Source: Brevundimonas sp. (GTDB taxonomy: Bacteria; Pseudomonadota; Alphaproteobacteria; Caulobacterales; Caulobacteraceae). Taken from it: 64,000 bases of DNA. A program made the position numbers and the translations under genes. The first letter of the stretch is position 1, and every line of letters starts with the position of its first letter. Under the pieces are notes generated by a model that had not been told where the DNA came from, made no database searches, and was given only the letters and a program-made list of their open reading frames with translations. This document shows, piece by piece, positions 1 to 64,000 of this stretch. The stretch spans positions 119,307-183,306 of the forward strand of contig NZ_JBHYDN010000003.1 in NCBI RefSeq assembly GCF_051860745.1. Reading direction: 5' to 3'.

Positions 1-297
1 CACCTCGACCTCGCGATCGAGCGCATCCAGCTCGGCGACGTCGCGGCAGATATCGCCCAGCAGGCCATCGAGCCTGACACTGCCGCCGTCGCCCTCCTGT
101 AGTCGCTAATGAAGGTGCATGATCGCCCGGACCCGCCGGCCAGCCTCGCTGAGGACGGTCGCCGCTTCGGGCGTAGCGCTTCGGCTCTCCAGCCTCAGCA
201 GGCTCGCCACCTGTTGCAGGCTGTTGCCGATCTGGTGGTGGGCCGCTTGTATGGCGTCGGCGGGGCCGTGTGATGGTTGAACCGGCCTGTTCAGCAT
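1..297 (-). pseudogene. HisKA_2/HWE-type sensor histidine kinase interrupted by an in-frame TAG; runs off the window edge
   Basis: H-box-like HQIGNSLQQVASLLRLE. TAG at 106-108, then the same frame continues RLQEGDGGSVRLDGLLGDICRD. ATG at 297 with GGGAG upstream. Confidence 0.7.
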
Positions 298-349
298 TTC
301 CGTGATCTCCCTCGATCCGATGATTCTAGGTCGGACGGAGTCGCGAGCC

Positions 350-363
350 TTGAGCCAGATCAA
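350..363. promoter_or_regulatory. FixK/FNR box TTGAG-CCAG-ATCAA
   Basis: One mismatch to TTGAT-N4-ATCAA, flanked by CC/GG, between divergent genes. Confidence 0.7.
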
Positions 364-397
364 GGCGGGCGAACAAAGGATTCCGGAGACTCGCCAT

Positions 398-1018
398 ATG
401 CGAACCGCTCCTCCCCGCATCGCCGTCCTCGTCGCCCATCCACGGCGAAGGAGTTTCACGGTCGCCATGGCCCGGGCCTTCGCCGCAGCGGCTCGAGCCG
501 CGGGCGCAGACGTCGTCGAGCGCGACCTCTACCGACTTCACTTCGATCCTCGCCTCCGGGCAAGTGAGATGCCGGATCATCCGGGCGCCACAGTCAGAGC
601 CGACGTGGCCCGGGAACGCGAGGCTATCGCTGAAGCGGATCTCTTTGCGTTCTTCTATCCGCTCTGGTTCAACGCGACGCCGGCGATGATGAAGGGCTAT
701 ATCGACCGGGTCTTCGGCATGGGCTTCGGCTATACCGCGCTCCAGCACGGCGGCAACCAGCCGGGGCTTCGGGGCCGCAGGATGATCACCTTCACCTCAT
801 CGGGCGCCCCCCAGGCCTGGGTCGAGCGCAGTGGGGCGTGGGCGGCGATGCAGACGCATTTCGACGAGCATTTCGCCGCGGTGACCGGCCTGGAAATCAT
901 CGGGCACCACAACGTCGGCGGTGTCGGCGGCGGCATGCGCAAGGACGTGGTCGACCGCCACCGTCAGGCGGTCGCGGACCGGGCGCGCCAGATCATTGCC
1001 GCCTACCGCCGCGAATAG
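398..1018 (+). CDS. Flavodoxin-like fold NAD(P)H:quinone oxidoreductase
   Basis: AHPRRRSF, FFYPLWFNATPAMMKGYIDRVF and TSSGAP motifs. ATG 398 follows GGAGA. Confidence 0.85.
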   Translation: MRTAPPRIAVLVAHPRRRSFTVAMARAFAAAARAAGADVVERDLYRLHFDPRLRASEMPDHPGATVRADVAREREAIAEADLFAFFYPLWFNATPAMMKGYIDRVFGMGFGYTALQHGGNQPGLRGRRMITFTSSGAPQAWVERSGAWAAMQTHFDEHFAAVTGLEIIGHHNVGGVGGGMRKDVVDRHRQAVADRARQIIAAYRRE

Positions 1019-1021
1019 GGA

Positions 1022-1789
1022 TCAGCGGGCGGTGTAGCCGCCGTCGATGACGAGTTCGGCTCCCGTGACGAATTTCGCTTCGTCAGAGGCGAGGTAGACG
1101 GCGCCCCAGGCGATGTCATCCGGCTCTCCGATATGGCCGAGCGGATGCAGGGCGGCCGTCGCCTTTCGGCCCTCTTCCAGATCGCCTTGGCTCGCCAGAT
1201 GGTTTTCGACCATCGGCGTCCAGATGAAGCCCGGGTGGATCGAGTTCACCCGAATCCTGTCAGCGGCATAGATCAGGGCGTCGGTCTTGGTCATCAGCCG
1301 CACCGCCCCCTTCGAGGCGTGATACGGCGGCACGTCCGGCCCGCCGACCAGCCCGTAGATCGACGACAGGTTGATGATCGATCCCCCGCCCGATTGTTTC
1401 AGGTGGGGGATGGCGTGCTTGGTGCAAAAGAACACGCCTTTGACGTTGATCGCCTGGACCCAGTCCCATTCTGCCTCGGTGATCTCGTGCGTCGGCTTGT
1501 TGGCCCCGGCCACGCCGGCGTTGTTGACCAGGATATCGAGGCGGCCGAACTGCTCGATAATCTCGAGCATCACGGATTTCACCTCGCGCTCGCTCGACAC
1601 GTCGCAATGCCAATAGGCGATGGCCAGGCCCCGCTCCCTGAGCATCCGGACCAGCTCCAGCCCCTCGGCGTCGAGAACGTCAAGAAGCGCGACGGAGGCG
1701 CCTTCTTCCGCCATGCGGATCGCGGTTGCACGGCCAAGGCCCACGGCGCCGCCGGTAATTATGGCGACCTTGTCGATCAGACGGTTCAT
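1022..1789 (-). CDS. Short-chain dehydrogenase/reductase (SDR)
   Basis: TGGAVGLG, NNAG, YHASK catalytic motif, VIDGGY end. Start trimmed to MNRLIDK. Confidence 0.92.
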   Translation of the reverse strand: MNRLIDKVAIITGGAVGLGRATAIRMAEEGASVALLDVLDAEGLELVRMLRERGLAIAYWHCDVSSEREVKSVMLEIIEQFGRLDILVNNAGVAGANKPTHEITEAEWDWVQAINVKGVFFCTKHAIPHLKQSGGGSIINLSSIYGLVGGPDVPPYHASKGAVRLMTKTDALIYAADRIRVNSIHPGFIWTPMVENHLASQGDLEEGRKATAALHPLGHIGEPDDIAWGAVYLASDEAKFVTGAELVIDGGYTAR

Positions 1790-1793
1790 GGCC

Positions 1794-2360
1794 TCAGGGC
1801 TCCGGGCGGACAATGCGATCTTCGAGCGAGGCCTTGACCGCTCGTGCATCGAAGGCTCGCGCATCGCCTGCGGGCTTTGTCCCGCGGCGCATCACCACCT
1901 CGGCGACGGCTTCGTAGGTGGTGATCCGACGGACATCGAATTCAGTGTCCCCACTGTGGCGATCCCATGATCGCCAGCCGGCGCGGGTCCCGTAAGCGTA
2001 GCGCCAATGCGGCTCCCAGCCCGGTCCCCACGCCCCGATCGGTTCGCGTACGATCAGGGTGACGTGCTCCTCCGTGTCACGCTCGACCGCATGGAACCAG
2101 TCATGGCCGTTCTCCAGAGTGAGCTCGGCCGCCCGGTACAGCAGATAGGTCTCTACCGTCTCGCGGGACGTGAGGCTGTTGCCGGCGAAGACGACCCGCC
2201 AGCGTTCCCGCTCGACCTGCAGCTCATGGTAGCCGTCTGTGTGGGCGGGATCGGTCGGTGACGCCGGGTGGTAAGGCGTCGGGGTGGCGCAGCTGCTGAG
2301 AAGGGCGGCTCCCCACACCAGGGTTGCGACGACGGACGCGGCTCGGGTAGCTCGGGTCAT
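1794..2360 (-). CDS. Lipoprotein, CC0125/CC1285-like family
   Basis: Lipobox LLSSC; GYHELQV...F-GNSLTSRETVETYLLYRAAELT. Confidence 0.7.
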   Translation of the reverse strand: MTRATRAASVVATLVWGAALLSSCATPTPYHPASPTDPAHTDGYHELQVERERWRVVFAGNSLTSRETVETYLLYRAAELTLENGHDWFHAVERDTEEHVTLIVREPIGAWGPGWEPHWRYAYGTRAGWRSWDRHSGDTEFDVRRITTYEAVAEVVMRRGTKPAGDARAFDARAVKASLEDRIVRPEP

Positions 2361-2411
2361 TCAGACTCTCCTTCGGCTTCCCCCATCTCGGCGGATCTGA
2401 CGCGGGCCGCC

Positions 2412-2425
2412 TTGACCGATGTCAA
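2412..2425. promoter_or_regulatory. FixK box TTGAC-CGAT-GTCAA
   Basis: Palindrome centred about 58 bp upstream of the lipoprotein ATG; overlaps the stop codon of the upstream response regulator. Confidence 0.75.
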
Positions 2426-2808
2426 TCAGCCCGCATCAGGCGGTCGATCTGCGTGAACAGCATCTCGTCGAGCAGCGGCTTCTCGACGATCGGCGCGCCC
2501 GCCGCGGCGGCCCGGCGTCGCAGCGTGTCGGAGGGGGAGGTCGTGATCAGAATCGCGGGTCCTTCGATCCCGCGGTTCCGCAGGGTCGCAAGGAGATCGA
2601 TCCCGCGATCACCGCTCAGCATCTGGTCGATGATCAGGCAAGCGAAGCGCCGTCCCGGACCCGCGAGCGCCACGGCTTCCCCGGCGGTCCTGCAACAGGC
2701 CACCTCAAAGCCGCGTGTGTCGGCCACAAAGGCGAGGGCTCTCAAGACTTCTTGATCGTCATCGACGATCAGGAGAGTCCGTCCTGACTTGTCTTTGGTG
2801 GAGGACAC
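2422..2808 (-). CDS. Single-domain response regulator (FixT/ORF138-like position)
   Basis: IVDDD, IIDQ, ITT and EKP receiver motifs; directly downstream of fixJ. Confidence 0.85.
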   Translation of the reverse strand: MSSTKDKSGRTLLIVDDDQEVLRALAFVADTRGFEVACCRTAGEAVALAGPGRRFACLIIDQMLSGDRGIDLLATLRNRGIEGPAILITTSPSDTLRRRAAAAGAPIVEKPLLDEMLFTQIDRLMRAD

Positions 2809-2882
2809 TGGAACTCACTCGGAGGACGGGGACCGCCGACCCTTGGCGCCGCCGTGCGGCGCGCGCCTTGACATGGAACAAA

Positions 2883-3482
2883 TCAGAGGCCGGCAGCCAG
2901 CGCGATCCGCATCAGTTCCGCGACATTGCGAGCCCCGGACTTGGTCATCAGGTTGGCCCGGTAGATCTCCACAGTTCTGGGGCTGATCTCCAGCTCGAAC
3001 GCGATCTGCTTGTTGAGCTTCCCCCCCACCACGCCCGCCAAGACGTCCCTTTCGCGGGGCGACAGCTGCGCGAGACGCCCTTCAGCGCTCTTGCGCAGGG
3101 CATCCGATCCCTCGGCCGCCCGGGGCGCCGAAAGGGCGTCGCGGATCGAGCCGATCAGACGTTCGTCATCGAATGGCTTTTCGATGAAATCGACAACCCC
3201 CGCCTTCATGGCCTCCACCGCCAGCGGGACGTCGCCATGCCCTGTCATCACGATCACCGGCGTGACAGAGCCGCGGCGCCCGAGCTCGCTCACCAACTCC
3301 AGACCTGTCAGGCCAGGCATTCGAATGTCAGTGAGGATGCAACCTTCCCCGACCGGGAGGGCCTCAAGGAAGTCACCCGCCGAGGCATAGAAACAGGCTT
3401 TGAGGCCGTTCACGTCGAGCAGGAAGGCAAGCGCATCGCGCAGGCCGTCGTCGTCATCGATGACATGCACCAGATCAGACAA
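2883..3482 (-). CDS. fixJ: Response regulator FixJ (REC + LuxR HTH)
   Basis: VHVIDDD...TDIRMPG...EKPF...LSPRERDVL...[19 protein letters not shown] start overlaps the fixL stop and follows GAGGAG. Confidence 0.9.
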
Positions 3483-4932
3483 GGGCGTTCTCCTCAGCGC
3501 GGGGCAGGGTGAATGCGAAGACTGCGCCACCACCGCTATTATCTTCCGCCCAGATTCGCCCGCCATGGGCTTCGATGATGGTGCGACAGATTGACAGCCC
3601 TACGCCCATGCCGGTCGCCTTGGTCGTGACGAAGGGCTGAAAGAGGCGTTCGCGCACCTCCGGGTTCAGGCCCGGCCCGGTGTCGGCGACGCTGATCCGG
3701 ATAGTCCAGGCGTCGTCGGCGCACACCCGGATTTCCAGCTGCCGCCGCGGCGCATCGACCATGGCGTCGATGGCGTTGCGTATCAGGTTTAGCGCCACCT
3801 GCTGAATCTGGATCTTGTCGACCATCACCGAACCGACATTTCGGGCCAGCCGCAGGTCCACCCGCACGTCCTGATCCTTGACGCCGACCAGCGCAAGCGC
3901 GCTTGCCTCTTCCATCACCTTGGCCGGATCCTCGAGCGTGTGTTCCGTTTCGCCCTTGGCCACGAACTCTCTGAGACGCTTGATGATGTCGCCCGCCCTC
4001 AGCGCCTGGTCGCCCGCGCGGTCGAGCGCGCTACGCAGCTTGACCAGATCAGGCTCGGGACCCTCAAGCAGGGTCACCGACCCCTTCATATAGCTGGCGA
4101 CGGCCGAAAGCGGCTGGTTCAACTCATGAGCCAGAGATGACGCCATTTCACCCATCGCGGTGAGGCGTGAGACATGCATCAACTCCGACTGCAACTGCTG
4201 CAGCCGCCGCTCCTGATCACGCCGCTCGGTCAGATCCCGGACAAAGCCTGTGAAGAACCGGCTCTCTCCAACGGCGGCCTCTCCCACGGCCAGTTCCATT
4301 GGAAAAGTGGAGCCGTCCTTGCGCTCGCCGACGACGATCCGACCGACGCCGATGATCCTCCGTTCCCCGGTACGGAGATATCGTTCCAGGTAGCTGTCGT
4401 GCTCGGATCGATAGGGGGTGGGCATGAGACAGCTGACGTTGCGCCCGATCGCCTCTTCGGATGTCCAGCCGAACAGTCTGACGGCGGCGGCGCTGAACGA
4501 CTGGATGATGCCGCTCGCATCGATGACGATCATCGCCTCCGGGACCGTTTCGAGGATCGATTGCAGGTGAGCCTGACGGCTGGTCGCCTCGCGGCTTCGG
4601 CGCCACAAGCGCTCTCCCCCCTCCGCCACGAAGGGGCCCAACAGGGCGAAACCCAACGCGTTGTAGAGGTTGGCCGTGTCGTTCCAGAGGGCGCTCTGCA
4701 GATGGATCGCGCCGGAGGCCAGGCAGAACGCTGTCGCCGCTAGGCCCGGGCCGCGGCCACCGAGCGCCGCAGCCACGAGAACGACCGGTACATAAAGCAC
4801 GAAGAACGAGCGATCGCCGAAGGCAGGCTCCAACGCCAATCGAATGCCGAACGCGAGGATCGCGCCGATGATCGCGGCCATATAGCCGTATCGGCGGGTC
4901 ATCGTCTCGGAGATGGTGAATCGAATTTGCAC
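3475..4932 (-). CDS. fixL: Heme-PAS oxygen sensor histidine kinase FixL with N-terminal membrane domain
   Basis: [15 protein letters not shown]...IIG...[13 protein letters not shown] heme-PAS signature; AHELNQP H-box; GMGVGL G-box. Start may be 4902. Confidence 0.92.
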
Positions 4933-5011
4933 CGGCCCCCTCGGAACGAGACCACATCCTGTGGCTGTCCATCGACCAGTCTAACATACTGACGCGAATT
5001 GCGCGCGAGGG

Positions 5012-5653
5012 TCAGGCGGCGGCCATGTCCGACAAGGCGCCGAGCCGCCGGATGCGGTATCTGCGGGCTCCAATGAACTCGACGAGACCCTCCGCCTGCA
5101 GCCTCCCCAGCATGCGGGAGATCGTCTCGATGGTGAGCCCCAGATAATCCGCCATGTCCTGGCGGCTCATCGGCAGCGCGACAATCTCGCCGCGGAAACG
5201 GTCGGCGATGTCGAGCAGGAAGCGGGCGACCCTTTCGCAGGCTGTCGCCCTTCCGAGCAACAGCATGTGGGATTGCGTGCGGCCCAGTTCGGTGGCGGTC
5301 GCTTGCCAGATCATGCGCTCGAGGCGGCCGGCGTCGTAGGCTGCGGAGCCGGAGCGGCGGATAGCGAGGACTTCGCAATCGCCCAAGGCTTCGGCCGAGA
5401 ACCGGTGGGTTGAGGTCATCGCGACCCCGAGCACATCTCCCTCGTAGTAGAAGTCGCCGATCTGACGACGGCCGTCGGCCAGCAGATGGCTGGTCCGGAC
5501 CGCGCCGCGGACGAGACGATAAATCAGGTCAGCGTCCTCGTCCTGGGCGTAAATCTCTTCGCCCTGTCGGAAGGTCAGGCGCGCGGCGCCGGTCCATTCC
5601 TCGGCGCCGCTCGGTGCGTTGTCGAAAGTCTGCTGAAGCAGGGTCGGCGTCAT
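5012..5653 (-). CDS. fixK: Crp/Fnr family regulator, FixK type
   Basis: GRRQIGDF, MSRQDMADYLGLTIETISR recognition helix; no N-terminal Cys cluster. Confidence 0.88.
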   Translation of the reverse strand: MTPTLLQQTFDNAPSGAEEWTGAARLTFRQGEEIYAQDEDADLIYRLVRGAVRTSHLLADGRRQIGDFYYEGDVLGVAMTSTHRFSAEALGDCEVLAIRRSGSAAYDAGRLERMIWQATATELGRTQSHMLLLGRATACERVARFLLDIADRFRGEIVALPMSRQDMADYLGLTIETISRMLGRLQAEGLVEFIGARRYRIRRLGALSDMAAA

Positions 5654-5725
5654 GGCGGGCCTCCTCGTCTTGATGAAGACAGGGATAGGCGACCACGACG
5701 GTTCTGGTTATTCGGGAGCGACCCC

Positions 5726-5741
5726 TAGGCGACCTTCCCTA
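5726..5741. promoter_or_regulatory. Candidate FixJ site TAGGCGACCTTCCCTA upstream of fixK
   Basis: Imperfect palindrome TAGG-N8-CCTA. TAGGCGAC occurs three times (5686, 5726, 5754). Confidence 0.45.
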
Positions 5742-5830
5742 CGGGCTGATACGTAGGCGACTCTGATCGGTCGGGACCTCGGACGCCAGGACGACGCCGA
5801 CCTGTCGAGGTCGTCTGAGCGCCCATGAGG

Positions 5831-6415
5831 TCAATCAGAAGCCTGTGAGGCCGGACGGGAAGCTGTCCGGGTCAGGAGCACCAGCACCAGGCCGCTGCTG
5901 ATCAAGGCCATTCCAACGACTGGTCCCCAGCCCGACGCTGCACCCGTGAAGGTTCCGCCTGTGACGGCGATCGCGGCGACGGCGGAGGCAAGGGCGGAGG
6001 CGAAGAGCCATCTCCAGGCGCCCGCGGGATGAAGCTTCAGGGCCAACGCCAGCTGGATGCCGCCGTCCACGACCAGAGTCGAGATCGCCAGAATTACCAC
6101 TGCGAACGCTCCGGTGCGTGGACTGTAGAAGAGAAGGGTCCCGAAGCCCGCCGCCGCGGCGCCGGCGATCAAGAGGGCCCCAAGCGGTCGCCCACCGAGC
6201 AGCAAGAGCAGCCAGATAGCGAGTATGGTGATGCCCGCTATCCAAAGCGCCCAGCCCGATGTTCCGCCAAGTACAACGCCTGCCGGCTCAGGCGCCAAGG
6301 CAACAACCGCGCCGACCAGGATGAACGCCAGTGCTGCGAGGAAGACCGGTTGGGGCCGGGCGCTGATATCGCTGAGCAGTCCATCCGACCAGTGAGGCAG
6401 CGCGCGAGTCGTCAT
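5831..6415 (-). CDS. HdeD/DUF308-like membrane protein
   Basis: Several hydrophobic helices; DGGIQLALALK...GAWRWL pattern. Confidence 0.65.
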   Translation of the reverse strand: MTTRALPHWSDGLLSDISARPQPVFLAALAFILVGAVVALAPEPAGVVLGGTSGWALWIAGITILAIWLLLLLGGRPLGALLIAGAAAAGFGTLLFYSPRTGAFAVVILAISTLVVDGGIQLALALKLHPAGAWRWLFASALASAVAAIAVTGGTFTGAASGWGPVVGMALISSGLVLVLLTRTASRPASQASD

Positions 6416-6465
6416 GGGTGTCTCCTGCAGTCGGCTCTCTGTCGTTCACCAAGGCGATCCCTGCC

Positions 6466-6479
6466 TTGATGTCGATCAA
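6466..6479. promoter_or_regulatory. FixK box TTGAT-GTCG-ATCAA (divergent promoter)
   Basis: Perfect consensus with CC/GG flanks, centred about 57-62 bp from both start codons. Confidence 0.9.
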
Positions 6480-6533
6480 GGCAGGGATCGCCGCTGGCTA
6501 CATTGTCCGCAACAGGCTCCGAAGGAGGACTGC

Positions 6534-6977
6534 ATGGATATCATGGGATCAAGCCTGATCGTGGTCGCCGACGGACGGCAGGCCCGGCTGTTTGAGGAAC
6601 GGCGCCGTGGAGGACCGTTGACGGACGTCACCGCCCAACTTGGCGATCTGGCGTCCCATCGGCCTGAGGCCTCCAGCTCACGGACCCGCACCCATGACCG
6701 TTTCGGCCCGGCTTCCCACACAGGCGACGGGCCGACGCCACAGGACCGGCGCGAGGCGGATTTCGTTGGCCGTGTAGGCGTTAAGGCTGCCGAGATCATG
6801 CGCCGGGGGAGCTATCAGGACCTGGTCCTGATCGCCGCGCCGCGCGCGCTCGGCCAGCTGAGGCGAGCGATGGCGCACGCCGGCCTCGAGGTGGCGCACA
6901 CCGAGTCCCATGACCGTGTGTCCGAGAGCCCGGCGTCGCTTCGGACCCGCCTGCGTGACCTCCGCCTCGGGGCCTGA
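6534..6977 (+). CDS. Host-attachment (AtsE/baeRF12-like) protein
   Basis: IVVADGRQARLF...LVLIAAPRALGQLR pattern; AAGGAGG RBS. Confidence 0.8.
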   Translation: MDIMGSSLIVVADGRQARLFEERRRGGPLTDVTAQLGDLASHRPEASSSRTRTHDRFGPASHTGDGPTPQDRREADFVGRVGVKAAEIMRRGSYQDLVLIAAPRALGQLRRAMAHAGLEVAHTESHDRVSESPASLRTRLRDLRLGA

Positions 6978-7004
6978 AGGCCCTGGCGGCTTCCGATGGT
7001 CGGC

Positions 7005-7208
7005 CTAGCGGAACGCCGTGCCGGGCCGCACGCCGAGCCGTCGGAACAGCATGGCGGCCGGGCAGAATCCGGTGATCGAGGCCTGCAGCAGGTTGAGGCC
7101 CACGAACATCGTCAGCCACATCCAGGCCGGATGAATCCAATGGGTCAGCGCCACGCTGACCAGCACCATGAACCCGGCAAACATCATGACGGCGCGGTCG
7201 AGGCTCAT
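7005..7208 (-). CDS. DUF2892 (YgaP-like) small membrane protein
   Basis: MSLDRAV..FAG...FVGLNLLQASITGFCP; ATGA overlap with sqr. Confidence 0.85.
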   Translation of the reverse strand: MSLDRAVMMFAGFMVLVSVALTHWIHPAWMWLTMFVGLNLLQASITGFCPAAMLFRRLGVRPGTAFR

Positions 7209-8518
7209 GCCTTGGACTCCTGTACGGGGGTGGACTGGGTGGTGCGGCGCAGCTTGTGGGCGCCGATCAGATCGAGGGCCAGCTTCTCGTAGAGCGGCTC
7301 GGCCTGACCCTTGCGGACCTTGTGCAGAAAGTAGCTCTCGAAGGCGACCTTGGCCGTGTGCACCCAGCCACCGCTGGCGGACCAGTTGATATTGCGCGGC
7401 GGGATCTGCGGTTGGGCCATGAACGCCACGCCGCCGTCGCCGAAATCAGCCAGGCAGATAGCGTTCCAGCTGGCCTCGAAGCTCGGCGCCTCGCCGTCGA
7501 GGATCTGCTTCAGATTGGCCGAAATGGCCGAGACCATGCTCTCGATCATGAAGCCGGTCTTGGGCACGCCGACAGGCACCGGGGTCGGCCCGGTCGGCGG
7601 AATGGCGATGCAGACGCCGAGGGCGAAGATGTCGGGCCAAGTCGGATTGCGCTGGTGCTTGTCGACGAGGATGAAGCCGCGCGGATTGGTCAGTCCCTCG
7701 ATCCCGCGCACGGCCTCGACCCCGCGGAAGGCCGGCAGCATCATGGAGTAGGCGAAGGGCAGGTCGTGATTCGCCTTGACGGTGCCGTCCTCGCCGACCT
7801 CCTCGATATGCATCATGCCGGCGTCGACGCTCTTCACCTTGGCGTTGGTGATCCATTTGATGTGCCGCTGACGCATCTCGCTTTCCAGCAGGCCCTTGGT
7901 GTCGCCGACCCCGTCGAGGCCGAGGTGGCCGATGTAGGGTTCCGAGGTGACGAAGGTCATCGGCACCTTGTCGCGCAGCTTGCGACGGCGCAGTTCGGTA
8001 TCGAGGATCATGGCGAATTCATAGGCCGGGCCGAAGCATGACGCGCCCTGGACCGCTCCGACCACGATCGGGCCGGGGTTCTTCACGAACTCGTCGAAGG
8101 CAGTGGCGGCCTCGACCGCATGATCGACATGGCAGATCGACACCGTATGCCCGTTCGGGCCGAGGCCCGGAATCTCGTCGAAGGCCAACTCGGGCCCGGT
8201 AGCGATGACCAGATAGTCGTAGTGAAGCGCCCGACCGTCGGCCAGGTCGATGCCTTTTTCAGCGGGCCGGATGCGGCTCACGCCGACGTTGATGAACTCT
8301 ACGCCTTTGCGCTTCATCACCTCCGGCAGGCTGACTTCGATGGCTTCGCGCTTGCGCCAGTTCACCGCCACCCAGGGATTGGACGGGGTGAAATGGAAAG
8401 TGTCTCCCTTCGAAACCATGACGATCCGCGCGCGTTCGCCAAGAACGTGGCGCAGATCATAGGCGGCGATAGCGCCGCCCAGGCCTGCGCCGATGATGAC
8501 GATGGTGGGCCGGTTCAT
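7205..8518 (-). CDS. sqr: Sulfide:quinone oxidoreductase, type I-like
   Basis: GAGLGG, GASCFGPAYEF, VPKTGFMIE and CLADFGDGG motifs with both catalytic Cys. ATG 8518 follows GGAGA. Confidence 0.88.
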   Translation of the reverse strand: MNRPTIVIIGAGLGGAIAAYDLRHVLGERARIVMVSKGDTFHFTPSNPWVAVNWRKREAIEVSLPEVMKRKGVEFINVGVSRIRPAEKGIDLADGRALHYDYLVIATGPELAFDEIPGLGPNGHTVSICHVDHAVEAATAFDEFVKNPGPIVVGAVQGASCFGPAYEFAMILDTELRRRKLRDKVPMTFVTSEPYIGHLGLDGVGDTKGLLESEMRQRHIKWITNAKVKSVDAGMMHIEEVGEDGTVKANHDLPFAYSMMLPAFRGVEAVRGIEGLTNPRGFILVDKHQRNPTWPDIFALGVCIAIPPTGPTPVPVGVPKTGFMIESMVSAISANLKQILDGEAPSFEASWNAICLADFGDGGVAFMAQPQIPPRNINWSASGGWVHTAKVAFESYFLHKVRKGQAEPLYEKLALDLIGAHKLRRTTQSTPVQESKA

Positions 8519-8581
8519 AGGCGCTCTCCTTCGCGGGACGTTCTGAGATGCCCGATCCTGCGCCGCCCGGTCCGCCGCGCC

Positions 8582-8595
8582 TTGATCCGTATCAA
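8582..8595. promoter_or_regulatory. FixK box TTGAT-CCGT-ATCAA between sqr and the RND operon
   Basis: Perfect consensus with CC/GG flanks. Confidence 0.9.
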
Positions 8596-8639
8596 GGCTC
8601 ACGATCGGCGCCGGGAGGACAGTTCTCAGGCTTGCATTC

Positions 8640-8659
8640 ATATTAGTACCACCTAATAT
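8640..8659. promoter_or_regulatory. Candidate ArsR (SqrR/BigR) operator ATATTAG-N6-CTAATAT
   Basis: Perfect AT-rich 7-bp inverted repeat in GC-rich DNA, 31 bp before the RND adaptor ATG. Confidence 0.6.
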
Positions 8660-8690
8660 TAGCGCAAGCTTACATAAGGATAATCCTCTG

Positions 8691-9725
8691 ATGACGAAGC
8701 CGACGGCCCTGTTCGCCGCCCTCGCCGCCACCGCCCTTCTGGCAAGCGGTCTGTCGGCTTGCGGCCCGAAGCCCGAGGTCGCCGCCACGGCGCCCGCGCG
8801 GGGGGAGCGCCTCTCCGTGGCGGAAGCCCTGATCGACGCGGTCAAGCCGGCCTCGGCTGTGGTTGCGTCGCGCGATCTCGGCGAGGCGCGCGCCCGCATT
8901 CCGGGCACGCTCACCCAGTTGAACGTGCGCGAAGGCGATACGGTGCGCCAGGGCGAGGTCATCGGCGTGGTCACCGACAACCGGGTCGGACTTGAGACGG
9001 CGGCGTACGGCGCCCAGGTCGCGGCTGCCGAGGCCGAGGCCGCGCGCGCCCGGGCCGACCTGTCACGAATCCAGACCCTGTTCGATCGAGGCATCTACGC
9101 CCAGGCCCGGCTCGACCAGGCTCTCGCCGCCTCCCAGGCCGCCAGCGCCCAGGTCCGGGCGGCGCGCGCCGTGCGCTCGGCCAGCGCCGAGACCGGGGCC
9201 CAGGGCCGGATTCTCGCCCCGACGTCAGGCCGGGTGCTCGCCGCCGACGTGCCCGCAGGCTCGGTGGTCAACGCCGGACAATCGGTCGCCACGATCACCG
9301 CCGGACCGCTCGTCCTGAGGCTGGAATTGCCGGAGGCCCAGGGCCGCAACCTGCGGGTCGGTCAAAGCGTCGTCATTTCGTCCGAGGACCTGCCCGGCGT
9401 CAGCGCCGGGACCATCGCCCAGGTCTATCCGGCGTCCAACGCCGGCCAGACCACCGCGGACATCACCGTCGCCGGCCTGAGCAGCGACCGGGTCGGGCAG
9501 CGCGTCACCGTCCAGGTGCCGGTGGGACAACGGCGCGCGCTGGTCATCCCCCGCCGCGTCGTCTCCACCCGATACGGCATCGACTTCGTCCGCACCGTCG
9601 ACCGCGCCGGCCGCGTCAGTGAGGCGCCGGTCCAGCTGGGCGGCCCCGTCAGTGGTGACCGTGTCGAGGTGTTGTCGGGTCTCGCCGTCGGCAATGTCGT
9701 TCTGGCTCCGGAGACGGCCCGATGA
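8691..9725 (+). CDS. RND efflux periplasmic adaptor (lipoprotein)
   Basis: LSAC lipobox; ARIPG...V.EGD.V..G; RILAPTSG.V. Confidence 0.9.
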   Translation: MTKPTALFAALAATALLASGLSACGPKPEVAATAPARGERLSVAEALIDAVKPASAVVASRDLGEARARIPGTLTQLNVREGDTVRQGEVIGVVTDNRVGLETAAYGAQVAAAEAEAARARADLSRIQTLFDRGIYAQARLDQALAASQAASAQVRAARAVRSASAETGAQGRILAPTSGRVLAADVPAGSVVNAGQSVATITAGPLVLRLELPEAQGRNLRVGQSVVISSEDLPGVSAGTIAQVYPASNAGQTTADITVAGLSSDRVGQRVTVQVPVGQRRALVIPRRVVSTRYGIDFVRTVDRAGRVSEAPVQLGGPVSGDRVEVLSGLAVGNVVLAPETAR

Positions 9726-12700
9726 ACCTCGGCCTGTCCGGACGGCTGACAAAGGCCACACTGAATTCGCCGCTGACCCCCCTGATGCTGCTGGCGGCCA
9801 TCGCCGTCGGCCTGATGGCTCTCATGTCGATCCCCCGCGAGGAGGAGCCGCAGATCAGCGTGCCGATGGTCGACATCATGGTCGCGGCCCCGGGGCTGAG
9901 CGCCTCCGACGCCACCGAACTGGCGGCCAAGCCGCTGGAAGCCATCGTGCGCAGCATCGACGGCGTCGAGCACGTCTACACCCAGGTGCAGGACGACCAG
10001 GTTATGGTCACCGCCCGCTTCGTGGTCGGCTCGGACCCCGACGACGCAGCGGTCCGGGTGCATGAGAAGGTGCGCGCCAACTACGGCTCCATTCCCGTCG
10101 GGGTGTCCGAGCCGCAGATCGTCACCCGGGGCATCAATGACGTGCCCGCCGTAGTCCTGACCCTGACGCCGCGCGCCGACGCCGCCGGGCGCTGGAGCGA
10201 CCAGGCCCTGTACGACGTCGCCGTCCGCTTGCGCACCGAGATCGGCAAGGTCGAAGACGTCGGCCTGACCTTCATCGTCGGGGGCCGCCCGTCCGAGATC
10301 CGGGTCGAGCCCGATCCCGCCCGCATGGCGGCGCGCGGCGTCGCCCTGTCCTCGGTGCTCGAGACCGTCGCCCAGGCCAACCGCAGCTTCCCGGCCGGCG
10401 CCTTCCGCGACCAGGGCCAGGCCGTGGCGCTGCGCTCGGGCGAGCGGCTGGCCACGCCCGACGACGCCTCCCTGCTGACCGTCCGTTCGATGGCCGGCGA
10501 GCCTGTCTACCTGCGCGACGTCGCGACCGTCGTCCAGGCTCCGCGGGAGGACCAGGCCCGCGCCGCCCACTACGCCCGCGCCGGCGACGGCTGGAGCCGG
10601 ACCCCGGCGGTCAGCCTGGCCGTCGCCAAGCGTCAGGGCGCCAACGCCGTGGTCGTTTCGCACGGGGTGATGCAACGGGTCGAGGCGCTGAAGGGCACGC
10701 TGATCCCCGATGGACTCGAGGTCGTGGTCACCCGCGACTACGGCGAGACGGCCAATGAGAAAGCCAATGAGCTGCTGATGCACCTCGGTCTGGCCACGAT
10801 CTCCATCGTCATCCTGATCGGCTTCGCCATCGGCTGGCGCGAGGCGGGCGTCACGGCGGTGGTCATTCCCACGACCATCCTGCTCACTCTCTTCGCCTCC
10901 AACCTGATGGGCTACACCATCAACCGGGTCAGCCTGTTCGCCCTGATCTTCTCGATCGGCATCCTCGTCGACGACGCCATCGTCATGATCGAGAACATCG
11001 CCCGCCACTGGGCCATGAACGACGACCGCAGCCGCGCGCAGGCCACCGTCGAGGCCGTTGCCGAGGTCGGCAACCCGACCGTGGTCGCCACCCTGACCGT
11101 GGTCGCGGCCCTGCTGCCGATGCTGTTCGTCTCGGGCCTGATGGGACCGTATATGGCGCCGATCCCGGTCAACGCCTCGGCGGCCATGGTCTTCTCCTTC
11201 TTCGTCGCCGTGGTCATCGCGCCCTGGCTGATGATCCGTCTCGCCCGCAAGACCCTGGCCGGGGGCAAGGGTCACGAGCACGGCGAGGGGAGGCTCGGTC
11301 GCCTCTACCGCAAGGTGGCCACGCCGGTGATCCGCACGCGCCGCAGCGCCTGGACTTTCCTGATCGTGGTCGGTGTCGCCACCCTGCTGGCCATGTCGAT
11401 GTTCGGCTTCCGGGCCGTGCCGGTGAAGCTGCTGCCGTTCGACAACAAGTCCGAGCTGCAGGTCGTGCTGGACATGCCCGAGGGAACCAGTCTCGAGGCC
11501 ACCGAGCGCACCCTGGCCGGGGCTGCGGCCGTGGCGGGAACCCTGTCTGAGGTCGAATCGCTCGAAAGCTATGCCGGAACCGCGGCGCCGTTCAATTTCA
11601 ACGGTCTGGTGCGTCACTATTTCCTGCGCACGGGCGCCGAACAGGGCGACCTTGCGGTGATGCTCGCCCCCAAGGGCGAGCGCAGCCGTAGCAGCCACGC
11701 CATCGCCCTTGACCTGCGCCGCCGCCTGGCCGACCTGCCGCTGCCGGCCGGATCGTCGATCAAGGTGGTCGAGGCTCCACCGGGACCGCCGGTGCTGGCG
11801 ACCCTGTTGGCCGAGGTCTACGGCCCCGATCCCGCCACCCGCCGCGCGGTGGCCGCCGAACTGGAAACCCTGTTCCGGGCCGAGTCCTCGGTCGTTGATG
11901 TGGACAACAGCTACGGCGTCCGCCGTCCGGTCCTGCGCCTGATCCCCGACCGCGAGAAGATCGAACGCTTTGGCCTGTCCGAGCGCGAGGTGCACGACTC
12001 CATCGCCGCCGTCATGGGCGGCCAGATCCTCGGCTACGCCGCGCGCGATGACGAGCGCACCCCGGTGGAGATCGCCGTGCGCCTGCCCCAGTCGGCCCGG
12101 ACGTGGAACGAGCAGATGGCCGTCATGCCGGTGGCTGTGACCACGCTGGACGGCGGCCGGCGGCTGGTCGAACTGGGGGAGGTGGTCGAGGCCCGTCACG
12201 AGCTGGCGAGCTGGCCCGTCTACCGCCGTGACGGCCGGGCCGCCGAGATGGTCACCGCCGAACTGGCCGGCGAGTTCGAGGCCCCGATCTACGGCATCCT
12301 GGCCATCGACGCCGCCATCAAGGCCCACGACTGGAAGGGTCTGCCGCGTCCCGAGGTACGGCTCAACGGCCAGCCGTCGGACGAGACAGTCCCCACCGTG
12401 CTGTGGGACGGCGAATGGGAGATCACCTGGGTGACCTTCCGCGACATGGGCGCGGCTTTCGGCGTGGCCCTGCTGGGGATCTATGTTCTGGTCGTCGCCC
12501 AGTTCAAGGACTTCCGCATCCCCCTGGTGATCCTGACGCCCATCCCCCTGACCCTGATCGGCATCGTCATCGGCCACATGCTGTTCGGCGCGCCCTTTAC
12601 CGCCACCTCGATGATCGGCTTCATCGCCCTGGCGGGGATCATCGTGCGAAACTCGATCCTGCTGGTCGACTTCATCCGCCATGCCCGAACGCCGGGACGA

Positions 12701-12952
12701 CCCCTGCGCGAGGTCCTGCTGGAGGCGGGCGCCATCCGCTTCAAGCCGATCCTGCTCACCGCCCTGGCGGCCATGATCGGCGCGGCGGTGATCCTGTTCG
12801 ATCCAATCTTCCAGGGTCTGGCCATCTCCCTGCTGTTCGGGCTGATCTCCTCGACGATTCTGACGGTGCTGGTGATCCCCGCTATCTATATCGCGTTGAA
12901 AGACGACGGCCGCCCCTTGGCCGCGCCCCCAGCCGCGCAAGAGACCCCATGA
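9722..12952 (+). CDS. RND efflux permease (AcrB/AcrD/AcrF family)
   Basis: 1076 aa; REEEPQI, GILVDDAIVMIENI, GIIVRNSILLVD, RFKPILLT. Confidence 0.93.
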   Translation: MNLGLSGRLTKATLNSPLTPLMLLAAIAVGLMALMSIPREEEPQISVPMVDIMVAAPGLSASDATELAAKPLEAIVRSIDGVEHVYTQVQDDQVMVTARFVVGSDPDDAAVRVHEKVRANYGSIPVGVSEPQIVTRGINDVPAVVLTLTPRADAAGRWSDQALYDVAVRLRTEIGKVEDVGLTFIVGGRPSEIRVEPDPARMAARGVALSSVLETVAQANRSFPAGAFRDQGQAVALRSGERLATPDDASLLTVRSMAGEPVYLRDVATVVQAPREDQARAAHYARAGDGWSRTPAVSLAVAKRQGANAVVVSHGVMQRVEALKGTLIPDGLEVVVTRDYGETANEKANELLMHLGLATISIVILIGFAIGWREAGVTAVVIPTTILLTLFASNLMGYTINRVSLFALIFSIGILVDDAIVMIENIARHWAMNDDRSRAQATVEAVAEVGNPTVVATLTVVAALLPMLFVSGLMGPYMAPIPVNASAAMVFSFFVAVVIAPWLMIRLARKTLAGGKGHEHGEGRLGRLYRKVATPVIRTRRSAWTFLIVVGVATLLAMSMFGFRAVPVKLLPFDNKSELQVVLDMPEGTSLEATERTLAGAAAVAGTLSEVESLESYAGTAAPFNFNGLVRHYFLRTGAEQGDLAVMLAPKGERSRSSHAIALDLRRRLADLPLPAGSSIKVVEAPPGPPVLATLLAEVYGPDPATRRAVAAELETLFRAESSVVDVDNSYGVRRPVLRLIPDREKIERFGLSEREVHDSIAAVMGGQILGYAARDDERTPVEIAVRLPQSARTWNEQMAVMPVAVTTLDGGRRLVELGEVVEARHELASWPVYRRDGRAAEMVTAELAGEFEAPIYGILAIDAAIKAHDWKGLPRPEVRLNGQPSDETVPTVLWDGEWEITWVTFRDMGAAFGVALLGIYVLVVAQFKDFRIPLVILTPIPLTLIGIVIGHMLFGAPFTATSMIGFIALAGIIVRNSILLVDFIRHARTPGRPLREVLLEAGAIRFKPILLTALAAMIGAAVILFDPIFQGLAISLLFGLISSTILTVLVIPAIYIALKDDGRPLAAPPAAQETP

Positions 12953-13293
12953 CCGACGCCCTGCCCATGCCGAACGCCGCCGCCCTCGCCGAGCTCGAGG
13001 CCAGCGCCGCTCCCGCCGCCCGCCTCATGCGGCTGTTCGCCAACGAGCAGCGGTTGATGCTCATGTGCCGGCTGAGCGAAGGTGAGTGCGCGGTCGGCGA
13101 GTTGGCCGGCTATGCGGGCCTGTCACAGTCAGCCTGTTCGCAGCATCTCGCCCGCCTGCGCGAGGCCGACGTCATCGCTCCGCGGCGCGAGGCCCAGACC
13201 ATCTACTACGGCATCTCGGATCCGGCCGCGGCCCGCCTCATCGCCCTGCTCTGCGACATCTACCGCGACAAACCCCAGGACCAGACATCATGA
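12949..13293 (+). CDS. ArsR/SmtB repressor, SqrR/BigR-like
   Basis: ANEQRLMLMC...SQHLARLR...REAQTIYY...LLCDIY, with Cys in helix 2 and helix 5 as in SqrR/BigR. Confidence 0.85.
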   Translation: MTDALPMPNAAALAELEASAAPAARLMRLFANEQRLMLMCRLSEGECAVGELAGYAGLSQSACSQHLARLREADVIAPRREAQTIYYGISDPAAARLIALLCDIYRDKPQDQTS

Positions 13294-13673
13294 CCTATTT
13301 TTACGCCCGCACGATCGAAGGCGACTTCGAGGCTGTCGTCGAGCGGACCCGCGCCGCGTTGCAGAAACACGGCTTCGGCGTCCTCACCGAGATCGACGTT
13401 CAGGCCACGCTCAAGGCGAAGATCGGGGAGGACTTCCGCCCCTACCGCATCCTCGGCGCCTGCAACCCGGTCATGGCCCATGAGGCCCTGAAGATGGAGT
13501 CCCACGTCGGCGTCATGCTGCCCTGCAACGTCGTGGTCCAGCAGACCGACGGCGGCGTCGAAGTCTTTGCGGTCGATCCGGCGGCCTCGATGTCGGCCAT
13601 CGAAAACGCCGGACTTCTCAGGCACGCCCAAACGGTGGGCGAGCACCTGCGCGCCGCTGTCGCCGAAGTCTGA
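13290..13673 (+). CDS. DUF302 domain protein
   Basis: GFGVLTEIDVQATLK...ILGACNP...GVMLPCNVVV. Confidence 0.9.
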   Translation: MTYFYARTIEGDFEAVVERTRAALQKHGFGVLTEIDVQATLKAKIGEDFRPYRILGACNPVMAHEALKMESHVGVMLPCNVVVQQTDGGVEVFAVDPAASMSAIENAGLLRHAQTVGEHLRAAVAEV

Positions 13674-14134
13674 TTGCGGGACGTCTGGTTATCGCGGCGG
13701 GTCGAAAGCCTGCTTCTGATGCTGCCAGCCATAACGAGAGTCCCCGGGTGATCTGAGCCATGATTGGCGGGGCCGGCAAGCAGGGCAAGCCCCTGCTGGC
13801 GGCGCTTTGCGTGCGAGACCAGGAGCAAGCGGCCGTCCCCCAGGACGGCCAAAAACGAGAAAAACAGGGAAACCTTACTCTCGCGCGGCTCGCGGAGACT
13901 CTGCCGCTGAAGGAGGCGGCAAGTGTCGCGTGTGGAGTGGCGGAAGGCCGCTCAGCGACCGGAGACGGGGCGCAAATCCCGCCGTGGCGGGCCCTTCAAG
14001 GGGCGGAACGACAGGCGCGCGGGGCCATCCACAGATGACAGAGCCCTACGGTTGCCTGAGGCGGCCGACGTAGGGCACGGTTCGACCTCGCACTGTCAGT
14101 CTGACAACGCTGTCGAGGCGATATGCGGGGAGCA

Positions 14135-16156
14135 ATGATGATGTCAGCGGCCGATCCGGGCCCGGCCGCAAGCGCCGATCTGACAAAGGCGCTTGCGCAT
14201 GGGTATCGTCTGATGTCCGACGACCCAATGCTCGCGGAGGCCCAGGCAGACGAGATCCTGCGGCTCCATCCAGAGGAAGCAGAAGCACTGGTGTTGCTGG
14301 CCTCAGCCCGGCGCCGACGAGGCGCGCCGGAGGCAGCCTTGGCGGCCCTGGAGCCATTGTTGGCGACCCGGCCCGACTGGGGACCGCTGCATGCCGCGAT
14401 CGGACTCGCCCTGGCCGATCTGGGCCAGGGCAATACCGCCATCATTGCCATGAAACGCGCCGTGACGCTGGATCCCGGCCTGACCTCCGCTTGGCGCGCC
14501 CTGGCCGAGCAATTGGCGATGTGCGGGGACGACGCGGGCGCGGCGGTCGCCACCGCCGAGGAGATCCGTTCATCGGTCTCAGATCCGGTCCTGCTGGAAG
14601 CCGGGGCGGCGCTGGCTGACAATCGTCTGGCCATCGCTGAACGCTTGCTAAGGGACTATCTCAAGCGCGATCCGTTCAATGTACCGGCAATCCGCATGCT
14701 CGCCGAAACCGGGGGGCGGCTCGGTCGGCTCGACGACGCCGAACGTCTGTTGGAGCGCTGCGTCGAACTGGCCCCGGGCTTTGCGCCCGCGCGGCACAAC
14801 TATGCGACCGTCCTCTACCGCCAGAACAAGGCCGTCGCTGCATTGGCGCAGCTGGAGCAGCTGCTGAGCCTCGAACCGAACCGCCCCACCTATCTGAATC
14901 TCAAGGCCGCTGCGCTCGGCCGGGTCGGCGATTATGACGAGGCCATCGCGATCTGGAGTTCCCTGCTCAAGGCGCTTCCGGATCAACCCCGGGTCTGGCT
15001 CAGCTTCGGCCATGCGCTCAAGACCGTCGGGCGTCAGGCCGAGTGTATTGACGCCTATCGCCGCGCTGCGTCCCTCGCACCTCATATGGGAGAGGCCTGG
15101 TGGAGTCTGGCCAATCTCAAGACCCGGGTCTTCACCACCGCCGACATCGCCGAGATGGAGCGTCAGTGGGTCCGTGCGGATATCTCCGACGAGGACCGGC
15201 TGCATCTGGCCTTTGCGCTCGGCAAGGCGTTTGAGGACGCCGGCCGCTACGGCCCCTCGTTCGACCACTACCAGCAGGGGGCCGGACTACGTCGTGCGCG
15301 CGAGCGCTATGACGCCGCCGCCACGACTTCGCACATGGAGCGGTCCCGCGTCGTGTTCACCGCGGACCTGCTGGCCCGCAAGGCCGGGGCGGGCTGTCCG
15401 CTGCCGGATCCGATCTTCGTCGTGGGTCTGCCCCGGGCCGGTTCAACCTTGATTGAACAGATTTTGTCGAGCCATACGGCGGTGGAGGGAACCCAGGAAC
15501 TGCCCGACATCATCTCACTGGCGCGACGGTTGGGCGGCGGGCCCGAGGGGCGGGGGGCCACGAGCTACCCCGAGAGTCTGACGGAGCTAGACCCCGCAGA
15601 CCTTTCCGCCCTCGGTGAAGAATACCTCGCGCGGACCCAGGTGCACCGGAAGACCGATCGTCCGTTCTTTATCGACAAAATGCCCAATAATTTCGCTCAT
15701 GTCGGGCTGATCCATCTGATCCTGCCGAAGGCGAAGATCATCGACGCCCGACGGCATCCGATGGCCGGCTGTTTTTCCGCCTTCAAACAGCATTTCGCGC
15801 GCGGCCAGAATTTCTCCTACGACCTCTCTGACCTGGGTCGCTACTACGCTGACTACGTCGCCCTGATGCGGCATTTCGATGAGGTCCTGCCCGGTCGCGT
15901 GCACCGGGTGATCTATGAGGACATGATCGCCGATCCGGAGACGCAGACCAGGGCCCTGCTCGATCATTGCGGCCTTCCCTTTGAAGAATCCTGCCTGCGA
16001 TTTCACGAGACCGAGCGCGCCGTGCGGACCGCGAGTTCGGAACAGGTGCGACGCCCGATCTTTTCGGATGCCCTCGAGCAGTGGCGCCACTACCGGCCAT
16101 GGCTGGGGCCCCTGGAGACGGCCCTCGGGGATTCCCGGCGAATCTGGCGGCAGTAG
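14135..16156 (+). CDS. TPR-repeat sulfotransferase family protein
   Basis: N-terminal TPR-like repeats; FVVGLPRAGSTLIEQIL, FIDKMPNNF, VRTASSEQVRRPI. Confidence 0.88.
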   Translation: MMMSAADPGPAASADLTKALAHGYRLMSDDPMLAEAQADEILRLHPEEAEALVLLASARRRRGAPEAALAALEPLLATRPDWGPLHAAIGLALADLGQGNTAIIAMKRAVTLDPGLTSAWRALAEQLAMCGDDAGAAVATAEEIRSSVSDPVLLEAGAALADNRLAIAERLLRDYLKRDPFNVPAIRMLAETGGRLGRLDDAERLLERCVELAPGFAPARHNYATVLYRQNKAVAALAQLEQLLSLEPNRPTYLNLKAAALGRVGDYDEAIAIWSSLLKALPDQPRVWLSFGHALKTVGRQAECIDAYRRAASLAPHMGEAWWSLANLKTRVFTTADIAEMERQWVRADISDEDRLHLAFALGKAFEDAGRYGPSFDHYQQGAGLRRARERYDAAATTSHMERSRVVFTADLLARKAGAGCPLPDPIFVVGLPRAGSTLIEQILSSHTAVEGTQELPDIISLARRLGGGPEGRGATSYPESLTELDPADLSALGEEYLARTQVHRKTDRPFFIDKMPNNFAHVGLIHLILPKAKIIDARRHPMAGCFSAFKQHFARGQNFSYDLSDLGRYYADYVALMRHFDEVLPGRVHRVIYEDMIADPETQTRALLDHCGLPFEESCLRFHETERAVRTASSEQVRRPIFSDALEQWRHYRPWLGPLETALGDSRRIWRQ

Positions 16157-16289
16157 GCGCCCGTGTGCGGCGCCGCGACAGGATCCGATGACGGATCAAT
16201 GCGATTCCGCCCGACCGGGGAATAATGTAGCATTGACATTCCCCCGCCGGACCCGCGCTACTGTGCACCTGAACCGTCGGGGGGCTGAC

Positions 16290-18671
16290 ATGATCAAGAT
16301 GAAGTTTGGCGGGAGAGTGCGGGGCGCTCTTTGGTCGGCGGCCCTGATGGGCAGCACCATGCTGGCCGGCGTCCCGGCCGCAATGGCCCAGGACGCTGAG
16401 CGGACAACCACGATCGACGACATTATCGTCACCGCCCAGAAGCGTGACGAGAACCTGCAGGACGTGCCCATCAGTATCCAGGCGCTCGGCGGTGAACGGC
16501 TCGAGCAGATGGGGGTGTCGGACTTCAACGACTACGTCAAACTCCTGCCCAGCGTCTCCTACCAGACCATCGCTCCGGGATTCTCGGGCGTCTATATGCG
16601 CGGCATCGCCAGCGGCGGGGACGGCAACCATTCTGGTTCCCTTCCCAGCGTCGGCGTCTATCTGGACGAACAACCGGTCACGACCATCCAGGGGCCTCTC
16701 GACGTCAATGTCTATGACATGAGCCGGGTCGAGGCGCTGGCCGGCCCGCAGGGCACCCTGTACGGGGCCAGTTCCCAAGCCGGGACGATCCGCCTGATCA
16801 CCAACAAGCCCGACTTCAGCCGGCGCTACGGACAAGTCGATGTGGAGGCCAATTCGGTGGCCCACGGCGGAGTCGGCGGCAGCGTCGAGGGCTTCGTCAA
16901 TCTGCCGATCAGTGAGCGCATCGCCGCCCGCGTCGTCGGCTGGTACCGGCAGGATGCCGGTTACATCGACAATGTCGCCGGAACCCTCACCTATCCGACC
17001 TCGGGGGCGACCATTAACAACGCCAGCCGGGTCGAGGATGACTACAACGACTCCACCGTGATGGGCGGCCGGGCCGCGCTCAGGATCGAGCTGGACGATA
17101 CCTGGACGGCCACGGCGTCCCTGATGGGACAGACCGCCGACAGCAATGGCAACTGGTCTTATGACCCGGCCAAGGGCGACCTGAAGGCCAGCCATTTCTA
17201 TCCTGAAACCCTTGAGGACCGCTGGCACCAGGCGGCGCTCACGGTTACCGGACGCGTCGGTAGCTGGGACCTCGTCTACGCCGGGGCCCATATGAACCGC
17301 AATGACGAGATACAGCAGGACTACTCGGACTATTCCTTCTTCTATGACACCTTGGCCGGCTACGGGGCCTACTGGACCGACGACTCCGGCACGCCGCTCG
17401 ACAATCCGTCGCAGTATATCCAAGCCACCGACCAGTACCGGCGCAACAGCCACGAGGTTCGGCTGTCGTCGCCCACGGACGCCCGTCTCCGCGCCGTGGC
17501 CGGCGTGTTTTACCAGCAGCAAACGCATGACATCGAACAGAAATATCGGATCGACGGCCTTGCCGGCCCCGGGGGGGCGGTCCCCTCGCTGGAGGTCACA
17601 GGCCAGCCTGACACCCTGTGGCTGACGCAGCAGGTCCGAGAGGATGACGACACGGCCGTGTTTGGAGAGCTTTCCTACGACCTCACCGATCGACTCACCC
17701 TGACCGGCGGCCTGCGGCTCTTCAGGTCCGAGAACTCCCTGCGCGGCTTCTTCGGCTTCGGCACGGGGTACAGCGCCACGCTGGGCGAGGGTTCCTGCTT
17801 CTCCGGGCCGATTGTCCCCGATTCGCCCTGCACCAACCTTGACAAGAGTGTCGAGGAAAGCGGCTCGACCCATAGGCTGAACCTTACCTATAAGATCGAC
17901 GAAGACCGCATGGTCTATGCCACCTGGTCGACCGGCTATCGCCCCGGCGGCATCAATCGGCGCGGCACCCTGCCGCCCTATGATTCAGACTTCCTGACCA
18001 ATCATGAGATGGGCTGGAAGACCACCTGGATGGATGGCAGTCTGCGCTGGAACGGTGCGGTTTACGCCCTTCAGTGGGAGGACTTCCAGTTCTCCATCCT
18101 CGGATCGAACGGGCTGACCGAGATCAAGAATGCGGCCCAGGCCCGGGTGATGGGCGCCGAGAGCGACGTGGTTTGGCGGGTGACCCCTGACCTGACCCTG
18201 TCGGGTGCGATGGCCTATACGGACGCTGAACTCTCCGAAAACTATTGTGGGTTCCTTGCACCGGACGGGTCGCCCGAAACCAACTGCCCGACTCCGCAGT
18301 CACCGGAGGGCACCGAACTGCCGGTCACGCCCAGGTTCAAGGCCAACATGACGGCCCGCTACGAATTTCCTCTCGGCAGCCTCGACGGGTTCGTCCAGGG
18401 ATCGATGGTCTATGTCGGCGAAAACTGGACCGATCTGCGGCTGATCGAGCGAGCGATCATTGGCGAGCAGCCCGCCTATACGACGGCCGACCTGTCAGCC
18501 GGCCTGGCCAGCGATGTCTGGACCGCGACCCTGGCCGTCAGCAATGTCACCGACGAACGGGCCAGTCTGTATCGCTATGCCCAGTGCGCCGAACAGGTCT
18601 GCGGCGCCAGGACCTACGTCGTACCCAACCGACCTCGCATGATCAGCCTCCGCCTCGGCTGGAAATTCTGA
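16290..18671 (+). CDS. TonB-dependent receptor
   Basis: Signal peptide; IIVTAQKR...QDVPISI plug; GPQGTLYG; ends in RLGWKF. Confidence 0.93.
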   Translation: MIKMKFGGRVRGALWSAALMGSTMLAGVPAAMAQDAERTTTIDDIIVTAQKRDENLQDVPISIQALGGERLEQMGVSDFNDYVKLLPSVSYQTIAPGFSGVYMRGIASGGDGNHSGSLPSVGVYLDEQPVTTIQGPLDVNVYDMSRVEALAGPQGTLYGASSQAGTIRLITNKPDFSRRYGQVDVEANSVAHGGVGGSVEGFVNLPISERIAARVVGWYRQDAGYIDNVAGTLTYPTSGATINNASRVEDDYNDSTVMGGRAALRIELDDTWTATASLMGQTADSNGNWSYDPAKGDLKASHFYPETLEDRWHQAALTVTGRVGSWDLVYAGAHMNRNDEIQQDYSDYSFFYDTLAGYGAYWTDDSGTPLDNPSQYIQATDQYRRNSHEVRLSSPTDARLRAVAGVFYQQQTHDIEQKYRIDGLAGPGGAVPSLEVTGQPDTLWLTQQVREDDDTAVFGELSYDLTDRLTLTGGLRLFRSENSLRGFFGFGTGYSATLGEGSCFSGPIVPDSPCTNLDKSVEESGSTHRLNLTYKIDEDRMVYATWSTGYRPGGINRRGTLPPYDSDFLTNHEMGWKTTWMDGSLRWNGAVYALQWEDFQFSILGSNGLTEIKNAAQARVMGAESDVVWRVTPDLTLSGAMAYTDAELSENYCGFLAPDGSPETNCPTPQSPEGTELPVTPRFKANMTARYEFPLGSLDGFVQGSMVYVGENWTDLRLIERAIIGEQPAYTTADLSAGLASDVWTATLAVSNVTDERASLYRYAQCAEQVCGARTYVVPNRPRMISLRLGWKF

Positions 18672-18682
18672 CAGGGCGAGTG

Positions 18683-19069
18683 GGTGGTGTCAGTGGGCCA
18701 ACCGTCGGTCGGATTTCGCTGAAAGATTGTTAGCCCGGAGCAACTTCCCTGTTCGTCTCACGGGAAAAGGACGCGGCGCGTCGCCCGGATTCCCGGTCGT
18801 AGTGAGGGTTGTCGGCAGGTCGAAACGCGTTTGGGATCGGAAATCGGAGCAATTTCCCTGTAATTCCCTGTTTTCAGGGGCGGGCCCAGCCAAGGAAGAA
18901 CGACCCGTCGCCGAGCGAACGGAGACCGGGGCGGCAAAAGCGGGGCGTTGCAGACAATATTCCGCGACCAAAGACAGCCTGTCCGTCTCCGGGTTCGACG
19001 AAGGCGCGGTAATGTCAGGGTTATTTCCCGGGTTACAGGGACCCGGCAGCTATCCAGGAAGTGCGTGGC
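18683..19069. repeat. Non-coding junction with repeated TTCCCTG/CAGGG motifs (probable mobile-element end)
   Basis: GGAGCAA(C/T)TTCCCTGT at about 18737 and 18846; tandem TTCCCTGT; partial 29-bp junction motif at 18683. Confidence 0.4.
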
Positions 19070-19864
19070 GGTGCTGGCAGTCTAACGCTTACTTGTCTCC
19101 GGTTTGGCCGATAGGCCAGGAGGCGGGATGGATCTGATCAGTTTCAAGCGGCATCGGTTCCCCCGGCGCTGTGATCTTGCAGGCGGTGCGCTGGTATTTC
19201 CGGTTCACGCTCAGCATTCATGACGTGGAAGTTGATGGCCAAACGCGGGATCGAGGCGATCCGGTGCTGGGTGATCAAGTTGAGCCTCTGATTGCCGCCA
19301 ACCTGCGCCGGGCGAGATCACGCCCTACCGGCCGTTGGCACCTGGATGAGGTTGTCGTGAAGATCGGTGGCCGGCGAATGTATCTGTGGCGCGCTGTCGA
19401 TGACGAGGGCGAGGTGTTCGACGTTCTGGTCCAGAAGCGCCGGAACAAGCAGGCGGAGCTGAAGCTGCCGCGCCGCCTCTTGCGCAACAGCGGGATCCAT
19501 CCGGAGGCCATCGTCACCGATAAGCTGGCCTCATACCGGGCGGCGATGAAGGTGCTGAAACTCCAGGCTCGTCACCGCCCCGGCGGGATGCGGGAGAACA
19601 ATCGCGCCGAAAACTCGCACCTCCTGATCCGACGACGAGAACGCAAACAGCAGAAGTTCAAATCCCAAGGCTCAGCCCGGCGTTTCCTTTCCAGCCACGG
19701 TTCGATCTGCAACGCGGTCAATCTCCAGCCCCAGCTGATGTCCCGAGCCGGCCTCCGCTCCCCGCGAGGTCTGGCCGATGACGCCTGGGCGGCGGCAACC
19801 CAAGCTGCCTGAATGGGGAAAGGGGAGGGGCGCTTTGCGGGCCGAAGGACCTAACTTCAGGACC
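19070..19864 (+). mobile_element. IS6-family element copy 1, transposase frameshifted (ATG 19128 to TGA 19812)
   Basis: FKRHRFP, WHLDEVVVKI, LWRAVDDEGE, NNRAENSH. Left end GGTGCTGGCAG; degenerate right end ...AACTTCAGGACC. Confidence 0.88.
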
Positions 19865-20083
19865 GGCTGGCTTCGACTTCCGCAACCATCATATGAAGGT
19901 CAAGGTTGACGGCGACACCGCCTTCGTGACCGAGACCTATACTTGCCACATCACCTTCAAGGACGGCGCCCGGGGCCCCATCGAGTGTCGCGGAGCGGCC
20001 ACGAGCGTGCTGCGCAAGCGGGGTGACGAGTGGAGGTTCGACGTCTATCACTCCTCGGCCCAACCCTTCCGCCCACCGCCTGA
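19865..20083 (+). pseudogene. 5'-truncated NTF2/DUF4440-like protein
   Basis: VKVDGDTAFVTETY...ATSVLRKRGDEWRF..YHSS begins right at the IS6 right end; its own stop appears shifted out of frame. Confidence 0.6.
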
Positions 20084-20136
20084 TCGCGGCGGCAACCGTC
20101 ACCGGCGGCCTCCAGATATCGCTCGCCAGAGGGACC

Positions 20137-20607
20137 ATGAGATCGATGCTCACGCTTTCACGCCGCGTTTTTCTGCTCGCGGAGGCCGAATCTGTCACGG
20201 TCGCGGCCTGCGCTCCCGGCGCTCGGCCGTCGACCGGGCTCGTGGTGTACAAGACCCCGACCTGCGGCTGCTGCACGGCCTGGGTGGACCACATGCGCGG
20301 CGCGGGTTTCGAGGCGCAGGTCAATGAACTTCCGGACCTCCGCTCCATACGCAGCACCCAGGGCGTGCCGGAGGCGCTCGCCTCCTGCCACACGGTGTTG
20401 GTCGGCGGCTATGTGCTGGAGGGCCGGGTGCCGGCCGCGGATGTGCGCAAGCTTCTGGCCGAACGTCCGGAGGGCGAGGGCCTCGTCGTTCCTGGCATGC
20501 CGCTGGGGTCTACCGGCATGGAGACGCCCGACGACCAGCGGGAACCCTATGAGACCCTGCTGATCCTCAAGGGCGGCGGCACGCGCGTCTTCGCGCGTCA
20601 CGCCTAG
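20137..20607 (+). CDS. DUF411 metal-binding protein
   Basis: VYKTPTCGCC..WVDHM, SCHT, GRVPA, VPGMPLGS.GM. Confidence 0.9.
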   Translation: MRSMLTLSRRVFLLAEAESVTVAACAPGARPSTGLVVYKTPTCGCCTAWVDHMRGAGFEAQVNELPDLRSIRSTQGVPEALASCHTVLVGGYVLEGRVPAADVRKLLAERPEGEGLVVPGMPLGSTGMETPDDQREPYETLLILKGGGTRVFARHA

Positions 20608-20620
20608 AAGGGATGCGGTC

Positions 20621-21349
20621 ATGAACGTTCTCAAGCTCTCGACGCAGTTGCATAAATGGATCGCCCTGGTGGTCGGGCTCCAGGTTCTTTTCTGGGTGGG
20701 CGGCGGTCTGGTCATGACGGCCATTCCGATCGAGACGGTGCGCGGCGAACATCGCGCAGCCGAACTCAAGCCAAATCCACTCGCTCTGGGCCGCTTGCCG
20801 GCGCTCGGCGAGATCGCCCGCCGCGCGGGCGTCGCTCCCGTCCAGGCGGAATTGCACACGACCCCCCGGGGGCCGGCCTGGACATTGAAGCCCGCCAGCG
20901 GCGAGCCGATCATCGTATCCGCCCTGACCGGTCGGCCCTTCGGTCCCCTGTCGGCCGCGGACGCCTCGGCATTCGCCAAGCGCGCCTATCGAGGAACGGC
21001 GGAAGTGTCCGGCGTCGCGCTGTTGCCGGAGGCGCCCCAGGAGACGGGCCGCACGGGACCTCTCTGGCGCGTGGATTTCGCTGACCGCGAAAAGACCAGC
21101 TTCTACCTGTCTCCGGCCACGGCCGAGGTGGTGACCCGCCGCTCCGGCGTCTGGCGCCTCTTCGACTTCTTCTGGCGTCTCCATGTCATGGACTGGAACG
21201 ACGGCGAGGATTTCAATCACCCCCTGATCATCATCACCACGGCGTTGACGCTGAGCATCGTCATTTCGGGGTTCATCCTTCTCTGGATCCGGCTGGCGCG
21301 GGACGTGAAGGTGTTCAAGGCATCACGGCGGGCCGTCCGGCCGGAGTGA
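20621..21349 (+). CDS. PepSY-associated TM helix domain protein
   Basis: LHKWIALVVG.Q...W..GG; WRLFDFFWRLHVMD; C-terminal TM helix. Confidence 0.8.
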   Translation: MNVLKLSTQLHKWIALVVGLQVLFWVGGGLVMTAIPIETVRGEHRAAELKPNPLALGRLPALGEIARRAGVAPVQAELHTTPRGPAWTLKPASGEPIIVSALTGRPFGPLSAADASAFAKRAYRGTAEVSGVALLPEAPQETGRTGPLWRVDFADREKTSFYLSPATAEVVTRRSGVWRLFDFFWRLHVMDWNDGEDFNHPLIIITTALTLSIVISGFILLWIRLARDVKVFKASRRAVRPE

Positions 21350-21578
21350 CGCGATCCGCAGGACCGGCCATGCACCCATGCCCTGTCCGTGCCCGGCTCA
21401 GGCGATGAGTGGATGGACAGCGGAACCCGGTTGGTTCCGACTTCATCGGCGCACAGAGGTTCGCCCGGGCGACCCTGCACGATCGCCTCGAACTCCTCTT
21501 CTTCGGATGTCAAGCCGGGGTTTGAGCGGAGCGCCCGCCGCCTTGACTCGCCGGAGAGCGAAGCGGAACGTCCGCGGC

Positions 21579-21944
21579 ATGTGGCGCATTGTTCGCACCC
21601 TTCTGTTCGCACTCGTTCTGGCCGGCTCCATCGGCCAGGCGTCGGCGTTCGCCGCGCCTGAGCGGCCGGACGCGACCGCGGACGCCATGGACGCCATGCC
21701 GGATTGCACCGAGATGATGATGCAGGCGGGGGCCGAAGGTCCGGCGGCTCCCTGCGATGACGCCGGCCCCGACTGCATGGGCCGCGTGGCTTGCACCGCG
21801 GTCGTGGTTCCGCTGCCGTCCGGCGCGGACTTCACGGTCCGGCCGCCGGCGCCGCGCCGGCAGCAGGTCGCATTAGGCCGCGACGACACCCGCGCAGGGG
21901 AATGGCCCGCGCCCCTCGGCAATCCTCCCAAGTCGCCGGCGTAG
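21579..21944 (+). CDS. Small exported Cys/Met-rich protein (DUF2946-like leader ORF) upstream of cusC
   Basis: Signal peptide; MPDCTEMMM...PCDDAGPDCMGRVAC; C-terminal LGNPPK. Confidence 0.7.
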   Translation: MWRIVRTLLFALVLAGSIGQASAFAAPERPDATADAMDAMPDCTEMMMQAGAEGPAAPCDDAGPDCMGRVACTAVVVPLPSGADFTVRPPAPRRQQVALGRDDTRAGEWPAPLGNPPKSPA

Positions 21945-22050
21945 CCCAGCTTCGCTGACCACGGCCTGCGCGCTCGCGTGGGCGTTGGCCGAACGACCTG
22001 CTTTCCGCGCCGCCTCAAGGTGATCGGCGCGGGGTCTTGAGGACATTCCA

Positions 22051-23388
22051 ATGAACTCCGACTATCGAACGGCTCCGGGCCGTCCCGCGTCACCCGCCGC
22101 GGCCTGTCCGGACAGCGGGAAGCCGCCCCGGCGAGCCAGGAGCGGCCCCAAGGGGACGGCCGGCGCCGCAGCCGCCATCTGCGTGCTCGCCGCCTTTGGC
22201 GCGCCGGCTATGGCGGAGCCGTTGACCTTCGACGAGGCCCTGGCGCTCGCCGAGGCAACTGCTCCGCAACTGCGGGCCAGCGCCCTTGGCGTGTCGGCGG
22301 CCTCGGCGGCCTCGGCGGCCGCAGGCCGGCTCCCGGACCCACAGCTCCGGTTCGGGATCGACAACCTGCCGGTCTCGGGCCCCATGGCTGGTCGGTTCGG
22401 CGACGACGAAATGACCATGGCCCGCATCGGCCTCATGCAGGAGGTTCCCAGTGGAGCCCGGCGGCGCGCCGAGCGCGCCGTGGCGGAAGCCGACATCGAG
22501 GTGGCCGCCGCCGGCGATGCAATCGCCCGCCGCGAAGCGCGGATCGCCGTCGGCCTGGCCTGGATTGACCTGCACTACACCGGGCGCCGGCTCGCCGCGA
22601 TCGAGGAGGTGCTCTCGACGCTGGAGCCTCTCTGGGACGCCGCGCCTGCGGGCGTGGCGTCCGGAACGGATCGGCCGGCCGGCGCCCTGACGCCGGTCTT
22701 GTTGCGCGCCGCCCTCCAGGACCGGCGCAGCATGCTCATCGCCGACGAGACGAGGGCTCGCGGCGAGTTGACGCGCTGGACCGGCGACCTGGATCCAGCG
22801 GCGAGCGGGCCAGCACCCGACCTCGAGGTCGAGCCCGCCGTCCTCAGAATCGGCCTGGAGCGGCTCCCGACCCTGCAGGTATGGCGGGCGGCCGGAAGCC
22901 GCGCCGACGCCGAGGTCGACCTCGCCCGGTCGGGGCGACGGCCCGACTGGTCCTTCGAGGTCAGCTACGGCCGCCGGGATCCCATGTTCGGGGACATGCT
23001 GTCGGTGGGGGCCAGCGTCAGCTTGCCGCTCTTCGCCAATCAGCGCCAGGAGCCGTTGATCACCGCCCGCGCCGCCGACGCCGTGCGCGTGCGGCTGGAG
23101 CGCGAGGCCGTAGCGCGCGAATTACGCGCCGCCCTTGACGCCGCGCTCGCCGACCTTGCCGCGCGCCGGGACCAGTGGGTCCGGTCGCGCGACGTCATTC
23201 TTCCGGCCGCCCGCCAGAGAGCGGATCTGGAAACCGCGAGCTACGCCGCGGGGCGCGTGGGCCTGGCGGAGGTCCTCGAAGTCTTTACCGCGATGGCCGA
23301 CGCGCGCCTCGACGCCCTCGATCGCGAAGCCGCCCTGGCCCGCGACACGGTTCGCATCACCCTCACCTACAGGAGCGACGACCGATGA
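22051..23388 (+). CDS. TolC/CusC-like outer membrane factor
   Basis: AAGRLPDPQL, DDEMTMARIGLMQ, RRPDW, MLSVGASVSLPLF; first gene of a C-B-A operon. Confidence 0.85.
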   Translation: MNSDYRTAPGRPASPAAACPDSGKPPRRARSGPKGTAGAAAAICVLAAFGAPAMAEPLTFDEALALAEATAPQLRASALGVSAASAASAAAGRLPDPQLRFGIDNLPVSGPMAGRFGDDEMTMARIGLMQEVPSGARRRAERAVAEADIEVAAAGDAIARREARIAVGLAWIDLHYTGRRLAAIEEVLSTLEPLWDAAPAGVASGTDRPAGALTPVLLRAALQDRRSMLIADETRARGELTRWTGDLDPAASGPAPDLEVEPAVLRIGLERLPTLQVWRAAGSRADAEVDLARSGRRPDWSFEVSYGRRDPMFGDMLSVGASVSLPLFANQRQEPLITARAADAVRVRLEREAVARELRAALDAALADLAARRDQWVRSRDVILPAARQRADLETASYAAGRVGLAEVLEVFTAMADARLDALDREAALARDTVRITLTYRSDDR

Positions 23389-24755
23389 CCGGTTCGCCCA
23401 ACAATCGCGTCGCGCTTGCGGCGGGCGCCGCCCTGGTTCTCGGCGTCGGCCTCGCGGCGGGACTGATCGGTCGCCCGATGCTGGAGCGCGCCGACAAGGC
23501 CGTCGGCGGCGACGTCCGACCCGGAGAGCGCGAAATTCTCTACTGGTACGATCCGATGCTGCCCAACGAGCGCTACCCGGGCCCGGGCCGCTCCTCGATG
23601 AACATGGAACTGATCCCGAAACACGCCGACGAGGCGGGCGGTGCGCCCGGCGTGCGCATCGATTCGGCTCTGGCCCAGAACCTCGGCATGCGTCTGGCGA
23701 CGGTGCGCCGGGGGCCGCTGGAAGGCGACCTCACCGCCTCCGCGGTGATCGACTATAATCAGCGCGATGTGGCCATCGTCCAGGCGCGCGCCGCCGGCTT
23801 TGTTCAGCGAGTCTACGGCCGCGCGCCCGGCGACATCATCGCCGCCGGCGCGCCCCTGGTCGACCTCCTCATCCCGGAGTGGGCCGGGGCCCAGGGCGAG
23901 TATCTGGCCGTCCGCCGGACGGGCGACGCGGCCCTGATCGAGGCGGCCCGGCGTCGACTCGTGCTGCTCGGGATGTCCGAGCCGCTGATCGCCCAGGTCG
24001 AACGAACCGGTCGGCCGAGGACCACGGTGACCATCGCCAGCCCGTCCGCCGGGGCCATCCGCAGTCTGGGCGTTCGGACCGGGATGAGCGTCAACCCCGG
24101 GCAGACCCTCGCCGAGATCAGCGGGCTGTCGACCGTGTGGTTGAACGCCGCCGTTCCCGAGATGCAGGCGGACCGGCTCCGGGTGGGCCAGGCCGTCGAG
24201 GTCGCCCTGTCCGCCTTCCCGGGCGAACGGTTCGCCGGACGCCTGACGGCGCTGCTGCCCGAGGTGTCCGGGGACAGCCGCACCCTGACCGCGCGCATCG
24301 AGATGGCCAATCGCGCGGGGCGGCTGCGGCCCGGTATGTACGGGCAGATCACCTTCGGAGGGGGCGGCGGTCCGGTTCTGCTCGTTCCGTCCGAAACCGT
24401 GATCCGAACAGGCGAAAGAACCCTCGTAATGCTGGCCCTGCCCGAGGGTCGCTACCAGCCGACCGAGGTCCGGACCGGACGGGAATCCGGCGGGATGACC
24501 GAGATCGTGGGCGGGCTGGCGGAGGGCGAACGCATCGTGGCCTCGGGTCAGTTTCTGATCGACTCCGAGGCCAGCCTCTCCGGCGTGGCGGCCCGGCCGA
24601 TTTCGGGCGGGCGGGTGCCTGTCGCGCCGGCTGCGTCCTCGGCGCCCGCGGCGCATTCAACGCATCCTGCGCCGACCGCGCCCGCTGCGCCCACTCCGGC
24701 TGCTCCGCCGGCCGTGGCGGATGAACACGCCGGCCATGGAGGAGCCGCGCAATGA
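23385..24755 (+). CDS. cusB: CusB-like periplasmic adaptor
   Basis: YWYDPM...[12 protein letters not shown] Met motif; GRLRPGMY; SGQFLIDSE. Confidence 0.88.
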
Positions 24756-27700
24756 TCGCCGCCCTCATCCGCGCCTCGGTCCGGGCCCGCTTCCTTGTGC
24801 TTATGGCCGCCTTCGCCCTGGCGGCGGCCGGCCTCTGGGCGGTGCGGACCACCCCGGTGGACGCCTTGCCCGACCTGTCCGACGTCCAGGTGATCATTCG
24901 CACCAGCTATCCCGGCCAGGCTCCGCAGATTGTCGAAAACCAGGTCACCTACCCCCTGGCCACCACCATGCTGTCGGTGCCCGGCGCGCGCACCGTGCGG
25001 GGCTATTCCTTCTTCGGCGACAGCTTCGTTTACGTCCTGTTCGACGAGGGAACCGACCTCTACTGGGCGCGGTCCCGGGTTCTCGAATACCTGAACCAGG
25101 TGCAGGCTCGCCTTCCGGAGAGCGCACGTCCCGCCTTGGGCCCGGACGCCACAGGCGTCGGCTGGGTTTATGAATACGCCCTCGTTGACCGTTCCGGCCG
25201 CCACGACTTGGCCCAGTTGCGAAGCCTGCAGGACTGGTTCCTCCGCTATGAACTGAAAACCGTTCCGGGCGTGGCCGAGGTGGCCAGTATCGGGGGCATG
25301 GTGCGGCAGTACCAGGTGGTGCTCGACCCGGTCCGGCTGGCCGCCTACGGCGTCACCCATCAGGCCGTGGTTGAGGCGATTGGGCGCGCCAATTCCGAAA
25401 CCGGCGGGTCGGTGCTGGAGCTGGCCGAAGCCGAATATATGGTCAGGGCCAACGGCTATCTGACCAGTCTCGACGATTTCCGGGCCGTGCCCGTCCGGAC
25501 GGCGGCGGGCGGCGTGCCCGTCACCCTCGGCGACGTCGCCACGGTTCAGGTCGGTCCCGAGATGCGGCGCGGCATTGCCGAGCTGAACGGCGAGGGCGAG
25601 GTCGCAGGCGGGGTGGTCATCCTGCGCTCGGGGGCCGACGCCCGGGCCACGATCGAGGCCGTCGCCGACCGGCTCGAGACCCTGAAGGCCGGTTTGCCTC
25701 CCGGGGTCGAGGTGGTGACGACCTATGATCGCTCGCAGCTGATCGACCGCGCCATCGCCAACCTCAGCACCAAGCTGATCGAGGAGTTCATCGTCGTCGC
25801 CCTCGTCTGCGGCCTGTTCCTGTGGCACGCCCGTTCCGCCCTGGTGGCCATCCTGACCTTGCCGCTCGGCGTGCTCGCCGCCTTTCTGATCATGAACCTG
25901 CAGGGGGTGAACGCCAACATCATGTCGCTCGGGGGCATCGCCATCGCCGTCGGAGCCATGGTCGACGCGGCGGTGGTCATGATCGAGAACGCCCACAAGC
26001 ATATCGAACGGTGGGAGCATGAGCACCCCGACGAAACGCTCGCGGGAGAGTCTCGCTGGAAGGTGATCACGGACGCTGCGGTGGAAGTCGGTCCGGCCCT
26101 GTTCCTCAGCCTGGTGATCATTACCCTGTCGTTCATTCCGGTGTTCAGCCTGCAAGCCCAGGAGGGCCGGTTGTTCGCGCCGCTGGCCTTCACCAAGAGC
26201 TACGCCATGGCGGCAGCGGCCATCCTGTCGGTGACTCTCGTGCCGGTCCTGATGGGTTATCTGATCCGGGGGCGCATCCCCGCGGAGCAGGCCAATCCCG
26301 TCAACCGATGGTTGACGCACCTCTATCGCGCCCCGCTCGACTGGGTGCTCCGGCGACCGCGGACGACCTTGGCGATCGCTGTCATCGCGTTCGCCACGAC
26401 CGCTTGGCCGCTGAGCCAGATCGGCGGCGAGTTCATGCCCGCCATGGACGAGGGCGATCTGCTCTACATGCCGTCCGCCCAGCCGGGTCTGTCGGCGGCG
26501 GCGGCGTCAGCGCTGCTGCAGAGAACCGACCGGATGATCCGAACCGTGCCCGAGGTCGCCACCGTGTTCGGCAAGGCGGGGAGGGCGGAATCCGCCACCG
26601 ATCCGGCCCCGCTGGAGATGTTCGAAACCACGATCCAGTTCAAGCCGCGGGACCAATGGCGGCCCGGCATGACGCCGGAAAAGCTGGTCGAAGAGCTCGA
26701 CCGCGCGGTTCAGGTTCCGGGCCTGGCCAATGTCTGGGTGCCGCCGATCCGCAACCGCATCGACATGCTGGCGACGGGAATCAAAAGCCCCATCGGCGTC
26801 AAGGTTTCGGGGGCCGATCTGGCCGTGATCGACCGTATCGCCGGCCGCGTCGCCGAGGTCGCGGAGGCCGTGCCGGGGGTGAGCTCGGCGATCGCCGAGC
26901 GCCTGACCGGCGGCCGCTATGTGGATGTCGATATCGATCGCGCCGCCGCGGGCCGCTACGGGCTCAACATCGCCGATGTTCAGTCGATCGTCGCCAGCGC
27001 CATCGGCGGCGAGACCATCGGTCAGACGGTCGAGGGGGTGGCGCGCTATCCAATCAGCGTCCGTTATCCGCGCGAGATGCGCGACAATCCCGAACAGCTG
27101 CGGAACCTTCCGATCCTGACCCCGACGGGCCAGCAGATCACCTTGGGCGCGGTGGCCGGCATTCGCATCGCCGACGGGCCGCCGATGCTCAAGTCCGAGA
27201 ATGGACGGCCCTCGACCTGGGTCTATATTGACGTCCGTGGTCGGGATCTGGCGTCCGTGGTGGGGGACCTGCGGCGCGCCGTCGCGGCGGACGTCGATCT
27301 CGGCCCCGGGGTAAGCATCGCCTACTCCGGGCAGTTTGAATATCTCGAGCGCGCCGCCAACCGCCTGAAGATCGTCGTACCGGCGACCCTCGCGATCATC
27401 TTCCTGCTGCTCTACCTGACCTTTGGCCGGTTCGACGAAGCCGCCCTGATCATGGCGACGCTGCCGTTTGCTCTTACCGGCGGCGTATGGATGCTCTACC
27501 TGCTGGGCTTCAACCAGTCTGTCGCCACCGGCGTCGGCTTCATCGCCCTGGCCGGCCTCGCGGCCGAGTTCGGCGTGGTGATGCTGATCTATCTAAAGCA
27601 CGCGCTCAGGGATCGGGGACCCGACCCGGACGGCACGCAGGTCGAGGAAGCGGTCCGGGAAGGCGCCCTGCTGCGGGTTCGGCCCAAGGCGATGACCGTA

Positions 27701-27886
27701 GCGGTGATTCTGGCGGGCCTGTTCCCGATCCTGATCGGTCACGGCGCCGGCTCGGAGATCATGAGCCGGATCGCCGCGCCGGTGATCGGCGGCATGATCA
27801 CGGCGCCTTTGTTGTCGATGCTCGTCATCCCGGCGGGGTATCTCCTCCTCAGGCGCCGGAAAACACGTTCAGGAAGATCGTCATAG
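24752..27886 (+). CDS. cusA: CusA Cu(I)/Ag(I) RND permease
   Basis: [11 protein letters not shown]; three-Met site ([20 protein letters not shown]); RVRPKAMT. Confidence 0.93.
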
Positions 27887-27967
27887 GGACCCGGTCCGCC
27901 TGATCACCCTGAATACAATACCGGTGTAGCGCTAATCAGAACGAGTAATGCGACCCATAAGCGCTCA

Positions 27968-28837
27968 TCATGCGAGAGCTGGACCGCGCTCAAGCGCGCG
28001 CAGCACCTCTTGCGCCAGCAAGCCGGTCGGCCCGCCCGCACCGCGCGCGGAAACCAGGGCTATCTCGCTGTCGCTTAGCGTCGGCAGGGGCGCACCGAGG
28101 ACGGCGAGGTCGCGGGGAGCCATCGCTGCCGGCAAGACGCCTATCCCCAGGCCGGCCCGCAAAGCAGCCATCTGTCCGGCAAGGCTGGGCGAGGTGAAGG
28201 AAGCCCGGAAGGTGATACCCGCCTCCTGAAGTGCACCGATCGCCCGCTTTCGATAAATGTCCGGGGCCGGCGCAATGATCAACGGCAAAGGTGTGGTCTC
28301 ACCGATTGACTTGTCGAGCGCCACCCAAACCAGAGGTTCGCTCCAGACCCGGACCCCTAGCTCGGGTCCGACGGGTTCGCGCTTGATCAGGGCCAAGTCG
28401 AGTGTGCCGCGCGACATCTGGTCGAGGAGATTGGCGGTGTAGTCGCATGTCACCGAAAGCTTGATGCGCGGGTGGCTGCGCGCAAACGCCCCCAGAATGC
28501 CCGGCAAGTGCATCGTGGCGATGTCCTCCGGCGCGCCGAACCGCACCTCGCCCTCAAGGTCTCCCTCCCCCAATGTCGAGACGATCTCGTCATTCAGCCG
28601 CAACAGGCAGCGCGCCTGGGGCAGCAATCCGGCACCCTCGGTGGTCAGGCTAATGCCTTTGCCGCCACGATCGAACAGGGGCGAGCGAAGCTGGTCCTCG
28701 AGACGGCGGATCTGCAGGCTGATCGCCGGCTGGGTGCGGCCCAACAGCGCCGCTGCACGTGTAAAGCTGCTGGTCTCAGAGACCGTGACGAACGCGCGCA
28801 GGAGGTCGATGTCCAGATTGACCAACCGATCCGCCAT
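27968..28837 (-). CDS. LysR family transcriptional regulator
   Basis: LDIDLLRAF...SFTRAAALLGRTQPAISLQIRRLE. Start trimmed to MADRL. Confidence 0.92.
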   Translation of the reverse strand: MADRLVNLDIDLLRAFVTVSETSSFTRAAALLGRTQPAISLQIRRLEDQLRSPLFDRGGKGISLTTEGAGLLPQARCLLRLNDEIVSTLGEGDLEGEVRFGAPEDIATMHLPGILGAFARSHPRIKLSVTCDYTANLLDQMSRGTLDLALIKREPVGPELGVRVWSEPLVWVALDKSIGETTPLPLIIAPAPDIYRKRAIGALQEAGITFRASFTSPSLAGQMAALRAGLGIGVLPAAMAPRDLAVLGAPLPTLSDSEIALVSARGAGGPTGLLAQEVLRALERGPALA

Positions 28838-28851
28838 GTCATTACCATTCC

Positions 28852-28875
28852 TTATTGCCGACATCACTCCAATAA
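28852..28875. promoter_or_regulatory. Candidate LysR operator TTATTG-N12-CAATAA
   Basis: AT-rich inverted repeat between the divergent lysR and sbtA genes. Confidence 0.5.
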
Positions 28876-28935
28876 ACTGGGAAAATGGGCCGGTCGAGGC
28901 CACACGGGGCCACCTCGAGCGGACCCGTTTCATGC

Positions 28936-29910
28936 ATGCCTGACTTCTCCGCCAGCCTGGCCCTTCTGACATCGCCGGCGCTGCTGTTCTTCTTCGTCGG
29001 CGCCGCCGCCGCCTTTGCGCGGTCGGACCTGTCGATTCCCGAACCGATCTCCAAGGCTTTGTCGCTGTACCTGATGCTGTGTATCGGCTTCAAAGGCGGA
29101 GTAGAGGCAAGAGCCGCAGGCCTGCACAGCGACTTCCTGATTGCGGGCGCCATTGGCATAGGGCTCAGCGCACTGCTGCCGCTTGTGGCTTTCGTCATTC
29201 TGAAGCGGACGTCGCGACTGGACCGGCCGACGATATGTGCACTCGCGGCCACCTACGGGTCCGTCTCGATCGTGACGTTCGCCGCCGGTCAGCAGCATCT
29301 TGCCGTGCTTGGCCTGTCCTCCGGCGGCTATATGGCCGCCGTCCTCGCGCTGATGGAGACACCCGCCATCCTGACGGCGCTTATACTGTTGAACCGTAAG
29401 GGAGCCGGCGCGGGGGCGCGCCCCACAGCCGTCCTCAAAGAGGTTTTCGTCGGCGCGGCCACGGTCATGTTGGTGGGCAGCTTCTTTGTCGGACTGGTCT
29501 CGGGTCATGCGGGGATGGCAAAGCTGGAGATATTCGTGGGGCCACTGTTTCAGGGGGCGCTCTGCTTCTTCCTCCTCGACATTGGCCTGATCGCCGCCCG
29601 TCGGCTGATAGAGGGAGGCCGCAAACTTACGCCCGCCATACTCGGCTTTGCCGTGGCGTTTCCCCTCGCATCCGCTCTTACCACCTTGGGTCTGGCCCGA
29701 ATGGCCGGCCTCCAAGTGGGCGATGCGACCCTTTTGTCCATCTTGGCGGGTTCGGCATCCTATATTGCCGTGCCCGCCGCCATGCGGCTCGCGGCGCCGA
29801 CAGCCGATACCGGCGTGTTCGTGACCGCGTCACTGGCAGTGACCTTTCCCTTCAACCTGACACTCGGCATTACTTTCTACACCGCCGCGGCAGTGTGGCT
29901 TTGGCGGTAA
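28936..29910 (+). CDS. Sodium-dependent bicarbonate transport family permease (SbtA/Sbt_1)
   Basis: KALSLYLMLCIGFKGG, AATYGSVS, METPAI, SASYIAVPAAMR, TFPFNLTLG. Confidence 0.88.
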   Translation: MPDFSASLALLTSPALLFFFVGAAAAFARSDLSIPEPISKALSLYLMLCIGFKGGVEARAAGLHSDFLIAGAIGIGLSALLPLVAFVILKRTSRLDRPTICALAATYGSVSIVTFAAGQQHLAVLGLSSGGYMAAVLALMETPAILTALILLNRKGAGAGARPTAVLKEVFVGAATVMLVGSFFVGLVSGHAGMAKLEIFVGPLFQGALCFFLLDIGLIAARRLIEGGRKLTPAILGFAVAFPLASALTTLGLARMAGLQVGDATLLSILAGSASYIAVPAAMRLAAPTADTGVFVTASLAVTFPFNLTLGITFYTAAAVWLWR

Positions 29911-30092
29911 GGCTTTCCCTGCCAGGCGCGCACGTCGGCTATGCACCTAAAAGCGGACCGTCGGCAGGTCCGCAATGGGTGATGGGGTAGACCCCCCCCG
30001 ACGGCATCGACGTGCCAGAGTGAGGTGTTGAACAACACTCGCAGGAGGCGTCCGTGGGCACGGCAAAACTACCGCCCCCGCGGACGCCGGCC

Positions 30093-30106
30093 TTGATCGG
30101 GATCAA
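30093..30106. promoter_or_regulatory. FixK box TTGAT-CGGG-ATCAA abutting a truncated USP
   Basis: Perfect consensus; CCTTGATCGGGATCAA is identical to the box at 38287. Confidence 0.75.
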
Positions 30107-30109
30107 ACC

Positions 30110-30539
30110 GGGCCGTCCGGTTCTGACCTTCCGCCCCGGAGTCGCGGATCTGCCGGTCGGCGACCTTGGCTCGGTTGTGCTCGCCTGGGACGGAACGCGC
30201 ACGGCCGCGCGGGCCATGGCCGACGCCTTGCCGATCCTCCAGAAAGCGCGCGAGGTTCGGGTGCTGACCGTGACCAATGAGAAGCCCTCCGCCCGCACCG
30301 GCCTGGGCAAGGACGCCGTGCGCCATCTTGCGGCGCACGGCGTGAACGCCCTCGTCGATGAAGTCGACGCCGGCGGCCGGCGCATCGGGCCCGTGTTTGA
30401 GGATTATCTGGCCCGACACGGTTCCGACCTCTTCGTCATGGGCGCCTATGGCCAGTCACGAGCAAGAGAGTTCATCCTCGGTGGCGCGACGGAACATATG
30501 CTGCACGACCCCCGGACGCCCTTGCTATTGTCCCACTGA
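30110..30539 (+). pseudogene. C-terminal half of a two-domain universal stress protein
   Basis: GRPVL...VVLAWDGTRTAARAMADALP...VMGAYGQSRAREFILGGAT. The N-terminal domain is absent. Confidence 0.65.
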
Positions 30540-30752
30540 CCGCTCACCGGCGAACATTGGCCTGGTATCCGGAGCGACGCATTCGGGCGGGCGTCGCAGC
30601 GGCTGGTCCGAAGGTCGCCATGGAACAGACCGTCGTCAACAGCGGTAGTTCCACTGCCGGCCACGATGGAAGCGGACGTTGAGGCTGATCAGATCGGGAG
30701 GTCGAGAATGCTCGGCGCCTCAACTCGAAGATCCTGGATGAGCCTTCCGCTT

Positions 30753-30766
30753 TTGACGCGTGTCAA
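30753..30766. promoter_or_regulatory. FixK box TTGAC-GCGT-GTCAA
   Basis: Perfect palindrome centred about 64 bp before the USP start. Confidence 0.8.
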
Positions 30767-30823
30767 GGCGGGCCGCGCCGTCGCTGCCTAAGAATATTCA
30801 ACGACAACCCGCCGAGGAGCAAC

Positions 30824-31753
30824 GTGATGAGCCAGCCATCGTGGACCGATGGATCGCCCAAGATCATCCTTCTGGCGACAGATCTCAGCAGCCGGTGCGA
30901 TCGGGCAATGGACCGCGCGGCGCACCTGGCGAATTTGTGGGGCGCGCGTCTCGTCGTGCTCAACGTCATCGAACATGAATATGAACTCGCCGAGCTTGCT
31001 CGATCAGATGATCTGCCCAGCTGGCGACGACCGCCGGAGAGGGAGGCGGTGGTGGCCGCCCAGGTGCGTCGTGATCAGGGCGTGACCCTGAAGGGGACGG
31101 AAATCCGCGTCGTCGAGGGCGCGGCGGTCGCGACCATTGAGGCCGTCGCCCGGGAAATCAGCGCAGACCTGATCGTCACCGGGATTGCGCGAGACGAGAC
31201 ACTCGGCCGCTACTTCCTCGGCTCTACGGTCGAGCGGCTGGCGCGCCGAACTCCGGTTCCTCTCTTGATCGTCAAAAGCCGCATGCGGCCCTATAGCGAG
31301 GTTCTCGTAGCGACCGACTTCTCTCCGTCTTCCCAGCATGCGCTCACGGCAGCCGCTCGCTTCTTCCCGCGCGCCCCGTTGACCCTTCTCCATGCCTGGG
31401 AAATTCCCTTCGCGGGGTTTCTGGACAAACCCGATTTCCGGCGTGAGTGGACGGCGATGGCGAAGGCGGGGTGTGACACGTTCGTGGCGCAGTCCGAGCT
31501 CTCCCAAAGCCAGCGTCGCGATCTGCAGGTCCTCCTGGAACATGGCTGCCCAGAGACGATGGTTCGCACCTACATGCGCGACAAGGGGGTGGACCTCGTC
31601 GTTGTAGGCACTCACGGTCGGAGTGGCCTCTTCGATGTCCGTCTCGGTGGCACCGCCAAGCGGATTCTGGAATCCGCCCCGGGCGACGTTCTTCTGGTCC
31701 GTGAACCTCGATCGGTTCGGCGCTCCATAGAAGCGTCGGCGGCGATCGACTGA
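30824..31753 (+). CDS. Two-domain universal stress protein
   Basis: ILLATDLS..., LGSTVERL, VLVATDFS, VVGTHGRSG...GGTAKRIL. Confidence 0.92.
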   Translation: MMSQPSWTDGSPKIILLATDLSSRCDRAMDRAAHLANLWGARLVVLNVIEHEYELAELARSDDLPSWRRPPEREAVVAAQVRRDQGVTLKGTEIRVVEGAAVATIEAVAREISADLIVTGIARDETLGRYFLGSTVERLARRTPVPLLIVKSRMRPYSEVLVATDFSPSSQHALTAAARFFPRAPLTLLHAWEIPFAGFLDKPDFRREWTAMAKAGCDTFVAQSELSQSQRRDLQVLLEHGCPETMVRTYMRDKGVDLVVVGTHGRSGLFDVRLGGTAKRILESAPGDVLLVREPRSVRRSIEASAAID

Positions 31754-31763
31754 AGGGCCTTCA

Positions 31764-34508
31764 ATGCTTGCACCCGAACCGACCGTCCCCTGGCATGCCG
31801 CCAGCGAGGAGGCCGTGCTTGAGACGCTTGGTGTCTCGCGCATTGGTCTCAGCACTTCGGCCGCCGCGGAACGGCTCGAACAGTTCGGCCCCAACGCGCT
31901 GCCGAAAGCCGAACGCAGATCTGCTCCGCGGCGCTTCCTCGCTCATTTCAACAATGTGCTGATCTACGTCCTGCTGGGCGCCGCGGCGCTGACCGCCGTC
32001 CTCGCGCACTGGGTGGACACGGGCGTGATCCTGGCGGTCGTGGTGGCCAACGCGATCATCGGTTTCATCCAGGAAGGCCGCGCCGAACAGGCGATGGACG
32101 CCATCCGCCAGATGCTGGCCCCGAAGTCGTCCGTGCTGCGTGGTGGCGAACGTCGGACCATTGACAGCGCCCTTCTGGCGCCGGGAGACGTCGTGCTGCT
32201 GGAGGCGGGTGAAAAGGTCCCGGCGGACATCCGCCTCCTCGAGGCGGCCGGGTTGCGTGTCGACGAGGCGATTCTCACGGGCGAGTCCGTACCGGTGGAC
32301 AAGCGAACGGAAGCCGTCCCACCGACCGCGCCGATTGGCGACCGATCCAGCATGGCCTTCAGCGGCACGCTCGTCGCGGCAGGAGCGGGGCGCGGCGTGG
32401 TCGTGGCGACGGGCGGGGGGACAGAGATCGGCCGTATCAGCGGCCTGCTTTCCACAGTGGAGACCCTGACCACGCCCCTGGTGCGTCAGATGGACGGCTT
32501 CGCCCGCTGGCTGACGGTCCTCATCCTGCTGATCGCCACGGTTCTGCTCGTCTATGGCTACTTCGTCGGGCACATGCCCTTCGCAGAACTGTTCATGATC
32601 GTGGTTGGCCTGTCGGTCGCCGCCATCCCCGAGGGGCTCCCCGCAGTCCTCACCATAACCCTGGCCATCGGGGTCCAGGCGATGGCCCGGCGCAACGCCA
32701 TCATCCGCCGGTTGCCCGCGATAGAGACGCTCGGGTCCGTATCGGTCATCTGCACCGACAAGACGGGCACGCTCACACGAAACGAGATGATGGTGACCAC
32801 ATTGGCGGGCGCTGACCGAACCTACGCCGTGACGGGCGTCGGCTACGCCCCCGAAGGCGCCATCCGCCTCGATCAGGCCGAGGTTGACCTTGCGGGACAT
32901 CCCGGACTGCTCGAGTTCGCCCGGGCGTCCGAGCTCTGCAACGACGCCGCCCTCCGCTGCCATGATGATCACTGGACGGTGGAGGGCGACCCCATGGAGG
33001 GAGCCCTGAAGGCCCTCGCCGGCAAGGTCGTGCGATCAGAACCAAGCCCCTTTGCAACCTGGCGGCGCGTCGCCACCATCCCCTTCGACGCTACGCACCG
33101 CTATATGGCGGTCCTTCATCAGGACCTCCAGGGGGGCGCCCGGATCACCGTCAAGGGCGCCCCGGAACGGATTCTCGCGATGTGTTCCGCCCAGCTCGGG
33201 GCGGATGGAGACGCGGAGACTCTGGACCTGGCCGCCTGGCATGGCCGGGTCGAGGCGATCGCGGCGCAGGGGCAGCGCGTCCTCGCCCTGGCCCAGCGCG
33301 AGACCCCGCGTGATCAGATCGCCCTGACCGCCGCCGATCTTGAGGGCCAGCTGGTGCTCATCGGACTGGTGGGCCTGATCGACCCGCCGCGCGCCGAGGC
33401 GATCGCCGCCGTCGCCGAATGTCGCGAGGCGGGCATCCGCGTGAAGATGATCACGGGAGACCACGCCGGTACGGCCGCGGCGATCGCCCGCCAGATCGGC
33501 CTGGAAAATCCCGATCGTGTCCTTACCGGCGCCGCGCTCGAACGAATGGATGACGCGCAACTGGCCGGCGCGGTGATTGACACGGACGTCTTCGCGAGGA
33601 CGAGCCCCGAGCACAAGTTGCGGCTGGTGACCGCGCTGCAGTCCCATCAGCTGACGGTCGCCATGACGGGCGACGGCGTGAATGACGCGCCGGCGCTGAA
33701 ACGGGCCGACGCCGGAATCGCGATGGGCCGGAAAGGCAGCGAAGCCGCCAAGGAAGCGTCGGACCTCGTTCTCGCCGACGACAATTTCGCCTCCATCGTC
33801 GCCGCGGTCCGCGAAGGCCGTACGGTCTATGACAACATCAAGAAGGTAATCAGCTGGACGCTGCCGACCAATGCCGGAGAGACGATGACGATCATCGTGG
33901 CCCTCTTGCTGGGTCTGGCGCTCCCGATTACCGCCATTCAGATCCTGTGGATCAATCTCATCACCGCGGTCACGCTCGGAATCGCACTCGCCTTTGAGCC
34001 GACCGAACCGAACACGATGAAGCGCCCGCCCCGTCGCCGCGGGGAGCCGCTGTTGACGGGAGAGCTGGTCTGGCACGTCGTCCTCGTCTCCACCCTGTTC
34101 CTGGCTGCGGTGTTCGGCGTTTACGCCCATGCCGTCGACAAGGGCCACGCACCCGAGCTCGCGCGCACCATGGCGGTCAACACCCTGGTGGTGCTGGAGA
34201 TCTTCCACCTGTTTTTCATCAGAAACATCTATGGAACATCGCTGACCTGGAAAGCCGTCCAGGGAACGCGCGTGATCTGGGTCTGCGTTGTTACCATCAC
34301 GGCGGCCCAGGTCCTCGTCACCTATGCGCCGCCTCTGCAACAGGTGTTCGGCACGCGGGCCGTCCCGCTGATGGACGGCATCCTTATCGTCGCCGTCGGC
34401 GCGGTCTTCTTCGCCATCATCGAGACCGAGAAGCAGCTTCGACTGGTCTTTCGCAAAGCCGGAAGTCCACCGGCCGGGGTCCACCACATCCGCCGCCTGG
34501 GCCAATGA
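31764..34508 (+). CDS. Cation-transporting P-type ATPase (type II, CtpF-like)
   Basis: TGES, PEGL, DKTGT, TGDH and TGDGVNDAPAL motifs. Confidence 0.93.
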   Translation: MLAPEPTVPWHAASEEAVLETLGVSRIGLSTSAAAERLEQFGPNALPKAERRSAPRRFLAHFNNVLIYVLLGAAALTAVLAHWVDTGVILAVVVANAIIGFIQEGRAEQAMDAIRQMLAPKSSVLRGGERRTIDSALLAPGDVVLLEAGEKVPADIRLLEAAGLRVDEAILTGESVPVDKRTEAVPPTAPIGDRSSMAFSGTLVAAGAGRGVVVATGGGTEIGRISGLLSTVETLTTPLVRQMDGFARWLTVLILLIATVLLVYGYFVGHMPFAELFMIVVGLSVAAIPEGLPAVLTITLAIGVQAMARRNAIIRRLPAIETLGSVSVICTDKTGTLTRNEMMVTTLAGADRTYAVTGVGYAPEGAIRLDQAEVDLAGHPGLLEFARASELCNDAALRCHDDHWTVEGDPMEGALKALAGKVVRSEPSPFATWRRVATIPFDATHRYMAVLHQDLQGGARITVKGAPERILAMCSAQLGADGDAETLDLAAWHGRVEAIAAQGQRVLALAQRETPRDQIALTAADLEGQLVLIGLVGLIDPPRAEAIAAVAECREAGIRVKMITGDHAGTAAAIARQIGLENPDRVLTGAALERMDDAQLAGAVIDTDVFARTSPEHKLRLVTALQSHQLTVAMTGDGVNDAPALKRADAGIAMGRKGSEAAKEASDLVLADDNFASIVAAVREGRTVYDNIKKVISWTLPTNAGETMTIIVALLLGLALPITAIQILWINLITAVTLGIALAFEPTEPNTMKRPPRRRGEPLLTGELVWHVVLVSTLFLAAVFGVYAHAVDKGHAPELARTMAVNTLVVLEIFHLFFIRNIYGTSLTWKAVQGTRVIWVCVVTITAAQVLVTYAPPLQQVFGTRAVPLMDGILIVAVGAVFFAIIETEKQLRLVFRKAGSPPAGVHHIRRLGQ

Positions 34509-34551
34509 GGCGCGCCGCGCTAAGAAGTTTATTGTGAGTCCCGAGCCGCCC

Positions 34552-36243
34552 TCAGTCGGTTGAGCGGGAGTCCTGTTTCGACATCGCCTCGATGCGTTGA
34601 ACGACCTGTTGCGCAGCGTCGGTAAAGGGCGTCGCCACCAGGTCAGCGCCTTCCTCCAGAATATATTGGTCTGGCGCCTGGTCCGTCGAGGTGACGGCGA
34701 CCCGTCCCGAGTAGCCCATAGCCCTGAGCTGGTGCAGGAGCACCAGCCGCGGATCGGCATGGCTGACACCCGCCTCGGCCGGGCGAATGGTGGCGACGAC
34801 CCATTCGGCGGAGTCGAGCGGCAAGGTCGCGAGGAATTCCGGGTCGGCGACATCTCCAAAGACGCCTTCGTTCCCTCGGCTCTGCCAGTCCCGCAGCGCT
34901 CGAGGGCTGATATCGACTCCCAGAACCCGCCGCCCGGCGGCCTTGAGGCCCGCGCCTATGGCCCCGCCGTAACGACCGAGTCCGAAGACGATCACATCCG
35001 GTCCATCGACCTCGCCCGGCTCGGCATGCCCGGATGGACTCCGTCGATTCACCTTCACGAAACCCAGCAGGGGCTCGCACAGCCGGTGAAGCTGGTGGGA
35101 GTAGGTGATCATATAGGTGGAGGCAGCGACGGTGATCAGCCCGACCAGGGTGACAAGCCCCAGCGAGGCCCCGGTCACATGCCCGAGCGAAACGCCCATC
35201 GCCATGAAGATCAGCGAGAACTCGCTGATCTGGGCGACCGTCAGCCCCGCGAGGAAGCCCGTCCGGGTATGATACCCCATCCTGGCCATGATCAGCACGA
35301 CGATGAGCGGATTGCCGACCAGCACAAAAAGGGAGAGCACCGCGGCTGCCCAGCCCCTTTGCCCGAGGGCTCCCAAGTCCAGCTGTGCGCCGAGGGCGAT
35401 GAAGAAGAACAACAGCAGGAAGTCCCGCAGGGGGGCCATCCGGGCGGCGATCGCGTCCCGGAACGGCGTGGATGCGAGGGCAACGCCCGCTAGCAGGCCG
35501 CCCAGCTCCTTACCGAAACCCAGACTCTCGCCCGCCGCGGCGAACACAGCCGCGAGCGCAAGCGAGAAGGCGATCAGCAACTCGGGCGTTCGGGCGAGCC
35601 GTTCGGTCAGGCGGTTCGCGCCAAACCGCGCGAAAAGGAGCACCAGGGCGAGGAGCGCCAGTCCGGAGCCCAGAACCGCGAGAATGTCGGCCGGGCCCGC
35701 ATCGGTCCGCGTCCCCACGCCAAACGCTGAGAGGGCGATCATCGCCAGCACCACGACTATGTCCTGGACGATCAGGAAGCCTAGGGCGATGCGGCCATGC
35801 AGAGTCTCGAGCTCCCGCTTGTCGGAGAGCAGCTTCACGATGATGATGGTGCTGGAGAAGGTGAGCGCCACGGCCACATAGAGAGAGGTCACCGGATCCA
35901 GCCCCAGGGCCAGGCAGATCAGGAAACCGAAGACGGACGTAAAGATCACTTGCCCCAGCCCTGTGGCGAGGGCGACGAAGCCCAGCGACCGCACAAGCTT
36001 CACGTCCAGCTTGAGCCCGACGAGGAACAGGAGGACGGCGATGCCGAGCTCCGCCAGCAGATCGATAGCCTCGCTCGACCGCGCCACATCGAGCATCGAC
36101 GGCCCCGTCAGGAGCCCGACGGCGATGAAGCTGACGATGAGCGGCTGTTTGAGCAGAACGCCGACGAAACCGAAGCCGGCGGCCAGCACCATCAGGGCGG
36201 CGATCTCATTGAAAATGGATGAGGCGATCCATTCACCAAGCAT
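34552..36243 (-). CDS. Cation:proton antiporter (CPA2/Kef-like) with C-terminal NAD-binding (TrkA_N) domain
   Basis: GIAVLLFLVGL, FSSTIIIVKLL, VQDI, AQISEFS, VFGLGRYG. Confidence 0.88.
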   Translation of the reverse strand: MLGEWIASSIFNEIAALMVLAAGFGFVGVLLKQPLIVSFIAVGLLTGPSMLDVARSSEAIDLLAELGIAVLLFLVGLKLDVKLVRSLGFVALATGLGQVIFTSVFGFLICLALGLDPVTSLYVAVALTFSSTIIIVKLLSDKRELETLHGRIALGFLIVQDIVVVLAMIALSAFGVGTRTDAGPADILAVLGSGLALLALVLLFARFGANRLTERLARTPELLIAFSLALAAVFAAAGESLGFGKELGGLLAGVALASTPFRDAIAARMAPLRDFLLLFFFIALGAQLDLGALGQRGWAAAVLSLFVLVGNPLIVVLIMARMGYHTRTGFLAGLTVAQISEFSLIFMAMGVSLGHVTGASLGLVTLVGLITVAASTYMITYSHQLHRLCEPLLGFVKVNRRSPSGHAEPGEVDGPDVIVFGLGRYGGAIGAGLKAAGRRVLGVDISPRALRDWQSRGNEGVFGDVADPEFLATLPLDSAEWVVATIRPAEAGVSHADPRLVLLHQLRAMGYSGRVAVTSTDQAPDQYILEEGADLVATPFTDAAQQVVQRIEAMSKQDSRSTD

Positions 36244-36360
36244 CAGATGTGGGTCTCCCTCTTCCCACCTGCCGATGGAGGCGGCGACTCGCGTTGGCGT
36301 TAGGGCGATCTGGCAGACTTTCACCCCTCAAGCCAATGCGGCAGCGAAGCGCTGACGGGG

Positions 36361-36374
36361 TTGATCCGGATCAA
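36361..36374. promoter_or_regulatory. FixK box TTGAT-CCGG-ATCAA
   Basis: Perfect palindrome between the divergent CPA2 and PRT genes. Confidence 0.88.
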
Positions 36375-36514
36375 GGCGGATGGTCGCCAACCGCGCATGA
36401 TTGATCGAATGGAGATCTCCGCTCGCTCCCACCGCAGGAGACGGATGTCCAGCCGTGACCTGCAGAACCGCGCCCGGCGCGTCAGCCGCAGCCAACCCCC
36501 TTCCGGAGGTGACC

Positions 36515-37159
36515 TTGTCCGACAGACTCCCGGCCTTCGCCGACCGCGCCGAAGCGGGGCGGCGCCTCGGCGAAATCCTGGCCGATCGTGTCCACGGAGA
36601 CGTGATCGTCTACGCCATCCCCCGCGGCGGCGTACCGGTCGCTCTCGAGGTCGCGCGCGCGCTGGAAGCGCCGCTAGACCTCGCCCTCGTGCGCAAGATC
36701 GGAGCGCCCGATGATCCGGAGGTGGCGCTCGCGGCCGTGATCGGCGGAAGCCATCCCACGACGGTCATCAACGAAGAAATCGTGAGAATGACCGGAACCC
36801 CCCCGGAGTGGCTGGAGCGGGAGCGCGTCGCTGCGCTCGCCGAAATCGATCAACGGCGCCGGTTGTACCTCGGCGACCGCAGGTCCCTCGACCCCAAGGG
36901 TCATGTGGCGGTGCTGGTGGACGACGGCATGGCCACAGGCGCCACGGCCCGAGCCGCTATCGCGGGGCTGCGCGCTCAGGGGGTGCGTCGGATCGTACTG
37001 GCCGTTCCAGTGGCGCCGCGATCGCTTGCGGCCGAGCTCCACGAGGAGGTCGATGAATTCGTCTGCCTTCTCCAGCCCGATGCGTTCAGATCGGTGGGCG
37101 ACGCCTATCGGGATTTCGATCAGGTCAGCGACGCCGACGTCGTGGCCTGCCTGGGCTGA
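36515..37159 (+). CDS. Phosphoribosyltransferase-family protein
   Basis: FADRAEAGRRL, IPRGGVPVA, VRKIGAP, VLVDDGMATGAT, AVPVAP. TTG start follows GGAGG. Confidence 0.88.
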   Translation: MSDRLPAFADRAEAGRRLGEILADRVHGDVIVYAIPRGGVPVALEVARALEAPLDLALVRKIGAPDDPEVALAAVIGGSHPTTVINEEIVRMTGTPPEWLERERVAALAEIDQRRRLYLGDRRSLDPKGHVAVLVDDGMATGATARAAIAGLRAQGVRRIVLAVPVAPRSLAAELHEEVDEFVCLLQPDAFRSVGDAYRDFDQVSDADVVACLG

Positions 37160-37257
37160 CCCCTCTCCCGAGCGGGGCGTCCCCACCTGGGCAGGATTCC
37201 GATCCGCTTCGGCGACGCTCGCCAAGGCGTCACGCGGCCCCGGTCCTGTCGGCGCGA

Positions 37258-38253
37258 TTACTCGCCTCGGCGGGCGTCCGGACTCGGGGGGATCCCCACG
37301 GAGGAGGTTTCGTCGATGGCGAAGACCGCCGCCTGGTCGGCGAGGCGAAGGACGTCCTCGCGCAAGCACAGGTCCGTCCCCGGCGAAAGCAGTGCGGCGC
37401 TGCCTGCCGCGATAGCGTAGCGCAACCCCTCGGCCGGGTCCCCCTCCCGGGCGAGAACCCACAGGAGCGCCCCAAGGAAGCTGTCGCCGGCGCCGACCGT
37501 GCTGACCGGTTCGATCGGCAGACCCGGGGATGTCCAGGCTGCCTCCCGGGTCGCCAGCAGCGCGCCCTCGGCGCCCAGGCTGAGGGCGACCGCCGCAGTT
37601 CCACCACCGTCGATTAGGTCGCGGCAAGCCTTGAGACGTTCGTCCGTCGTGGGGAGCGGCCGACCGACAAGGTCCGACAACTCCCGGAGATTAGGCTTTA
37701 TGAGATACACGCCCGCTTGCAGAGCCGCCTCCAGGGCGGGGCCGGAGCTGTCAATGACCAGGCGCAGGTCGCGTTCCTTCGCGCGGCGCGCCAGATCGTG
37801 CAGCCGTCGCGGCTCGACGCCCGGGGGCAGGCTGCCGCTGACGACCAGGAAACCGCCCTCGGTCCCGGCCGCGAGCGCCGCCTCAAGGCACCGGTCCAGT
37901 TCAGCGTTCGAAAGCACCGGGCCTGGCAGCACGAACCTGTATTCCGCGGTGTTGCTCAGGTCCATCACAGTGAAGCTCTCCCGTGTCTCTCCTTCGATCA
38001 CGGTCGCGAGGGAGGGCGCGCCTTCCGCCTCCAGAAGCGCGGTGAGCCGCTGCCCGGTCGGCCCGCCGGCGGGATAGACGGCCCGGGCCCCGCCGCCGAG
38101 GCGCTGGATCACACGCGCCACATTGATGCCGCCGCCCCCGGGATCGAAACGCGGCGGGGCGCAACGCAGCTTGTGCGCGGGCGCGATCCGCGGCGTGGCC
38201 GTCGATACATCAAGCGCCGGGTTGAGGGTCAGGGTCACGATGGCGGCGGGCAT
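37258..38253 (-). CDS. pfkB: 1-phosphofructokinase/PfkB family hexose kinase
   Basis: TLNPALD, PGGGGINVAR, SGSLPPG, IKPN, VGAGDSF. Confidence 0.88.
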   Translation of the reverse strand: MPAAIVTLTLNPALDVSTATPRIAPAHKLRCAPPRFDPGGGGINVARVIQRLGGGARAVYPAGGPTGQRLTALLEAEGAPSLATVIEGETRESFTVMDLSNTAEYRFVLPGPVLSNAELDRCLEAALAAGTEGGFLVVSGSLPPGVEPRRLHDLARRAKERDLRLVIDSSGPALEAALQAGVYLIKPNLRELSDLVGRPLPTTDERLKACRDLIDGGGTAAVALSLGAEGALLATREAAWTSPGLPIEPVSTVGAGDSFLGALLWVLAREGDPAEGLRYAIAAGSAALLSPGTDLCLREDVLRLADQAAVFAIDETSSVGIPPSPDARRGE

Positions 38254-38286
38254 GGTTTGATGTCGCCTGCCGGCAGGCGCCGCGCC

Positions 38287-38300
38287 TTGATCGGGATCAA
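38287..38300. promoter_or_regulatory. FixK box TTGAT-CGGG-ATCAA
   Basis: Perfect consensus with CC/GG flanks between pfkB and the PAS-like/ppsA operon. Confidence 0.9.
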
Positions 38301-38353
38301 GGCGGCCCGCGCCGATCCACGGACACTGGAGCCTCCCATCGAGCGAGGCCGTC

Positions 38354-38782
38354 ATGCACCCCTATTCCGCGCCCCGAACCCTGCCGCCCCGACTTGACCG
38401 CGCCCACGCCTACTGGCGGAGCCTGATCCGCAAGAAGGCGCCCATGCCCTTCTGGGACGATCTGACGCCTTCCGACATGGGCGACCTCGTGGACGACGCC
38501 TTTACGCTCGAGGTGTTCGACAAGCCGGAACGGTTCCGCTTCGCGCTGGTCGGAGAGGGCCTGGAGGCTGGAGGCGTCCCGGAGCTGGAGGGGACCTTCC
38601 TGGGGGAAGGGTCGCTCCCATCGCCGTTCGACTTTCTTCTCTCCCAAGCCAGCGCGACCGTGGAGGCCGGGCAGCCGACCCTGCACCGGTTCACCGGCCC
38701 GGATCGCTACGACCGGCTGCTCCTGCCGATGTGGGGCGACGGCCGCACCGGTCTCCTGCTGGGGGTGATCGACCGCCCCTGA
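38354..38782 (+). CDS. Stand-alone PAS-like (PAS_5-type) domain protein
   Basis: AYWRSL...P...D..P...RFRFALVG...RLLLPM pattern. Confidence 0.6.
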   Translation: MHPYSAPRTLPPRLDRAHAYWRSLIRKKAPMPFWDDLTPSDMGDLVDDAFTLEVFDKPERFRFALVGEGLEAGGVPELEGTFLGEGSLPSPFDFLLSQASATVEAGQPTLHRFTGPDRYDRLLLPMWGDGRTGLLLGVIDRP

Positions 38783-38864
38783 GCAACCCTTGGGCCCGCC
38801 TTGGTCGATCCCGAGGCGTAGTCCGCGACCGGGAACATTCCCGTTTTCAGACGGAGAGCCTCTG

Positions 38865-41714
38865 ATGCCGACACGATCGCATGAGCCGGCGCCCCGAAGC
38901 GCCCAGGCCTACATCCGGCCCTTCGACAGCCTGGGGCTGGCCGATGTTCCGCTCGTAGGGGGCAAGACGGCCTCCCTCGGAGAGCTCCGTGGGTTGCTCG
39001 GTTCCGGACCGATCACGGTGCCGGACGGGTTCGCCGTCACCGCGGACGCCTACCGGGACGCGCTGACCGAAGCCGACGCCTGGCCGAAGTTGAGGGCTCT
39101 GCTCGCCGATTTCGATCCCGCCGACGTCGCGGAGCTTTCTCGCCGGGCCGCCCGGGCGCGGGAGATCGTCTATGCGGCCACCGGCGGCGCGGCGCTCCGC
39201 GACCAGATCGCTTCGGCGTTTCAGAGTCTGGCCGCGTCCGGCGACGGTCCGATCAGCGTGGCCGTTCGCAGTTCGGCGACGGCCGAGGACCTGCCGACCG
39301 CCAGCTTCGCGGGCCAGCACGACAGCTTTCTCCACCTGCGGGACGAGGACGCGGTTGTGGACGCCTGCCGGCGCTGCTTCGCCTCACTCTTCACCGACCG
39401 GGCCATCGGCTACCGGGTCAACAACGGCTTCGACCACTTCAAGGTCGCCCTGTCGATCGCCGTGATGCGGATGGTCGGCGCGGACGAGGCCGCCAGCGGC
39501 GTCATCTTCACCCTCGATCCGGAGAGCGGGTTTCCTGACGTCGTCCTGGTCACCGGCGCCTACGGCCTCGGCGAGGGCATCGTTCAGGGCCTTGTCGATC
39601 CGGATGAATTCTACGTCCACAAGCCCACCTACCGGGAGGGCCATCGCGCGGTGCTCCATCGTCGGCTGGGCGCCAAACAGGTCCGGCTCGCCTGGCGGGC
39701 CGGGCGCGGCGGTCCGATCCGCACCCTGCGGACGCCTGTGGACCTTCGGCGGCGCTTCTGCCTGGGTGATGCGGACGTCCTTGCTCTCGCGGGCGCCGCG
39801 ATGGTCATCGAGGCCCATTACTCGGAACGGGCCGGCGGGCCCATGCCGATGGACATCGAATGGGCGCGTGACGCCGACGGCCGCCTCTACGTGGTCCAGG
39901 CCCGTCCCGAGACGGTCGTCTCCCGGCGCGCCGCGGACGAGATGATCACCTGGCGGCTGACCGGGACCGGCGACCTGCTGGTGTCCGGCAACGCGGTGGG
40001 CGAGAAGATCGCGACCGGGCCGGTCCGCCTCGTCCGCACCGCCCGCGACCTGGAGGCCTTCCGCCCCGGAGAGATCCTCGTTTCCGTGTCCACCAGTCCG
40101 GACTGGGACCCGGTCATCAAGGTCGCCGCCGCCGTCGTGACGGACCGCGGCGGCCGGACCTGCCACGCCGCGATCGTCGCACGGGAATTGGGGACGCCGG
40201 CCGTGGTCGGCGCCGGCGACGCCACCCGCCGCCTCGTCGACGGCCAGATCGTCACGGTGTCCTGCGCCGAGGGCGAGACCGGCCGCGTCTACGCCGGCGC
40301 CGTCCCGTTCGAGACAGAGCAGCTGTCCCTGTCCAGTCTGCCCCGGCCCGAGACTCCGGTGATGTTGAACCTGGCGCACCCGGACATGGCGCTCCGCGCC
40401 GCGCGACTGCCGAGCGCCGGCGTGGGGTTGGCGCGGCTGGAGTTCATCATCGGTGAACAGATCGGCCTGCATCCGATGGCGGCCGCCCATCCGGAGCGCA
40501 CATCGCCCAAGGTCCAGGCCGCCATGGCCCGCCGGATCGGCGAGGATATCTCCCCCCGCGAGTTTTTCGTGCGGCGGCTCGCCGAGGGCGTGGGACTGAT
40601 CGCCGCCGCCTTCTATCCCCGGCCGGTCATCGCGCGCCTGTCGGACTTCAAGACCAACGAATACGCCCGACTCGTCGGCGGCAAGGCGTTCGAGCCGGCG
40701 GAGGAGAATCCGATGATCGGCTTCCGCGGCGCCGCCCGGTACGACCATCCGCTCTACGCCGACGGATTCGCGCTGGAATGCGAGGCGCTGGCCCGGGTCC
40801 GCGGCGACATGGGGCTGACCAACCTGCGCCTGATGGTGCCGTTCTGCCGCCGGGTGGAGGAGGGGCGGGCCGTGCTCGATGCCATGGCGCGGCGCGGCCT
40901 GAAGCGCGGCGAGAACGGGCTGGAGGTCTACGTGATGTGCGAGATCCCCAACAACGTGCTGTGCATCGACGCCTTCTCCGAGCTCTTTGACGGGTTTTCG
41001 ATCGGCTCCAACGACCTCACCCAGCTCGTCCTCGGCGTCGACCGGGATTCCGAAGTCGTCGCCTTCGATTTCGACGAACGCGACCCGGGGGTGCTGGAGA
41101 TGCTGCGCCTGGCCGTGGAGGGTGCGCAGCGCAACGGCCGACCGGTCGGCATCTGCGGCGAGGCTCCGGCCACCTGGCCCGAAATCGCGACCTTCCTCGT
41201 CGGGCTCGGCGTCGATTCCATCAGCGTGAACCCCGACAGCCTGCCGCGCACCCTGCGGACCGTCGCAAAGGCGGAAGGGGGCGACCATGGCGGCGCCCGC
41301 CGTCATCTGGCGGGACGCCCGATCGGTGATTTCATGTCGCACCGAGTCGAGACGACGCCGTCAGACATGGGCCTCGAAGCCTTCGTCCGTCATCGCCTCG
41401 CCGCCACCCGCCACGGCGTTTACCCGGTCGTCGAGCTGGATCGTCTCATCGGGGTGGTGGAGCGAGCGGACATCCTCCGTACGCCTCGCGAACGCTGGGC
41501 GCGGACGACGCTCGGAGAAGTCTGCACCCCGCTGGACGAAGCGCTCGTCGTGGCGCCGGACGAGGACGCCTTCGCGGTTCTGGAGCGCATGCGAAGCGAG
41601 CGCCGGCCGCGCCTGCTGGTGCTCGATCGGGGTACGCTCGTCGGGATCGTCACCCTGGACGATCTGCTGGAGCGGCTCGCCCTCGCCCGACAGTTCGAGC
41701 CGGAGCCGGTCTGA
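38865..41714 (+). CDS. ppsA: Phosphoenolpyruvate synthase with a C-terminal CBS pair
   Basis: VGGKTASLGE, AVRSSATAEDLP.ASFAGQ, GGRTCHAAIVARE, EENPMIGFRGA, SIGSNDLTQ, then about 140 aa of CBS pair. Confidence 0.9.
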   Translation: MPTRSHEPAPRSAQAYIRPFDSLGLADVPLVGGKTASLGELRGLLGSGPITVPDGFAVTADAYRDALTEADAWPKLRALLADFDPADVAELSRRAARAREIVYAATGGAALRDQIASAFQSLAASGDGPISVAVRSSATAEDLPTASFAGQHDSFLHLRDEDAVVDACRRCFASLFTDRAIGYRVNNGFDHFKVALSIAVMRMVGADEAASGVIFTLDPESGFPDVVLVTGAYGLGEGIVQGLVDPDEFYVHKPTYREGHRAVLHRRLGAKQVRLAWRAGRGGPIRTLRTPVDLRRRFCLGDADVLALAGAAMVIEAHYSERAGGPMPMDIEWARDADGRLYVVQARPETVVSRRAADEMITWRLTGTGDLLVSGNAVGEKIATGPVRLVRTARDLEAFRPGEILVSVSTSPDWDPVIKVAAAVVTDRGGRTCHAAIVARELGTPAVVGAGDATRRLVDGQIVTVSCAEGETGRVYAGAVPFETEQLSLSSLPRPETPVMLNLAHPDMALRAARLPSAGVGLARLEFIIGEQIGLHPMAAAHPERTSPKVQAAMARRIGEDISPREFFVRRLAEGVGLIAAAFYPRPVIARLSDFKTNEYARLVGGKAFEPAEENPMIGFRGAARYDHPLYADGFALECEALARVRGDMGLTNLRLMVPFCRRVEEGRAVLDAMARRGLKRGENGLEVYVMCEIPNNVLCIDAFSELFDGFSIGSNDLTQLVLGVDRDSEVVAFDFDERDPGVLEMLRLAVEGAQRNGRPVGICGEAPATWPEIATFLVGLGVDSISVNPDSLPRTLRTVAKAEGGDHGGARRHLAGRPIGDFMSHRVETTPSDMGLEAFVRHRLAATRHGVYPVVELDRLIGVVERADILRTPRERWARTTLGEVCTPLDEALVVAPDEDAFAVLERMRSERRPRLLVLDRGTLVGIVTLDDLLERLALARQFEPEPV

Positions 41715-41869
41715 CAGCGGCGTAGCCCTGGCGATCCAAGGTGAGGTGATCGCGAGGTGGACATGATCGCAAGGCTCCACGCGAAGACTCGTCGCAAGGA
41801 GCCCAAACAGCAGCTCCGTGACCTCCGCGAGGATGCTGGTGTTCCGACTGGTCTGGAGAGGAGAAATGT

Positions 41870-41995
41870 ATGCGCGTAGCGGTCTTCAGCACCCGCCCCT
41901 ATGATCGGCAGTTCCTGACGGAAGCCAACGCGGCGGGGACTCACGAGCTCAGCTTTTTCGAGGCGAAACTGGATATGCAAACCGCTGAGCTCAGC
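41870..41995 (+). pseudogene. N-terminal fragment of D-lactate/2-hydroxyacid dehydrogenase (LdhA-like)
   Basis: MRVAVFSTRPYDRQFL...HELSFFEAKL with a GAGGAG RBS; similarity stops after about 42 codons. Confidence 0.75.
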
Positions 41996-42199
41996 GGGGG
42001 GTTCGGCAGTGAGGGCGTGACCCCGTTCGTCCGCCGAAACCGCACAAAATTCGCTCACAAGGCGACTTGAGGCGTTAACTTGGCAGCACCCTCTTCGCCG
42101 CTTCCGCGCCGAAGCGGCGTCAGTTTGGGCGGCCGCGGTTGCCTGATTTCAGGCAGGGTAGGGCGGCTTTCGACTTGGCGCGGTTAACCTGGCAGCACC
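41996..42199 (+). mobile_element. Tandem IS6 end remnants
   Basis: GTTAAC(T/C)TGGCAGCACC at 42074-42090 and 42183-42199, with a transposase-like tail LRRFRAEAASVWAAAVA* between them. Confidence 0.65.
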
Positions 42200-42760
42200 G
42201 GCCGCGATCCGCCGAATTTCGTGCGCGATTTCTTCGGGCGAAAGAATAAAATCGATGCAGCCGCTGTCGATTGCGCTCTGCGGCATGTCAGGCTGAACGG
42301 CTGTATCGAGCTTCTGGGCGATCGTGATGCCCCCGACGTCCTTTATGCCGCACAACGCTGCCGCCCCGTCTCCGTCATAGCCCGAGACGATGACCGCTAT
42401 CAGCTGGCCAGACCAGTTCTCCGTAAGCGAGCGCAGAAAGACCGTAATGACGTCGGGCCAACCCCTTGGCTTTGAGATCGGCTCTAGCCGGAATTCTCCA
42501 TTCCGGACATGGAGATCACGTTTCTCCGGAATGATGAACACGCAATCTGGACGTACATCCAATCGGTCTGAAATCAACTCTACGGGCATGGTCGTATAGT
42601 TCGGAAGAATCTGGTGGAGCCTCGTCGCCACGGTCCGCAGGTGATTTACGATGACGATCGCAACGCCCAGGTCGGCCGGCAGATTTTTCAGCAGCCGCGT
42701 GTAGGCGTCGAGACCGCCGGCAGAGCCACCGATACAAACGATGGGGAATTTTTTCGTCAT
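42149..42760 (-). CDS. Stand-alone CheB methylesterase-domain protein; last residues read into IS6 DNA
   Basis: IGGSAGG, VNH and SGYDGDG give the Ser-His-Asp triad. Confidence 0.85.
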   Translation of the reverse strand: MTKKFPIVCIGGSAGGLDAYTRLLKNLPADLGVAIVIVNHLRTVATRLHQILPNYTTMPVELISDRLDVRPDCVFIIPEKRDLHVRNGEFRLEPISKPRGWPDVITVFLRSLTENWSGQLIAVIVSGYDGDGAAALCGIKDVGGITIAQKLDTAVQPDMPQSAIDSGCIDFILSPEEIAHEIRRIAAGAARLTAPSRKPPYPA

Positions 42761-42880
42761 AGCTGAGCCTGCCTATGTATCAACACGTTGAGCTCGTCGG
42801 GAGACGACTGCGGACCTCCCGCCAATGGCACAACCATGAACGTTGCTGCTGCGGTGTCGGCAAACTCCCTCAGCCCGTTC

Positions 42881-43264
42881 CTACCGACGGGCGTTTACCA
42901 CCCTGGCGCATAGATCGCGTATTTCCTTGTCCAGTTGCGCGCCCGTGAAGGGCTTGGGAAGGCGTGCTTCTTCGCGCAATCGCTCCGGCAGGGCGTGCTC
43001 GCTGTAACCACTCAGCAGCAACACCGGCAAGCCGCGTTTCAGGAGCATGTCAGCCACGGGATAGGAATGGCCGCCGCGGATATTGATGTCGATGATCGCG
43101 AACCCAAGTGCCGCGTTGGTGGCCATGTCCAATGCCTTTTCCAGCTCGGCGATCGGACCGACGACTTCATGGCCAAGTCCTTCGACCGCGTCCTCTATGT
43201 CCATTCCAATCAGGGGTTCATCCTCGACCACGAGCACCCTGAAACGCACGACACCGTCCGTCAT
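42881..43264 (-). CDS. Single-domain response regulator
   Basis: VLVVEDE, AIIDINI, LSGY, PKPF; overlaps the kinase stop. Confidence 0.88.
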   Translation of the reverse strand: MTDGVVRFRVLVVEDEPLIGMDIEDAVEGLGHEVVGPIAELEKALDMATNAALGFAIIDINIRGGHSYPVADMLLKRGLPVLLLSGYSEHALPERLREEARLPKPFTGAQLDKEIRDLCARVVNARR

Positions 43265-46200
43265 CGCGGAGAGTCGTGCGACGGATCTGCGGAGCGGATG
43301 CGGCCAATGTCCTCGGCAAACGGAACCGAAATCTCGCAACGGACCCCTGTTGAAAGGAATTCCCGGTTCACCTTGGCGTTCAAGCCACGAACGAGACTGA
43401 TCTCGATGAGCTTCGTTCCGAAACCTCGGCTGCTCGGTGGCACAACGGGCGGACCGGCGGTTTCTAGCCACACGATTTCAAGCTCCGGCTTGCCCTCCGC
43501 TCCGGTAACGCGCCAGCTGACGTCGAGATGCCCTGTCTCGGTCGAAAGGGCGCCGTATTTGACCGCATTCGTCGCCAATTCGTGGAGCGCCAACGCCAGG
43601 CCCAAGCTGGCCCTTGATGAAAGCACGACGTCGACGCCCGACATTTCCACGTTATCGCGCTGCTCGTAGGGCCGTAGCTCGGTTGCCACGAGTCCCCGCA
43701 ATGAGCATTCAGCGCCGCCGAGCTCGGTCAGCAGACCATGCGCGCGCGCGATCGCCTGTATCCGCCCTTCGATATCGGCCCTCGCCGTCTCGTTGGTCCC
43801 GTCCGCCTTGAGTGTCTGGGTAACCACTGACGAGACGATGGCCAGAATGTTTTTCACCCGGTGATCGAGCTCGGCCATTAGCGTCTCAGCGCGGTCTTCG
43901 GCGGCTTTTCGCACGGCGATGTCGCGCGCTACCGCAGAAGCGCCGATAATCGTGCCCGACTTATCGCGCATGGGAGAGATCGTCAGCGACACATGGATCA
44001 CCCGGTCGTCCTTGGTCACCCGGCCGATATCGATGTCTGTGATCAGCTCCCCGCGCCGCAGCCGCGTCAGATTATCGGGCCATTCATTGATCTGTACGTC
44101 GTCCAGCAACCTGGACATTGGCTGCCCGATGATCTCGTCGGCGCTGTAGCCGTAGATCGTCTCGGCACCCGGGTTCCAGCTGGTGATCTTTCCGTTGAGA
44201 TCGTGACTGAGGATCGCATCCTGAGACGAGGTGACGATAGCCGCCAGATGGGCCCTGTCGCGTTCTAGCCGTTTCCGATCGGAGATATCGATGAGCGTAA
44301 TGACCACGCCGTCGATGACGTTGTTGAGGTCGCGGTACGGCTTTACTCGCACCAGATAGGTTGCCGCGCCGTCCTCCGATTCGGCCTCACGCTCCAGGGA
44401 ACCGAGGTCGCGCTGCACAGTCGCAATGTCTTTGGTCAAGGCCGAGCCGGTCAGGCGGGATGCGAAGTCGCCGATAGGCCGACCTTCGTCGCCCTCCCGT
44501 ACATTGAAGATTTCAGTGATCGCCGGTGTGAACCGTCGGATGCACAACGCATTATCCAGAAAGAGGGTGGCGATCGAGGTGTTGTCAAAGAGATTCGCGA
44601 GATCGCTGTTCGACCTGACGAGACTGTCAGCCCTGTTGTTCAGCTCCGCATTAACGGTTTGCAGCTCTTCGTTGATCGACTGAAGTTCTTCCTTTGACGT
44701 TTCGAGTTCTTCGACCGTTGAGTGAAGCTCTTCGTTGACCGATTGGAATTCTTCGTTGGAGCTCTGTAATTCCTCGTTCGCGGTTTCCAGCTCTTCGGTG
44801 ATGGCCTGCAGCTTCTCACGCGCGGCGATAAGCTCGCCATGGTCTGTATCGGAGGCGAGTGAGCTGACCTCGGGTTGATCCGTGATGTCTGACCCGACAG
44901 GTGGACCGAGTTCCTGGAAGGCGAGCAGGAGACACCTCTGCCCCCCAACCGGTTCCGCCATCGGCTCGGCGATCAGGTTGATCGTTTGCGCCTGTCCGGC
45001 GACCAGAAAGGTCGCCAGCTCCTGAACCTGCCGCTGGTCTTCGAGCGCCTTTCGGACAAGTGTCCGGACGGGCGAGCGCAGTTGAGTGTGCAGCATCCGA
45101 AAGAGATTCAGGCTGGCCCCGCCGCTTACCGGCTCCATGAATTTCGCGACCTGGCCCGAAAAGCGCTGGATCTCGTGTTGACCGTCAAAGACGATATAGG
45201 CCGGTGCGAATTGCGCCATCATCCGCGCCGCCTGGTCGTCGATGCCCTCGGCCTCTGACGGCGGCTTGGCCGATGACGCCTTCGTCATTCGGATGCTCGA
45301 CGGGGATCGCGGAACCTCGGACGCGACATCGAGGCGCCTGAAAATCCGACCGCGCTGGTCAAACGCCTTGAAGAGCCGCGCGCTCGCCGCAAGGGTCTCG
45401 GACGGACCGAGCCATAAGAGACCACAGGGTTTGATTCCGTAGTGAAAGGTTGCGATGACGCGCTGCTGCAACGCTGGTTCAAAGTAGATCAGAAGGTTTC
45501 GGCAAGACACCATATCGAGTTTGGAAAACGGTGGATCCTTTACCAGGTCATGTGTTGAGAAAACGCACATCTCCCGGATATGTTTTGCGACCCGGTAGCG
45601 CTGCCCTTCCTTGACGAAGTGTTTCTCGAGCCGCTCCGCTGTGACGTCGGCCTCTATGGCGTCGCTGTAGAGGCCGATGCGGGCAATTGTAATGGCCCGA
45701 TCATCGATGTCCGTCGCGAAGAGCGTGACTTGCCGTGGCGATTCGGCGTTCGTCAACGCCTCCTTGAGCAAAATGGCGATCGAATAGGCTTCCTCGCCTG
45801 TCGCACAGCCCGCCACCCATATGCGTAGAGGTTGTTCCGGACCACCTCTGGCGATCAAATCAGGCAGCGCGGTCTTCGCCAGCGCCTCGAATACGACGGG
45901 GTCGCGGAAAAACCGCGTTACGCCGATCAGGATCTCCCGGAACAGGAGTTCGGGTTCATCCGGCAATGTGCGCAGCAACCCTATATATTGCCGCGGATCC
46001 TGGACACGAAGCACCTGCATCCGTCGGTGGACACGGCGCATCAGGGTGCTGGACTTGTACTGGCCGAAGTCTCGCCCCAGGCGGCTGTTGAGCACGGCGC
46101 AGATCGTCATCAGGTATTTGGTCTGGTCCGGTCCAGACCCTTCGGACAAGCCATTGCTTGCGACATGGTCTTGGAAGTCGCGATATTCCAGCAAACGCGC

Positions 46201-46851
46201 CGGCATCTCCTGGGGTTGGAGCACATTGTCCACAAAGCCGCCCGCAGTCGCGCTCTGAGGCATGCCAAACTTGGCGCGATGGTCGAAGGCGGCTTCGCTG
46301 AGCGTCAGCCCGCCGCCCTCCTTGATGGCTGCGACACCAATCGTCCCATCGCTGCCGAACCCCGAAAGAATAATCCCCACAGCGTTCTCACCCTGGTCCT
46401 CGGCCAACGACACGAAGAAGGTGTCGATCGAGGACTGCCGGGCGGTCGGCGTCTCCGGCGGCGCGACACGGAGAACCCCATCCTCGATCTTCAGGATCGC
46501 GTTCTGGGGGATGACTGCGACGGTGTTTGGGGCCGCGACCGTTCCGTCGACGGCCTTCACCACTGGCATCGCGGTATATTCGCGAAGAATCTCAGCCAGC
46601 GCACTGTTGTAGTCAGGGTCCAGATGCTGAACCAGGACGAACGCCATACCGCTATCCGCGGGCATTTTGGAAAAGAACGACCGGAAGGCTTCAAGACCGC
46701 CGGCCGATGCGCCGATGCCAATGATCAGATGGCCCGTCGTCCCGGGCCAGTTGTCAGTTGGGCCGCCTCCCGCCGGCACATTTGCAGCTGATCGGGGGAC
46801 CGCCGCAGCTTGGACAGTAGGCGTTGATCTAGGCTTGGCCATGGCTACCAA
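43261..46851 (-). CDS. CheB-CheR-coiled coil-PAS-HWE histidine kinase fusion
   Basis: GIGASAGG, VQH, SGFGSDG; AGCATGEE, VSCRNLLIYF; NEELQS repeats; ELDHRVKN, LHELATNAVKYG, RGFG. Confidence 0.92.
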   Translation of the reverse strand: MVAMAKPRSTPTVQAAAVPRSAANVPAGGGPTDNWPGTTGHLIIGIGASAGGLEAFRSFFSKMPADSGMAFVLVQHLDPDYNSALAEILREYTAMPVVKAVDGTVAAPNTVAVIPQNAILKIEDGVLRVAPPETPTARQSSIDTFFVSLAEDQGENAVGIILSGFGSDGTIGVAAIKEGGGLTLSEAAFDHRAKFGMPQSATAGGFVDNVLQPQEMPARLLEYRDFQDHVASNGLSEGSGPDQTKYLMTICAVLNSRLGRDFGQYKSSTLMRRVHRRMQVLRVQDPRQYIGLLRTLPDEPELLFREILIGVTRFFRDPVVFEALAKTALPDLIARGGPEQPLRIWVAGCATGEEAYSIAILLKEALTNAESPRQVTLFATDIDDRAITIARIGLYSDAIEADVTAERLEKHFVKEGQRYRVAKHIREMCVFSTHDLVKDPPFSKLDMVSCRNLLIYFEPALQQRVIATFHYGIKPCGLLWLGPSETLAASARLFKAFDQRGRIFRRLDVASEVPRSPSSIRMTKASSAKPPSEAEGIDDQAARMMAQFAPAYIVFDGQHEIQRFSGQVAKFMEPVSGGASLNLFRMLHTQLRSPVRTLVRKALEDQRQVQELATFLVAGQAQTINLIAEPMAEPVGGQRCLLLAFQELGPPVGSDITDQPEVSSLASDTDHGELIAAREKLQAITEELETANEELQSSNEEFQSVNEELHSTVEELETSKEELQSINEELQTVNAELNNRADSLVRSNSDLANLFDNTSIATLFLDNALCIRRFTPAITEIFNVREGDEGRPIGDFASRLTGSALTKDIATVQRDLGSLEREAESEDGAATYLVRVKPYRDLNNVIDGVVITLIDISDRKRLERDRAHLAAIVTSSQDAILSHDLNGKITSWNPGAETIYGYSADEIIGQPMSRLLDDVQINEWPDNLTRLRRGELITDIDIGRVTKDDRVIHVSLTISPMRDKSGTIIGASAVARDIAVRKAAEDRAETLMAELDHRVKNILAIVSSVVTQTLKADGTNETARADIEGRIQAIARAHGLLTELGGAECSLRGLVATELRPYEQRDNVEMSGVDVVLSSRASLGLALALHELATNAVKYGALSTETGHLDVSWRVTGAEGKPELEIVWLETAGPPVVPPSSRGFGTKLIEISLVRGLNAKVNREFLSTGVRCEISVPFAEDIGRIRSADPSHDSPR

Positions 46852-46891
46852 TCCGCCTGCATCGCCGACAAAGCAATAACCCTCGCCGGTG

Positions 46892-46920
46892 GGTGCTGTC
46901 AGGCCAACGCTAAAAGGTCT
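46892..46920 (+). mobile_element. Isolated IS6-type end (29 bp) abutting the IS110 end
   Basis: GGTGCTGTCAGGCCAACGCTAAAAGGTCT closely matches the left end of IS6 copy 2. Confidence 0.65.
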
Positions 46921-47637
46921 TGTGTGGACGGCGCTCGATTGGCAAGGGCGTTGAGGTAGGGATTGGTGGGTTACAGTCTTGTGTTCGGCCTGTTGATGCA
47001 GGGCTCGGCCTGCTGGCCCTGATGTCGTCCGCTGACCTGGTCTCCTATCTCCGGTGAGCGCTTCGCTGCGCCGACAATTTATCGGAGTGTCCTGGTCTTC
47101 GGTCCCGATCCGGATCGCATCACCTCATGGTCCTTGCCAATTTGTGCCGCCGTCGGCGTTAAGCCGCGGCTGGATCCAGTCTGAAGGGCTCACCCCGCCT
47201 CATGATCGCCCAGGCGATCCGGGCCATCTTATTTGCGAGGGCGAGGGCGAGGGCGACCAGCTTGGGCGGCTTGCCCTTTTCGAGCAGGGTTTTGGCCCAC
47301 GTATCCAGACGTCCGGTTCGGGTTTTCGAGTGGCTGAGCACGGCCGTGGCTCCGGTAACGAGCAGGGTGCGCAGGTAGCGATCCCCCATCTTCGACACGC
47401 GCCCGAGCCGGGTCTTTCCGCCCGAGGAGTTCTGTCGTGGAGCCAGGCCCAGGAACGCTGCGAACTCCCGACCAGAGGCGAACATGGAAGGATCGGTGAC
47501 GCTGGCGGCGAGGGCCGTAGCTGTCACGGGACCGACACCCGGAATGCCCGCCAGGCGCTGACTGACCTCAGTGATTCGATGCCATTCGAGAAGCTGCTGA
47601 TCCAACTGCGCGATCTGCTGCTCCAGGCTGGTCAGCT
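46921..47637 (-). mobile_element. IS110-family remnant: C-terminal transposase (47159-47637) plus about 240 bp of 3' non-coding end
   Basis: IPGVGPVTATAL, FASGREFAAFLGLAPRQNSSGGK, LANKMARIAWA; truncated by IS6 copy 2. Confidence 0.85.
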
Positions 47638-48448
47638 GGTGCTGGCAGTCTAACGCTAGAAGGTCTCCGGTAAGGGCTTGATGTCCGGGAGGCGGGATGG
47701 ATCCGATCAGTTTCAAGCGGCATCGGTTCCCCGGAGCCGTAATTGTGCAGGCGGTGCGCTGGTACTTCCGTTTCACGCTCAGCATTCGTGACGTCGAGGA
47801 GTTGATGGCCGAACGCGGGATTGCGGTCAGCCGTGATGCGATCCGGTGCTGGGTCATCAAGTTGACCCTCTGATTGCCGCCAACCTGCGCCGGGTGAGAT
47901 CACGCCCTACCGGCCGTTGGCACCTGGATGAGGTTGTCGTGAAGATCGGTGGCCGGCGAATGTATCTGTGGCGCGCTGTCGATGATGAGGGCGAGGTGTT
48001 CGACGTTCTGGTCCAGAAGCGCCGGAACAAGCAGGCGGCGCTGAAGGTGCCGCGCCGCCTCTTGCGCAACAGTGGGATCCAACCGGAGGCTATCGTCACC
48101 GATGAGCTGGCCTCGTACAGAGCGGCGATGAAGGTGCTGAATCTCCAGGCCCGTCACCGCCCCGGCGGGATGCGGGAGAACAATCGCGCCGAGAACCCGC
48201 ACCTCCTGATCCGCCGACGAGAACGCAAACAGCAGAAGTTCAAATCCCAGGGTTCAGCCCAGCGTTTCCTCTCCAGCCACGGTCCGATTTACAACGCGTT
48301 CAATCTCCAGCCCCATCTGGTGTCCCGAGCCGGCCTTCGCTCCCTGCGAGGTCTGGCTGACAACGCCTGGGCGGCCGCAACCCAAGCTGCCTGAAACGGG
48401 GAAGGGAAGGGGCCATCTGCGGGCTAGGAGACTTAAGTTGTCAGTCCC
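47638..48448 (+). mobile_element. IS6-family element copy 2, transposase 47697-48394 with a -1 frameshift
   Basis: Ends GGTGCTGGCAGTCTAA and TTAAGTTGTCAGTCCC; CDS span of 698 nt is not a multiple of 3. Confidence 0.9.
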
Positions 48449-48824
48449 TCTGGGGGTCTATGGCCCGCAAACGCCCGCCCTGTCTGGCGATCGCACCAGT
48501 TTGCGGCCCGCAAGAGTCGAGTCCGCGGGCCTGTCGGCGATGCAATTTTATTGTTGATATTCAATGGTTTAAACGGTGGCGGTGGTGTCAGTCGGAAGAT
48601 AACCTGTCTGCACCAGGCGCCAGGCAAGGCAGTGGGAGTCGATGCCGGGTCAGGCCGGCAGGTCCTTCACATTCCGCGGAGAAAGCCGGTACGTCATACC
48701 TGTCGTCATCACGAGGCGGATCACCTCGGGCGAGTTGTCGAAGTAGCGGAACACGGGACGACCGAGCGAAGCCTCGGCTGACAGCATCCTTCGAACCCAA
48801 GAGGCAGTGACCAGCAGAGTTTGT

Positions 48825-50105
48825 CTATTTCAGGAGGGTCGGAAGCCACAGCGAAAGCGCCGGGATGAAGGTGACCAGCATCAGCACGCCGGCGCAAGTC
48901 AGCCAGAACGGCCAGATGGTCTTCAAGGCCCTGGTCATCGGTATGCCGGCGATGGCGCTGCCGACGAACAGGACTGATCCGACCGGCGGGGTGATCAGGC
49001 CGATGCCGCAGTTGAGCAGCAGGATGACGCCGAACTGGACAGGATCGACGTCGAACGCCTTGGCCACCGGCAGGAAGATGGGGGTGCAGATGATGATCAG
49101 CGGGGCCATGTCCATGAAGGTGCCGAGGATCAGCAGGATAACGTTGATCATCAGCAGGATCACGATCGGATTGTCGGTCAGGGTCTGCAGCAGATCGACC
49201 ATCATGGTCGGCACCTGCATATAGGCCATCAGCCAGCCGAAGGCCCCGGCGCAGCCAATGATGAACAGGACCACGCCCGAGGTCCGCGCCGCCCCGAGGC
49301 AGGCGGCCTTGAAGGCGCGCCAGGTCATGTGGCGATAGATCAGGCCGGTGACGACGGTGGCGTAGACCACGGCGATGGAGGCGCTCTCCACCGCGGTGAA
49401 GATCCCGGCGCGGATCCCTCCGAAGATGATGCCGACCAGCAGCAGTCCGGGGATGGCGGCCACCAGCCGGACGGCCACGGCGCGGAAGCCGGGGAAGGCC
49501 TCGGCGGCGTATCCGCGTCGCCGCGCCACGACATAGGAGGTCACCATAAGGGCGGCGGCCAGCATCAGGGCGGGGATAATGCCCGCGGCGAACAGGTCGG
49601 AGATCGACACCCCGCCGCCGGCTGAGGCCGAGTACAGGATCATATTGTGCGAGGGCGGCACCAGCAGGGCCACCAGTGCCGCCGAGATGGTGACATTGAC
49701 GGCGTAGTCGGCGTCATAGCCGCGCTTCTGCATCTGCGGGATCATGGTGCCGCCGATGGCCGAGACGTCGGCGATGGCGCTGCCCGAAACCCCGCCGAAC
49801 AGGGTCGAGCCGACCACGGTGACCTGTCCCAGGCCGCCGCGCACATGGCCGACCATGGACGCGGCGAGGGCGATCATCCGGTCGGACAGCCCGCCCTTCA
49901 TCATCAGTTCGCCGGTGAAGATAAATAGTGGAATGGCCAGCAGGGCCACCGAGGTGATGTCCGACCCCATCTGCTGGAACACCACGATCGGCGGCAGGGC
50001 CAGATAGAGGACGGTCGCCAGGGTCGCGGCCAGCAGGGAGAAGGCGACCGGCACGCCGATTGCCAGAAGGATGGCCAGGAGGCCGAAGAGGATGATGTAT
50101 TCCAC
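48825..50105 (-). CDS. dctM: TRAP transporter large permease (DctM)
   Basis: LLAIPLFIFTGELM, GGVSGSAIAD, LVPPSHNMILY, ITPPVG. Confidence 0.92.
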   Translation of the reverse strand: MEYIILFGLLAILLAIGVPVAFSLLAATLATVLYLALPPIVVFQQMGSDITSVALLAIPLFIFTGELMMKGGLSDRMIALAASMVGHVRGGLGQVTVVGSTLFGGVSGSAIADVSAIGGTMIPQMQKRGYDADYAVNVTISAALVALLVPPSHNMILYSASAGGGVSISDLFAAGIIPALMLAAALMVTSYVVARRRGYAAEAFPGFRAVAVRLVAAIPGLLLVGIIFGGIRAGIFTAVESASIAVVYATVVTGLIYRHMTWRAFKAACLGAARTSGVVLFIIGCAGAFGWLMAYMQVPTMMVDLLQTLTDNPIVILLMINVILLILGTFMDMAPLIIICTPIFLPVAKAFDVDPVQFGVILLLNCGIGLITPPVGSVLFVGSAIAGIPMTRALKTIWPFWLTCAGVLMLVTFIPALSLWLPTLLK

Positions 50106-50107
50106 GC

Positions 50108-50620
50108 TCAGTCCTCCGCCTTCCCGGCGACATCCGGCGCGCGATAGTCACCGGTCAGCAGGCGCTCGAGCGAGAACAACAGAATCAGCGTGCCGCCGAC
50201 GCACAGGCCGGCGAATTTGAGCCCCGAGGGCAGGGGCGCTCCGGCCAGGGCGACCGGCCATTCGTCGATCATCAGGGTCCCGCCCAGGATCATCAGCCCG
50301 GCGCCGGCGGCGGCGGCGATCAGGCGCGCGATCGACTTCAGCAGCCACTGGAGCGGACCCGGCGCCGCGTCGCGGAAGGATTGGAAGGCGAAATGGGTCT
50401 CGCGCCGCACCGCCACGGCCGCGCCGAACATCACGGCGAAGCTCATCAGCAGCAGGGCGAGAGGCTCGGTCCAGCCCGGGCTGTCGTTCAGCACATAGCG
50501 GGCGAAGACCTGCCACGCCTGGATCAGGGCCATGGCCACGAGGGCAAAGCCTGCGAGCCCCATCGCGAGGCTGGCGAGACCGTCAAGCGCGCGCGCGCTT
50601 CCGCGTCGTGGTTCAGACAT
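50108..50620 (-). CDS. dctQ: TRAP transporter small permease (DctQ)
   Basis: QVFARYVLN..P.WTEPL...FGAAVAVRRETH. Confidence 0.88.
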   Translation of the reverse strand: MSEPRRGSARALDGLASLAMGLAGFALVAMALIQAWQVFARYVLNDSPGWTEPLALLLMSFAVMFGAAVAVRRETHFAFQSFRDAAPGPLQWLLKSIARLIAAAAGAGLMILGGTLMIDEWPVALAGAPLPSGLKFAGLCVGGTLILLFSLERLLTGDYRAPDVAGKAED

Positions 50621-50657
50621 GCAACGCCCTCCCTGAGCGTCGGGTTTGCGCGGTCGT

Positions 50658-51650
50658 TCAGGCAACCGCTGCGATCCGTTCGTGGAGCGCGCGCAGGCGC
50701 GGCTCGGCGAGATATTTGTCCAGCACGGGCCGGACGGTGGCGGCGAAGGCGGCCTTGTCGACCTCGGCGACCTGGACGCCGGCGGCGATGACCGCGGTGC
50801 GGGCGTCGGCTTCGCGCTTGTCCCAGTCGATGCGCATGACCTGCACCGAGCGTCTCGCCACGTCGCGGACCAGTTCGCGGTCCGCCGGCGTCAGGGCGTC
50901 GAAACTGGCCTTGGACATGAGCAGGGCGTCGGGAGAGAAGGAATGCTCGGTCTGGCTCCAGAACGGGGCGACCTCGAACTGGCGGCTGGACTGGTAGGCC
51001 GGCCAGTTGTTCTCGGCCCCGTCGATGAGATGGGTCTGCAGCGAGGAGAAGACCGCGCCGAAGGTCAACGGCGTCGGATTGGCGCCCATGGCCCGGATGG
51101 AGTCGAGGAAGATGTCCGACTGTGGCGCCCGCATCTTCAGGCCGCGCATTTCGCCGGGCTCGGTCACGGGGCGCCGCACATTGTAGAAGCAGCGCGGCGC
51201 GGCATCGTAATAGGCCAGACCGATCAGGCCCCGACCCTCGAATACGTTGAGAAGTTCGGTGCCGATCTCGCCGTCCACCACGGCCCGGACGTGAGGCACG
51301 GAGCGGAAGACGTAGGGCAGGGCCAGCAGCCGGGTTTCCGGAAAGGCGTTGTTCAGCGCGGCGACGGCGACCCGGCACATGTCGACCGCCTGGAAGCGCG
51401 CCAGGCCGATGGAGTCATCCTCGTTGCCCAGTTGTCCGGAGGGAAACTGCCGGATGCCCAGCCGACCGGCCGTAAGGCGCCCCAGTTCCTCGCCCATCCA
51501 TTTGACGGCGGTCACCGTCGGGAAGTCGCTGGGATGGACGTCGACCGCACTGAAGACGGTCTGGCCATTGGTGGCCGGGCGCGGGGCGCAGGAAGCCAGG
51601 CTGAGGCCGGACAGGCCCGCAAGACCGAGAGAACGACGGGTCAGGCTCAT
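50658..51650 (-). CDS. dctP: TRAP substrate-binding protein (DctP) with Tat/lipoprotein signal
   Basis: TRRS + LASC; GLKMRAP, SSLQTHLIDGAENN. Confidence 0.9.
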   Translation of the reverse strand: MSLTRRSLGLAGLSGLSLASCAPRPATNGQTVFSAVDVHPSDFPTVTAVKWMGEELGRLTAGRLGIRQFPSGQLGNEDDSIGLARFQAVDMCRVAVAALNNAFPETRLLALPYVFRSVPHVRAVVDGEIGTELLNVFEGRGLIGLAYYDAAPRCFYNVRRPVTEPGEMRGLKMRAPQSDIFLDSIRAMGANPTPLTFGAVFSSLQTHLIDGAENNWPAYQSSRQFEVAPFWSQTEHSFSPDALLMSKASFDALTPADRELVRDVARRSVQVMRIDWDKREADARTAVIAAGVQVAEVDKAAFAATVRPVLDKYLAEPRLRALHERIAAVA

Positions 51651-52459
51651 ACGATGGCTCCTGTCGCCGGGACCGCGAGACAGTCGATATGGCCGTCGGG
51701 TCCGAAGTCTGCGGAGGCGGACTGACCGGCGAAGATATCGTGCACCCCGGTGGCGGCGCCGGTCGAGACCAGTTGTCCCGCCTCAAGCCGCCGGCCGCGC
51801 CGGTGCAGCAGGTTCAACAGGAAGGCCAGGGAATCGAGCGGCCCCCCCGGAATCGCCGTCGCGCCGCCGCGTCCGATGACGACGTCATTGATGGCCATGG
51901 TGCAGGTCAGGCCGGACAGGCGCTGGCGCCAGCCGGCGATCTCGCCGCCGAGGATCAGGCCGGCGTTGTTGCCGAAGTCCGAGGCCGTGACGGCCGGGCC
52001 GTGGTCGTTGATGCCCGCAAAGGGGCTGCCGGCGATCTCGACACCGATGAAGGCGCGGGAGACCAGCGTCGCGACCGTATCGACGGTCCAGTCGCCGCGA
52101 TCCGGCGCGGTTTCGCCGATCTCGATCACATATTCCGCCTCGACCGCCGCGAAGCCGCCCTCGATCACGCCGAAGTGGGTCGGGGTCTGGCCGGCGGTCC
52201 AGACGCTCCGCGAAAAGATCGGCCCGGCCAGCCGTCCGGCGCCGAAGCGCACATCGTGTGGGGCGTTGATCCGACCCAGTTTCCAGCCCGCGATCCGGTC
52301 CGGCCAGGCGGCGATCGCCTCGTCCTGGATGGCGTATGCGGCCTCGAGCGATTCGGGCTGCAGGCCCGGATAGGCTTCAAGCGCGCGACCGCCGCGACGC
52401 GCGCCGACAAAGGCCCGCGCGATCGGCGAAGTCGCTGAATTATCGTGTGCGTGGCTCAC
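51647..52459 (-). CDS. 2-keto-4-pentenoate hydratase/FAH-superfamily protein
   Basis: AYAIQ, GWKLG, VEAE, GQLVSTG. GTG start follows GGGAGG. Confidence 0.75.
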   Translation of the reverse strand: MSHAHDNSATSPIARAFVGARRGGRALEAYPGLQPESLEAAYAIQDEAIAAWPDRIAGWKLGRINAPHDVRFGAGRLAGPIFSRSVWTAGQTPTHFGVIEGGFAAVEAEYVIEIGETAPDRGDWTVDTVATLVSRAFIGVEIAGSPFAGINDHGPAVTASDFGNNAGLILGGEIAGWRQRLSGLTCTMAINDVVIGRGGATAIPGGPLDSLAFLLNLLHRRGRRLEAGQLVSTGAATGVHDIFAGQSASADFGPDGHIDCLAVPATGAIV

Positions 52460-52494
52460 GCCGCCTCCCTGTTACGGCAGACATTGCGCAGGAA

Positions 52495-52508
52495 GGAAAC
52501 CGGTGTCA
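52495..52508. promoter_or_regulatory. LacI-type operator GGAAACCGGTGTCA
   Basis: Matches the palindrome TGACACCGGTGTCA; lies between the TRAP operon and the pectate lyase. Confidence 0.7.
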
Positions 52509-52588
52509 ATTTGAATCCGGCGACGCCTTTCCGGCGCCGCCCCGGCTCAGGGTCGCGACGACAGGCGACCGTGCGATAGGATGGAATC

Positions 52589-53956
52589 ATGACCCTGCTC
52601 CGCCTCGCCGCCCTCGCGGCCGCCCTCGTCCTTCCCGCCGCTTTGGCGATGCCGACGTTCGCGCAGACGCCCGCGCCGGTCGCCGCCGACGCGCTGCTGC
52701 CTGCCTTCCCCGGAGCCTTGGGCTGGGCGGCGCAGACGCCGGGCGGGCGTGGCGGTCAGATCATCCGCGTCACCAATCTGGACGCCTCCGGCCCCGGTTC
52801 GCTTCGCGCCGCCATCGAGGCCGACGGGCCGCGCATCGTGGTGTTCGAGGTCGGCGGGGTCATCGACCTGGGCAAACAGACGCTGCGCCTTCGCAACCCC
52901 TTCATCACCATCGCCGGCCAGACGGCGCCCTCGCCGGGCATCACCCTGATCCAGGGCGGCATGGACATCACCGCCCACGACGTGATCGTCCAGCACATCC
53001 GCATCCGTCCCGGCTCGGCCGGCGGCGCATGGATGAGCGGCTGGGACGAGGACGGCATTTCCACCATCGGGGCCTGGAACGTCATCATCGACCACTGCAG
53101 CCTGACCTGGGCGACCGACGAAAACCTGTCGGCCTCGGGCCCGCGCTTCACCGGTTCGACGCCCGAGGAATGGCGCCGCGGCACCAGCCACAACATCACC
53201 TTTTCGAACAATCTGAACGGCGAAAGCCTGGCCTATTCGACCCATTCCAAGGGCGAGCATTCCAAGGGCTCGCTGATCCACGACAATGTCACCGGCCTGC
53301 TGATCGTCGGCAATCTGTACGCCCACAACTACGAGCGCAGCCCCCTGTTCAAGGGCGGGGTGCACGGGGTGATCGTCAACAACCTGATCTACAACCCGGG
53401 TCCACGGGCCATCCACTACAACCTCGCACCCGAAGAATGGGGAACCGTCCCGTTCGAGGTCGGCAAGATGACGGTGATCGGCAATGTCCTGCGCGCCGGC
53501 CCGTCGACGCCGGTCGACCAGCTCGCCTTCATGATGATAGGCGGGGCCGGCGACGTGGAATACTACGGCCGCGACAACATCGCCGTGGACCAGGTCGGCG
53601 AGCCGATCCGCATGTTCGGCCGCTACACCACCAGCCCGGCGCGCATCATTCAGACGCGCCGTCCGCCGGTATGGTGGGAGGGCCTGACGCCCATGCCCGC
53701 CGGTGACGTCCAGCGCGCGGTGCTGTCGCAGGTCGGAGCCCGGCCATGGGACCGCGACATGCGCGACGTGCTGCTGATCGCGGAAGTGGCCGAGGGCCGC
53801 GGCGAGATCATCGACCACGAGCGCGAGGTCGGCGGTTATCCAGCCGTGATCGAGGCGACCCGCAAGCCGTTCAACCGCGACGACTGGGACCTGCGCTTCA
53901 TGACCCCATTGCGCGACGAAGTTCTGGACCGGCCGGCGACGCGACGCGGGACGTGA
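52589..53956 (+). CDS. Secreted pectate lyase (PL1-like)
   Basis: AFPGALGWA..TPGGRGG, TIAGQTAP, IIDHCS..W.TDE, RSP. Confidence 0.82.
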   Translation: MTLLRLAALAAALVLPAALAMPTFAQTPAPVAADALLPAFPGALGWAAQTPGGRGGQIIRVTNLDASGPGSLRAAIEADGPRIVVFEVGGVIDLGKQTLRLRNPFITIAGQTAPSPGITLIQGGMDITAHDVIVQHIRIRPGSAGGAWMSGWDEDGISTIGAWNVIIDHCSLTWATDENLSASGPRFTGSTPEEWRRGTSHNITFSNNLNGESLAYSTHSKGEHSKGSLIHDNVTGLLIVGNLYAHNYERSPLFKGGVHGVIVNNLIYNPGPRAIHYNLAPEEWGTVPFEVGKMTVIGNVLRAGPSTPVDQLAFMMIGGAGDVEYYGRDNIAVDQVGEPIRMFGRYTTSPARIIQTRRPPVWWEGLTPMPAGDVQRAVLSQVGARPWDRDMRDVLLIAEVAEGRGEIIDHEREVGGYPAVIEATRKPFNRDDWDLRFMTPLRDEVLDRPATRRGT

Positions 53957-54015
53957 CCGCTGACAGCGTGCGCGGCAACGTCTAAGGACAGCGTTCGGCC
54001 AGAGAGACTCCCTCA

Positions 54016-55059
54016 GTGAACAAACCCGGACGGACCGGCGTCAAGCCCGCCACGATTAACGACATCGCCCGGCTCGCCGAGGTGTCGAAGAAGACCGTCT
54101 CGCGGGTCATCAACAATTCGCCCTTCGTCAAGGAAGAGACGCGCAAGCGGGTCGAGGCGGTCATCGCCGAGCATGGATTCACCCCCGACCCGCAGGCCCG
54201 GGGCCTGGCCTTCCGGCGGTCGTTCCTGGTCGGGATGATCTATGACAATCCCAGCCCGAACTATGTGGTCAACATGCAGCAGGGCGTGCTGGACGCGGTG
54301 CGCGGCTCGGGCCTTGAACTGGTCGTCCACCCCTGCAACCGGGGCACGGACACCTTCCTGAACGAGGTGCGGGCCTTCATCGTCCGGCAGAAGCTGTTCG
54401 GCGTGGTCATGCCGCCGTCGGTGTCCGAGGACGACCGGGTGGTGGCCATCCTGAAGGAGGCGGATTGTCCCTATGTCCGGATCGCTTCGGTCTCGCTGGA
54501 CGAACCCGCCTGTATGGTGGTGACCCACGACAGCCGCGGCGCGGCCCAGGCGGCGCGGCATCTGGCGGAGCTGGGGCACAGGCGGGTGGCCTTTATCTCG
54601 GGTCCGGACAGCTTCCGGTCTTCACATGAGCGCGGACGGGGTTTCAGCGAGGGGCTGGCCGAGCACGGGCTGGTGCTCGATGATCGCTATGTGCGCCAGG
54701 GCGCCTATACCTTCGAATCCGGGGTTGAGGCGGCGGCCAGTCTGCTGGCCATGGCTGAGCCGCCGACCGCGATCTTCGCCGGCAATGACGAGATGGCCAT
54801 CGGCGTGATGAAGGCCGCGCGCGACGCCGGTCTCGACGTGCCGCGCGACCTGTCGATCGTCGGCTTCGACGACCTGCCGATGGCGTCGCGCGTCTGGCCC
54901 AACCTGACGACCGTCCGCCTGCCCATCCGCGACATGGGCCGTATGGCGGCCGAAAAGCTGACCGCCCGCAGCCGCGGGCTGGATCCGGCGACCCTGGTCC
55001 AGCCCGAGGTCGATCCCTTCCTGGTGGTGCGCGATTCGGCGGCGCCGCCGGGGCGGTAG
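54016..55059 (+). CDS. LacI family transcriptional regulator
   Basis: [21 protein letters not shown]; AGNDEMA; SIVGFDD. Confidence 0.93.
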
Positions 55060-55080
55060 CACAGACCTTGCCCCCGAACA

Positions 55081-55094
55081 TGACACCGGTTACC
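55081..55094. promoter_or_regulatory. LacI-type operator TGACACCGGTTACC upstream of kduI
   Basis: Same core as the other three sites. Confidence 0.75.
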
Positions 55095-55129
55095 TAGACG
55101 GCGCGCCCCGACCCCGACAAGGTGATCCC

Positions 55130-55963
55130 ATGTACTGCAAGACCTATCACGCCACCCATCCGGACATGATGGACGGGGTCACCAATGATCAGCTGCGCGA
55201 GCGCTATCTGATCGACGGCCTGTTCGCGGGCGGGGATATCCGCCTGAACTACACCCACTATGAGCGGTTCGTGATCGGTGGGGTCCAGCCGGGCGGCGCG
55301 ACGGTGAAGCTGCCTGATCAGACCGAGCCGGCCTCGGCCGCAGGCCATCCGTTCCTCGAGCGGCGCGAACTGGGCGTGGTCAATGTCGGCGGCGCAACCG
55401 GGACGGTCACCGTCGACGGTCAGGCCTATACGCTGGAGGCCAACGACGGCCTCTATGTCGCCATGGGTTCGAAGGACGTGACCTTCGCCGGCGACACCCG
55501 TTTCTACCTCGCCTCGACCCCGGCCCATGTCCGCTACGAGACCAAACACATCTCGCTGAGCCAGGCCGTGCCGCTGGAGCGGGGCGCGCTGGAGACTTCG
55601 AACGAGCGGACCATCTACCAGTACATCGTCCCGGCCACCTGCCAGTCGTGCCAGCTGCTGCTGGGCCTGACGATCCTCAAGACCGGCAGCGTCTGGAACA
55701 CCATGCCGCCGCACCTGCATGACCGGCGCTCGGAGGTCTATTTCTACTTCGGCCTGGGCGCTGACGACCGCGTCTTCCACTTCATGGGCGAGCCTGATGC
55801 GCAGCGCCATATCGTGGTCGCTGACGGCGAGGCAGTGGTGTCGCCGCCGTGGTCGATCCACATGGGCTCGGGCACGTCGAATTACACCTTCATCTGGGCG
55901 ATGGGCGGCGAGAATCTGGACTATACGGACATGACCGTCCTCGACATCTGCCAGCTGAAATGA
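55130..55963 (+). CDS. kduI: 5-dehydro-4-deoxy-D-glucuronate isomerase
   Basis: [48 protein letters not shown]. Confidence 0.95.
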
Positions 55964-56715
55964 GCGGCTTTGACCTCACCGGGCGGGTGGCCATGGTCAC
56001 CGGCGCCAACACCGGCCTGGGCCAGGCCATCGCCGTCGGACTGGCGCAGGCCGGGGCCGACATCATCGCCGTGGGAAGGTCGGCGCCGACCGGGACGGCG
56101 GCCATGGTGGCGGAGACGGGGCGAGCCCTGCACCCCATCTCCGCCGACCTGTCGTCCATCGCTCCTATCGCTGATGTAGTGGCCCAGGCCGTAGCCGCGG
56201 TCGGAGCGATCGACATTCTGGTCAACAACGCCGGCGTCATCCGCCGCGCCGACAGCCTCGACTTCACTGAGGAAGATTGGGACGCGGTCATCGACACCAA
56301 TCTGAAGACCGCCTTCTTCCTCAGCCAGGCCGTGGCCCGGACCTGGGCGGCGGCGGGCCGGGGCGGCAAGATCATCAACATCTGTTCGATGCTGAGCTTC
56401 CAGGGCGGCATCCGCGTGCCGTCCTATACGGCTTCCAAGAGCGGTCTGGCCGGGCTGACGCGTCTGCTGGCCTGCGAGTGGGCGAGCAAGGGCATCAACG
56501 TCAACGCCATCGCGCCGGGCTATTTCTCGACCAACAACACCGAAGCCCTGCGCGCTGACGAGACCCGCAACCGCGACATCCTCGCGCGGATCCCGGCTGG
56601 CCGCTGGGGCGATCCGTCCGACATCAGCGGCGCGGCGGTCTTTCTGGCGTCGGATGCGGCGGCCTACGTCCACGGCACGGTGCTGGCGGTGGATGGGGGT
56701 TGGCTGGCGCGGTAG
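55960..56715 (+). CDS. kduD: 2-dehydro-3-deoxy-D-gluconate 5-dehydrogenase
   Basis: [26 protein letters not shown]; ATGA overlap with kduI. Confidence 0.93.
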
Positions 56716-56732
56716 GGCCTACCCACCGCTAT

Positions 56733-56892
56733 CGTCATCCCGGGGGGCGCGAAGCGAACCCCGGGACCCAGTGGCGCGTGAAGCGCGAAGCTGTCGACAG
56801 CCTGGGTGTGTCAGATCCGCTGCCCGGAAACGTACCGTCGGTGTTTCGCCGCCGTTGCGGCGCCGCTGGGTCCGGCCTTCGCCGGGATGACG
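56733..56892. repeat. Palindromic intergenic element (CIR/REP-like) between convergent genes
   Basis: Terminal IR CGTCATCCCGG/CCGGGATGACG; inner GACCCAG...CTGGGTC arms. Confidence 0.7.
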
Positions 56893-56903
56893 AAAGCAGG
56901 GAA

Positions 56904-58280
56904 TCAGTGGGCCAAGCTGTTCAGCCAGTCTTCCAGGTTGGTATAGCCATCGCCGTCCCGGTCGGCCGCTCCGTCAACTGCGTCGGCAGGATTGAGGCCA
57001 TGGGCCGTTTCCCAGTTGTCCGGCATGCCGTCGCCATCGCCGTCGATCCAGGGTGATCCCGCACTCAGTTCCGGCCAGCCGCCGACCTGGGACTGGCTGT
57101 CGATGATGCGGCCGGTCCGGTCGCGGACGCCCCTGATGATGCGGGCGTCGACGGCGTCGCGCACCCGGCCGGCGCCGACGTGGGCCAGTACGCGGACCTC
57201 AGCCTCCGACGCTGTTTCGCTCGCGGCGTCCGCCCAGTCGGGTCGGGTCGCCAGCCGGTAGTCCGGGCGGTCCGAATCCTTCACCAGACTCCACGGGTCG
57301 ACCGGGACGGCGCCGTCCATGGCGTTGCCCTCGAACCAGGCGCGGGCCAGCGGATTGGATTCCTCGAACGCCTGCCGGCCGGCCGAGTCCGGACCGGGGA
57401 TGTAGGCGTTGCCGATGAAGGTATAGGCCGACAGGCTTTCGGTGTCGGCGTTGTAGCCTGCGTGACCGCCGCTCCAGTCATAGAAGACGTTCGACCGGAA
57501 CTCGAACCGGGCCCCCTCGGGATCGACCGAGGGCGGATTGTAGTTGCCCGGCCGGGGCATGCGCGCCCGGTGAGCGGCCCACAGATTGTGATGGAAGGTC
57601 ATACGCGCGCCGTGCCCGCCACGCACCAGCGTCCCGTAGCCGTGGTCGCCCTTGGCGTGGCCGGAGGCGTTCAGTGATTCCGCGATCAGCGACCACTGCA
57701 CGGTGACATCATAGATGCCGCGCTCCGGCGGGTTGTAGCGGCTGCCGACCGACAGGGTCTCGTCGACGGACCAAGAGGCGGAGATGTGATCGAGGATGAT
57801 CCGGCGGCCGCGTTCGACCGATATGGCGTCGGCCTCGACCCCGCTCTCGTCCCCGAGGCGCGAGCGGAGATGGCGGATCACCACATCATCGGCCGACACG
57901 ACCAACGGATGGTCGCGCAAGGTGATTCCGCCACCGGGCGCTGTCTGGCCGGCGATCGTGATGCGGCCGCGCCGGACGGTCAGGGGCGAGGCCAGGCGGA
58001 TCAGGCCGCTGATGTCAAAGATAACCGTGCGCGCCCCATCAGACTCGACCGCCGCGCGCAGGCTGCCCGGACCTGCATCGCCCAGATGCGTCACGCGCAG
58101 GACGCGTCCGCCGCGTCCGCCCGATGCAAACCGGCCCGCACCTTCGGCCCCGGGAAATGCGACCACGCTTTCGGCTGATTGCGCGAATGCAGGGTGTGCC
58201 CCCGACGACACGCCAATCACGCTTACCGCAACGCTGGTGACAATGAGGCGACGAAGCGGGGTTGCGAAAGCGGGGATCAT
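56904..58280 (-). CDS. Second secreted pectate lyase (PL1-like) with an acidic Ca-binding-type tail
   Basis: AFPGAEGAG...GGRGG, ILDHIS.SW..DE, RMPR, DGDGDGMPD.WE...DGDGYTNLE. Confidence 0.82.
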   Translation of the reverse strand: MIPAFATPLRRLIVTSVAVSVIGVSSGAHPAFAQSAESVVAFPGAEGAGRFASGGRGGRVLRVTHLGDAGPGSLRAAVESDGARTVIFDISGLIRLASPLTVRRGRITIAGQTAPGGGITLRDHPLVVSADDVVIRHLRSRLGDESGVEADAISVERGRRIILDHISASWSVDETLSVGSRYNPPERGIYDVTVQWSLIAESLNASGHAKGDHGYGTLVRGGHGARMTFHHNLWAAHRARMPRPGNYNPPSVDPEGARFEFRSNVFYDWSGGHAGYNADTESLSAYTFIGNAYIPGPDSAGRQAFEESNPLARAWFEGNAMDGAVPVDPWSLVKDSDRPDYRLATRPDWADAASETASEAEVRVLAHVGAGRVRDAVDARIIRGVRDRTGRIIDSQSQVGGWPELSAGSPWIDGDGDGMPDNWETAHGLNPADAVDGAADRDGDGYTNLEDWLNSLAH

Positions 58281-58297
58281 CAGGTTAGGCTCATGAT

Positions 58298-58311
58298 TGC
58301 TACCGGTGTCA
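58298..58311. promoter_or_regulatory. LacI-type operator TGCTACCGGTGTCA
   Basis: Near-palindrome close to the lyase start. Confidence 0.7.
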
Positions 58312-58331
58312 GAAGTCATTCCATGCGAAGA

Positions 58332-58345
58332 TGACACCGGTGTCA
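58332..58345. promoter_or_regulatory. LacI-type operator TGACACCGGTGTCA (perfect palindrome)
   Basis: Between the divergent lyase and TonB receptor genes. Confidence 0.85.
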
Positions 58346-58430
58346 AACGATTGGGCCAAAGAAGCCGGGTCGCAATAACACATAGACCGGGGCTACCTCG
58401 GCGTTCTGTATGCCCATTGGGAGGGAGCAT

Positions 58431-61415
58431 ATGTTGCAAGCCATTCAGCCGGGGATGACCCGCACTTTTCGCCGCAGCCTGTTCGCCGGAGCGTCCGGCC
58501 TGGCCGTCGCCCTGTCGCTTGGCCTGGGAGCCGGCGCCGCCGCGGCCCAGACCGCGCCGCCACAGGAAGCCACCGAAATCGACGAGATCGTCGTCACTGG
58601 CTTCCGGGCCAGTCTGACCGCCGGCCTCGACGCCAAACGGCGTGACGCCAACGTCATCGACGTGATCGTCGCCGAGGACATCGCCGACTTCCCCGACCTG
58701 AACCTGGCCGAGTCAATTCAGCGCGTCCCGGGCGTCGCCATCGACCGTGACGCCGGCGAGGGCCGCTCCATCACGGTCCGCGGTCTGGGCTCCGATTTCA
58801 CCCGCACCCGCATCAACGGCATGGAGGCCCAGGCCACCGCTGGCGGCACCGATTCATCGGGCGGCGCCAACCGCGGCCGCGGCTTCGACTTCAACGTCTT
58901 TGCTTCCGAACTCTTCAACAGCATCACGGTCCGCAAGACCGCCGCGGCTGAGACCGAGGAAGGCTCGCTCGGCGCGACCGTCGATCTGCAAGCCACGCGG
59001 CCCTTCAACAACCGCGGCTTCACCATGGCCGCCTCGTTCCAGGGCGGCTACAACGACCTGTCGGAAAACTGGGACCCGCGCGCCGCCTTTCTGATCAGCA
59101 ACACCTTCGGGGCGAACGACGAGTTCGGCGCGCTCTTCTCCGTCGCTTACAGCGAGCGCAACATTCTAGAGGAGGGCTTCAGCTCCGTCCGCTGGGCGCC
59201 GGCGTTTGGAACCGGCAGTTCGGGCGGCTTCTGCTCGCCCGTCGGCGTTGCCCCCCAGAACCCGGGCAACAGCGGGGCCAACGGCTCCAGCGCCGCCAAC
59301 TGCTCGACCGGCAATCCGCGTCCGGCCAACACCCCCGGCAACGTCGCCGCCTACAATACGGCCAACCAGAACAACGTCTTCATCCCGCGCCTGCCGCGCT
59401 ACGGTCGCCTGACCCATGAGCAGGAGCGTCTCGGCCTCACCAGCGCCTTCCAGTGGCGCCCGGCCGACACCACCCTGTTCTCGCTGGATATCCTGTATTC
59501 CGAGCTGCACGCGACTCGTCAGGAAGACTTCCTGGAATCGCTGTCGTTCAGCCGCAACGCCGCGGCCGGGGGGCAAACCCAGGTCATCGTCCGCGAGGCC
59601 GAGGTTCAGAATGGCATGCTGGTCTACGGCCTCTTCGACAACGTCGATGTCCGGTCCGAGTCCCGCTTCGACGACCTGACCACCGAGTTCCTGCAGTACA
59701 GCCTGACCGCCGAGCACGATTTCAGCGACCGCCTGCGCGGCCGCGCCTACTACGGTCGGGCGGAATCTGACTTCGACAACCCGTTCCAGACCACGGTCAC
59801 CCTGGATCGGCGGGACACGGACGGCTTCTCGTGGGATTTCCGCGGCAATCCGAACGCGCCGCTGATCGACTACGGCTTCGACGTCACCAGCGCGGCCGCC
59901 TGGTCATGGAGCCAGACCGGCTCGCCGACGCCTCGCTCCGAGATCCGCATTCGTCCCCAAGGCGTCGACACCGTGTTCGAGGCGGCCCAGGCCGACTTGG
60001 AATTTGACGCAAACGACTGGCTGACCATCAAGGGCGGCGTCAACTGGAAGACCTACGGCTCCCGCTCATTCGAGTTCCGGCGTCCCGACGAAACGGTCGT
60101 GCCGGCCTTGCCGGGCGGCACCACGGTGGCGGACATCTCCAACCTGCTGACCGGCTACGGCAGGAACCTGGTGCCCGCCGGCACGGCCACCAGCTGGCTT
60201 CGCCCCGACCTGGACGCCATCGCGACGCTTTTCAACATCTACTGCAACTGCAACACCGGCGTTCCTGGTGGCGACTTCACCATGTCCAGCTTCACCAACG
60301 GCAACGCACGCGGCGGCAACCGCTACGTCAGCGAGGACGACCTGGCCTTTTACGTCCAAGCCGACTTCAATACCGAACTGTTCAACATGCCGTTCCGCGG
60401 CAATGTCGGGGTGCGCCAGGTCAATACCCAGCTCTACGCCGAGGGCTACAGCTCGACCGGCGGCGGCACCCTGGTGTTCGGAACGCATGAATATGACGAC
60501 ACCCTGCCGTCGCTGAACCTGGCGCTGGAGCCAGTCGAGGATCTGATCGTCCGTTTCGGCGTGGCCAAGGTCATGGCGCGCCCGCAGATCAACAACTCGC
60601 TCTCGGGTGCCAACTATCTGGTGCCGACGACCTCGCTGAACGCGACGGGGCCGAACTTCACCGCCACGATCGGCAATGTGAATCTGGATCCGTTCCGGGC
60701 CACCACCTACGACCTCAGCATCGAATGGTATTTCGCGCCGGAAAGCCTGCTGTCCTTTGCCTATTTCTACAAGGACATCGACACCTACATCCAGGTGATC
60801 CGGCAGGACCTGCCCTATACGGACCTGACCGCGCTGAACCCGTCGGCGTTCGACCCCGCCTTCTGTTCCGGCGCCTGTTCGCCCACGACGATCTTCGCGC
60901 TGACCTCGGCGGTGAACACCGACGGCGGTCCGCTGTCGGGCTTCGAGATCAGCTACCAGCAGCCGTTCCGCTTCCTGCCGGGCCTGTTCTCGAACACGGG
61001 CGTCCAGTTGAACTTCACCCACGTCGAGTCCGAGATCGACTACTGCAACGACGCCCTGTGCTCGACCTTCGTCACGGCCGATCTGATCAGCCTGTCGCCC
61101 CGGTCGTGGAACGCCACGCTCTACTATGAGGATGACCGGTTCTCGGCCCGGATCTCGGGTTCGTCGCGAGAGGGCTATATCCAGAACGTGCCCGGACGGA
61201 ACGGCAACAACATCGAAGGCAAGATGGAGACCTTCAACGTCGACGCCGCCGCCTCGTACCAGATCACCGAACATGTGCAGCTGACCTTTGAGGCGATCAA
61301 CCTGACCGACGAGTTCAATCACCAGTTCGTCGGCGACGGTCTCGATCGCGAGAGCACCTCAGTTTATCATCACACGGGCCGGCAGTACTTCTTCGGTGCG
61401 CGCTATCGCTTCTAG
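58431..61415 (+). CDS. TonB-dependent receptor (carbohydrate-locus type)
   Basis: EIVVTGFRASL, DIADFPDLNLAESIQRVPGV; ends in FGARYRF; GGAGGGAG RBS. Confidence 0.93.
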   Translation: MLQAIQPGMTRTFRRSLFAGASGLAVALSLGLGAGAAAAQTAPPQEATEIDEIVVTGFRASLTAGLDAKRRDANVIDVIVAEDIADFPDLNLAESIQRVPGVAIDRDAGEGRSITVRGLGSDFTRTRINGMEAQATAGGTDSSGGANRGRGFDFNVFASELFNSITVRKTAAAETEEGSLGATVDLQATRPFNNRGFTMAASFQGGYNDLSENWDPRAAFLISNTFGANDEFGALFSVAYSERNILEEGFSSVRWAPAFGTGSSGGFCSPVGVAPQNPGNSGANGSSAANCSTGNPRPANTPGNVAAYNTANQNNVFIPRLPRYGRLTHEQERLGLTSAFQWRPADTTLFSLDILYSELHATRQEDFLESLSFSRNAAAGGQTQVIVREAEVQNGMLVYGLFDNVDVRSESRFDDLTTEFLQYSLTAEHDFSDRLRGRAYYGRAESDFDNPFQTTVTLDRRDTDGFSWDFRGNPNAPLIDYGFDVTSAAAWSWSQTGSPTPRSEIRIRPQGVDTVFEAAQADLEFDANDWLTIKGGVNWKTYGSRSFEFRRPDETVVPALPGGTTVADISNLLTGYGRNLVPAGTATSWLRPDLDAIATLFNIYCNCNTGVPGGDFTMSSFTNGNARGGNRYVSEDDLAFYVQADFNTELFNMPFRGNVGVRQVNTQLYAEGYSSTGGGTLVFGTHEYDDTLPSLNLALEPVEDLIVRFGVAKVMARPQINNSLSGANYLVPTTSLNATGPNFTATIGNVNLDPFRATTYDLSIEWYFAPESLLSFAYFYKDIDTYIQVIRQDLPYTDLTALNPSAFDPAFCSGACSPTTIFALTSAVNTDGGPLSGFEISYQQPFRFLPGLFSNTGVQLNFTHVESEIDYCNDALCSTFVTADLISLSPRSWNATLYYEDDRFSARISGSSREGYIQNVPGRNGNNIEGKMETFNVDAAASYQITEHVQLTFEAINLTDEFNHQFVGDGLDRESTSVYHHTGRQYFFGARYRF

Positions 61416-61440
61416 AATCGCGTTCTCCTGAACGTGTCTT

Positions 61441-61477
61441 GAGGACCGGCGGCCTTGTCGCCGGTCCTCCGCTTTTT
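61441..61477 (+). terminator. Rho-independent terminator after the TonB receptor
   Basis: GAGGACCGGCG / CGCCGGTCCTC stem followed by a T tract. Confidence 0.75.
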
Positions 61478-61518
61478 CCCGTTTCCGCGGTGTCGGGACA
61501 GGCCTACAGGATTCCCGG

Positions 61519-62625
61519 ATGTCTCCCCTGCTGAGCCTTCGCCCCGCCCCCGACTGCCGATGGGACATGGCCGCGCTCGGCGAGGTGATGCTGCGTTTTG
61601 ATCCCGGCGAGCGCCGGGTGCGTAGCACGCGCTTCTTCGACGTCTGGGAAGGGGGTGGCGAATACAATGTCGCGCGGGCCATGTCCCGGACCTTCGGCCT
61701 GCGCAGCGCCGTGGTCACGGCGCTGCCTGACAACGACCTCGGCTGGCTGGCCGATGATCTGATCGCCCAGGGCGGGGTGGACCGCAGACACGTGGTATGG
61801 CGCGAGGCCGACGGGATGGGGCGCAACACCCGGCTGGGCCTGAACTTCACCGAGCGGGGATTCGGCGTCCGGCCGGCCCGGGGCCTCTCTGACCGCGCCA
61901 ATTCTGCGGCCAGCCAGCTGCGCCCTGGCGAGATCGACTGGGATCGGCTGTTCGGCGAGGAGGGCGTGCGCTGGTTTCACACCGGCGGCATTTTCGCCGC
62001 TTTGTCCGCCACGACGGCCGAAGTCGCCATTGAGGCGGTGGAGGCCGCTCGACGGCATGGAACGGTCGTCTCCTACGATCTCAACTATCGCGCCAGCCTT
62101 TGGGAGGGTCACCCCGACCCGGACGCCGTCCGTCGCGTGAACCGCGCTATCGCCGGCGCAGTCGACGTTATGATCGGGGATGGACATGGGTTCGAAACCT
62201 GTCTGGGCGTCGACCTCACAAAGGCTGAGTCCGGAGACGGCTCGGACCTCGGGGCCTCGGCCTTCGCTGTTGCAGCCGAGGCCTATTGCGATCTGTATCC
62301 CCGGACGAAGATCGTCGCCGCCACACTCCGGCGTCCATCGACGGCAAGTCGCAATGACTGGTCCGCAGCGGCGTGGAGCGGCGGCGCACTGCAGACCGCG
62401 CCGGTCTGGGCCGACCTGGACATTATGGACCGGGTGGGAGGCGGCGACAGCTTCGTTTCAGGCCTCGCCTGGGCCTTGATGAATGACCACTCCGTCAAAG
62501 AGGCTGTTGCTTGGGGCGCGGCCCATGGCGCCCTGGCCATGACCACACCCGGCGACGCCTCCATGGTTTCGCATCCGGAGGTCGCAGCCCTGCTGGCCGG
62601 CCGCGACGGTCGGTCTATCCGATAG
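61519..62625 (+). CDS. kdgK: PfkB-family sugar kinase, likely 2-keto-3-deoxygluconate kinase
   Basis: LGEVMLR, GGGEYNVA, HTGGI, SYDLNYR, DRVGGGDSF; pectin-locus context. Confidence 0.82.
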   Translation: MSPLLSLRPAPDCRWDMAALGEVMLRFDPGERRVRSTRFFDVWEGGGEYNVARAMSRTFGLRSAVVTALPDNDLGWLADDLIAQGGVDRRHVVWREADGMGRNTRLGLNFTERGFGVRPARGLSDRANSAASQLRPGEIDWDRLFGEEGVRWFHTGGIFAALSATTAEVAIEAVEAARRHGTVVSYDLNYRASLWEGHPDPDAVRRVNRAIAGAVDVMIGDGHGFETCLGVDLTKAESGDGSDLGASAFAVAAEAYCDLYPRTKIVAATLRRPSTASRNDWSAAAWSGGALQTAPVWADLDIMDRVGGGDSFVSGLAWALMNDHSVKEAVAWGAAHGALAMTTPGDASMVSHPEVAALLAGRDGRSIR

Positions 62626-62785
62626 GTCGGCCCGCGCCGCATGCGCAGAAGCGCAGGCTTGGAGTCCGCAGGATTCGCCGTCGGGAAAGGCCGGCCTCAC
62701 CGGGCGATCGCACCGGTCCAGCCGCCGCCGAGGGCGGAGTTCGGTCAACAAGTCTAGAATAAAATTCTGATCTATATAGAAAAAG

Positions 62786-63619
62786 GGTGCTGTCAGTCCA
62801 ACGACAACTTGTCTCCACTGAGCGCAGGTAGGGCAGGGGACGCGAGGCCTATCCGGCGAGCGTCTTCCACTCAGCCAGGGCGGCTGAGCGTTGGGCCTTG
62901 TATGTCTCTCTGCTGATGAGGTGGCGGTCCTGATTGAAGTGGTTGTGGAAGGCGGCATGGACGGAGCTGAACTTCTGCAGCGTCTCATCTGCCGGAAGCG
63001 GAGCATGGCCCTTTCTCGTCGTCGGAAGGGCAGATGTGAGTTCTCCACCCTGTTGTTGGCCCACCTGCCAACCTCCTGCTTCTCCGCGTTGCCGAGCTCT
63101 TTCATGGCGGCCTTGTAGGAGCGCAGACCATCAGTGGTGATGGCCTTGGCGCGGCCGTGCCGCTTCATGAGTTTCTTCATGAACTTCAGAGCGGCCGGCT
63201 TGTCCCTGGTCTTGCCGGCAAAGGATTCCAGCACCTCGCCCTCGTGATCGACGGCCCGCCAGAGGTAGTGCATCTGGCCGTTGATCTTCACGTAGACCTC
63301 GTCGAGGTGCCACCGCCAGTGGGTGAAGGCGCGCATCTTCTGGACCCGCTTCCTGCGGATCTCCGCGGCGAACATCGGACCGAACCGGTTCCACCAGAGC
63401 CGCACCGTCTCATGGCAGATGTCGATGCCGCGCTCCGCCAGAACGTCCTCCACATTCCGGAGCGACAGCGGGAATTTCACGTACATCATGACCACCGTCC
63501 GGATCACCTCCGGCGACGAGTCAAACCAGCGGAACGGATCGTGGGTCTTTTTTGGACGGGCCATTCTGCCCGCCTAAACGCTACGCCTTACAGAGCGGTG
63601 CATTTGAGCTGACAGAGCC
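62786..63619 (-). mobile_element. IS6-family element copy 3 (different subtype), transposase 63564-62849 with a -1 frameshift near 62980
   Basis: IRs GGCTCTGTCAGCTCAA and GGTGCTGTCAGTCCAA; WHLDEVYVKING, NNRVENSHLPFRRRER. Confidence 0.9.
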
Positions 63620-64000
63620 CCTGTCTGAAAGCGATGGAATCGTAGGCCCGGTCGGCCATCACGGCGACCGGCGCAAAGCCTTCAATCAGGGCGGGCGCGG
63701 CGAGGATGTCGTGGCTCTGGCCGGCGGCGAGCAGGAAGCGAACGGGTCGGCCCAGACTGTCGCAGGCCATGTGGATCTTGGTCGTCAGTCCACCTCGGGA
63801 ACGCCCCACAGCCGGATCCAGGCCCACCTTTTTGAGCCGGAGCCCCGGCCGGTCGTCGCCTGCTGGTGCGCTCTGACCAAGGTCGAATCCAGCATCAGAT
63901 ACTGGTTGTCCCGGTCCTTGATCAGATCAGCGAATACCCGTTCCCAGACCCCGGATCGCGACCAGCGGCTGAACCGCTGGTGCGCCGTCTTCCACTTGCC
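63620..64000 (-). mobile_element. IS5-family transposase fragment truncated by IS6 copy 3
   Basis: WKTAHQRFSRW, MLDSTLVRAHQ, then a frame change at AAAAAGG to GRSRGGLTTKIH...ADRAYDS. Confidence 0.85.

Follow-up and report, generated by a model that had tools for sequence, protein, structure and literature searches.

Across the Alphaproteobacteria, one clade of RND pumps is tightly and repeatedly linked to the gene for sulfide:quinone oxidoreductase (sqr), to a DUF2892 membrane protein and to an ArsR-family regulator with two conserved cysteines. The locus described here lies in a 64,000-nucleotide stretch of Brevundimonas DNA (the window) and is an ordinary member of this noticed but uncharacterised module. 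The reading we favour, to which we give a probability of about 45%, is that the locus is one of the two parts of a small regulon, responsive to persulfide, that handles sulfide at low oxygen and in which the pump acts as an overflow for sulfane sulfur. Taken alone, the window is of modest value; it contributes a tidy, pared-down form of the module that includes DUF302, a probable oxygen signal acting through FixK, and a two-locus regulon whose defining motif is absent from the rest of the genome.

Organization of the locus

The genes for SQR and DUF2892 are divergent from those for the adaptor, the RND pump, the ArsR repressor and the DUF302 protein (table 1), an arrangement that the earlier note had described and that is borne out by the sequence. 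Within each arm the genes are joined by 4-bp start/stop overlaps at all four junctions (7205-7208, 9722-9725, 12949-12952 and 13290-13293), the first being that of the DUF2892 start with the sqr stop. The left flank encodes a Host_attach protein together with a FixL-like kinase and a Crp/FixK regulator (these two at 3475-5653), and the right flank a TPR-sulfotransferase and a TonB receptor. Persulfide dioxygenase (PDO), rhodanese, TauE and an outer-membrane factor (OMF) are all missing from the locus, as had been claimed, and from its flanks. A sigma-70 promoter scan over 6900-13900 returned no site, and no convincing terminator was seen downstream of the DUF302 gene.

Table 1. Features of the sqr-RND locus, with positions in the window.
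Feature	Position	Strand	Basis
DUF2892/YgaP_TM, YgaP-like two-helix membrane protein, 67 aa	7005..7208	-	PF11127 E=1.7e-13
Type I sulfide:quinone oxidoreductase (SQR), 437 aa	7205..8518	-	phmmer to A. ferrooxidans SQR
FixK/FNR-type box TTGATCCGTATCAA in divergent promoter region	8582..8595	.	read directly
Candidate ArsR operator 1, ATATTAG-N6-CTAATAT, perfect	8640-8659	.	read directly
Candidate ArsR operator 2, ATATTAG-N6-CTTACAT, overlaps operator 1	8656-8675	.	read directly
RND periplasmic adaptor (MFP) lipoprotein, 344 aa	8691..9725	+	TIGR01730, lipobox LSAC
RND inner-membrane pump, 1076 aa	9722..12952	+	PF00873 E=1e-143
ArsR-family repressor, SqrR/BigR/HlyU/YgaV group, 114 aa	12949..13293	+	PDB matches
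DUF302 protein, 127 aa	13290..13673	+	PF03625 E=2.4e-26

SQR and its small neighbours

The SQR matches that of A. ferrooxidans (3sz0) at E=1.8e-142 across residues 6-425 and that of Aquifex (3hyv) at E=2.4e-105 (both by phmmer), and mitochondrial SQR and FCSD match it far less well (1e-7 to 1e-11). Its Cys129 (SICHVDH), Cys161 (GASCFGP) and Cys355 (NAICLADF) align with the catalytic C128, C160 and C356 of the A. ferrooxidans enzyme. No signal peptide was found in SQR; the R. capsulatus enzyme is reportedly periplasmic.

DUF2892 resembles the membrane domain of YgaP (PDB 2mpn, E=4.4e-5) and carries a cysteine, Cys49 in TGFCPAA, that is invariant in all 74 locus-linked copies and is placed just past the second predicted helix, before an Arg-rich tail. 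The E. coli YgaV-YgaP pair offers a likeness on both sides, since YgaV is of the ArsR type and falls in the repressor's subgroup (3cuo) and YgaP has the same two-helix domain; in YgaP this domain is fused to a rhodanese, whereas in Brevundimonas it is a free-standing protein translationally coupled to SQR. The DUF302 protein, in which no signal peptide was found, matches TT1751 (PDB 1j3m, E=4.8e-25), and an alignment of 11 locus-linked copies has two invariant cysteines, C58 (GACNP) and C78 (LPCN).

The RND pump and its adaptor

The adaptor scores 135 bits against TIGR01730 (cut-off 94.9), with HlyD_3 and HlyD_D23 as Pfam matches. In the pump, which contains no cysteines, PF00873 spans residues 18-1059; NCBIfam scores rank RND_permease_2 (407 bits) and RND_permease_1 (323) above CusA/CzcA (263), all below their curated cut-offs, and the best PDB match is the RND efflux transporter 6vej, at just 215 bits. 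The family scores led us to drop a heavy-metal (HME) assignment, since they favour a multidrug/hydrophobe type for the pump, a ranking that argues against metal cations as substrate; the TM4 motif ILVDDAIV presumably resembles the HAE-1 type as well. An outer-membrane partner could be supplied by a TolC-family gene that lies away from the locus on contig C10 (TIGR01844, 341.6 bits). A literature search found no experimentally defined substrate for the pump, in keeping with the earlier remark that none had been characterised.

The repressor and its operators

The best PDB matches of the repressor are HlyU, SqrR (13ct/6o8l), NolR, YgaV (3cuo) and BigR (E=6e-19 to 2e-14). Against the NCBIfam BigR model (NF040642) it reaches 75.2 bits, where the cut-off is 155, so by these scores it is assigned to the wider subgroup rather than to the BigR equivalogs. 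Described earlier as a two-Cys protein, it has in fact four cysteines (40, 47, 63 and 102), among which C40 and C102 would be the conserved pair. Cys40, which 93% of 89 relatives conserve, lines up with C41, the first cysteine of the C41/C107 sensor pair of SqrR. The second stands at 102 instead of the canonical 106, four residues or one helical turn earlier than in R. capsulatus SqrR and HlyU; among relatives it is found at 102 in 47%, at 105 in 15% and at 106 in 43%.

The two candidate operators precede the adaptor ATG by 16-31 bp. The core of operator 1, ATTA-N8-TAAT at 8642-8657, has the 4-N8-4 geometry, the published SqrR boxes being ATTC-N8-GAAT and ATTC-N8-ATAT, and ATATnnG-N6-CnnATAT palindromes recur in most orthologous intergenic regions. 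Since the operator adjoins the pump promoter and is at least 122 bp from the sqr start codon, control of sqr itself by ArsR is uncertain. The FixK/FNR-type box in the same region is conserved in loci L001, L003, L004 and L006.

When the 3.1-Mb genome was scanned for the operator motif with up to 2 mismatches, only 3 sites were found (null, 0), each of them in the promoter region of the pump or in that between blh and arsR2-rhodanese-tauE. The latter locus, on another contig (C2), encodes a Blh-like dioxygenase, rhodanese, TauE and a second ArsR. The earlier note had taken the lack of dioxygenase and rhodanese as a ground for export; this argument fails, as the absence is merely local and the dioxygenase locus shares the operator, and with a Blh/rhodanese/TauE route in the same predicted regulon export is not needed to account for the fate of the sulfur. 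The C2 locus recalls the BigR operon of Xylella and Agrobacterium (bigR, blh and a tauE-type exporter), from which the locus in the window differs: where that operon has dioxygenase and exporter, it has SQR and an RND pump.

Distribution of the pump clade

The survey took in 80 loci whose RND pump belongs to this clade, at 62-97% identity. Clustering of all open reading frames without gene calling yielded one giant spurious cluster, owing to the high-GC DNA, and the loci were instead read with a GC3 minus GC2 filter and tblastn with cluster representatives. The earlier note would have been refuted by an RND clade not linked to sqr or sqrR elsewhere; the survey finds the opposite, with SQR in 67 loci and a two-Cys ArsR in 75. 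The two proposed accessories fare differently: DUF2892, in 73 loci, is a faithful partner, and DUF302, in 7, is an occasional one. An OMF of the OEP family is encoded in 20 loci, and in the Sphingomonadales-type loci that were read (L038 gene by gene) it follows sqr-DUF2892 on the same strand. PDO and TauE are each found in 11 loci, which leaves 69 without PDO, and genes for AhpD-like proteins, peroxiredoxin and thioredoxin recur.

The alphaproteobacterial clade comprises 81 rows of the tree with a support of 100; the pump of the window is nested inside it, and its nearest rows have the same gene order. The SQR label changes 14 times on the tree against 28.2 in shuffles, none of 500 shuffles being as low. 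In an even sample of 20 loci, SQR is adjacent in 12, DUF2892 in 14 and ArsR in 13. One sister subclade, outside the Alphaproteobacteria, has DUF2892 and ArsR, and sometimes SQR; another, of 13 members at 40-44% identity, is devoid of sulfur neighbours. A strict dependence of the pump on SQR can be rejected, because among the 8 pump-bearing genomes tested in which no SQR adjoins the pump, 7 are wholly devoid of type I SQR, the pump being accompanied there by ArsR and DUF2892; the pump is therefore not strictly an exporter of the SQR product.

Comparison with known systems

A link between an RND pump and SQR or a persulfide sensor is already in print, in an Azospira operon (2017) and in work from the Dahl laboratory (2025). 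In Azospira suillum PS, the operon Dsui_3440-3443 encodes an unknown protein, an RND pump, SQR and MFP; its expression rises strongly with H2S and Bar-seq singled it out, a DUF2892 gene elsewhere in that genome is induced about 10-fold, and deletion of the whole operon left the rate of sulfide oxidation unchanged, its authors reading it as a response to stress or metal sulfide (Mehta-Kolte et al. 2017, PMC5358917). The likeness, drawn from gene content, is that genes for an adaptor and an RND pump accompany that for SQR; the differences are that Azospira is a betaproteobacterium and that its SQR gene sits inside the pump operon. Li et al. 2025 (Mol Microbiol, PMC12423496) describe an RND-linked clade of two-Cys, sulfane-sulfur-responsive ArsR regulators: in Alphaproteobacteria, Tsuneonella and Rhodopseudomonas among them, genes of this persulfide type stand beside RND genes; theirs is a neighbourhood remark, in which the pump clade, DUF2892, OMF and substrate are not analysed.

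The closest parallel is the SqrR regulon of R. capsulatus, which includes sqrR with an adjacent adaptor-RND pair, and sqr (rcc0785). A pump orthologous to that of the window, with which it shares 57% identity over 1067 aa, adjoins a protein 97% identical to R. capsulatus SqrR. The gene for the adaptor of this orthologue is preceded, at a distance of about 40 bp, by the published SqrR 'rcc1451' operator, to which binding is biochemically validated. In its 2026 version, ATTCACAACTCGGAAT, the operator matches the genomic sequence there exactly; as printed in a 2020 preprint, ATTCACAACTTCGGAAT, it gave no match in a search of genomic sequence. The best-studied SqrR operator is in fact the promoter of an orthologous pump, a point not discussed in those papers using it that we consulted. 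Both systems pair an ArsR of the two-Cys type, in Brevundimonas a probable sensor, with an orthologous pump and have a 4-N8-4 operator tens of base pairs upstream of the adaptor start. Brevundimonas differs in its half-sites (ATTA/TAAT, against ATTC/GAAT in R. capsulatus), in its adjacent and divergent sqr-DUF2892, in the DUF302 gene after the regulator and in the FixK box.

A further SQR operon, that of sqr1 in Synechocystis, which we take to be suoRSCT, presumably has an ArsR-type repressor and a transporter that is ChrA-like and not RND. In Synechocystis PCC 6803 the sqr1 operon is said to include a DUF302 gene, according to Nagy et al. 2014 as cited in PMC5061849, and so to join SQR and DUF302 as in Brevundimonas; it differs in lying on a cyanobacterial plasmid and in its reported link to arsenic.

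A model for the regulon and its alternatives

In the model that we favour, SQR would, by homology, oxidise H2S to zero-valent (sulfane) sulfur and pass the electrons to quinone, and the FixK box suggests that expression rises at low oxygen. As the sequence and the SqrR precedent suggest, sulfane sulfur would cross-link Cys40 and Cys102 of ArsR, which would then leave the ATTA-N8-TAAT operators and allow expression of adaptor-RND-arsR-DUF302 and, from the near-identical operator on the other contig, of blh, rhodanese and tauE. The adaptor and pump, together with the TolC encoded elsewhere, may take up hydrophobic or amphiphilic sulfane-sulfur species, among which S8, polysulfanes and organic polysulfides are candidates, in the inner membrane or the periplasm and expel them from the cell. 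Such export would be an overflow beside the cytoplasmic dioxygenase route. DUF2892 might, more speculatively, accept sulfur while bound to the membrane or belong to the pump as a small subunit. Export of sulfur by the pump is plausible. The conserved linkage, the operator motif shared with the blh locus, the rcc1451 operator at the orthologous pump, the H2S induction in Azospira and the multidrug-type, cysteine-free pump speak for the model; the genomes that have the pump but no type I SQR, the Blh/rhodanese/TauE route, the unaltered oxidation rate of the Azospira deletion, the distance of the operator from sqr and the displaced Cys102 speak against it.

It is possible, if somewhat unlikely, that the pump is instead a general reactive-sulfur stress pump for which the persulfide sensor is only a cue, its cargo being, for example, persulfidated or polysulfidated organics, damaged lipids or quinones, or metal-sulfide complexes. 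The genomes in which it occurs without type I SQR are consistent with this, as are the Rhodobacter-type pump, which adjoins the regulator and not sqr, the recurrent AhpD-like, peroxiredoxin and thioredoxin genes, and the authors' reading of the Azospira operon with its unaltered oxidation rate. Against it stand the adjacency of SQR in most of the surveyed loci and the placing of the Sphingomonadales OMF gene after sqr, while the higher scores of multidrug-type models speak against metal cations.

An ordinary multidrug-type RND pump that has come to lie beside sulfide genes by inheritance, with no sulfur substrate and with ArsR as only a local repressor, is improbable. In its favour, the pump sequence shows nothing specific to sulfur and best fits generic RND models, and the 13-member subclade lacks sulfur neighbours. 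Against it, the linkage has outlasted extensive reshuffling of the genes in several orders of Alphaproteobacteria and reaches into other classes, the regulator retains its putative persulfide-sensing cysteine pair, the operator motif recurs only at the blh/rhodanese/tauE locus, and publications report both that SqrR binds the orthologous promoter and that H2S induces the Azospira operon. Export of an oxidised sulfur anion such as sulfite, thiosulfate or polythionate, rather than of zero-valent sulfur, is more improbable still: the loci of relatives sometimes include PDO or TauE, so that oxidised products are made nearby, but most lack PDO, and sulfite export is already provided for by TauE, a member of the same predicted regulon. 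Small anions, moreover, cross the outer membrane by way of porins and are not typical cargo of RND pumps.

Returning to sulfane-sulfur overflow, a bolder form of it, which we hold as doubtful, is that the adaptor-RND pair, the Cys-bearing DUF2892 partner and a TolC-type channel would constitute a dedicated Gram-negative exit route for zero-valent sulfur made at the membrane. Because its clade travels with sqr and is under a persulfide sensor, the pump is an obvious and genetically testable exporter candidate, and a dedicated route of this kind, if true, would explain the extracellular deposition of sulfur by bacteria such as R. capsulatus. The mechanism by which R. capsulatus forms extracellular sulfur globules is stated to be unknown (PMC9995734), and for Chlorobaculum it was proposed in 2025 that the sulfur leaves in outer-membrane vesicles.

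The sqr/pump locus

The best-supported reading of the sqr/pump locus is as one part of a persulfide regulon that extends over two loci and is probably also oxygen-controlled. Its six genes form two divergent units, with a 4 bp start/stop overlap at every within-unit junction; gene set, divergent layout and overlaps were all checked and are as the earlier note described them. By homology the SQR is a type I enzyme, matching the A. ferrooxidans SQR (E = 1.8e-142) and the Aquifex SQR (2.4e-105), and its Cys129, Cys161 and Cys355 align with the three catalytic cysteines. The closest solved relatives of the ArsR-family regulator are HlyU, SqrR, NolR, YgaV and BigR; its score on the BigR equivalog model is 75 bits, below the cut-off of 155. 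The top RND-model scores of the pump are of the generic multidrug type, with CusA and CzcA lower, and the nearest solved structure is distant (215 bits). The pump contains no cysteine and the adaptor only that of its lipobox, which may be an effect of living under persulfidating conditions, or chance. At the right flank, the TPR-sulfotransferase and TonB receptor ORFs have no visible relation to the sulfide module.

Genes and predicted sites of the sqr/pump locus and its flanks (window positions)
Feature	Position	Unit, strand or place	Length or remark
FixL-like PAS histidine kinase	3475-4932	-	directly left of locus
Crp/FixK-family regulator	5012-5653	-	left of locus
Host_attach/baeRF-family protein	6414-6977	+	left of locus
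DUF2892/YgaP-like two-helix protein	7005-7208	leftward unit	67 aa
SQR	7205-8518	leftward unit	437 aa
FixK/FNR box, perfect	8582-8595	divergent region	
Palindrome ATATTAG-N6-CTAATAT, perfect	8640-8659	divergent region	candidate ArsR operator
Second, imperfect palindrome copy	8656-8675	divergent region	overlaps first copy
RND adaptor lipoprotein	8691-9725	rightward unit	
RND permease	9722-12952	rightward unit	1076 aa
ArsR-family regulator	12949-13293	rightward unit	114 aa
DUF302 protein	13290-13673	rightward unit	127 aa
TPR-repeat protein fused to sulfotransferase domain	14123-16156	+	right of locus
TonB-dependent receptor ORF	15981-18671	+	after TPR-sulfotransferase gene

Predicted operators and a second persulfide locus

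The divergent region between sqr and the adaptor gene is 172 bp long. The core of its palindrome, ATTA-N8-TAAT, shares its geometry with the SqrR boxes in the literature (ATTC-N8-GAAT and ATTC-N8-ATAT). Most orthologous intergenic regions carry related palindromes, ATATnnG-N6-CnnATAT, and several contain exact ATTC-N8-GAAT boxes. Because the start codon of the adaptor gene is 16–31 bp from the candidate operators and that of sqr at least 122 bp, repression of the pump operon is the safer reading. Control of sqr by the same ArsR is uncertain, and its main input may be the FixK box, which the FixL-like kinase and Crp/FixK genes at the left flank fit.

Across the whole 3.1 Mb genome, three sites match the operator motif with at most two mismatches, and these are confined to two intergenic regions: that of the sqr/pump locus and one on another contig, C2. 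Reversed and shuffled genomes gave no match to the motif at this threshold. On C2, at 22.8–25.2 kb (L151:2793–5193, L151 being the fetched part of this contig), a gene whose Blh-like product scores 381 bits against the persulfide dioxygenase half of NF040641 is divergent from ArsR-rhodanese-TauE genes, and the region between them carries two tandem motif copies, ATATTAG-N6-CTAAAT and, 15 bp further along, a weaker one. The second ArsR is 53% identical to that of the window. Since the motif is common to both promoters, the C2 dioxygenase, rhodanese and TauE appear to be in one regulon with the sqr/pump locus. The earlier note had remarked on the absence of these three functions; this holds for the locus but not for the genome, where all three are encoded on C2. 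A further contig, C10, carries a gene for a TolC-family protein.

SqrR and an orthologous pump

The model sensor SqrR controls an orthologous pump. A search with the SqrR sequence taken from its PDB alignment found a 97%-identical protein, on whose contig (L153) a convergent RND gene (1076 aa) and an adaptor gene come next after that of the regulator. This RND protein is 57% identical to the window pump over 1067 residues, which is within the range of the clade, and the published 26 bp rcc1451 operator of Rhodobacter capsulatus, GACATATTCACAACTCGGAATGTAA, is found there without a mismatch, about 40 bp upstream of where the adaptor gene starts. The natural operator that serves as the tight-binding reference for SqrR thus belongs to the promoter of this pump family; none of the studies consulted that use it as that reference discusses it as a pump promoter. 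A 2020 preprint prints the operator with an extra T (ATTCACAACTTCGGAAT), so that the spacer would be N9; at L153:6543–6567 the genome matches the 2026 version (ATTCACAACTCGGAAT), with N8.

Conservation and distribution of the module

The sqr/pump module is real, ancient and widespread, and has already been noticed in print; the window locus is an ordinary, minimal member. A survey of one genome per species yielded at least 591 RND relatives, of which the best 80 (62–97% identity) were taken with 10 kb flanks, from Caulobacterales, Sphingomonadales, Hyphomicrobiales, Hyphomonadaceae and Maricaulis. Neighbours were counted by tblastn with the window proteins and representatives of recurrent neighbours, with family names backed by Pfam. 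The earlier note had named a lack of linkage of the RND clade to sqr and the regulator elsewhere as refuting; the linkage is borne out, with SQR in 67 and ArsR in 75 of the 80 loci. The adaptor is found in 79 and DUF2892 in 73, followed by rhodanese (38), TrxC-like thioredoxin (35), AhpD/CMD-like proteins (25), an OEP-family outer-membrane factor (20), TauE (11), MBL-fold dioxygenase (11) and peroxiredoxin (6). This neighbour set is kept across lineages despite shuffled gene order; the regulator gene may follow that of the pump or precede that of the adaptor. In Sphingomonadales-type loci, sqr, DUF2892 and the outer-membrane factor gene follow one another in this order, closely spaced, on one strand (seen gene by gene in locus L038), so that the parts of a tripartite pump are divided between two divergent units, together with SQR. 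A gene for a FixG/CcoG-like iron-sulfur protein lies immediately past DUF2892 in nine Bradyrhizobium-type loci (L039, L042, L043, L047–L049, L051, L053 and L054), and cytochrome bd genes lie beside six other loci of the 80, distinct from these. Such neighbours hint at a general link between the module and low-oxygen or sulfide-resistant respiration.

Of 401 evenly sampled Pseudomonadota genomes, 26 carry the clade (at least 57% identity), all of them Alphaproteobacteria, with a clear identity gap to the next tier (at most 47%). Among twenty of the loci from this sample, taken with 8 kb flanks, SQR is present in 12, DUF2892 in 14 and ArsR in 13. Spread within the genus is patchy (3 of 6 genomes): G180 has a pump of 97% identity and G104 one of 72%, from a different sub-lineage, and in the even sample the clade is absent from G272, G040 and G305. 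In a FastTree phylogeny the alphaproteobacterial clade, with a support of 100, comprises 81 rows, of which 68 have SQR, 10 have DUF2892 and/or ArsR alone and three have none of these; two of those three end at contig ends. The SQR label requires 14 changes on the tree, against 28.2 in shuffles (0 of 500 as low). The sister group consists of two subclades. One comprises seven rows, which belong to other classes; DUF2892 is present in five of the seven, ArsR in four of those five, and SQR in two. The other (13 rows, 40–44% identity) lacks sulfur-related neighbours within 8 kb in all members. The latter is common in other Pseudomonadota families (loci L111–L117, L119–L123 and L126; genomes G050, G130, G202 and others).

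Function of the pump

Within a two-locus persulfide regulon, SQR would make sulfane sulfur and the ArsR proteins would sense it, while disposal would follow two routes: a cytoplasmic one through Blh, rhodanese and TauE, and an envelope one through adaptor, RND and TolC. A cargo of zero-valent sulfur (S8, polysulfanes or organic polysulfides) would fit the linkage to SQR, the outer-membrane factor gene following sqr and the hydrophobe-type pump. A serious rival is a broader role in reactive-sulfur stress, since of the eight pump-bearing genomes in which no SQR is adjacent, seven lack a type I SQR anywhere and give only weak flavoprotein hits, which counts against a strict exporter of the SQR product. 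The interpretation given in the earlier note is partly supported.

A literature search for the substrate of the pump found no paper defining one. In Azospira, SQR shares an operon with an RND pump, an adaptor and an unknown protein; this operon is strongly induced by H2S and was flagged by Bar-seq, and its deletion left the rate of perchlorate-dependent sulfide oxidation unchanged (Mehta-Kolte et al. 2017, PMC5358917). Genes for one group of two-Cys ArsR regulators that respond to sulfane sulfur lie beside RND transporter genes (Li et al. 2025, PMC12423496).

Accessory proteins and sensor cysteines

DUF2892 is the most faithful neighbour of the pump, and is retained in loci that lost SQR and also in the sister subclade; an Azospira DUF2892 gene outside the SQR/RND operon is induced about 10-fold (PMC5358917). 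Its Cys49 (TGFCPAA), invariant in 74 copies, lies just past the second predicted helix and ahead of an Arg-rich tail, which by the positive-inside rule suggests a position at the cytoplasmic interface. DUF302 is rare (7 of the 80 loci, plus loci L118 and L145) and recurs in distant lineages, with both cysteines invariant down to 26% identity. A DUF302 gene is present in the Synechocystis sqr operon, as cited in PMC5061849, and others lie inside sox clusters. In the clade regulators, ArsR Cys40 is conserved in 93%, and the second cysteine occupies position 102 (47%), 105 (15%) or 106 (43%). The window ArsR is of the 102 variant, one helical turn ahead of the canonical position.

Follow-up and report, generated by a model that had tools for sequence, protein, structure and literature searches.

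A small open reading frame (ORF) at the head of a heavy-metal efflux operon in the 64,000-nt stretch of Brevundimonas sp. DNA analysed here (the window) is, on balance and by a modest lean, best read as a cis-acting copper-sensing peptide of the CutF/CruR type. This leader ORF (21579-21944, + strand; ATG at 21579, TAG at 21942-21944) encodes 121 aa and opens an operon with the order leader-cusC-cusB-cusA. Copper binding by the leader, ribosome pausing on it and the direction of regulation are predicted here from features of the sequence. The preliminary description of the locus had presented it as possibly the most novel system in the window. Secretion-coupled arrest at a non-RAPP proline motif together with an RNA that shields a Shine-Dalgarno (SD) sequence is, however, the published mechanism of CutF (PMC9973294), and the leader is most likely a further, unannotated case of the described CutF/CruR principle and not a new system.

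The features on which the preliminary description had been built, namely a 121-aa ORF with a predicted export signal, four Cys, a Met cluster and a C-terminal NPP located 106 nt upstream of cusC, were all confirmed. Cysteines occupy positions 43, 59, 66 and 72, the last two forming a C-x5-C motif (66-72), and methionines are found at positions 37, 40, 46-48 (the cluster) and 67. The segment DDTRAGE spans residues 102-108, and the C-terminus reads N115-P116-P117-K118 followed by S-P-A and the stop codon. By inspection, residues 1-25 make up a predicted signal peptide (MWRIVRTLLFALVLAGSIGQASAFA, with AP after the cleavage point) that has a basic n-region, a hydrophobic core and AFA; this region is kept in all relatives of the ORF. 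In an AF2 model of the protein a helix at residues 2-19, corresponding to the signal peptide, is the sole confident element, and the mature part has no confident fold (pLDDT 50-75, pTM 0.22). Entropy is 0.62 at third codon positions, compared with 0.37 at first and 0.34 at second positions; dN/dS ranges from 0.24 to 0.60. Thus, the leader ORF is a real coding gene under purifying selection. A scan of the whole window revealed no further CutF-like ORFs.

The genes downstream of the leader constitute a CusCBA-type heavy-metal RND efflux operon, comprising an outer-membrane efflux protein, a CusB adaptor and a CusA/CzcA pump. The cusC-like gene (22051-23388, + strand, 445 aa) encodes an OEP/TolC-family outer-membrane efflux protein (Pfam OEP, E = 8e-32). 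The cusB-like gene (23385-24755, + strand) encodes a membrane fusion protein with Pfam matches to HlyD_D23 (2e-66), HlyD_D4 and HMBD and scores 309.7 bits with the NCBIfam CusB model PRK09783, below its cut-off of 390. The product of the cusA-like gene (24752-27886, + strand, 1044 aa), a heavy-metal RND pump, reaches 1382 bits with NCBIfam TIGR00914 CusA/CzcA (cut-off 701). The start of cusB overlaps the stop of cusC (ATGA), a 4-nt overlap also present in the gene calls of homologs, and cusA likewise overlaps cusB by 4 nt.

Homologous loci retain the order ORF-OEP-CusB-CusA, with variable upstream neighbours. Directly 5' of the leader module, the window carries DUF411 and PepSY_TM genes (20023-21349, + strand; assigned by Pfam). 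The same pair precedes a 39%-identical homolog in locus L034, and DUF411 lies directly upstream of the homologous module on Sphingomonadales plasmids; these genes are copper-homeostasis context and stand outside the conserved module. A MerR-type regulator was also noted near the homologous operon on Sphingomonadales plasmids. Remote homologs of the leader, too, head TolC-MFP-RND operons, in copper islands.

A profile search identified at least 273 relatives of the leader ORF, distributed over Caulobacterales and Sphingomonadales; close homologs number 24. All relatives are labelled 'hypothetical', and none contains a Pfam domain. Family members are nearly always the first genes of TolC-MFP-RND copper operons, and the pumps concerned are encoded on chromosomes of Brevundimonas and its relatives and on Sphingomonadales plasmids (at least 39, mostly conjugative). 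Since tblastn with the window ORF gave no match among plasmids, a Sphingomonadales member of the family had to serve as the query.

Across the wide family G19, C43, C66, P116 and P117 are invariant, and its members have in common the C-x5-C motif, a fixed Cys-PP spacer of 42-44 residues, the PP itself and four residues after it. Of 163 proteins, 159 have PP among their 12 C-terminal residues, and in 146 of these 159 exactly four residues follow it. The distance between the last Cys and PP equals 42 in 118 proteins and lies within 41-44 in 155 of 158 (44 in the window protein), while the residue preceding PP is N, D, E or H. Fixed Cys-PP and PP-stop spacings over 159 relatives establish that the PP tail is conserved in homologs. 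Together with the conserved gene order and the spacer described below, these rulers support a functional tie between the exported Cys-rich ORF and cusCBA similar to that of CruR, as the preliminary description had supposed.

Membership in the DUF2946 family, to which CruR belongs, is not supported: hmmscan with the Pfam PF11162 HMM (E <= 1) gave no match in the window protein or 33 family members, and the Pfam scan of the same proteins returned no other meaningful family. The CXXC motif of DUF2946 is absent from the leader, which has C-x5-C instead, and so is RAPP, located three residues before the end in DUF2946, the leader ending in G-N-P-P-K-S-P-A-stop. The family does show a Cys-PP spacing constant within 1-2 residues as DUF2946 proteins do, in which the ruler is 45 residues long (PMC9426467). 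The only library model with any similarity to the leader is NCBIfam NF033807 CopL_fam (20.5 bits, E = 6e-4, below the curated cut-off of 40). It also matches 7 of 33 relatives (best E = 5e-5, all below the cut-off), and the match is limited to the signal peptide and the Cys region. Of the four rule-based filters published for CutF-like proteins (PMC9973294), the leader agrees with those on length (fewer than 150 aa; 121 aa in the leader), on PP in the last 15 residues (PP at 116-117) and on operon context (cusC 106 nt downstream, then cusB and cusA), and its predicted Sec signal peptide would agree with the fourth. No entries for Brevundimonas, Sphingomonas, Novosphingobium or Caulobacter were found in the accessible part of the supplementary files of that work. 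The leader family of Caulobacterales and Sphingomonadales is unannotated and is missed by Pfam and NCBIfam.

CutF of Rhodobacter capsulatus (cutFOG) combines a signal peptide, a Cys motif, PPP and an SD-shielding stem-loop (PMC9973294; bioRxiv 10.1101/2025.02.05.636593); it acts only in cis, its arrest is Cu-dependent, and its function depends on the signal peptide and EF-P (PMC9973294). Like CutF, the leader opens a copper operon, encodes fewer than 150 aa with a predicted Sec signal peptide and four Cys, and carries a proline motif shortly ahead of the stop; a predicted RNA structure involves the downstream SD. Cleavage after A25 would put its Cys motif at mature positions 41-47, compared with C41xxxC45 of CutF. 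The two differ in the motifs themselves (C-x5-C and PP, as NPPK, versus CxxxC and PPP), in the spacer (106 nt with two conserved hairpins versus 40 nt with one stem-loop), in the location of the candidate anti-SD (inside the ORF, in the Pro codons, versus in the spacer) and in the target (an efflux pump versus a multicopper oxidase). The likeness is one of architecture; in sequence, the one indirect link to CutF is the sub-threshold similarity to CopL_fam. CopL of Xanthomonas and Stenotrophomonas is a cis-acting small ORF needed for Cu induction of the downstream gene (PMC9973294), which is the copper oxidase copA. Arrest by an exported nascent chain close to the 3' end of an upstream ORF, with the arrested ribosome opening an SD-sequestering helix, is also known from SecM-secA, MifM-yidC2 and VemP-secDF2; these systems sense export activity and not metal, have other arrest sequences and show no homology to the leader.

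An exported, Cys/Met-rich product under purifying selection could instead be a mature periplasmic copper-binding or regulatory protein acting in trans, CzcI-like or a metallochaperone, that merely shares the operon and has nothing to do with the hairpins of the spacer. The weak similarity to CopL_fam, a 'metal-binding regulatory protein' model, would fit such a role, and so would the example of CzcI from Cupriavidus metallidurans. CzcI, grouped among CutF-like clusters, is a small exported protein encoded directly 5' of the heavy-metal OEP-MFP-RND operon czcCBA; it is described as lacking, unlike the leader, a proline motif at its C-terminus and is regarded as a regulator protein that senses metal (PMC9973294). 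We nevertheless hold a trans-acting role of the leader to be rather unlikely. A folded periplasmic protein is not expected to need PP four residues from the stop, a Cys-PP ruler kept in about 150 proteins or an invariant rare CCU codon, and AF2 gave the mature part no confident fold. The 3' end of the ORF in relatives pairs, with covariation, with the SD of the next gene (see below), and CutF, for its part, acts exclusively in cis and undergoes degradation once exported (PMC9973294).

The leader-cusC spacer (21945-22050) is 106 nt long in the window and 101-107 nt among homologs, and its identity between loci is as high as in the coding sequence. As a whole it folds no better than dinucleotide shuffles (z = -1.04). 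An Rfam search of 21300-22300 (E <= 1) returned only a spurious miRNA match inside cusC, and the spacer matches no RNA family described so far. It contains two hairpins. The first, P1 (21956-21991, + strand), begins 12 nt after the leader stop, is paired in 93% of cells in 18 sequences and shows compensatory changes at three pairs; this conserved element had been missed in the preliminary description. The second, P2 (22005-22032, + strand), corresponds to the stem 1 described there: its arms, CCGCGCCG (22005-22012) and CGGCGCGG (22025-22032), are 100% complementary in an inverted-repeat search and enclose a 12-nt loop with the SD-like AAGGUGAU. In 18 homologous spacers 97.7% of its cells are paired, with two compensatory pairs (C-G <-> U-A). 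Alone the stem contributes -15.9 kcal/mol, its pair probability is 0.88-1.0, and L034 has a homologous P2 hairpin made of different stem letters.

The cusC ribosome-binding site (22039-22053, + strand) consists of GAGGA (22039-22043), a 7-nt spacer and ATG (22051-22053), and neither GAGGA nor the ATG varies among the 18 homologous spacers or in L034. Further in-frame starts are limited to GTG 22183 and ATG 22210, which lie inside or past the core of the CusC signal peptide. A GTG within the P2 loop was also rejected as an alternative cusC start: some loci have it in frame, the window out of frame with a stop. Two sets of alternative pairings, that of ORF segment 21906-21913 with the 3' arm of stem 1 and those of GACCA/TGGTC repeats around P1, were dropped, their conservation in the alignment being inconsistent when judged by eye.

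CruR (Bp2923) of Bordetella pertussis (PMC9426467) shares with the leader its place as an upstream ORF heading a copper-related operon, an export signal, a Cys motif, PP near the C-terminus, a Cys-PP ruler (45 residues in CruR, 42-44 in the leader family) and a long GC-rich spacer, and is set apart from it by the DUF2946 match, CXXC and RAPP. Control of the CruR type, in which an arrested ribosome blocks Rho loading and its release leads to Rho termination in the spacer, would place the regulation of cusCBA at transcription. It has been demonstrated for CruR with a spacer of 162 nt (PMC9426467); the spacer studied here is also long, and a PP-paused ribosome would be out of reach of its hairpins. 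Yet this spacer is nearly filled by two stable, conserved GC-rich hairpins and has no C-over-G skew (counted by eye), which would make it a poor Rho loading site. The sign does not fit either: CruR represses a TonB-dependent importer via Rho termination when Cu relieves the arrest, its signal peptide being dispensable (PMC9426467), so copper turns the operon off, whereas an exporter must be induced and the opposite sign is expected of the leader. With the SD-sequestering helix of relatives pointing to control of translation initiation, Rho-based control of cusCBA appears quite improbable.

A different role for the spacer had been suggested in the preliminary description, where a second stem hides the cusC RBS, stem 1 acts as an anti-sequestor, and the arrested leader ribosome sets the state. 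Stem 2 (22013-22042, + strand) pairs CCTCAAG (22013-22019) with CTTGAGG (22036-22042), and the inverted-repeat search found it, like stem 1, perfect (100% complementary) and where it had been placed. The arms of the two stems alternate in the manner of a pseudoknot, the connecting loops being 0, 5 and 3 nt long, and in a nested model the stems are thus mutually exclusive. Covariation was found for half of the proposal: stem 1 is conserved with compensatory changes, but stem 2 is lineage-specific. Apart from the window it occurs in L014 alone, and in the other loci its arms read CACCAAG and CTCGAGG. Over all 18 sequences only 56.5% of its cells are paired, and three of its seven pairs are disrupted in 14-17 of them. 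Stem 2 alone yields -8.7 kcal/mol, forcing it costs 11.5 kcal/mol relative to stem 1, and its probability in the nested ensemble is close to zero. Moreover, with arrest at PP or the stop codon, the ribosome would sit 60-80 nt upstream, out of reach of both stems, and no conserved element that destabilises stem 1 was found. As a conserved mechanism the switch does not stand, stem 2 being lineage-specific and thermodynamically negligible, and we judge a two-state spacer very improbable. The 39%-identical relative L034 also carries CCUC in its P2 loop, and stem 2 may serve as a second anti-SD in the lineage of the window.

A candidate for pairing with the cusC SD is found in the arrest motif itself. 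The codons CCT CCC AAG of P116, P117 and K118 (21924-21932, + strand) contain CCUC(C), complementary to GAGG(A) of the SD. The CCT codon of P116 is invariant in 22 distinct sequences, yet accounts for 5.7% of Pro codons here; of 28 conserved fourfold codons, no other ends invariantly in T. In the RNAalifold consensus CCUC pairs with GAGG in 18 of 18 sequences. The helix is 4-5 bp long and invariant, which makes covariation impossible, and its predicted formation depends on the context: the probability is at least 0.6 in 13 of 18 sequences with 30 nt of the ORF and mostly <0.25 with 45 nt, and at 100-250 nt the helix does not form for the window. The SD reaches only about 60% pairing in most contexts, with local and weak partners. 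Among segments of the window's leader ORF ranked by their pairing with the cusC RBS region, the tail falls in the top 1.8%, although this rank is weak in some members of the clade (39% in L024, 21% in L025 and 17% in L012).

The picture is clear in Sphingomonadales relatives, where the 3' end of the ORF forms a covarying SD-sequestering helix. In 9 of 9 loci of this type the MFE structure is one stem-loop, at whose base the SD region is paired with the closing codons, the stop codon and some 5 nt; its letters differ between lineages, and the tail ranks in the top 0-4%. A rough Fisher combination of the tail ranks over 11 lineages gives p ~2e-10. We infer a role for CCUC:GAGG, a weak helix of 4-5 bp, in the clade of the window as well.

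These observations suggest how a cis-acting leader could operate. The peptide would carry a Sec signal peptide. By the time the ribosome translates N-P-P-K, placed four codons ahead of the stop, the C-x5-C/Met region, located 42-50 residues upstream, would have just emerged from the ribosome and translocon, and copper bound there would lengthen the intrinsic Pro-Pro pause. The paused ribosome would cover the 3' end of the ORF, which otherwise would be paired with the cusC SD, in the clade of the window through CCUC(C) of the Pro codons and GAGG(A), with P1 and P2 acting as a structured spacer that draws the pairing arms together. The pause would therefore expose the cusC RBS, and cusB and cusA would follow by translational coupling via the 4-nt overlaps. 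In its full form, with the arrest codons CCU-CCC-AAG being themselves the anti-SD, P1 and P2 a bridge, and periplasmic copper inducing an RND pump with no dedicated transcription factor, the scheme is tentative, and we regard it as a possibility well short of even. PP alone is a weak staller compared with PPP or RAPP. Against the leader scheme also count the length of the spacer, 106 nt versus 40 nt in cutF-cutO, and the inability of a ribosome paused at PP to reach P1 or P2.

If the leader works as outlined, a whole set of pumps, those on chromosomes of Brevundimonas and its relatives as well as the plasmid-borne ones of Sphingomonadales, would be translationally controlled by a nascent exported peptide sensing periplasmic copper. 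Such control of efflux pumps was predicted in the CutF study from gene neighbourhoods, outer-membrane efflux proteins of RND systems being the commonest downstream neighbours of CutF-like genes (PMC9973294). A profile built from the leader family would improve the annotation of 'hypothetical' proteins, and the covarying tail:SD helix and the PP fixed four codons from the stop are concrete targets for mutation.

Conservation extends upstream of the leader. Over the 80 nt 5' of the leader ATG identity among loci is 69-89%, and farther upstream it is 54-67% and the genes differ. The resulting block of about 75 nt (21505-21578, + strand), a candidate promoter/operator, contains an inverted repeat, GTCAAG (21509-21514) and CTTGAC (21542-21547), and a -35-like TTGACT (21543-21548). 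No SD precedes the leader ATG, so the leader mRNA may be leaderless. Scans of 21300-22200 for sigma-70 promoters and intrinsic terminators, which cover alphaproteobacterial promoters poorly, returned nothing, and no cusC promoter or terminator was evident in the spacer. Public RNA runs yielded only metagenome-like contigs, which were fragmentary over the region and uninformative as to its transcripts.

The conserved block leaves room for ordinary transcriptional control. One may thus picture copper control as transcriptional, exerted through the block by a distant regulator, with the hairpins serving as elements of mRNA processing or stability or as a termination-reinitiation bridge, and the PP being incidental. 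The inverted repeat of the block and the MerR-type regulator near the plasmid-borne operon are in line with such a scheme, and the cutF-cutO stem-loop was first described as an mRNA stability element (PMC8456105). It leaves unexplained, however, the PP-stop and Cys-PP spacings, the codon constraint and the covarying tail:SD helix, and the window has no regulator gene beside the operon; we regard transcriptional control with an incidental PP as unlikely. The absence of a local regulator, claimed in the preliminary description, holds in that no CusRS/CopRS or MerR gene adjoins the operon, but has to be qualified: a LysR gene is located just downstream, and a possible operator lies upstream.

The 121-aa candidate copper-sensing leader peptide gene (leader ORF) runs on the + strand from an ATG at 21579 to a TAG at 21942-21944 and heads cusC-cusB-cusA. 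Its product begins with MWRIVRTLLFALVLAGSIGQASAFA and continues, past the predicted signal peptide cleavage site, as APERP...DC43TEMMMQ...PC59DDAGPDC66MGRVAC72...DDTRAGEWPAPLGNP116P117KSPA. A 106-nt spacer (21945-22050), in which the cusC Shine-Dalgarno sequence GAGGA occupies 22039-22043, leads to the ATG at 22051 of an OEP/TolC-family outer-membrane efflux gene (cusC, 22051-23388). This is followed by genes for a CusB-type adaptor with a heavy-metal-binding domain (23385-24755) and a CusA/CzcA-type RND pump (24752-27886; TIGR00914, 1382 bits versus a cut-off of 701), with a 4-nt overlap at each junction. The ORF, the spacer and the two spacer stems named in the preliminary description are all present, both stems being perfect inverted repeats according to a repeat finder.

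The leader ORF is a real gene. Its 24 close homologs (69-96% identity), where named, belong to Brevundimonas or Caulobacteraceae; they show no variation at M1, W2, the signal-peptide core, C43, C59, C66 and P116, while C72, DDTRAG and P117-K118 are retained in at least 90%. Entropy over 22 distinct nucleotide sequences is 0.62 at the third codon position versus 0.37 and 0.34 at the other two, and dN/dS is 0.24-0.60. The order leader ORF, OEP, CusB, CusA holds in every locus with enough sequence, and the genes 5′ of it vary (acetate kinase/PRPP synthetase, integrase, hydrolase; DUF411/PepSY_TM in the window). Similarity between loci starts about 80 nt 5′ of the leader ATG and runs on through the spacer, which is conserved as well as the coding sequence (72-85% identity, length 101-107 nt). 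Sequence farther upstream is unrelated, and the evolutionary unit therefore consists of the upstream block, leader ORF, spacer and cusCBA.

A profile made from the close homologs matched 49 cluster representatives; one made from 33 diverse members, whose identity to the window protein is 20-54% except for one close homolog at 79%, matched 273 proteins. These come from Sphingomonadales or Brevundimonas where the source gives the organism, nearly all are unnamed or ‘hypothetical protein’, and none of the 273 contains a Pfam domain. In the wide-family alignment G19, C43, C66, P116 and P117 are invariant, and P58, C72, G107 and P112 nearly so. The Pro-Pro tail is conserved: among 163 family proteins of ≤210 aa, 159 have PP inside the last 12 residues, and exactly four residues lie between PP and the stop in 146 of those 159. 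PP follows the second Cys of C-x5-C at a distance of 42 in 118 proteins and of 41-44 in 155 of 158. A similar Cys-to-PP ruler, with the proline motif likewise pinned to the stop codon, is found in DUF2946/CruR, where 45 ± 1-2 residues separate CXXC from RAPP and RAPP stands three residues from the end (PMC9426467). Such a ruler tied to the stop is hard to explain by an ordinary folded periplasmic protein. AlphaFold2, run with the 33-sequence alignment, was confident only for the signal-peptide helix (mature part: pLDDT 50-75, pTM 0.22).

The genomic context of remote members was also inspected. A 39%-identical homolog (locus L034) lies between DUF411-PepSY_TM-CopD-CopC and an OEP/CusB/CusA set, and a 28%-identical one precedes an OEP. 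The family ORF is present on 39 Sphingomonadales plasmids, mostly conjugative, in the order DUF411, family ORF, small 85-97-aa gene, TolC, adaptor and RND pump in most regions inspected, often with CopA/CopB and DUF305 close by. The link to copper RND efflux therefore spans two orders. The extra small gene (loci L037-L046, for example L038:4001-4698) encodes 85-97 aa with the motif GH[YW]EWRSxPQYGPRA...CDCxMM, and both it and the plasmid family ORF are ‘hypothetical protein’ in all annotations.

Published copper-responsive leader peptides offer two models. CruR of Bordetella (DUF2946, CXXC/RAPP) governs a TonB-dependent transporter via Rho termination (PMC9426467). The second, CutF of Rhodobacter capsulatus, combines a Sec signal peptide with C41xxxC45, two more Cys and a C-terminal PPP; stalling is prolonged by Cu that the nascent chain binds in the periplasm, and a stem-loop over the cutO Shine-Dalgarno opens (PMC9973294; bioRxiv 10.1101/2025.02.05.636593). 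To count as CutF-like there, a protein had to be <150 aa long, with PP among its final 15 residues and a Sec signal peptide, and its gene had to have a neighbour on the same strand no more than 1000 nt away; the census gave 5,334 proteins in 29 clusters with varied Cys/His motifs, whose commonest downstream neighbours are RND outer-membrane efflux proteins (CusC/CzcC/SilC). The leader ORF fits the rules on length, PP and neighbour and, by inspection, appears to have the signal peptide as well; if cleavage follows A25, its C-x5-C even falls at mature residues 41-47. The Pfam DUF2946 HMM matched neither the window protein nor any of 33 relatives. NCBIfam CopL_fam scored 20.5 bits (cut-off 40) for the window protein and matched 7 of the 33 relatives (best E = 5e-5). 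Because CutF itself is only ‘closest to’ DUF2946 (PMC8456105), missing that HMM threshold is no argument against the functional class. The leader ORF is a new, unannotated member of an already known functional class, arguably a distinct clade within it; the idea that this may be the most novel system in the window gives way to the published CutF-like class with RND outer-membrane neighbours.

The spacer RNA was compared over 18 distinct homologous sequences, from 45 nt before the leader stop to 29 nt into cusC (alignment A3). Stem 1 (22005-12/22025-32; hairpin P2) is paired in 97.7% of cells, with two compensatory pairs, one instance being C-G in the window versus U-A elsewhere. A further hairpin, P1 (21956-21991, 12 nt past the leader stop), overlooked previously, is paired in 93% of cells with three compensatory pairs. 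The RBS-hiding stem 2 is paired in just 56.5%: since its arms read CACCAAG/CTCGAGG in most loci, three pairs out of seven are disrupted in 14-17 of the 18 sequences, and it is found only in the window and one near-identical metagenome contig. Taken by itself in the window, stem 1 contributes -15.9 kcal/mol, compared with -8.7 kcal/mol for stem 2; even the most stable fold that includes stem 2 lies 11.5 kcal/mol above the MFE, and the ensemble probability of stem 2 is ~0. A ribosome at the PP codons or the stop would be 60-80 nt 5′ of both stems, out of reach. Thus, the proposed stem 1/stem 2 switch does not hold as the conserved mechanism; stem 1 is upheld by covariation, and stem 2 is at most a lineage-specific second anti-SD.

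Several minor features lie nearby. The P2 loop (22017-22024) carries AAGGUGAU, a match to the extended Shine-Dalgarno consensus and a candidate standby or decoy ribosome site; by eye, GGTGA occurs in 12 of the 18 spacers of A3. Within the leader ORF, CCCGCGCC (21906-21913, codons 110-112) is a perfect complement of the stem 1 3′ arm (22026-22033) and could compete with the 5′ arm, a pairing that seems unconserved in other loci. The L034 spacer (L034:3364-3480) is recognisably homologous to that of the window, showing in order CTTTCGCTGAT..., a GC hairpin, a hairpin resembling P2 whose loop contains CCUCCGAGGUGAGU, and TTCGAGGATTTTCATG; the OEP start there is called ~165 nt further 3′, probably wrongly.

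A different pairing emerged from the RNAalifold consensus, in which the Pro-Pro codon bases CCUC (21924-21927) pair with GAGG of the cusC SD (22039-22042) in 18/18 sequences, enclosing a domain that holds P1 and P2. Covariation neither supports nor refutes this helix, since both sides are invariant. Some weight comes from codon choice and tail rank: all 22 distinct sequences use CCU for P116, even though this codon accounts for 5.7% of Pro codons in eight window genes, and it is the sole invariant T-ending codon among 28 conserved fourfold codons. The leader tail forms a -15.9 kcal/mol duplex with cusC -20..+3 (UCCUC[CC]AAG against CUUGAGGA), within the top 1.8% of all 21-nt ORF windows. On the other side, the helix is short and depends on context: with only the last 30 nt of the ORF free, 13 of 18 sequences give it a probability ≥0.6; with 45 nt the probability is mostly <0.25, and with 100-250 nt the helix is absent in the window; the tail also ranks poorly (17-39%) in some clade members.

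In the sister clade, MFE folding of the ORF's final 30 nt together with the sequence up to the next start codon gave a single stem-loop in 9/9 Sphingomonadales-type loci. In its basal helix the last three or four codons, the stop and about five further bases pair with the Shine-Dalgarno region of the next gene, and its upper part is a GC-rich hairpin. The pairing is preserved while its letters change among lineages: ...CCTTGGC-TGA-TTGAA with TTCAATTCAGACAAGG, TTCCTGATC-TGA with TCAGATCAAGGAA, AATTCTCGGC-TGA with TCAACCGAGGAATT, and ACCGTT-TGA-TCGAG with CTCGATCAAATTGG. In 9/9 loci the tail is among the top 0-4% of windows from its own ORF, and combining 11 lineages, that of the window among them, by a rough Fisher calculation gives p of about 2e-10, although these lineages are not fully independent. 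A ribosome paused at PP, four codons before the stop, would hold precisely the helix bases in its mRNA channel, the same logic as in SecM, MifM and CutF. In the plasmid loci this helix targets the extra small gene.

With moderate confidence, we regard a CutF-like mechanism as most likely: a ribosome that pauses at NPPK in a copper-dependent manner, four codons short of the stop, would prevent the 3′ end of the ORF from masking the cusC ribosome-binding site. The binding of copper, the pause itself and the direction of control are all inferred, and the weakest link is the RNA step in the window's clade. The initial interpretation was right in kind, in that an exported Cys-rich arrest-type leader peptide would govern cusCBA, but neither its particular RNA switch nor its claim of novelty was correct. 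The locus is valuable because it would allow leader-peptide control of a metal efflux pump to be tested cleanly, and because its plasmid-borne relatives have a covarying tail:SD helix.

The cusC product has a 34-residue N-terminal extension (MNSDYRTAPGRPASPAAACPDSGKPPRRARSGPK) ahead of the signal-peptide hydrophobic core (22051-22215). Homologs conserve the first ~11 codons down to the nucleotide sequence, other in-frame starts fall only inside or past the core, and the stretch YRTAPGR bears a faint likeness to the extra small gene's WRSxPQYGPR motif. Upstream, the conserved ~75-nt block (21505-21578) contains an inverted repeat, GTCAAG (21509-14)/CTTGAC (21542-47), and a -35-like TTGACT; there is no Shine-Dalgarno before the leader ATG, and a scan for a consensus sigma-70 promoter found none. 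The block may be a promoter/operator with a leaderless mRNA.

An ORF at 19171-19812, which from its motif we take to resemble an IS6-family transposase fragment, separates the copper genes from a TonB-dependent receptor (about 16290-18671), a position suggesting that the copper module came together by insertion. Immediately 5′ of the leader ORF are DUF411 and PepSY_TM genes (20023-21349), a pair also found ahead of the 39%-identical homolog; on Sphingomonadales plasmids the family ORF has DUF411 as its nearest upstream gene. The third gene of the Bordetella cruR operon likewise encodes a PepSY_TM protein (PMC13038864). A second adaptor and RND pump pair (8691-9725 and 9722-12952; region 8691-13673) stands without an outer-membrane gene and is followed 3′ by what appear, by inspection only, to be an ArsR/SmtB-like regulator and a DUF302-like ORF (about 13000-13673).

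Follow-up and report, generated by a model that had tools for sequence, protein, structure and literature searches.

Polyuronides, pectin among them, serve as major carbon sources in soils, in water and in the gut, and the KduI/KduD route for their breakdown is textbook knowledge, which KdgF joined only in 2016. The window (the whole stretch of Brevundimonas DNA analysed here, 64,000 nucleotides) contains a 14-kb pectin locus with KduI and KduD in which the gene heading the transporter operon, hereafter HYD, encodes a protein resembling the hydratase MhpD. What does such an enzyme do in a pectin pathway, and does it take the place of KdgF?

HYD (51647..52459, − strand) is a cytoplasmic protein of 270 amino acids with the MhpD/HpcG/NahK fold and no signal peptide. 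Its GTG start has an AGGGAGG ribosome site 5–6 nucleotides upstream, and its TGA stop shares 4 nucleotides (ATGA) with the ATG of dctP. The rest of the operon encodes a TRAP transporter: the solute-binding protein DctP, which is of the hexuronate-binding type (50658..51650, −; best solved relative 4n8y, E 6.5e-92), the small membrane subunit DctQ (50108..50665, −) and the large membrane subunit DctM (48825..50105, −). The DctP N-terminus (TRRSLGL...LSLASC), with its RR motif and LASC lipobox, looks like a Tat/lipoprotein signal. Divergent from HYD lie the exported pectate lyase PLa, which is PelZ-like and carries a Sec signal peptide (52589..53956, +), and the LacI-family repressor of the locus (54016..55059, +). 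Downstream are the 5-dehydro-4-deoxy-D-glucuronate isomerase KduI (55130..55963, +; NF002091, 390 bits against a cut-off of 250), the sole copy in the host genome, and KduD (55849..56715, +; TIGR01832, 396 bits), whose true start is probably near residue 38–41 of that reading frame. A second exported PelZ-like pectate lyase, PLb (56904..58439, −), likely begins at the ATG at about 58280 (MIPAF...), followed by a signal peptide. The locus continues with a TonB-dependent outer-membrane receptor (58410..61415, +) and a PfkB-family, KdgK-like 2-keto-3-deoxygluconate kinase (61519..62625, +).

The LacI-type operator palindrome TGACACCGGTGTCA is perfect at 58332 and recurs with 2–3 mismatches at 52495, 55081 and 58298. 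The copy at 52495..52508 (GGAAACCGGTGTCA, 2 mismatches) sits in the divergent promoter region of HYD and PLa, 36 nucleotides upstream of the HYD start; the copy at 55081..55094 (TGACACCGGTTACC) precedes kduI, and the other two (58298..58345) lie between PLb and the receptor gene. Four of the six matches in the window are thereby in promoters of the locus, with 2.45 matches expected over the whole 64 kb. The locus is flanked by IS6 fragments, but their similarity of only 73% over 89 nucleotides means that it is not an identical-copy composite transposon.

The host genome is 100% complete, and a whole-genome search found none of KdgF, Ogl, GH88/105, GH28, UxaC or KdgD in it. Without UxaC and KdgD, saturated galacturonate has no known route, which leaves only the KduI branch, for unsaturated uronate, usable. 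The search for KdgF used a profile of seven KdgF-type sequences, among which one had been validated by its match to the 5fpx structure of KdgF (7.5e-56); in the whole host genome it retrieved only generic cupins, the best at 1.5e-5 and elsewhere than HYD, and the three cytoplasmic cupins of the genome gave no match to KdgF structures. A sequence-only reading of this DNA had described an MhpD/FAH-like gene overlapping dctP under a LacI operator, with KdgF absent; the 4-nucleotide overlap and the profile search confirm the first and last of these points, and the operator copies in the promoters of the locus support the second.

The AlphaFold2 model of HYD (pLDDT 96) retrieves 2eb4, 8ih6, 5d2f and 1sv6 in Foldseek at E ~1e-20 and TM ~0.8. 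These belong to the MhpD branch of the FAH fold, with MhpD (1sv6/2wqt), HpcG/HpaH (2eb4) and the NahK/DmpH decarboxylases (5d2f, 8ih6), all of which hold a 2-oxo or 2-enol acid on a divalent metal and add a proton at C3 of the metal-bound enolate. HYD has their fold, their length, the E-x-E...E triad and Lys60, and a profile alignment with MhpD runs full length at 1e-24 with Lys60 and the triad in register; the counterparts in MhpD are the three carboxylate metal ligands E106, E108 and E139, plus Lys60. The likeness ends at 19–23% identity, and the genomic context is pectin rather than aromatic meta-cleavage. The Asp78 of MhpD hydratases, in a P-D-F-G segment, has no column in the HYD-family alignment and falls in an insertion, where HYD reads R76-L-A-G-P. 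Conserved residues beyond those of the MhpD branch are R21, Q45, R76 and H240.

Two motifs set the family apart, EIAGSP at residues 141–146 and SDFGNN at 160–165, and in the form EIA[GS]SP and SDFGNN they are nearly invariant across 55 family representatives. R21, Q45, W59, K60, G79, E107, E109, E141 and G234 are invariant in all 55. At the same positions in solved structures, the profile alignment places EVVGSR and ADNAS in MhpD and EVIDSR and ADNAS in NahK. The SR of E..(G/D)SR has become SP and ADN has become SDFGNN, so the family-specific changes are Arg to Pro and a two-residue F-G insertion. Both motifs had been called divergent from E..DSR and ADN on first reading; they are present and conserved as described, but the Gly of EIAGSP is not unusual, since MhpD has one too.

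HYD has no Pfam match even at E up to 1. It is labelled 2-keto-4-pentenoate hydratase in public annotation and in the ESM Atlas, and yet it falls roughly tenfold under every NCBIfam equivalog cut-off: 21.8 bits against 350 for MhpD (NF008461), 38 against 351.5 for HpaH (TIGR02312), 19.4 against 408.8 for DmpE (TIGR03220) and 29.6 against 350.6 for DmpH (TIGR03218). A HYD profile run over 401 genomes gave true members at E <= 1e-81 and paralogues at 1e-42 or worse, the latter without SDFGNN and without pectin neighbours. By its sequence, HYD belongs to a distinct family recognisable by K60, E107, E109, E141, EIA[GS]SP, SDFGNN and H240, and 183 clusters at 50% identity match it at E < 1e-30.

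The surroundings of HYD were compared across 81 loci from Caulobacterales, Sphingomonadales, Lysobacteraceae, Steroidobacteraceae, Woeseia and others, with HYD taken as the tblastn-defined gene, as antisense shadow open reading frames overlie it in 13–24 high-GC loci. The gene directly after HYD on the same strand is a hexuronate transporter in 58 loci (a TRAP subunit in 35, an ExuT-like MFS protein in 23), and the divergent gene upstream encodes a pectate lyase in 37 loci and LacI in 17. A pectate lyase, KduI/DhuI or KduD lies within 7 genes of HYD in 69 of the 81. The recurrent neighbours are TRAP or MFS transporters, pectate lyases, LacI, KduI/DhuI, KduD, KdgK and UxaCBA; no meta-cleavage aldolase or dehydrogenase gene is found near HYD in the window or the compared loci, and KdgF occurs within 10 kb of it in none of the 81. 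In most loci the coupling partner of HYD is the transporter and not kduI. DctP is nearest to hexuronate-binding TRAP proteins and the alternative partner, the MFS protein, is of the sugar-acid class (ExuT/DgoT), which points to a monomeric substrate.

Within Caulobacteraceae the distribution of HYD follows that of the isomerase. Among 121 Caulobacteraceae genomes 34 carry HYD, 32 of them together with KduI or DhuI, and only 1 of the 33 isomerase-bearing genomes is without HYD, a genome that is 89% complete. True KdgF occurs in none of the 121 (the best match reaches 53 bits, where real KdgF exceeds 100). Among 401 Pseudomonadota, 50 genomes have KduI: 14 of these carry HYD only, 25 KdgF only, 1 both and 10 neither. 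Within one genus the two appear exchanged, with HYD-DctPQM beside KduI in G140 and DctPQM-KduI-KduD-KdgF in G309. HYD and KdgF stand together in G363, and also in G321, where they are 16 kb apart in one uronate region. The phylum sample includes genomes with KdgF adjacent to kduI; of five annotated plasmid regions, none has it there. The complementarity follows taxonomy (roughly 6 lineages against 7) and is therefore not statistically strong. A 2025 survey found kdgF in fewer than half of the strains with an isomerase-reductase cluster and took ring opening to be non-enzymatic in the others (PMC12838403).

Taken with the scores and the paralogue gap, which place HYD apart from aromatic-pathway hydratases, a neighbourhood of pectin and unsaturated-uronate genes, seen in 69 of the 81 loci, supports the sequence-only reading of HYD as a new enzyme acting on unsaturated uronate or DKI; which reaction it would carry out, whether ring opening, tautomerisation or another DKI step, we infer. 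HYD is almost always accompanied by KduI/KduD and almost never adjoins KdgF, so it probably performs the same ring-opening step with a different fold. We give even chances to HYD being a metal-assisted ring-opening and ketonising enzyme that converts 4,5-unsaturated galacturonate to DKI, a non-homologous stand-in for KdgF. On this reading HYD would be a cytoplasmic divalent-metal enzyme of the unsaturated-uronate branch, co-translated with an inner-membrane hexuronate transporter and acting before KduI/DhuI. Slightly short of even, in our view, is the chance that the family as a whole forms an MhpD-fold, metal-dependent ‘unsaturated uronate linearase/ketonase’, the counterpart of KdgF in Caulobacterales, Sphingomonadales, Xanthomonadales-like Gammaproteobacteria and others.

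For ring opening by HYD, the following course can be proposed. The exported lyases and the TonB-dependent receptor, whose genes and signal peptides are seen, would bring lyase products to the periplasm; release of the monomer by the two exported PL1-type lyases is an assumption of this scheme. The TRAP system would then take up monomeric 4,5-unsaturated galacturonate. In the cytoplasm, a metal on the conserved E107, E109 and E141 might hold the C6 carboxylate and O5 of the substrate, and metal binding would help the hemiacetal ring to open into a 2-enolate bound on the metal. Protonation of C4 by Lys60, or by the family-specific Asp161 or His240, would yield DKI, the substrate of KduI; as Asp78 has no counterpart in HYD, these proton-transfer residues are guesses. 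The proposed reaction would equal the last half-reaction of MhpD and HpcG on their own enol intermediates, and would also be the job done elsewhere by the unrelated cupin KdgF.

KdgF (5fpx, 5fq0) speeds the conversion of 4,5-unsaturated monouronates to DKI/DEH and occurs in the same kind of locus as HYD, with kduI/kduD or dhuI/kduD, uronate transporters and lyases. The two are spread in a largely complementary way among KduI-bearing genomes, and the step suits the chemistry of the HYD fold. They differ in that KdgF has an unrelated fold and about 110 amino acids rather than 270, that two genomes have both, and that the function of HYD is predicted. The unsaturated uronyl hydrolases GH88 and GH105 likewise hydrate the 4,5-double bond that lyases leave in their products, and they feed KduI, but they have an unrelated (alpha/alpha)6 fold and oligosaccharide substrates; since they are found together with HYD, and next to it in one genus, HYD does not replace them. 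Precedents for the FAH fold acting on 2-keto-3-deoxy sugar acids are KdaD (2-keto-3-deoxy-D-arabinonate dehydratase) and the L-2,4-diketo-3-deoxy-rhamnonate and -fuconate hydrolases, which represent other FAH branches (Foldseek TM 0.5–0.6 to such members) with different reactions and pathways.

HYD could instead act one step later, on DKI (or DKII) itself, which we consider rather unlikely. It might interconvert hydrated or cyclic and open-chain forms for KduI/DhuI, reversibly dehydrate the 4-hydroxy-2-oxo part, as MhpD in reverse, or rescue a spontaneous side product. DKI is a 4-hydroxy-2-oxo acid, by established chemistry the class of MhpD and HpcG products, and the tight tie of HYD to KduI/DhuI and its presence together with KdgF in G321 and G363 would fit an action on DKI. 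One genus has HYD directly after GH105, at the end of an ABC-GH28-GH105-HYD operon; GH105 is said to release DKI directly, so that DKI is expected there and no unsaturated monomer would be left for HYD, a point against ring opening. A role on DKI, however, leaves unexplained both the near-exclusive pattern of HYD and KdgF and the fact that most loci couple HYD with the transporter and not with kduI. We also know of no need for such an extra step, as KduI and KduD work without HYD in E. coli and Dickeya.

It is less probable still, and to us improbable, that HYD hydrates the vinyl ether of unsaturated di- and oligogalacturonides and so cleaves them, as a cytoplasmic stand-in for GH105/Ogl. Hydration, by which GH88/105 work, is the reaction type native to the HYD fold; the host is without Ogl, GH88/105 and GH28, and at least 20 of the 34 HYD-bearing Caulobacteraceae are without both Ogl and GH105. 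Against cleavage, the partner transporters are of the monomeric sugar-acid type, and the saturated galacturonate that would be released is unusable in a host with no UxaC or KdgD. All 13 GH88/105-bearing Caulobacteraceae also have HYD, adjacent in four (genus g17: G039, G057, G091, G104), which argues for different jobs. Very unlikely is a role in signalling, in which HYD would make or remove the LacI effector, for example by turning an imported uronate into the true inducer, and would not be needed for carbon flux: HYD opens the transporter operon, and in 23 loci lacI is its neighbour or its divergent partner, but the idea is pure speculation, and the link to KduI/DhuI is as tight as for a pathway enzyme. 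That HYD belongs with the ordinary hydratases or decarboxylases of aromatic meta-cleavage (MhpD, HpaH, DmpE or DmpH type) and stands beside a pectin locus by chance, as its public annotation, fold and metal triad might suggest, is extremely improbable given its scores (38, 30, 22 and 19 bits, where the cut-offs are 350 to 409), a pectin context kept over 81 loci in several orders, an operon under the LacI operator of the locus and no meta-cleavage aldolase or dehydrogenase gene nearby. Two further roles were considered and rejected, a KdgD-like one because no recurrent neighbour family of HYD belongs to the oxidative pathway, and galacturonate 4,5-dehydration on chemical grounds, as galacturonate offers no activating 2-oxo group.

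HYD is conserved and mis-annotated, and in whole families it tracks the isomerase-reductase cluster almost one-to-one. A literature search returned nothing relevant tying such hydratases to pectin, galacturonate, kduI, kduD or pectate lyase. If HYD does open the ring of unsaturated galacturonate, part of the KdgF gap would be filled, and a step assumed to be spontaneous would be enzymatic in part of the KdgF-negative pectin and GAG degraders. The pathway would then be a lyase-only one, with a TRAP or MFS transporter of the hexuronate type importing the unsaturated monomer; thousands of ‘2-keto-4-pentenoate hydratase’ annotations would be corrected, and the MhpD branch of the FAH fold would gain a sugar-acid reaction.

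Towards the edge of the family, five fused or longer members have no additional Pfam domain, and one 529-residue match among longer proteins, with PF13298, is probably a mis-called fusion. A HYD-KduI-KduD operon holds a member only 39% identical. For the distant members P0232, P0226, P0243 and P0249 the contig is short or the context uninformative, and another, P0192, adjoins a sulfatase.

HYD, the 270-aa MhpD-like protein under study, belongs to a genuine enzyme family, conserved and wrongly annotated, that, judging by its sequence and surroundings, acts in the unsaturated-uronate pathway through a putative reaction. Its gene (51647-52459) heads a four-gene operon on the minus strand (48825-52459), followed by dctP (50658-51650), dctQ (50108-50665) and dctM (48825-50105) of a TRAP transporter. 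AGGGAGG precedes the GTG start codon, and the TGA stop overlaps the ATG of dctP in ATGA, so that the two genes are translationally coupled. HYD carries no signal peptide and is cytoplasmic. Divergent from the operon lie a PelZ-like pectate lyase, lacI, kduI (product NF002091, 390 bits), kduD (TIGR01832, 396 bits), a TonB-dependent receptor and a KDG kinase, with a second pectate lyase on the other strand; export is predicted for both lyases.

A scan of the window for the palindrome TGACACCGGTGTCA finds one perfect copy, at 58332, and three degenerate ones: at 58298, ahead of kduI at 55081, and 36 nt upstream of HYD at 52495. Four of the window's six matches thus stand in promoters of the pectin locus, against 2.45 expected for the whole window, and the LacI operator proposed in the sequence-only reading holds up: by its operator, the HYD operon is predicted to be under LacI control. 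The longest open reading frame of the second lyase (56904-58439) opens with TTG and would span two of the operators; the likelier start is an ATG inside it (MIPAF..., near 58280), which a signal peptide follows and which leaves both operators in the intergenic region common with the TonB receptor gene. The longest frame of kduD shares 115 nt (55849-55963) with the 3' end of kduI, and the KduD model alignment begins at residue 41; the true start is probably some 110-120 nt further downstream.

As a single sequence, HYD scores 38 bits with HpaH, 30 with DmpH and 22 with MhpD, where cut-offs are ~350 bits, and has no Pfam match. A profile of 55 family representatives nevertheless aligns full length to MhpD (1e-24), NahK (2.5e-22) and HpcG (2e-16), and an AlphaFold2 model (pLDDT 96) has the same fold, with TM ~0.8 to the structures of these three at 19-23% identity. 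The family retains Lys60 and the metal triad E107, E109 and E141, aligned with MhpD's lysine and its three metal ligands; the profile alignment gives no counterpart of MhpD Asp78. Near-invariant features of its own are R21, Q45, W59, R76, EIA[GS]SP, SDFGNN and H240. The EIAGSP and SDFGNN motifs are present in HYD as described, and their divergence lies in an Arg-to-Pro change and an F-G insertion; the glycine is not novel, since MhpD itself has EVVGSR. By its model, HYD is a structural branch of the MhpD group and would work like it, but it is set apart by score, Asp78 and genomic context. The family is large and discrete, with 183 clusters at 50% identity (E < 1e-30). Across 401 Pseudomonadota genomes, profile matches are either <=1e-81 or >=1e-42, with none between, and the weaker ones lack SDFGNN and pectin neighbours. 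A search of a limited set of papers returned none tying an MhpD-like gene to pectin; an earlier mention may exist.

For the genomic context we retrieved 80 further loci, each with 10 kb on either side of a HYD relative (48-93% identity), which makes 81 with the window. They stem from Brevundimonas, Caulobacter, Phenylobacterium, Hyphomonadaceae, Sandaracinobacter, Azospirillaceae, Lysobacteraceae, Steroidobacteraceae, Woeseia and Ahniellaceae; genes were called by codon-usage score, their products clustered and cluster representatives named via Pfam and NCBIfam. The next same-strand gene downstream encodes a TRAP subunit in 35/81 loci and an ExuT/DgoT-class MFS transporter in 23/81, and the divergent upstream gene a pectate lyase (37/81) or LacI (17/81). 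Within seven genes on either side are LacI (58 loci), KduD (49), KduI or RpiB-like DhuI (49), pectate lyase (43), KdgK (31), TonB receptor (30) and UxaC/UxaA/UxaB (13-14); at least one unsaturated-branch marker occurs in 69/81. Neither KdgF nor Ogl lies anywhere in the 81 loci. A more distant family member (39% identity) forms an operon with KduI and KduD, in the order HYD-KduI-KduD.

In many close relatives an RpiB-like protein with DUF3666 (NF006753, ~320 bits), probably a DhuI-type isomerase, replaces KduI in place (loci L014, L015, L019, L021 and other Brevundimonas; L003:4889-5530), and the HYD-TRAP operon is unchanged in such Brevundimonas loci. The kduD-dhuI pair corresponds to 'type H' in PMC12838403. 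On a metagenome contig (L138, 440-3276), a member at 40% identity adjoins a sulfatase gene, possibly a hint that the family is used on sulfated polysaccharides containing uronates.

The host genome, 100% complete, encodes both exported PL1-type pectate lyases along with KduI, KduD and KdgK, and Eda lies elsewhere in it. KdgF, whose absence had been claimed, is indeed not found above cut-off anywhere in it, nor are Ogl (PF14583), GH88/105, GH28, UxaC or KdgD; saturated galacturonate is therefore left without a known route. From this gene content, the locus appears to be a lyase-only pectin system feeding KduI, with no known enzyme splitting unsaturated dimers. The TRAP binding proteins nearest to DctP are 4n8y, 4x8r, 4ovr and 4n15 (E 1e-75 to 6.5e-92), which we take to have been solved with galacturonate or glucuronate bound. 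Given these relatives and the sugar-acid class of the alternative MFS transporter, the imported molecule is most likely a monomer, either 4,5-unsaturated galacturonate or DKI, its open form.

We give about an even chance to HYD catalysing metal-assisted ring opening and ketonisation of unsaturated uronate to DKI. The metal would chelate the C6 carboxylate and O5, favouring opening of the hemiacetal ring to a metal-bound 2-enolate, which would be protonated at C4 to yield DKI. The same enolate-to-keto step ends the MhpD and HpcG reactions by an established mechanism. KdgF does the same job elsewhere; HYD, unrelated to it by descent, may be a KdgF by function. The candidate reactions are few and readily testable.

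Among 121 Caulobacteraceae genomes, HYD occurs in 34, KduI in 31 and DhuI in 7. The linkage to these isomerases is tight: 32/34 HYD carriers have one, and 32/33 isomerase carriers have HYD, the lone exception being 89% complete. A KdgF profile built from cupins adjoining kduI, validated on the KdgF structures 5fpx (7.5e-56) and 5fq0 (1.9e-36), finds true KdgF in 0/121. Of 50 KduI-bearing genomes among the 401 Pseudomonadota, 14 carry HYD alone and 25 KdgF alone, while one has both and 10 have neither; this exclusivity is suggestive rather than proof, because it largely follows lineage. Within one genus, HYD-DctPQM beside kduI (G140) is swapped for dctPQM-kduI-kduD-kdgF (G309). Counter-examples are G363, with both HYD and KdgF, and G321, a low-GC relative from the same taxonomic order. 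In G321 (locus L129, G321:C1:626000-645999), a true kdgF lies about 16 kb from HYD-lacI-dhuI-kduD behind two large genes, whose products of 747 and 720 aa may be lyases for another polyuronide.

The main rival, that HYD acts on DKI itself, is possible at perhaps one chance in four. These two genomes with both enzymes count in its favour, as does a single operon in one Caulobacteraceae genus that joins a TogMNAB-like ABC importer, GH28, GH105 and HYD (L130, G104:C1:786000-805999, 5833-13636), GH105 being regarded as a direct source of DKI. The adjacency is not decisive, because KdgF is described as acting after GH88 too (2025 mSphere paper, PMC12838403). That HYD instead cleaves unsaturated dimers in the manner of GH105 or Ogl is improbable: its partner transporters are of monomer type, HYD and GH105 co-occur, and the galacturonate released would be unusable by the host. 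That HYD is an ordinary hydratase of aromatic pathways can be all but dismissed, given its low scores against those families and its pectin neighbourhoods.

On inspection of the N-termini by eye, GH28 and GH105 of the L130 operon lack an obvious signal peptide; downstream of this operon come a TonB receptor gene and kdgK. In the window, kdgK (61519-62625) comes after the TonB receptor gene; in close relatives it directly follows dctM. Insertion-sequence remnants flank the 14-kb pectin locus (47054-48394 and 62458-63564): an IS110-type fragment (47159-47860), an IS6-type fragment (47846-48394) and an IS6/IS240-type transposase (62458-63564). The IS6 sequences on the two sides, in inverted orientation, are just 73% alike over 89 nt, so the locus is not an identical-copy composite transposon. 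Elsewhere in the window, a 1196-aa protein (43261-46851) unites a CheB methylesterase and a CheR methyltransferase with PAS domains and an HWE histidine kinase; another CheB-like gene stands apart from it at 42149-42760.
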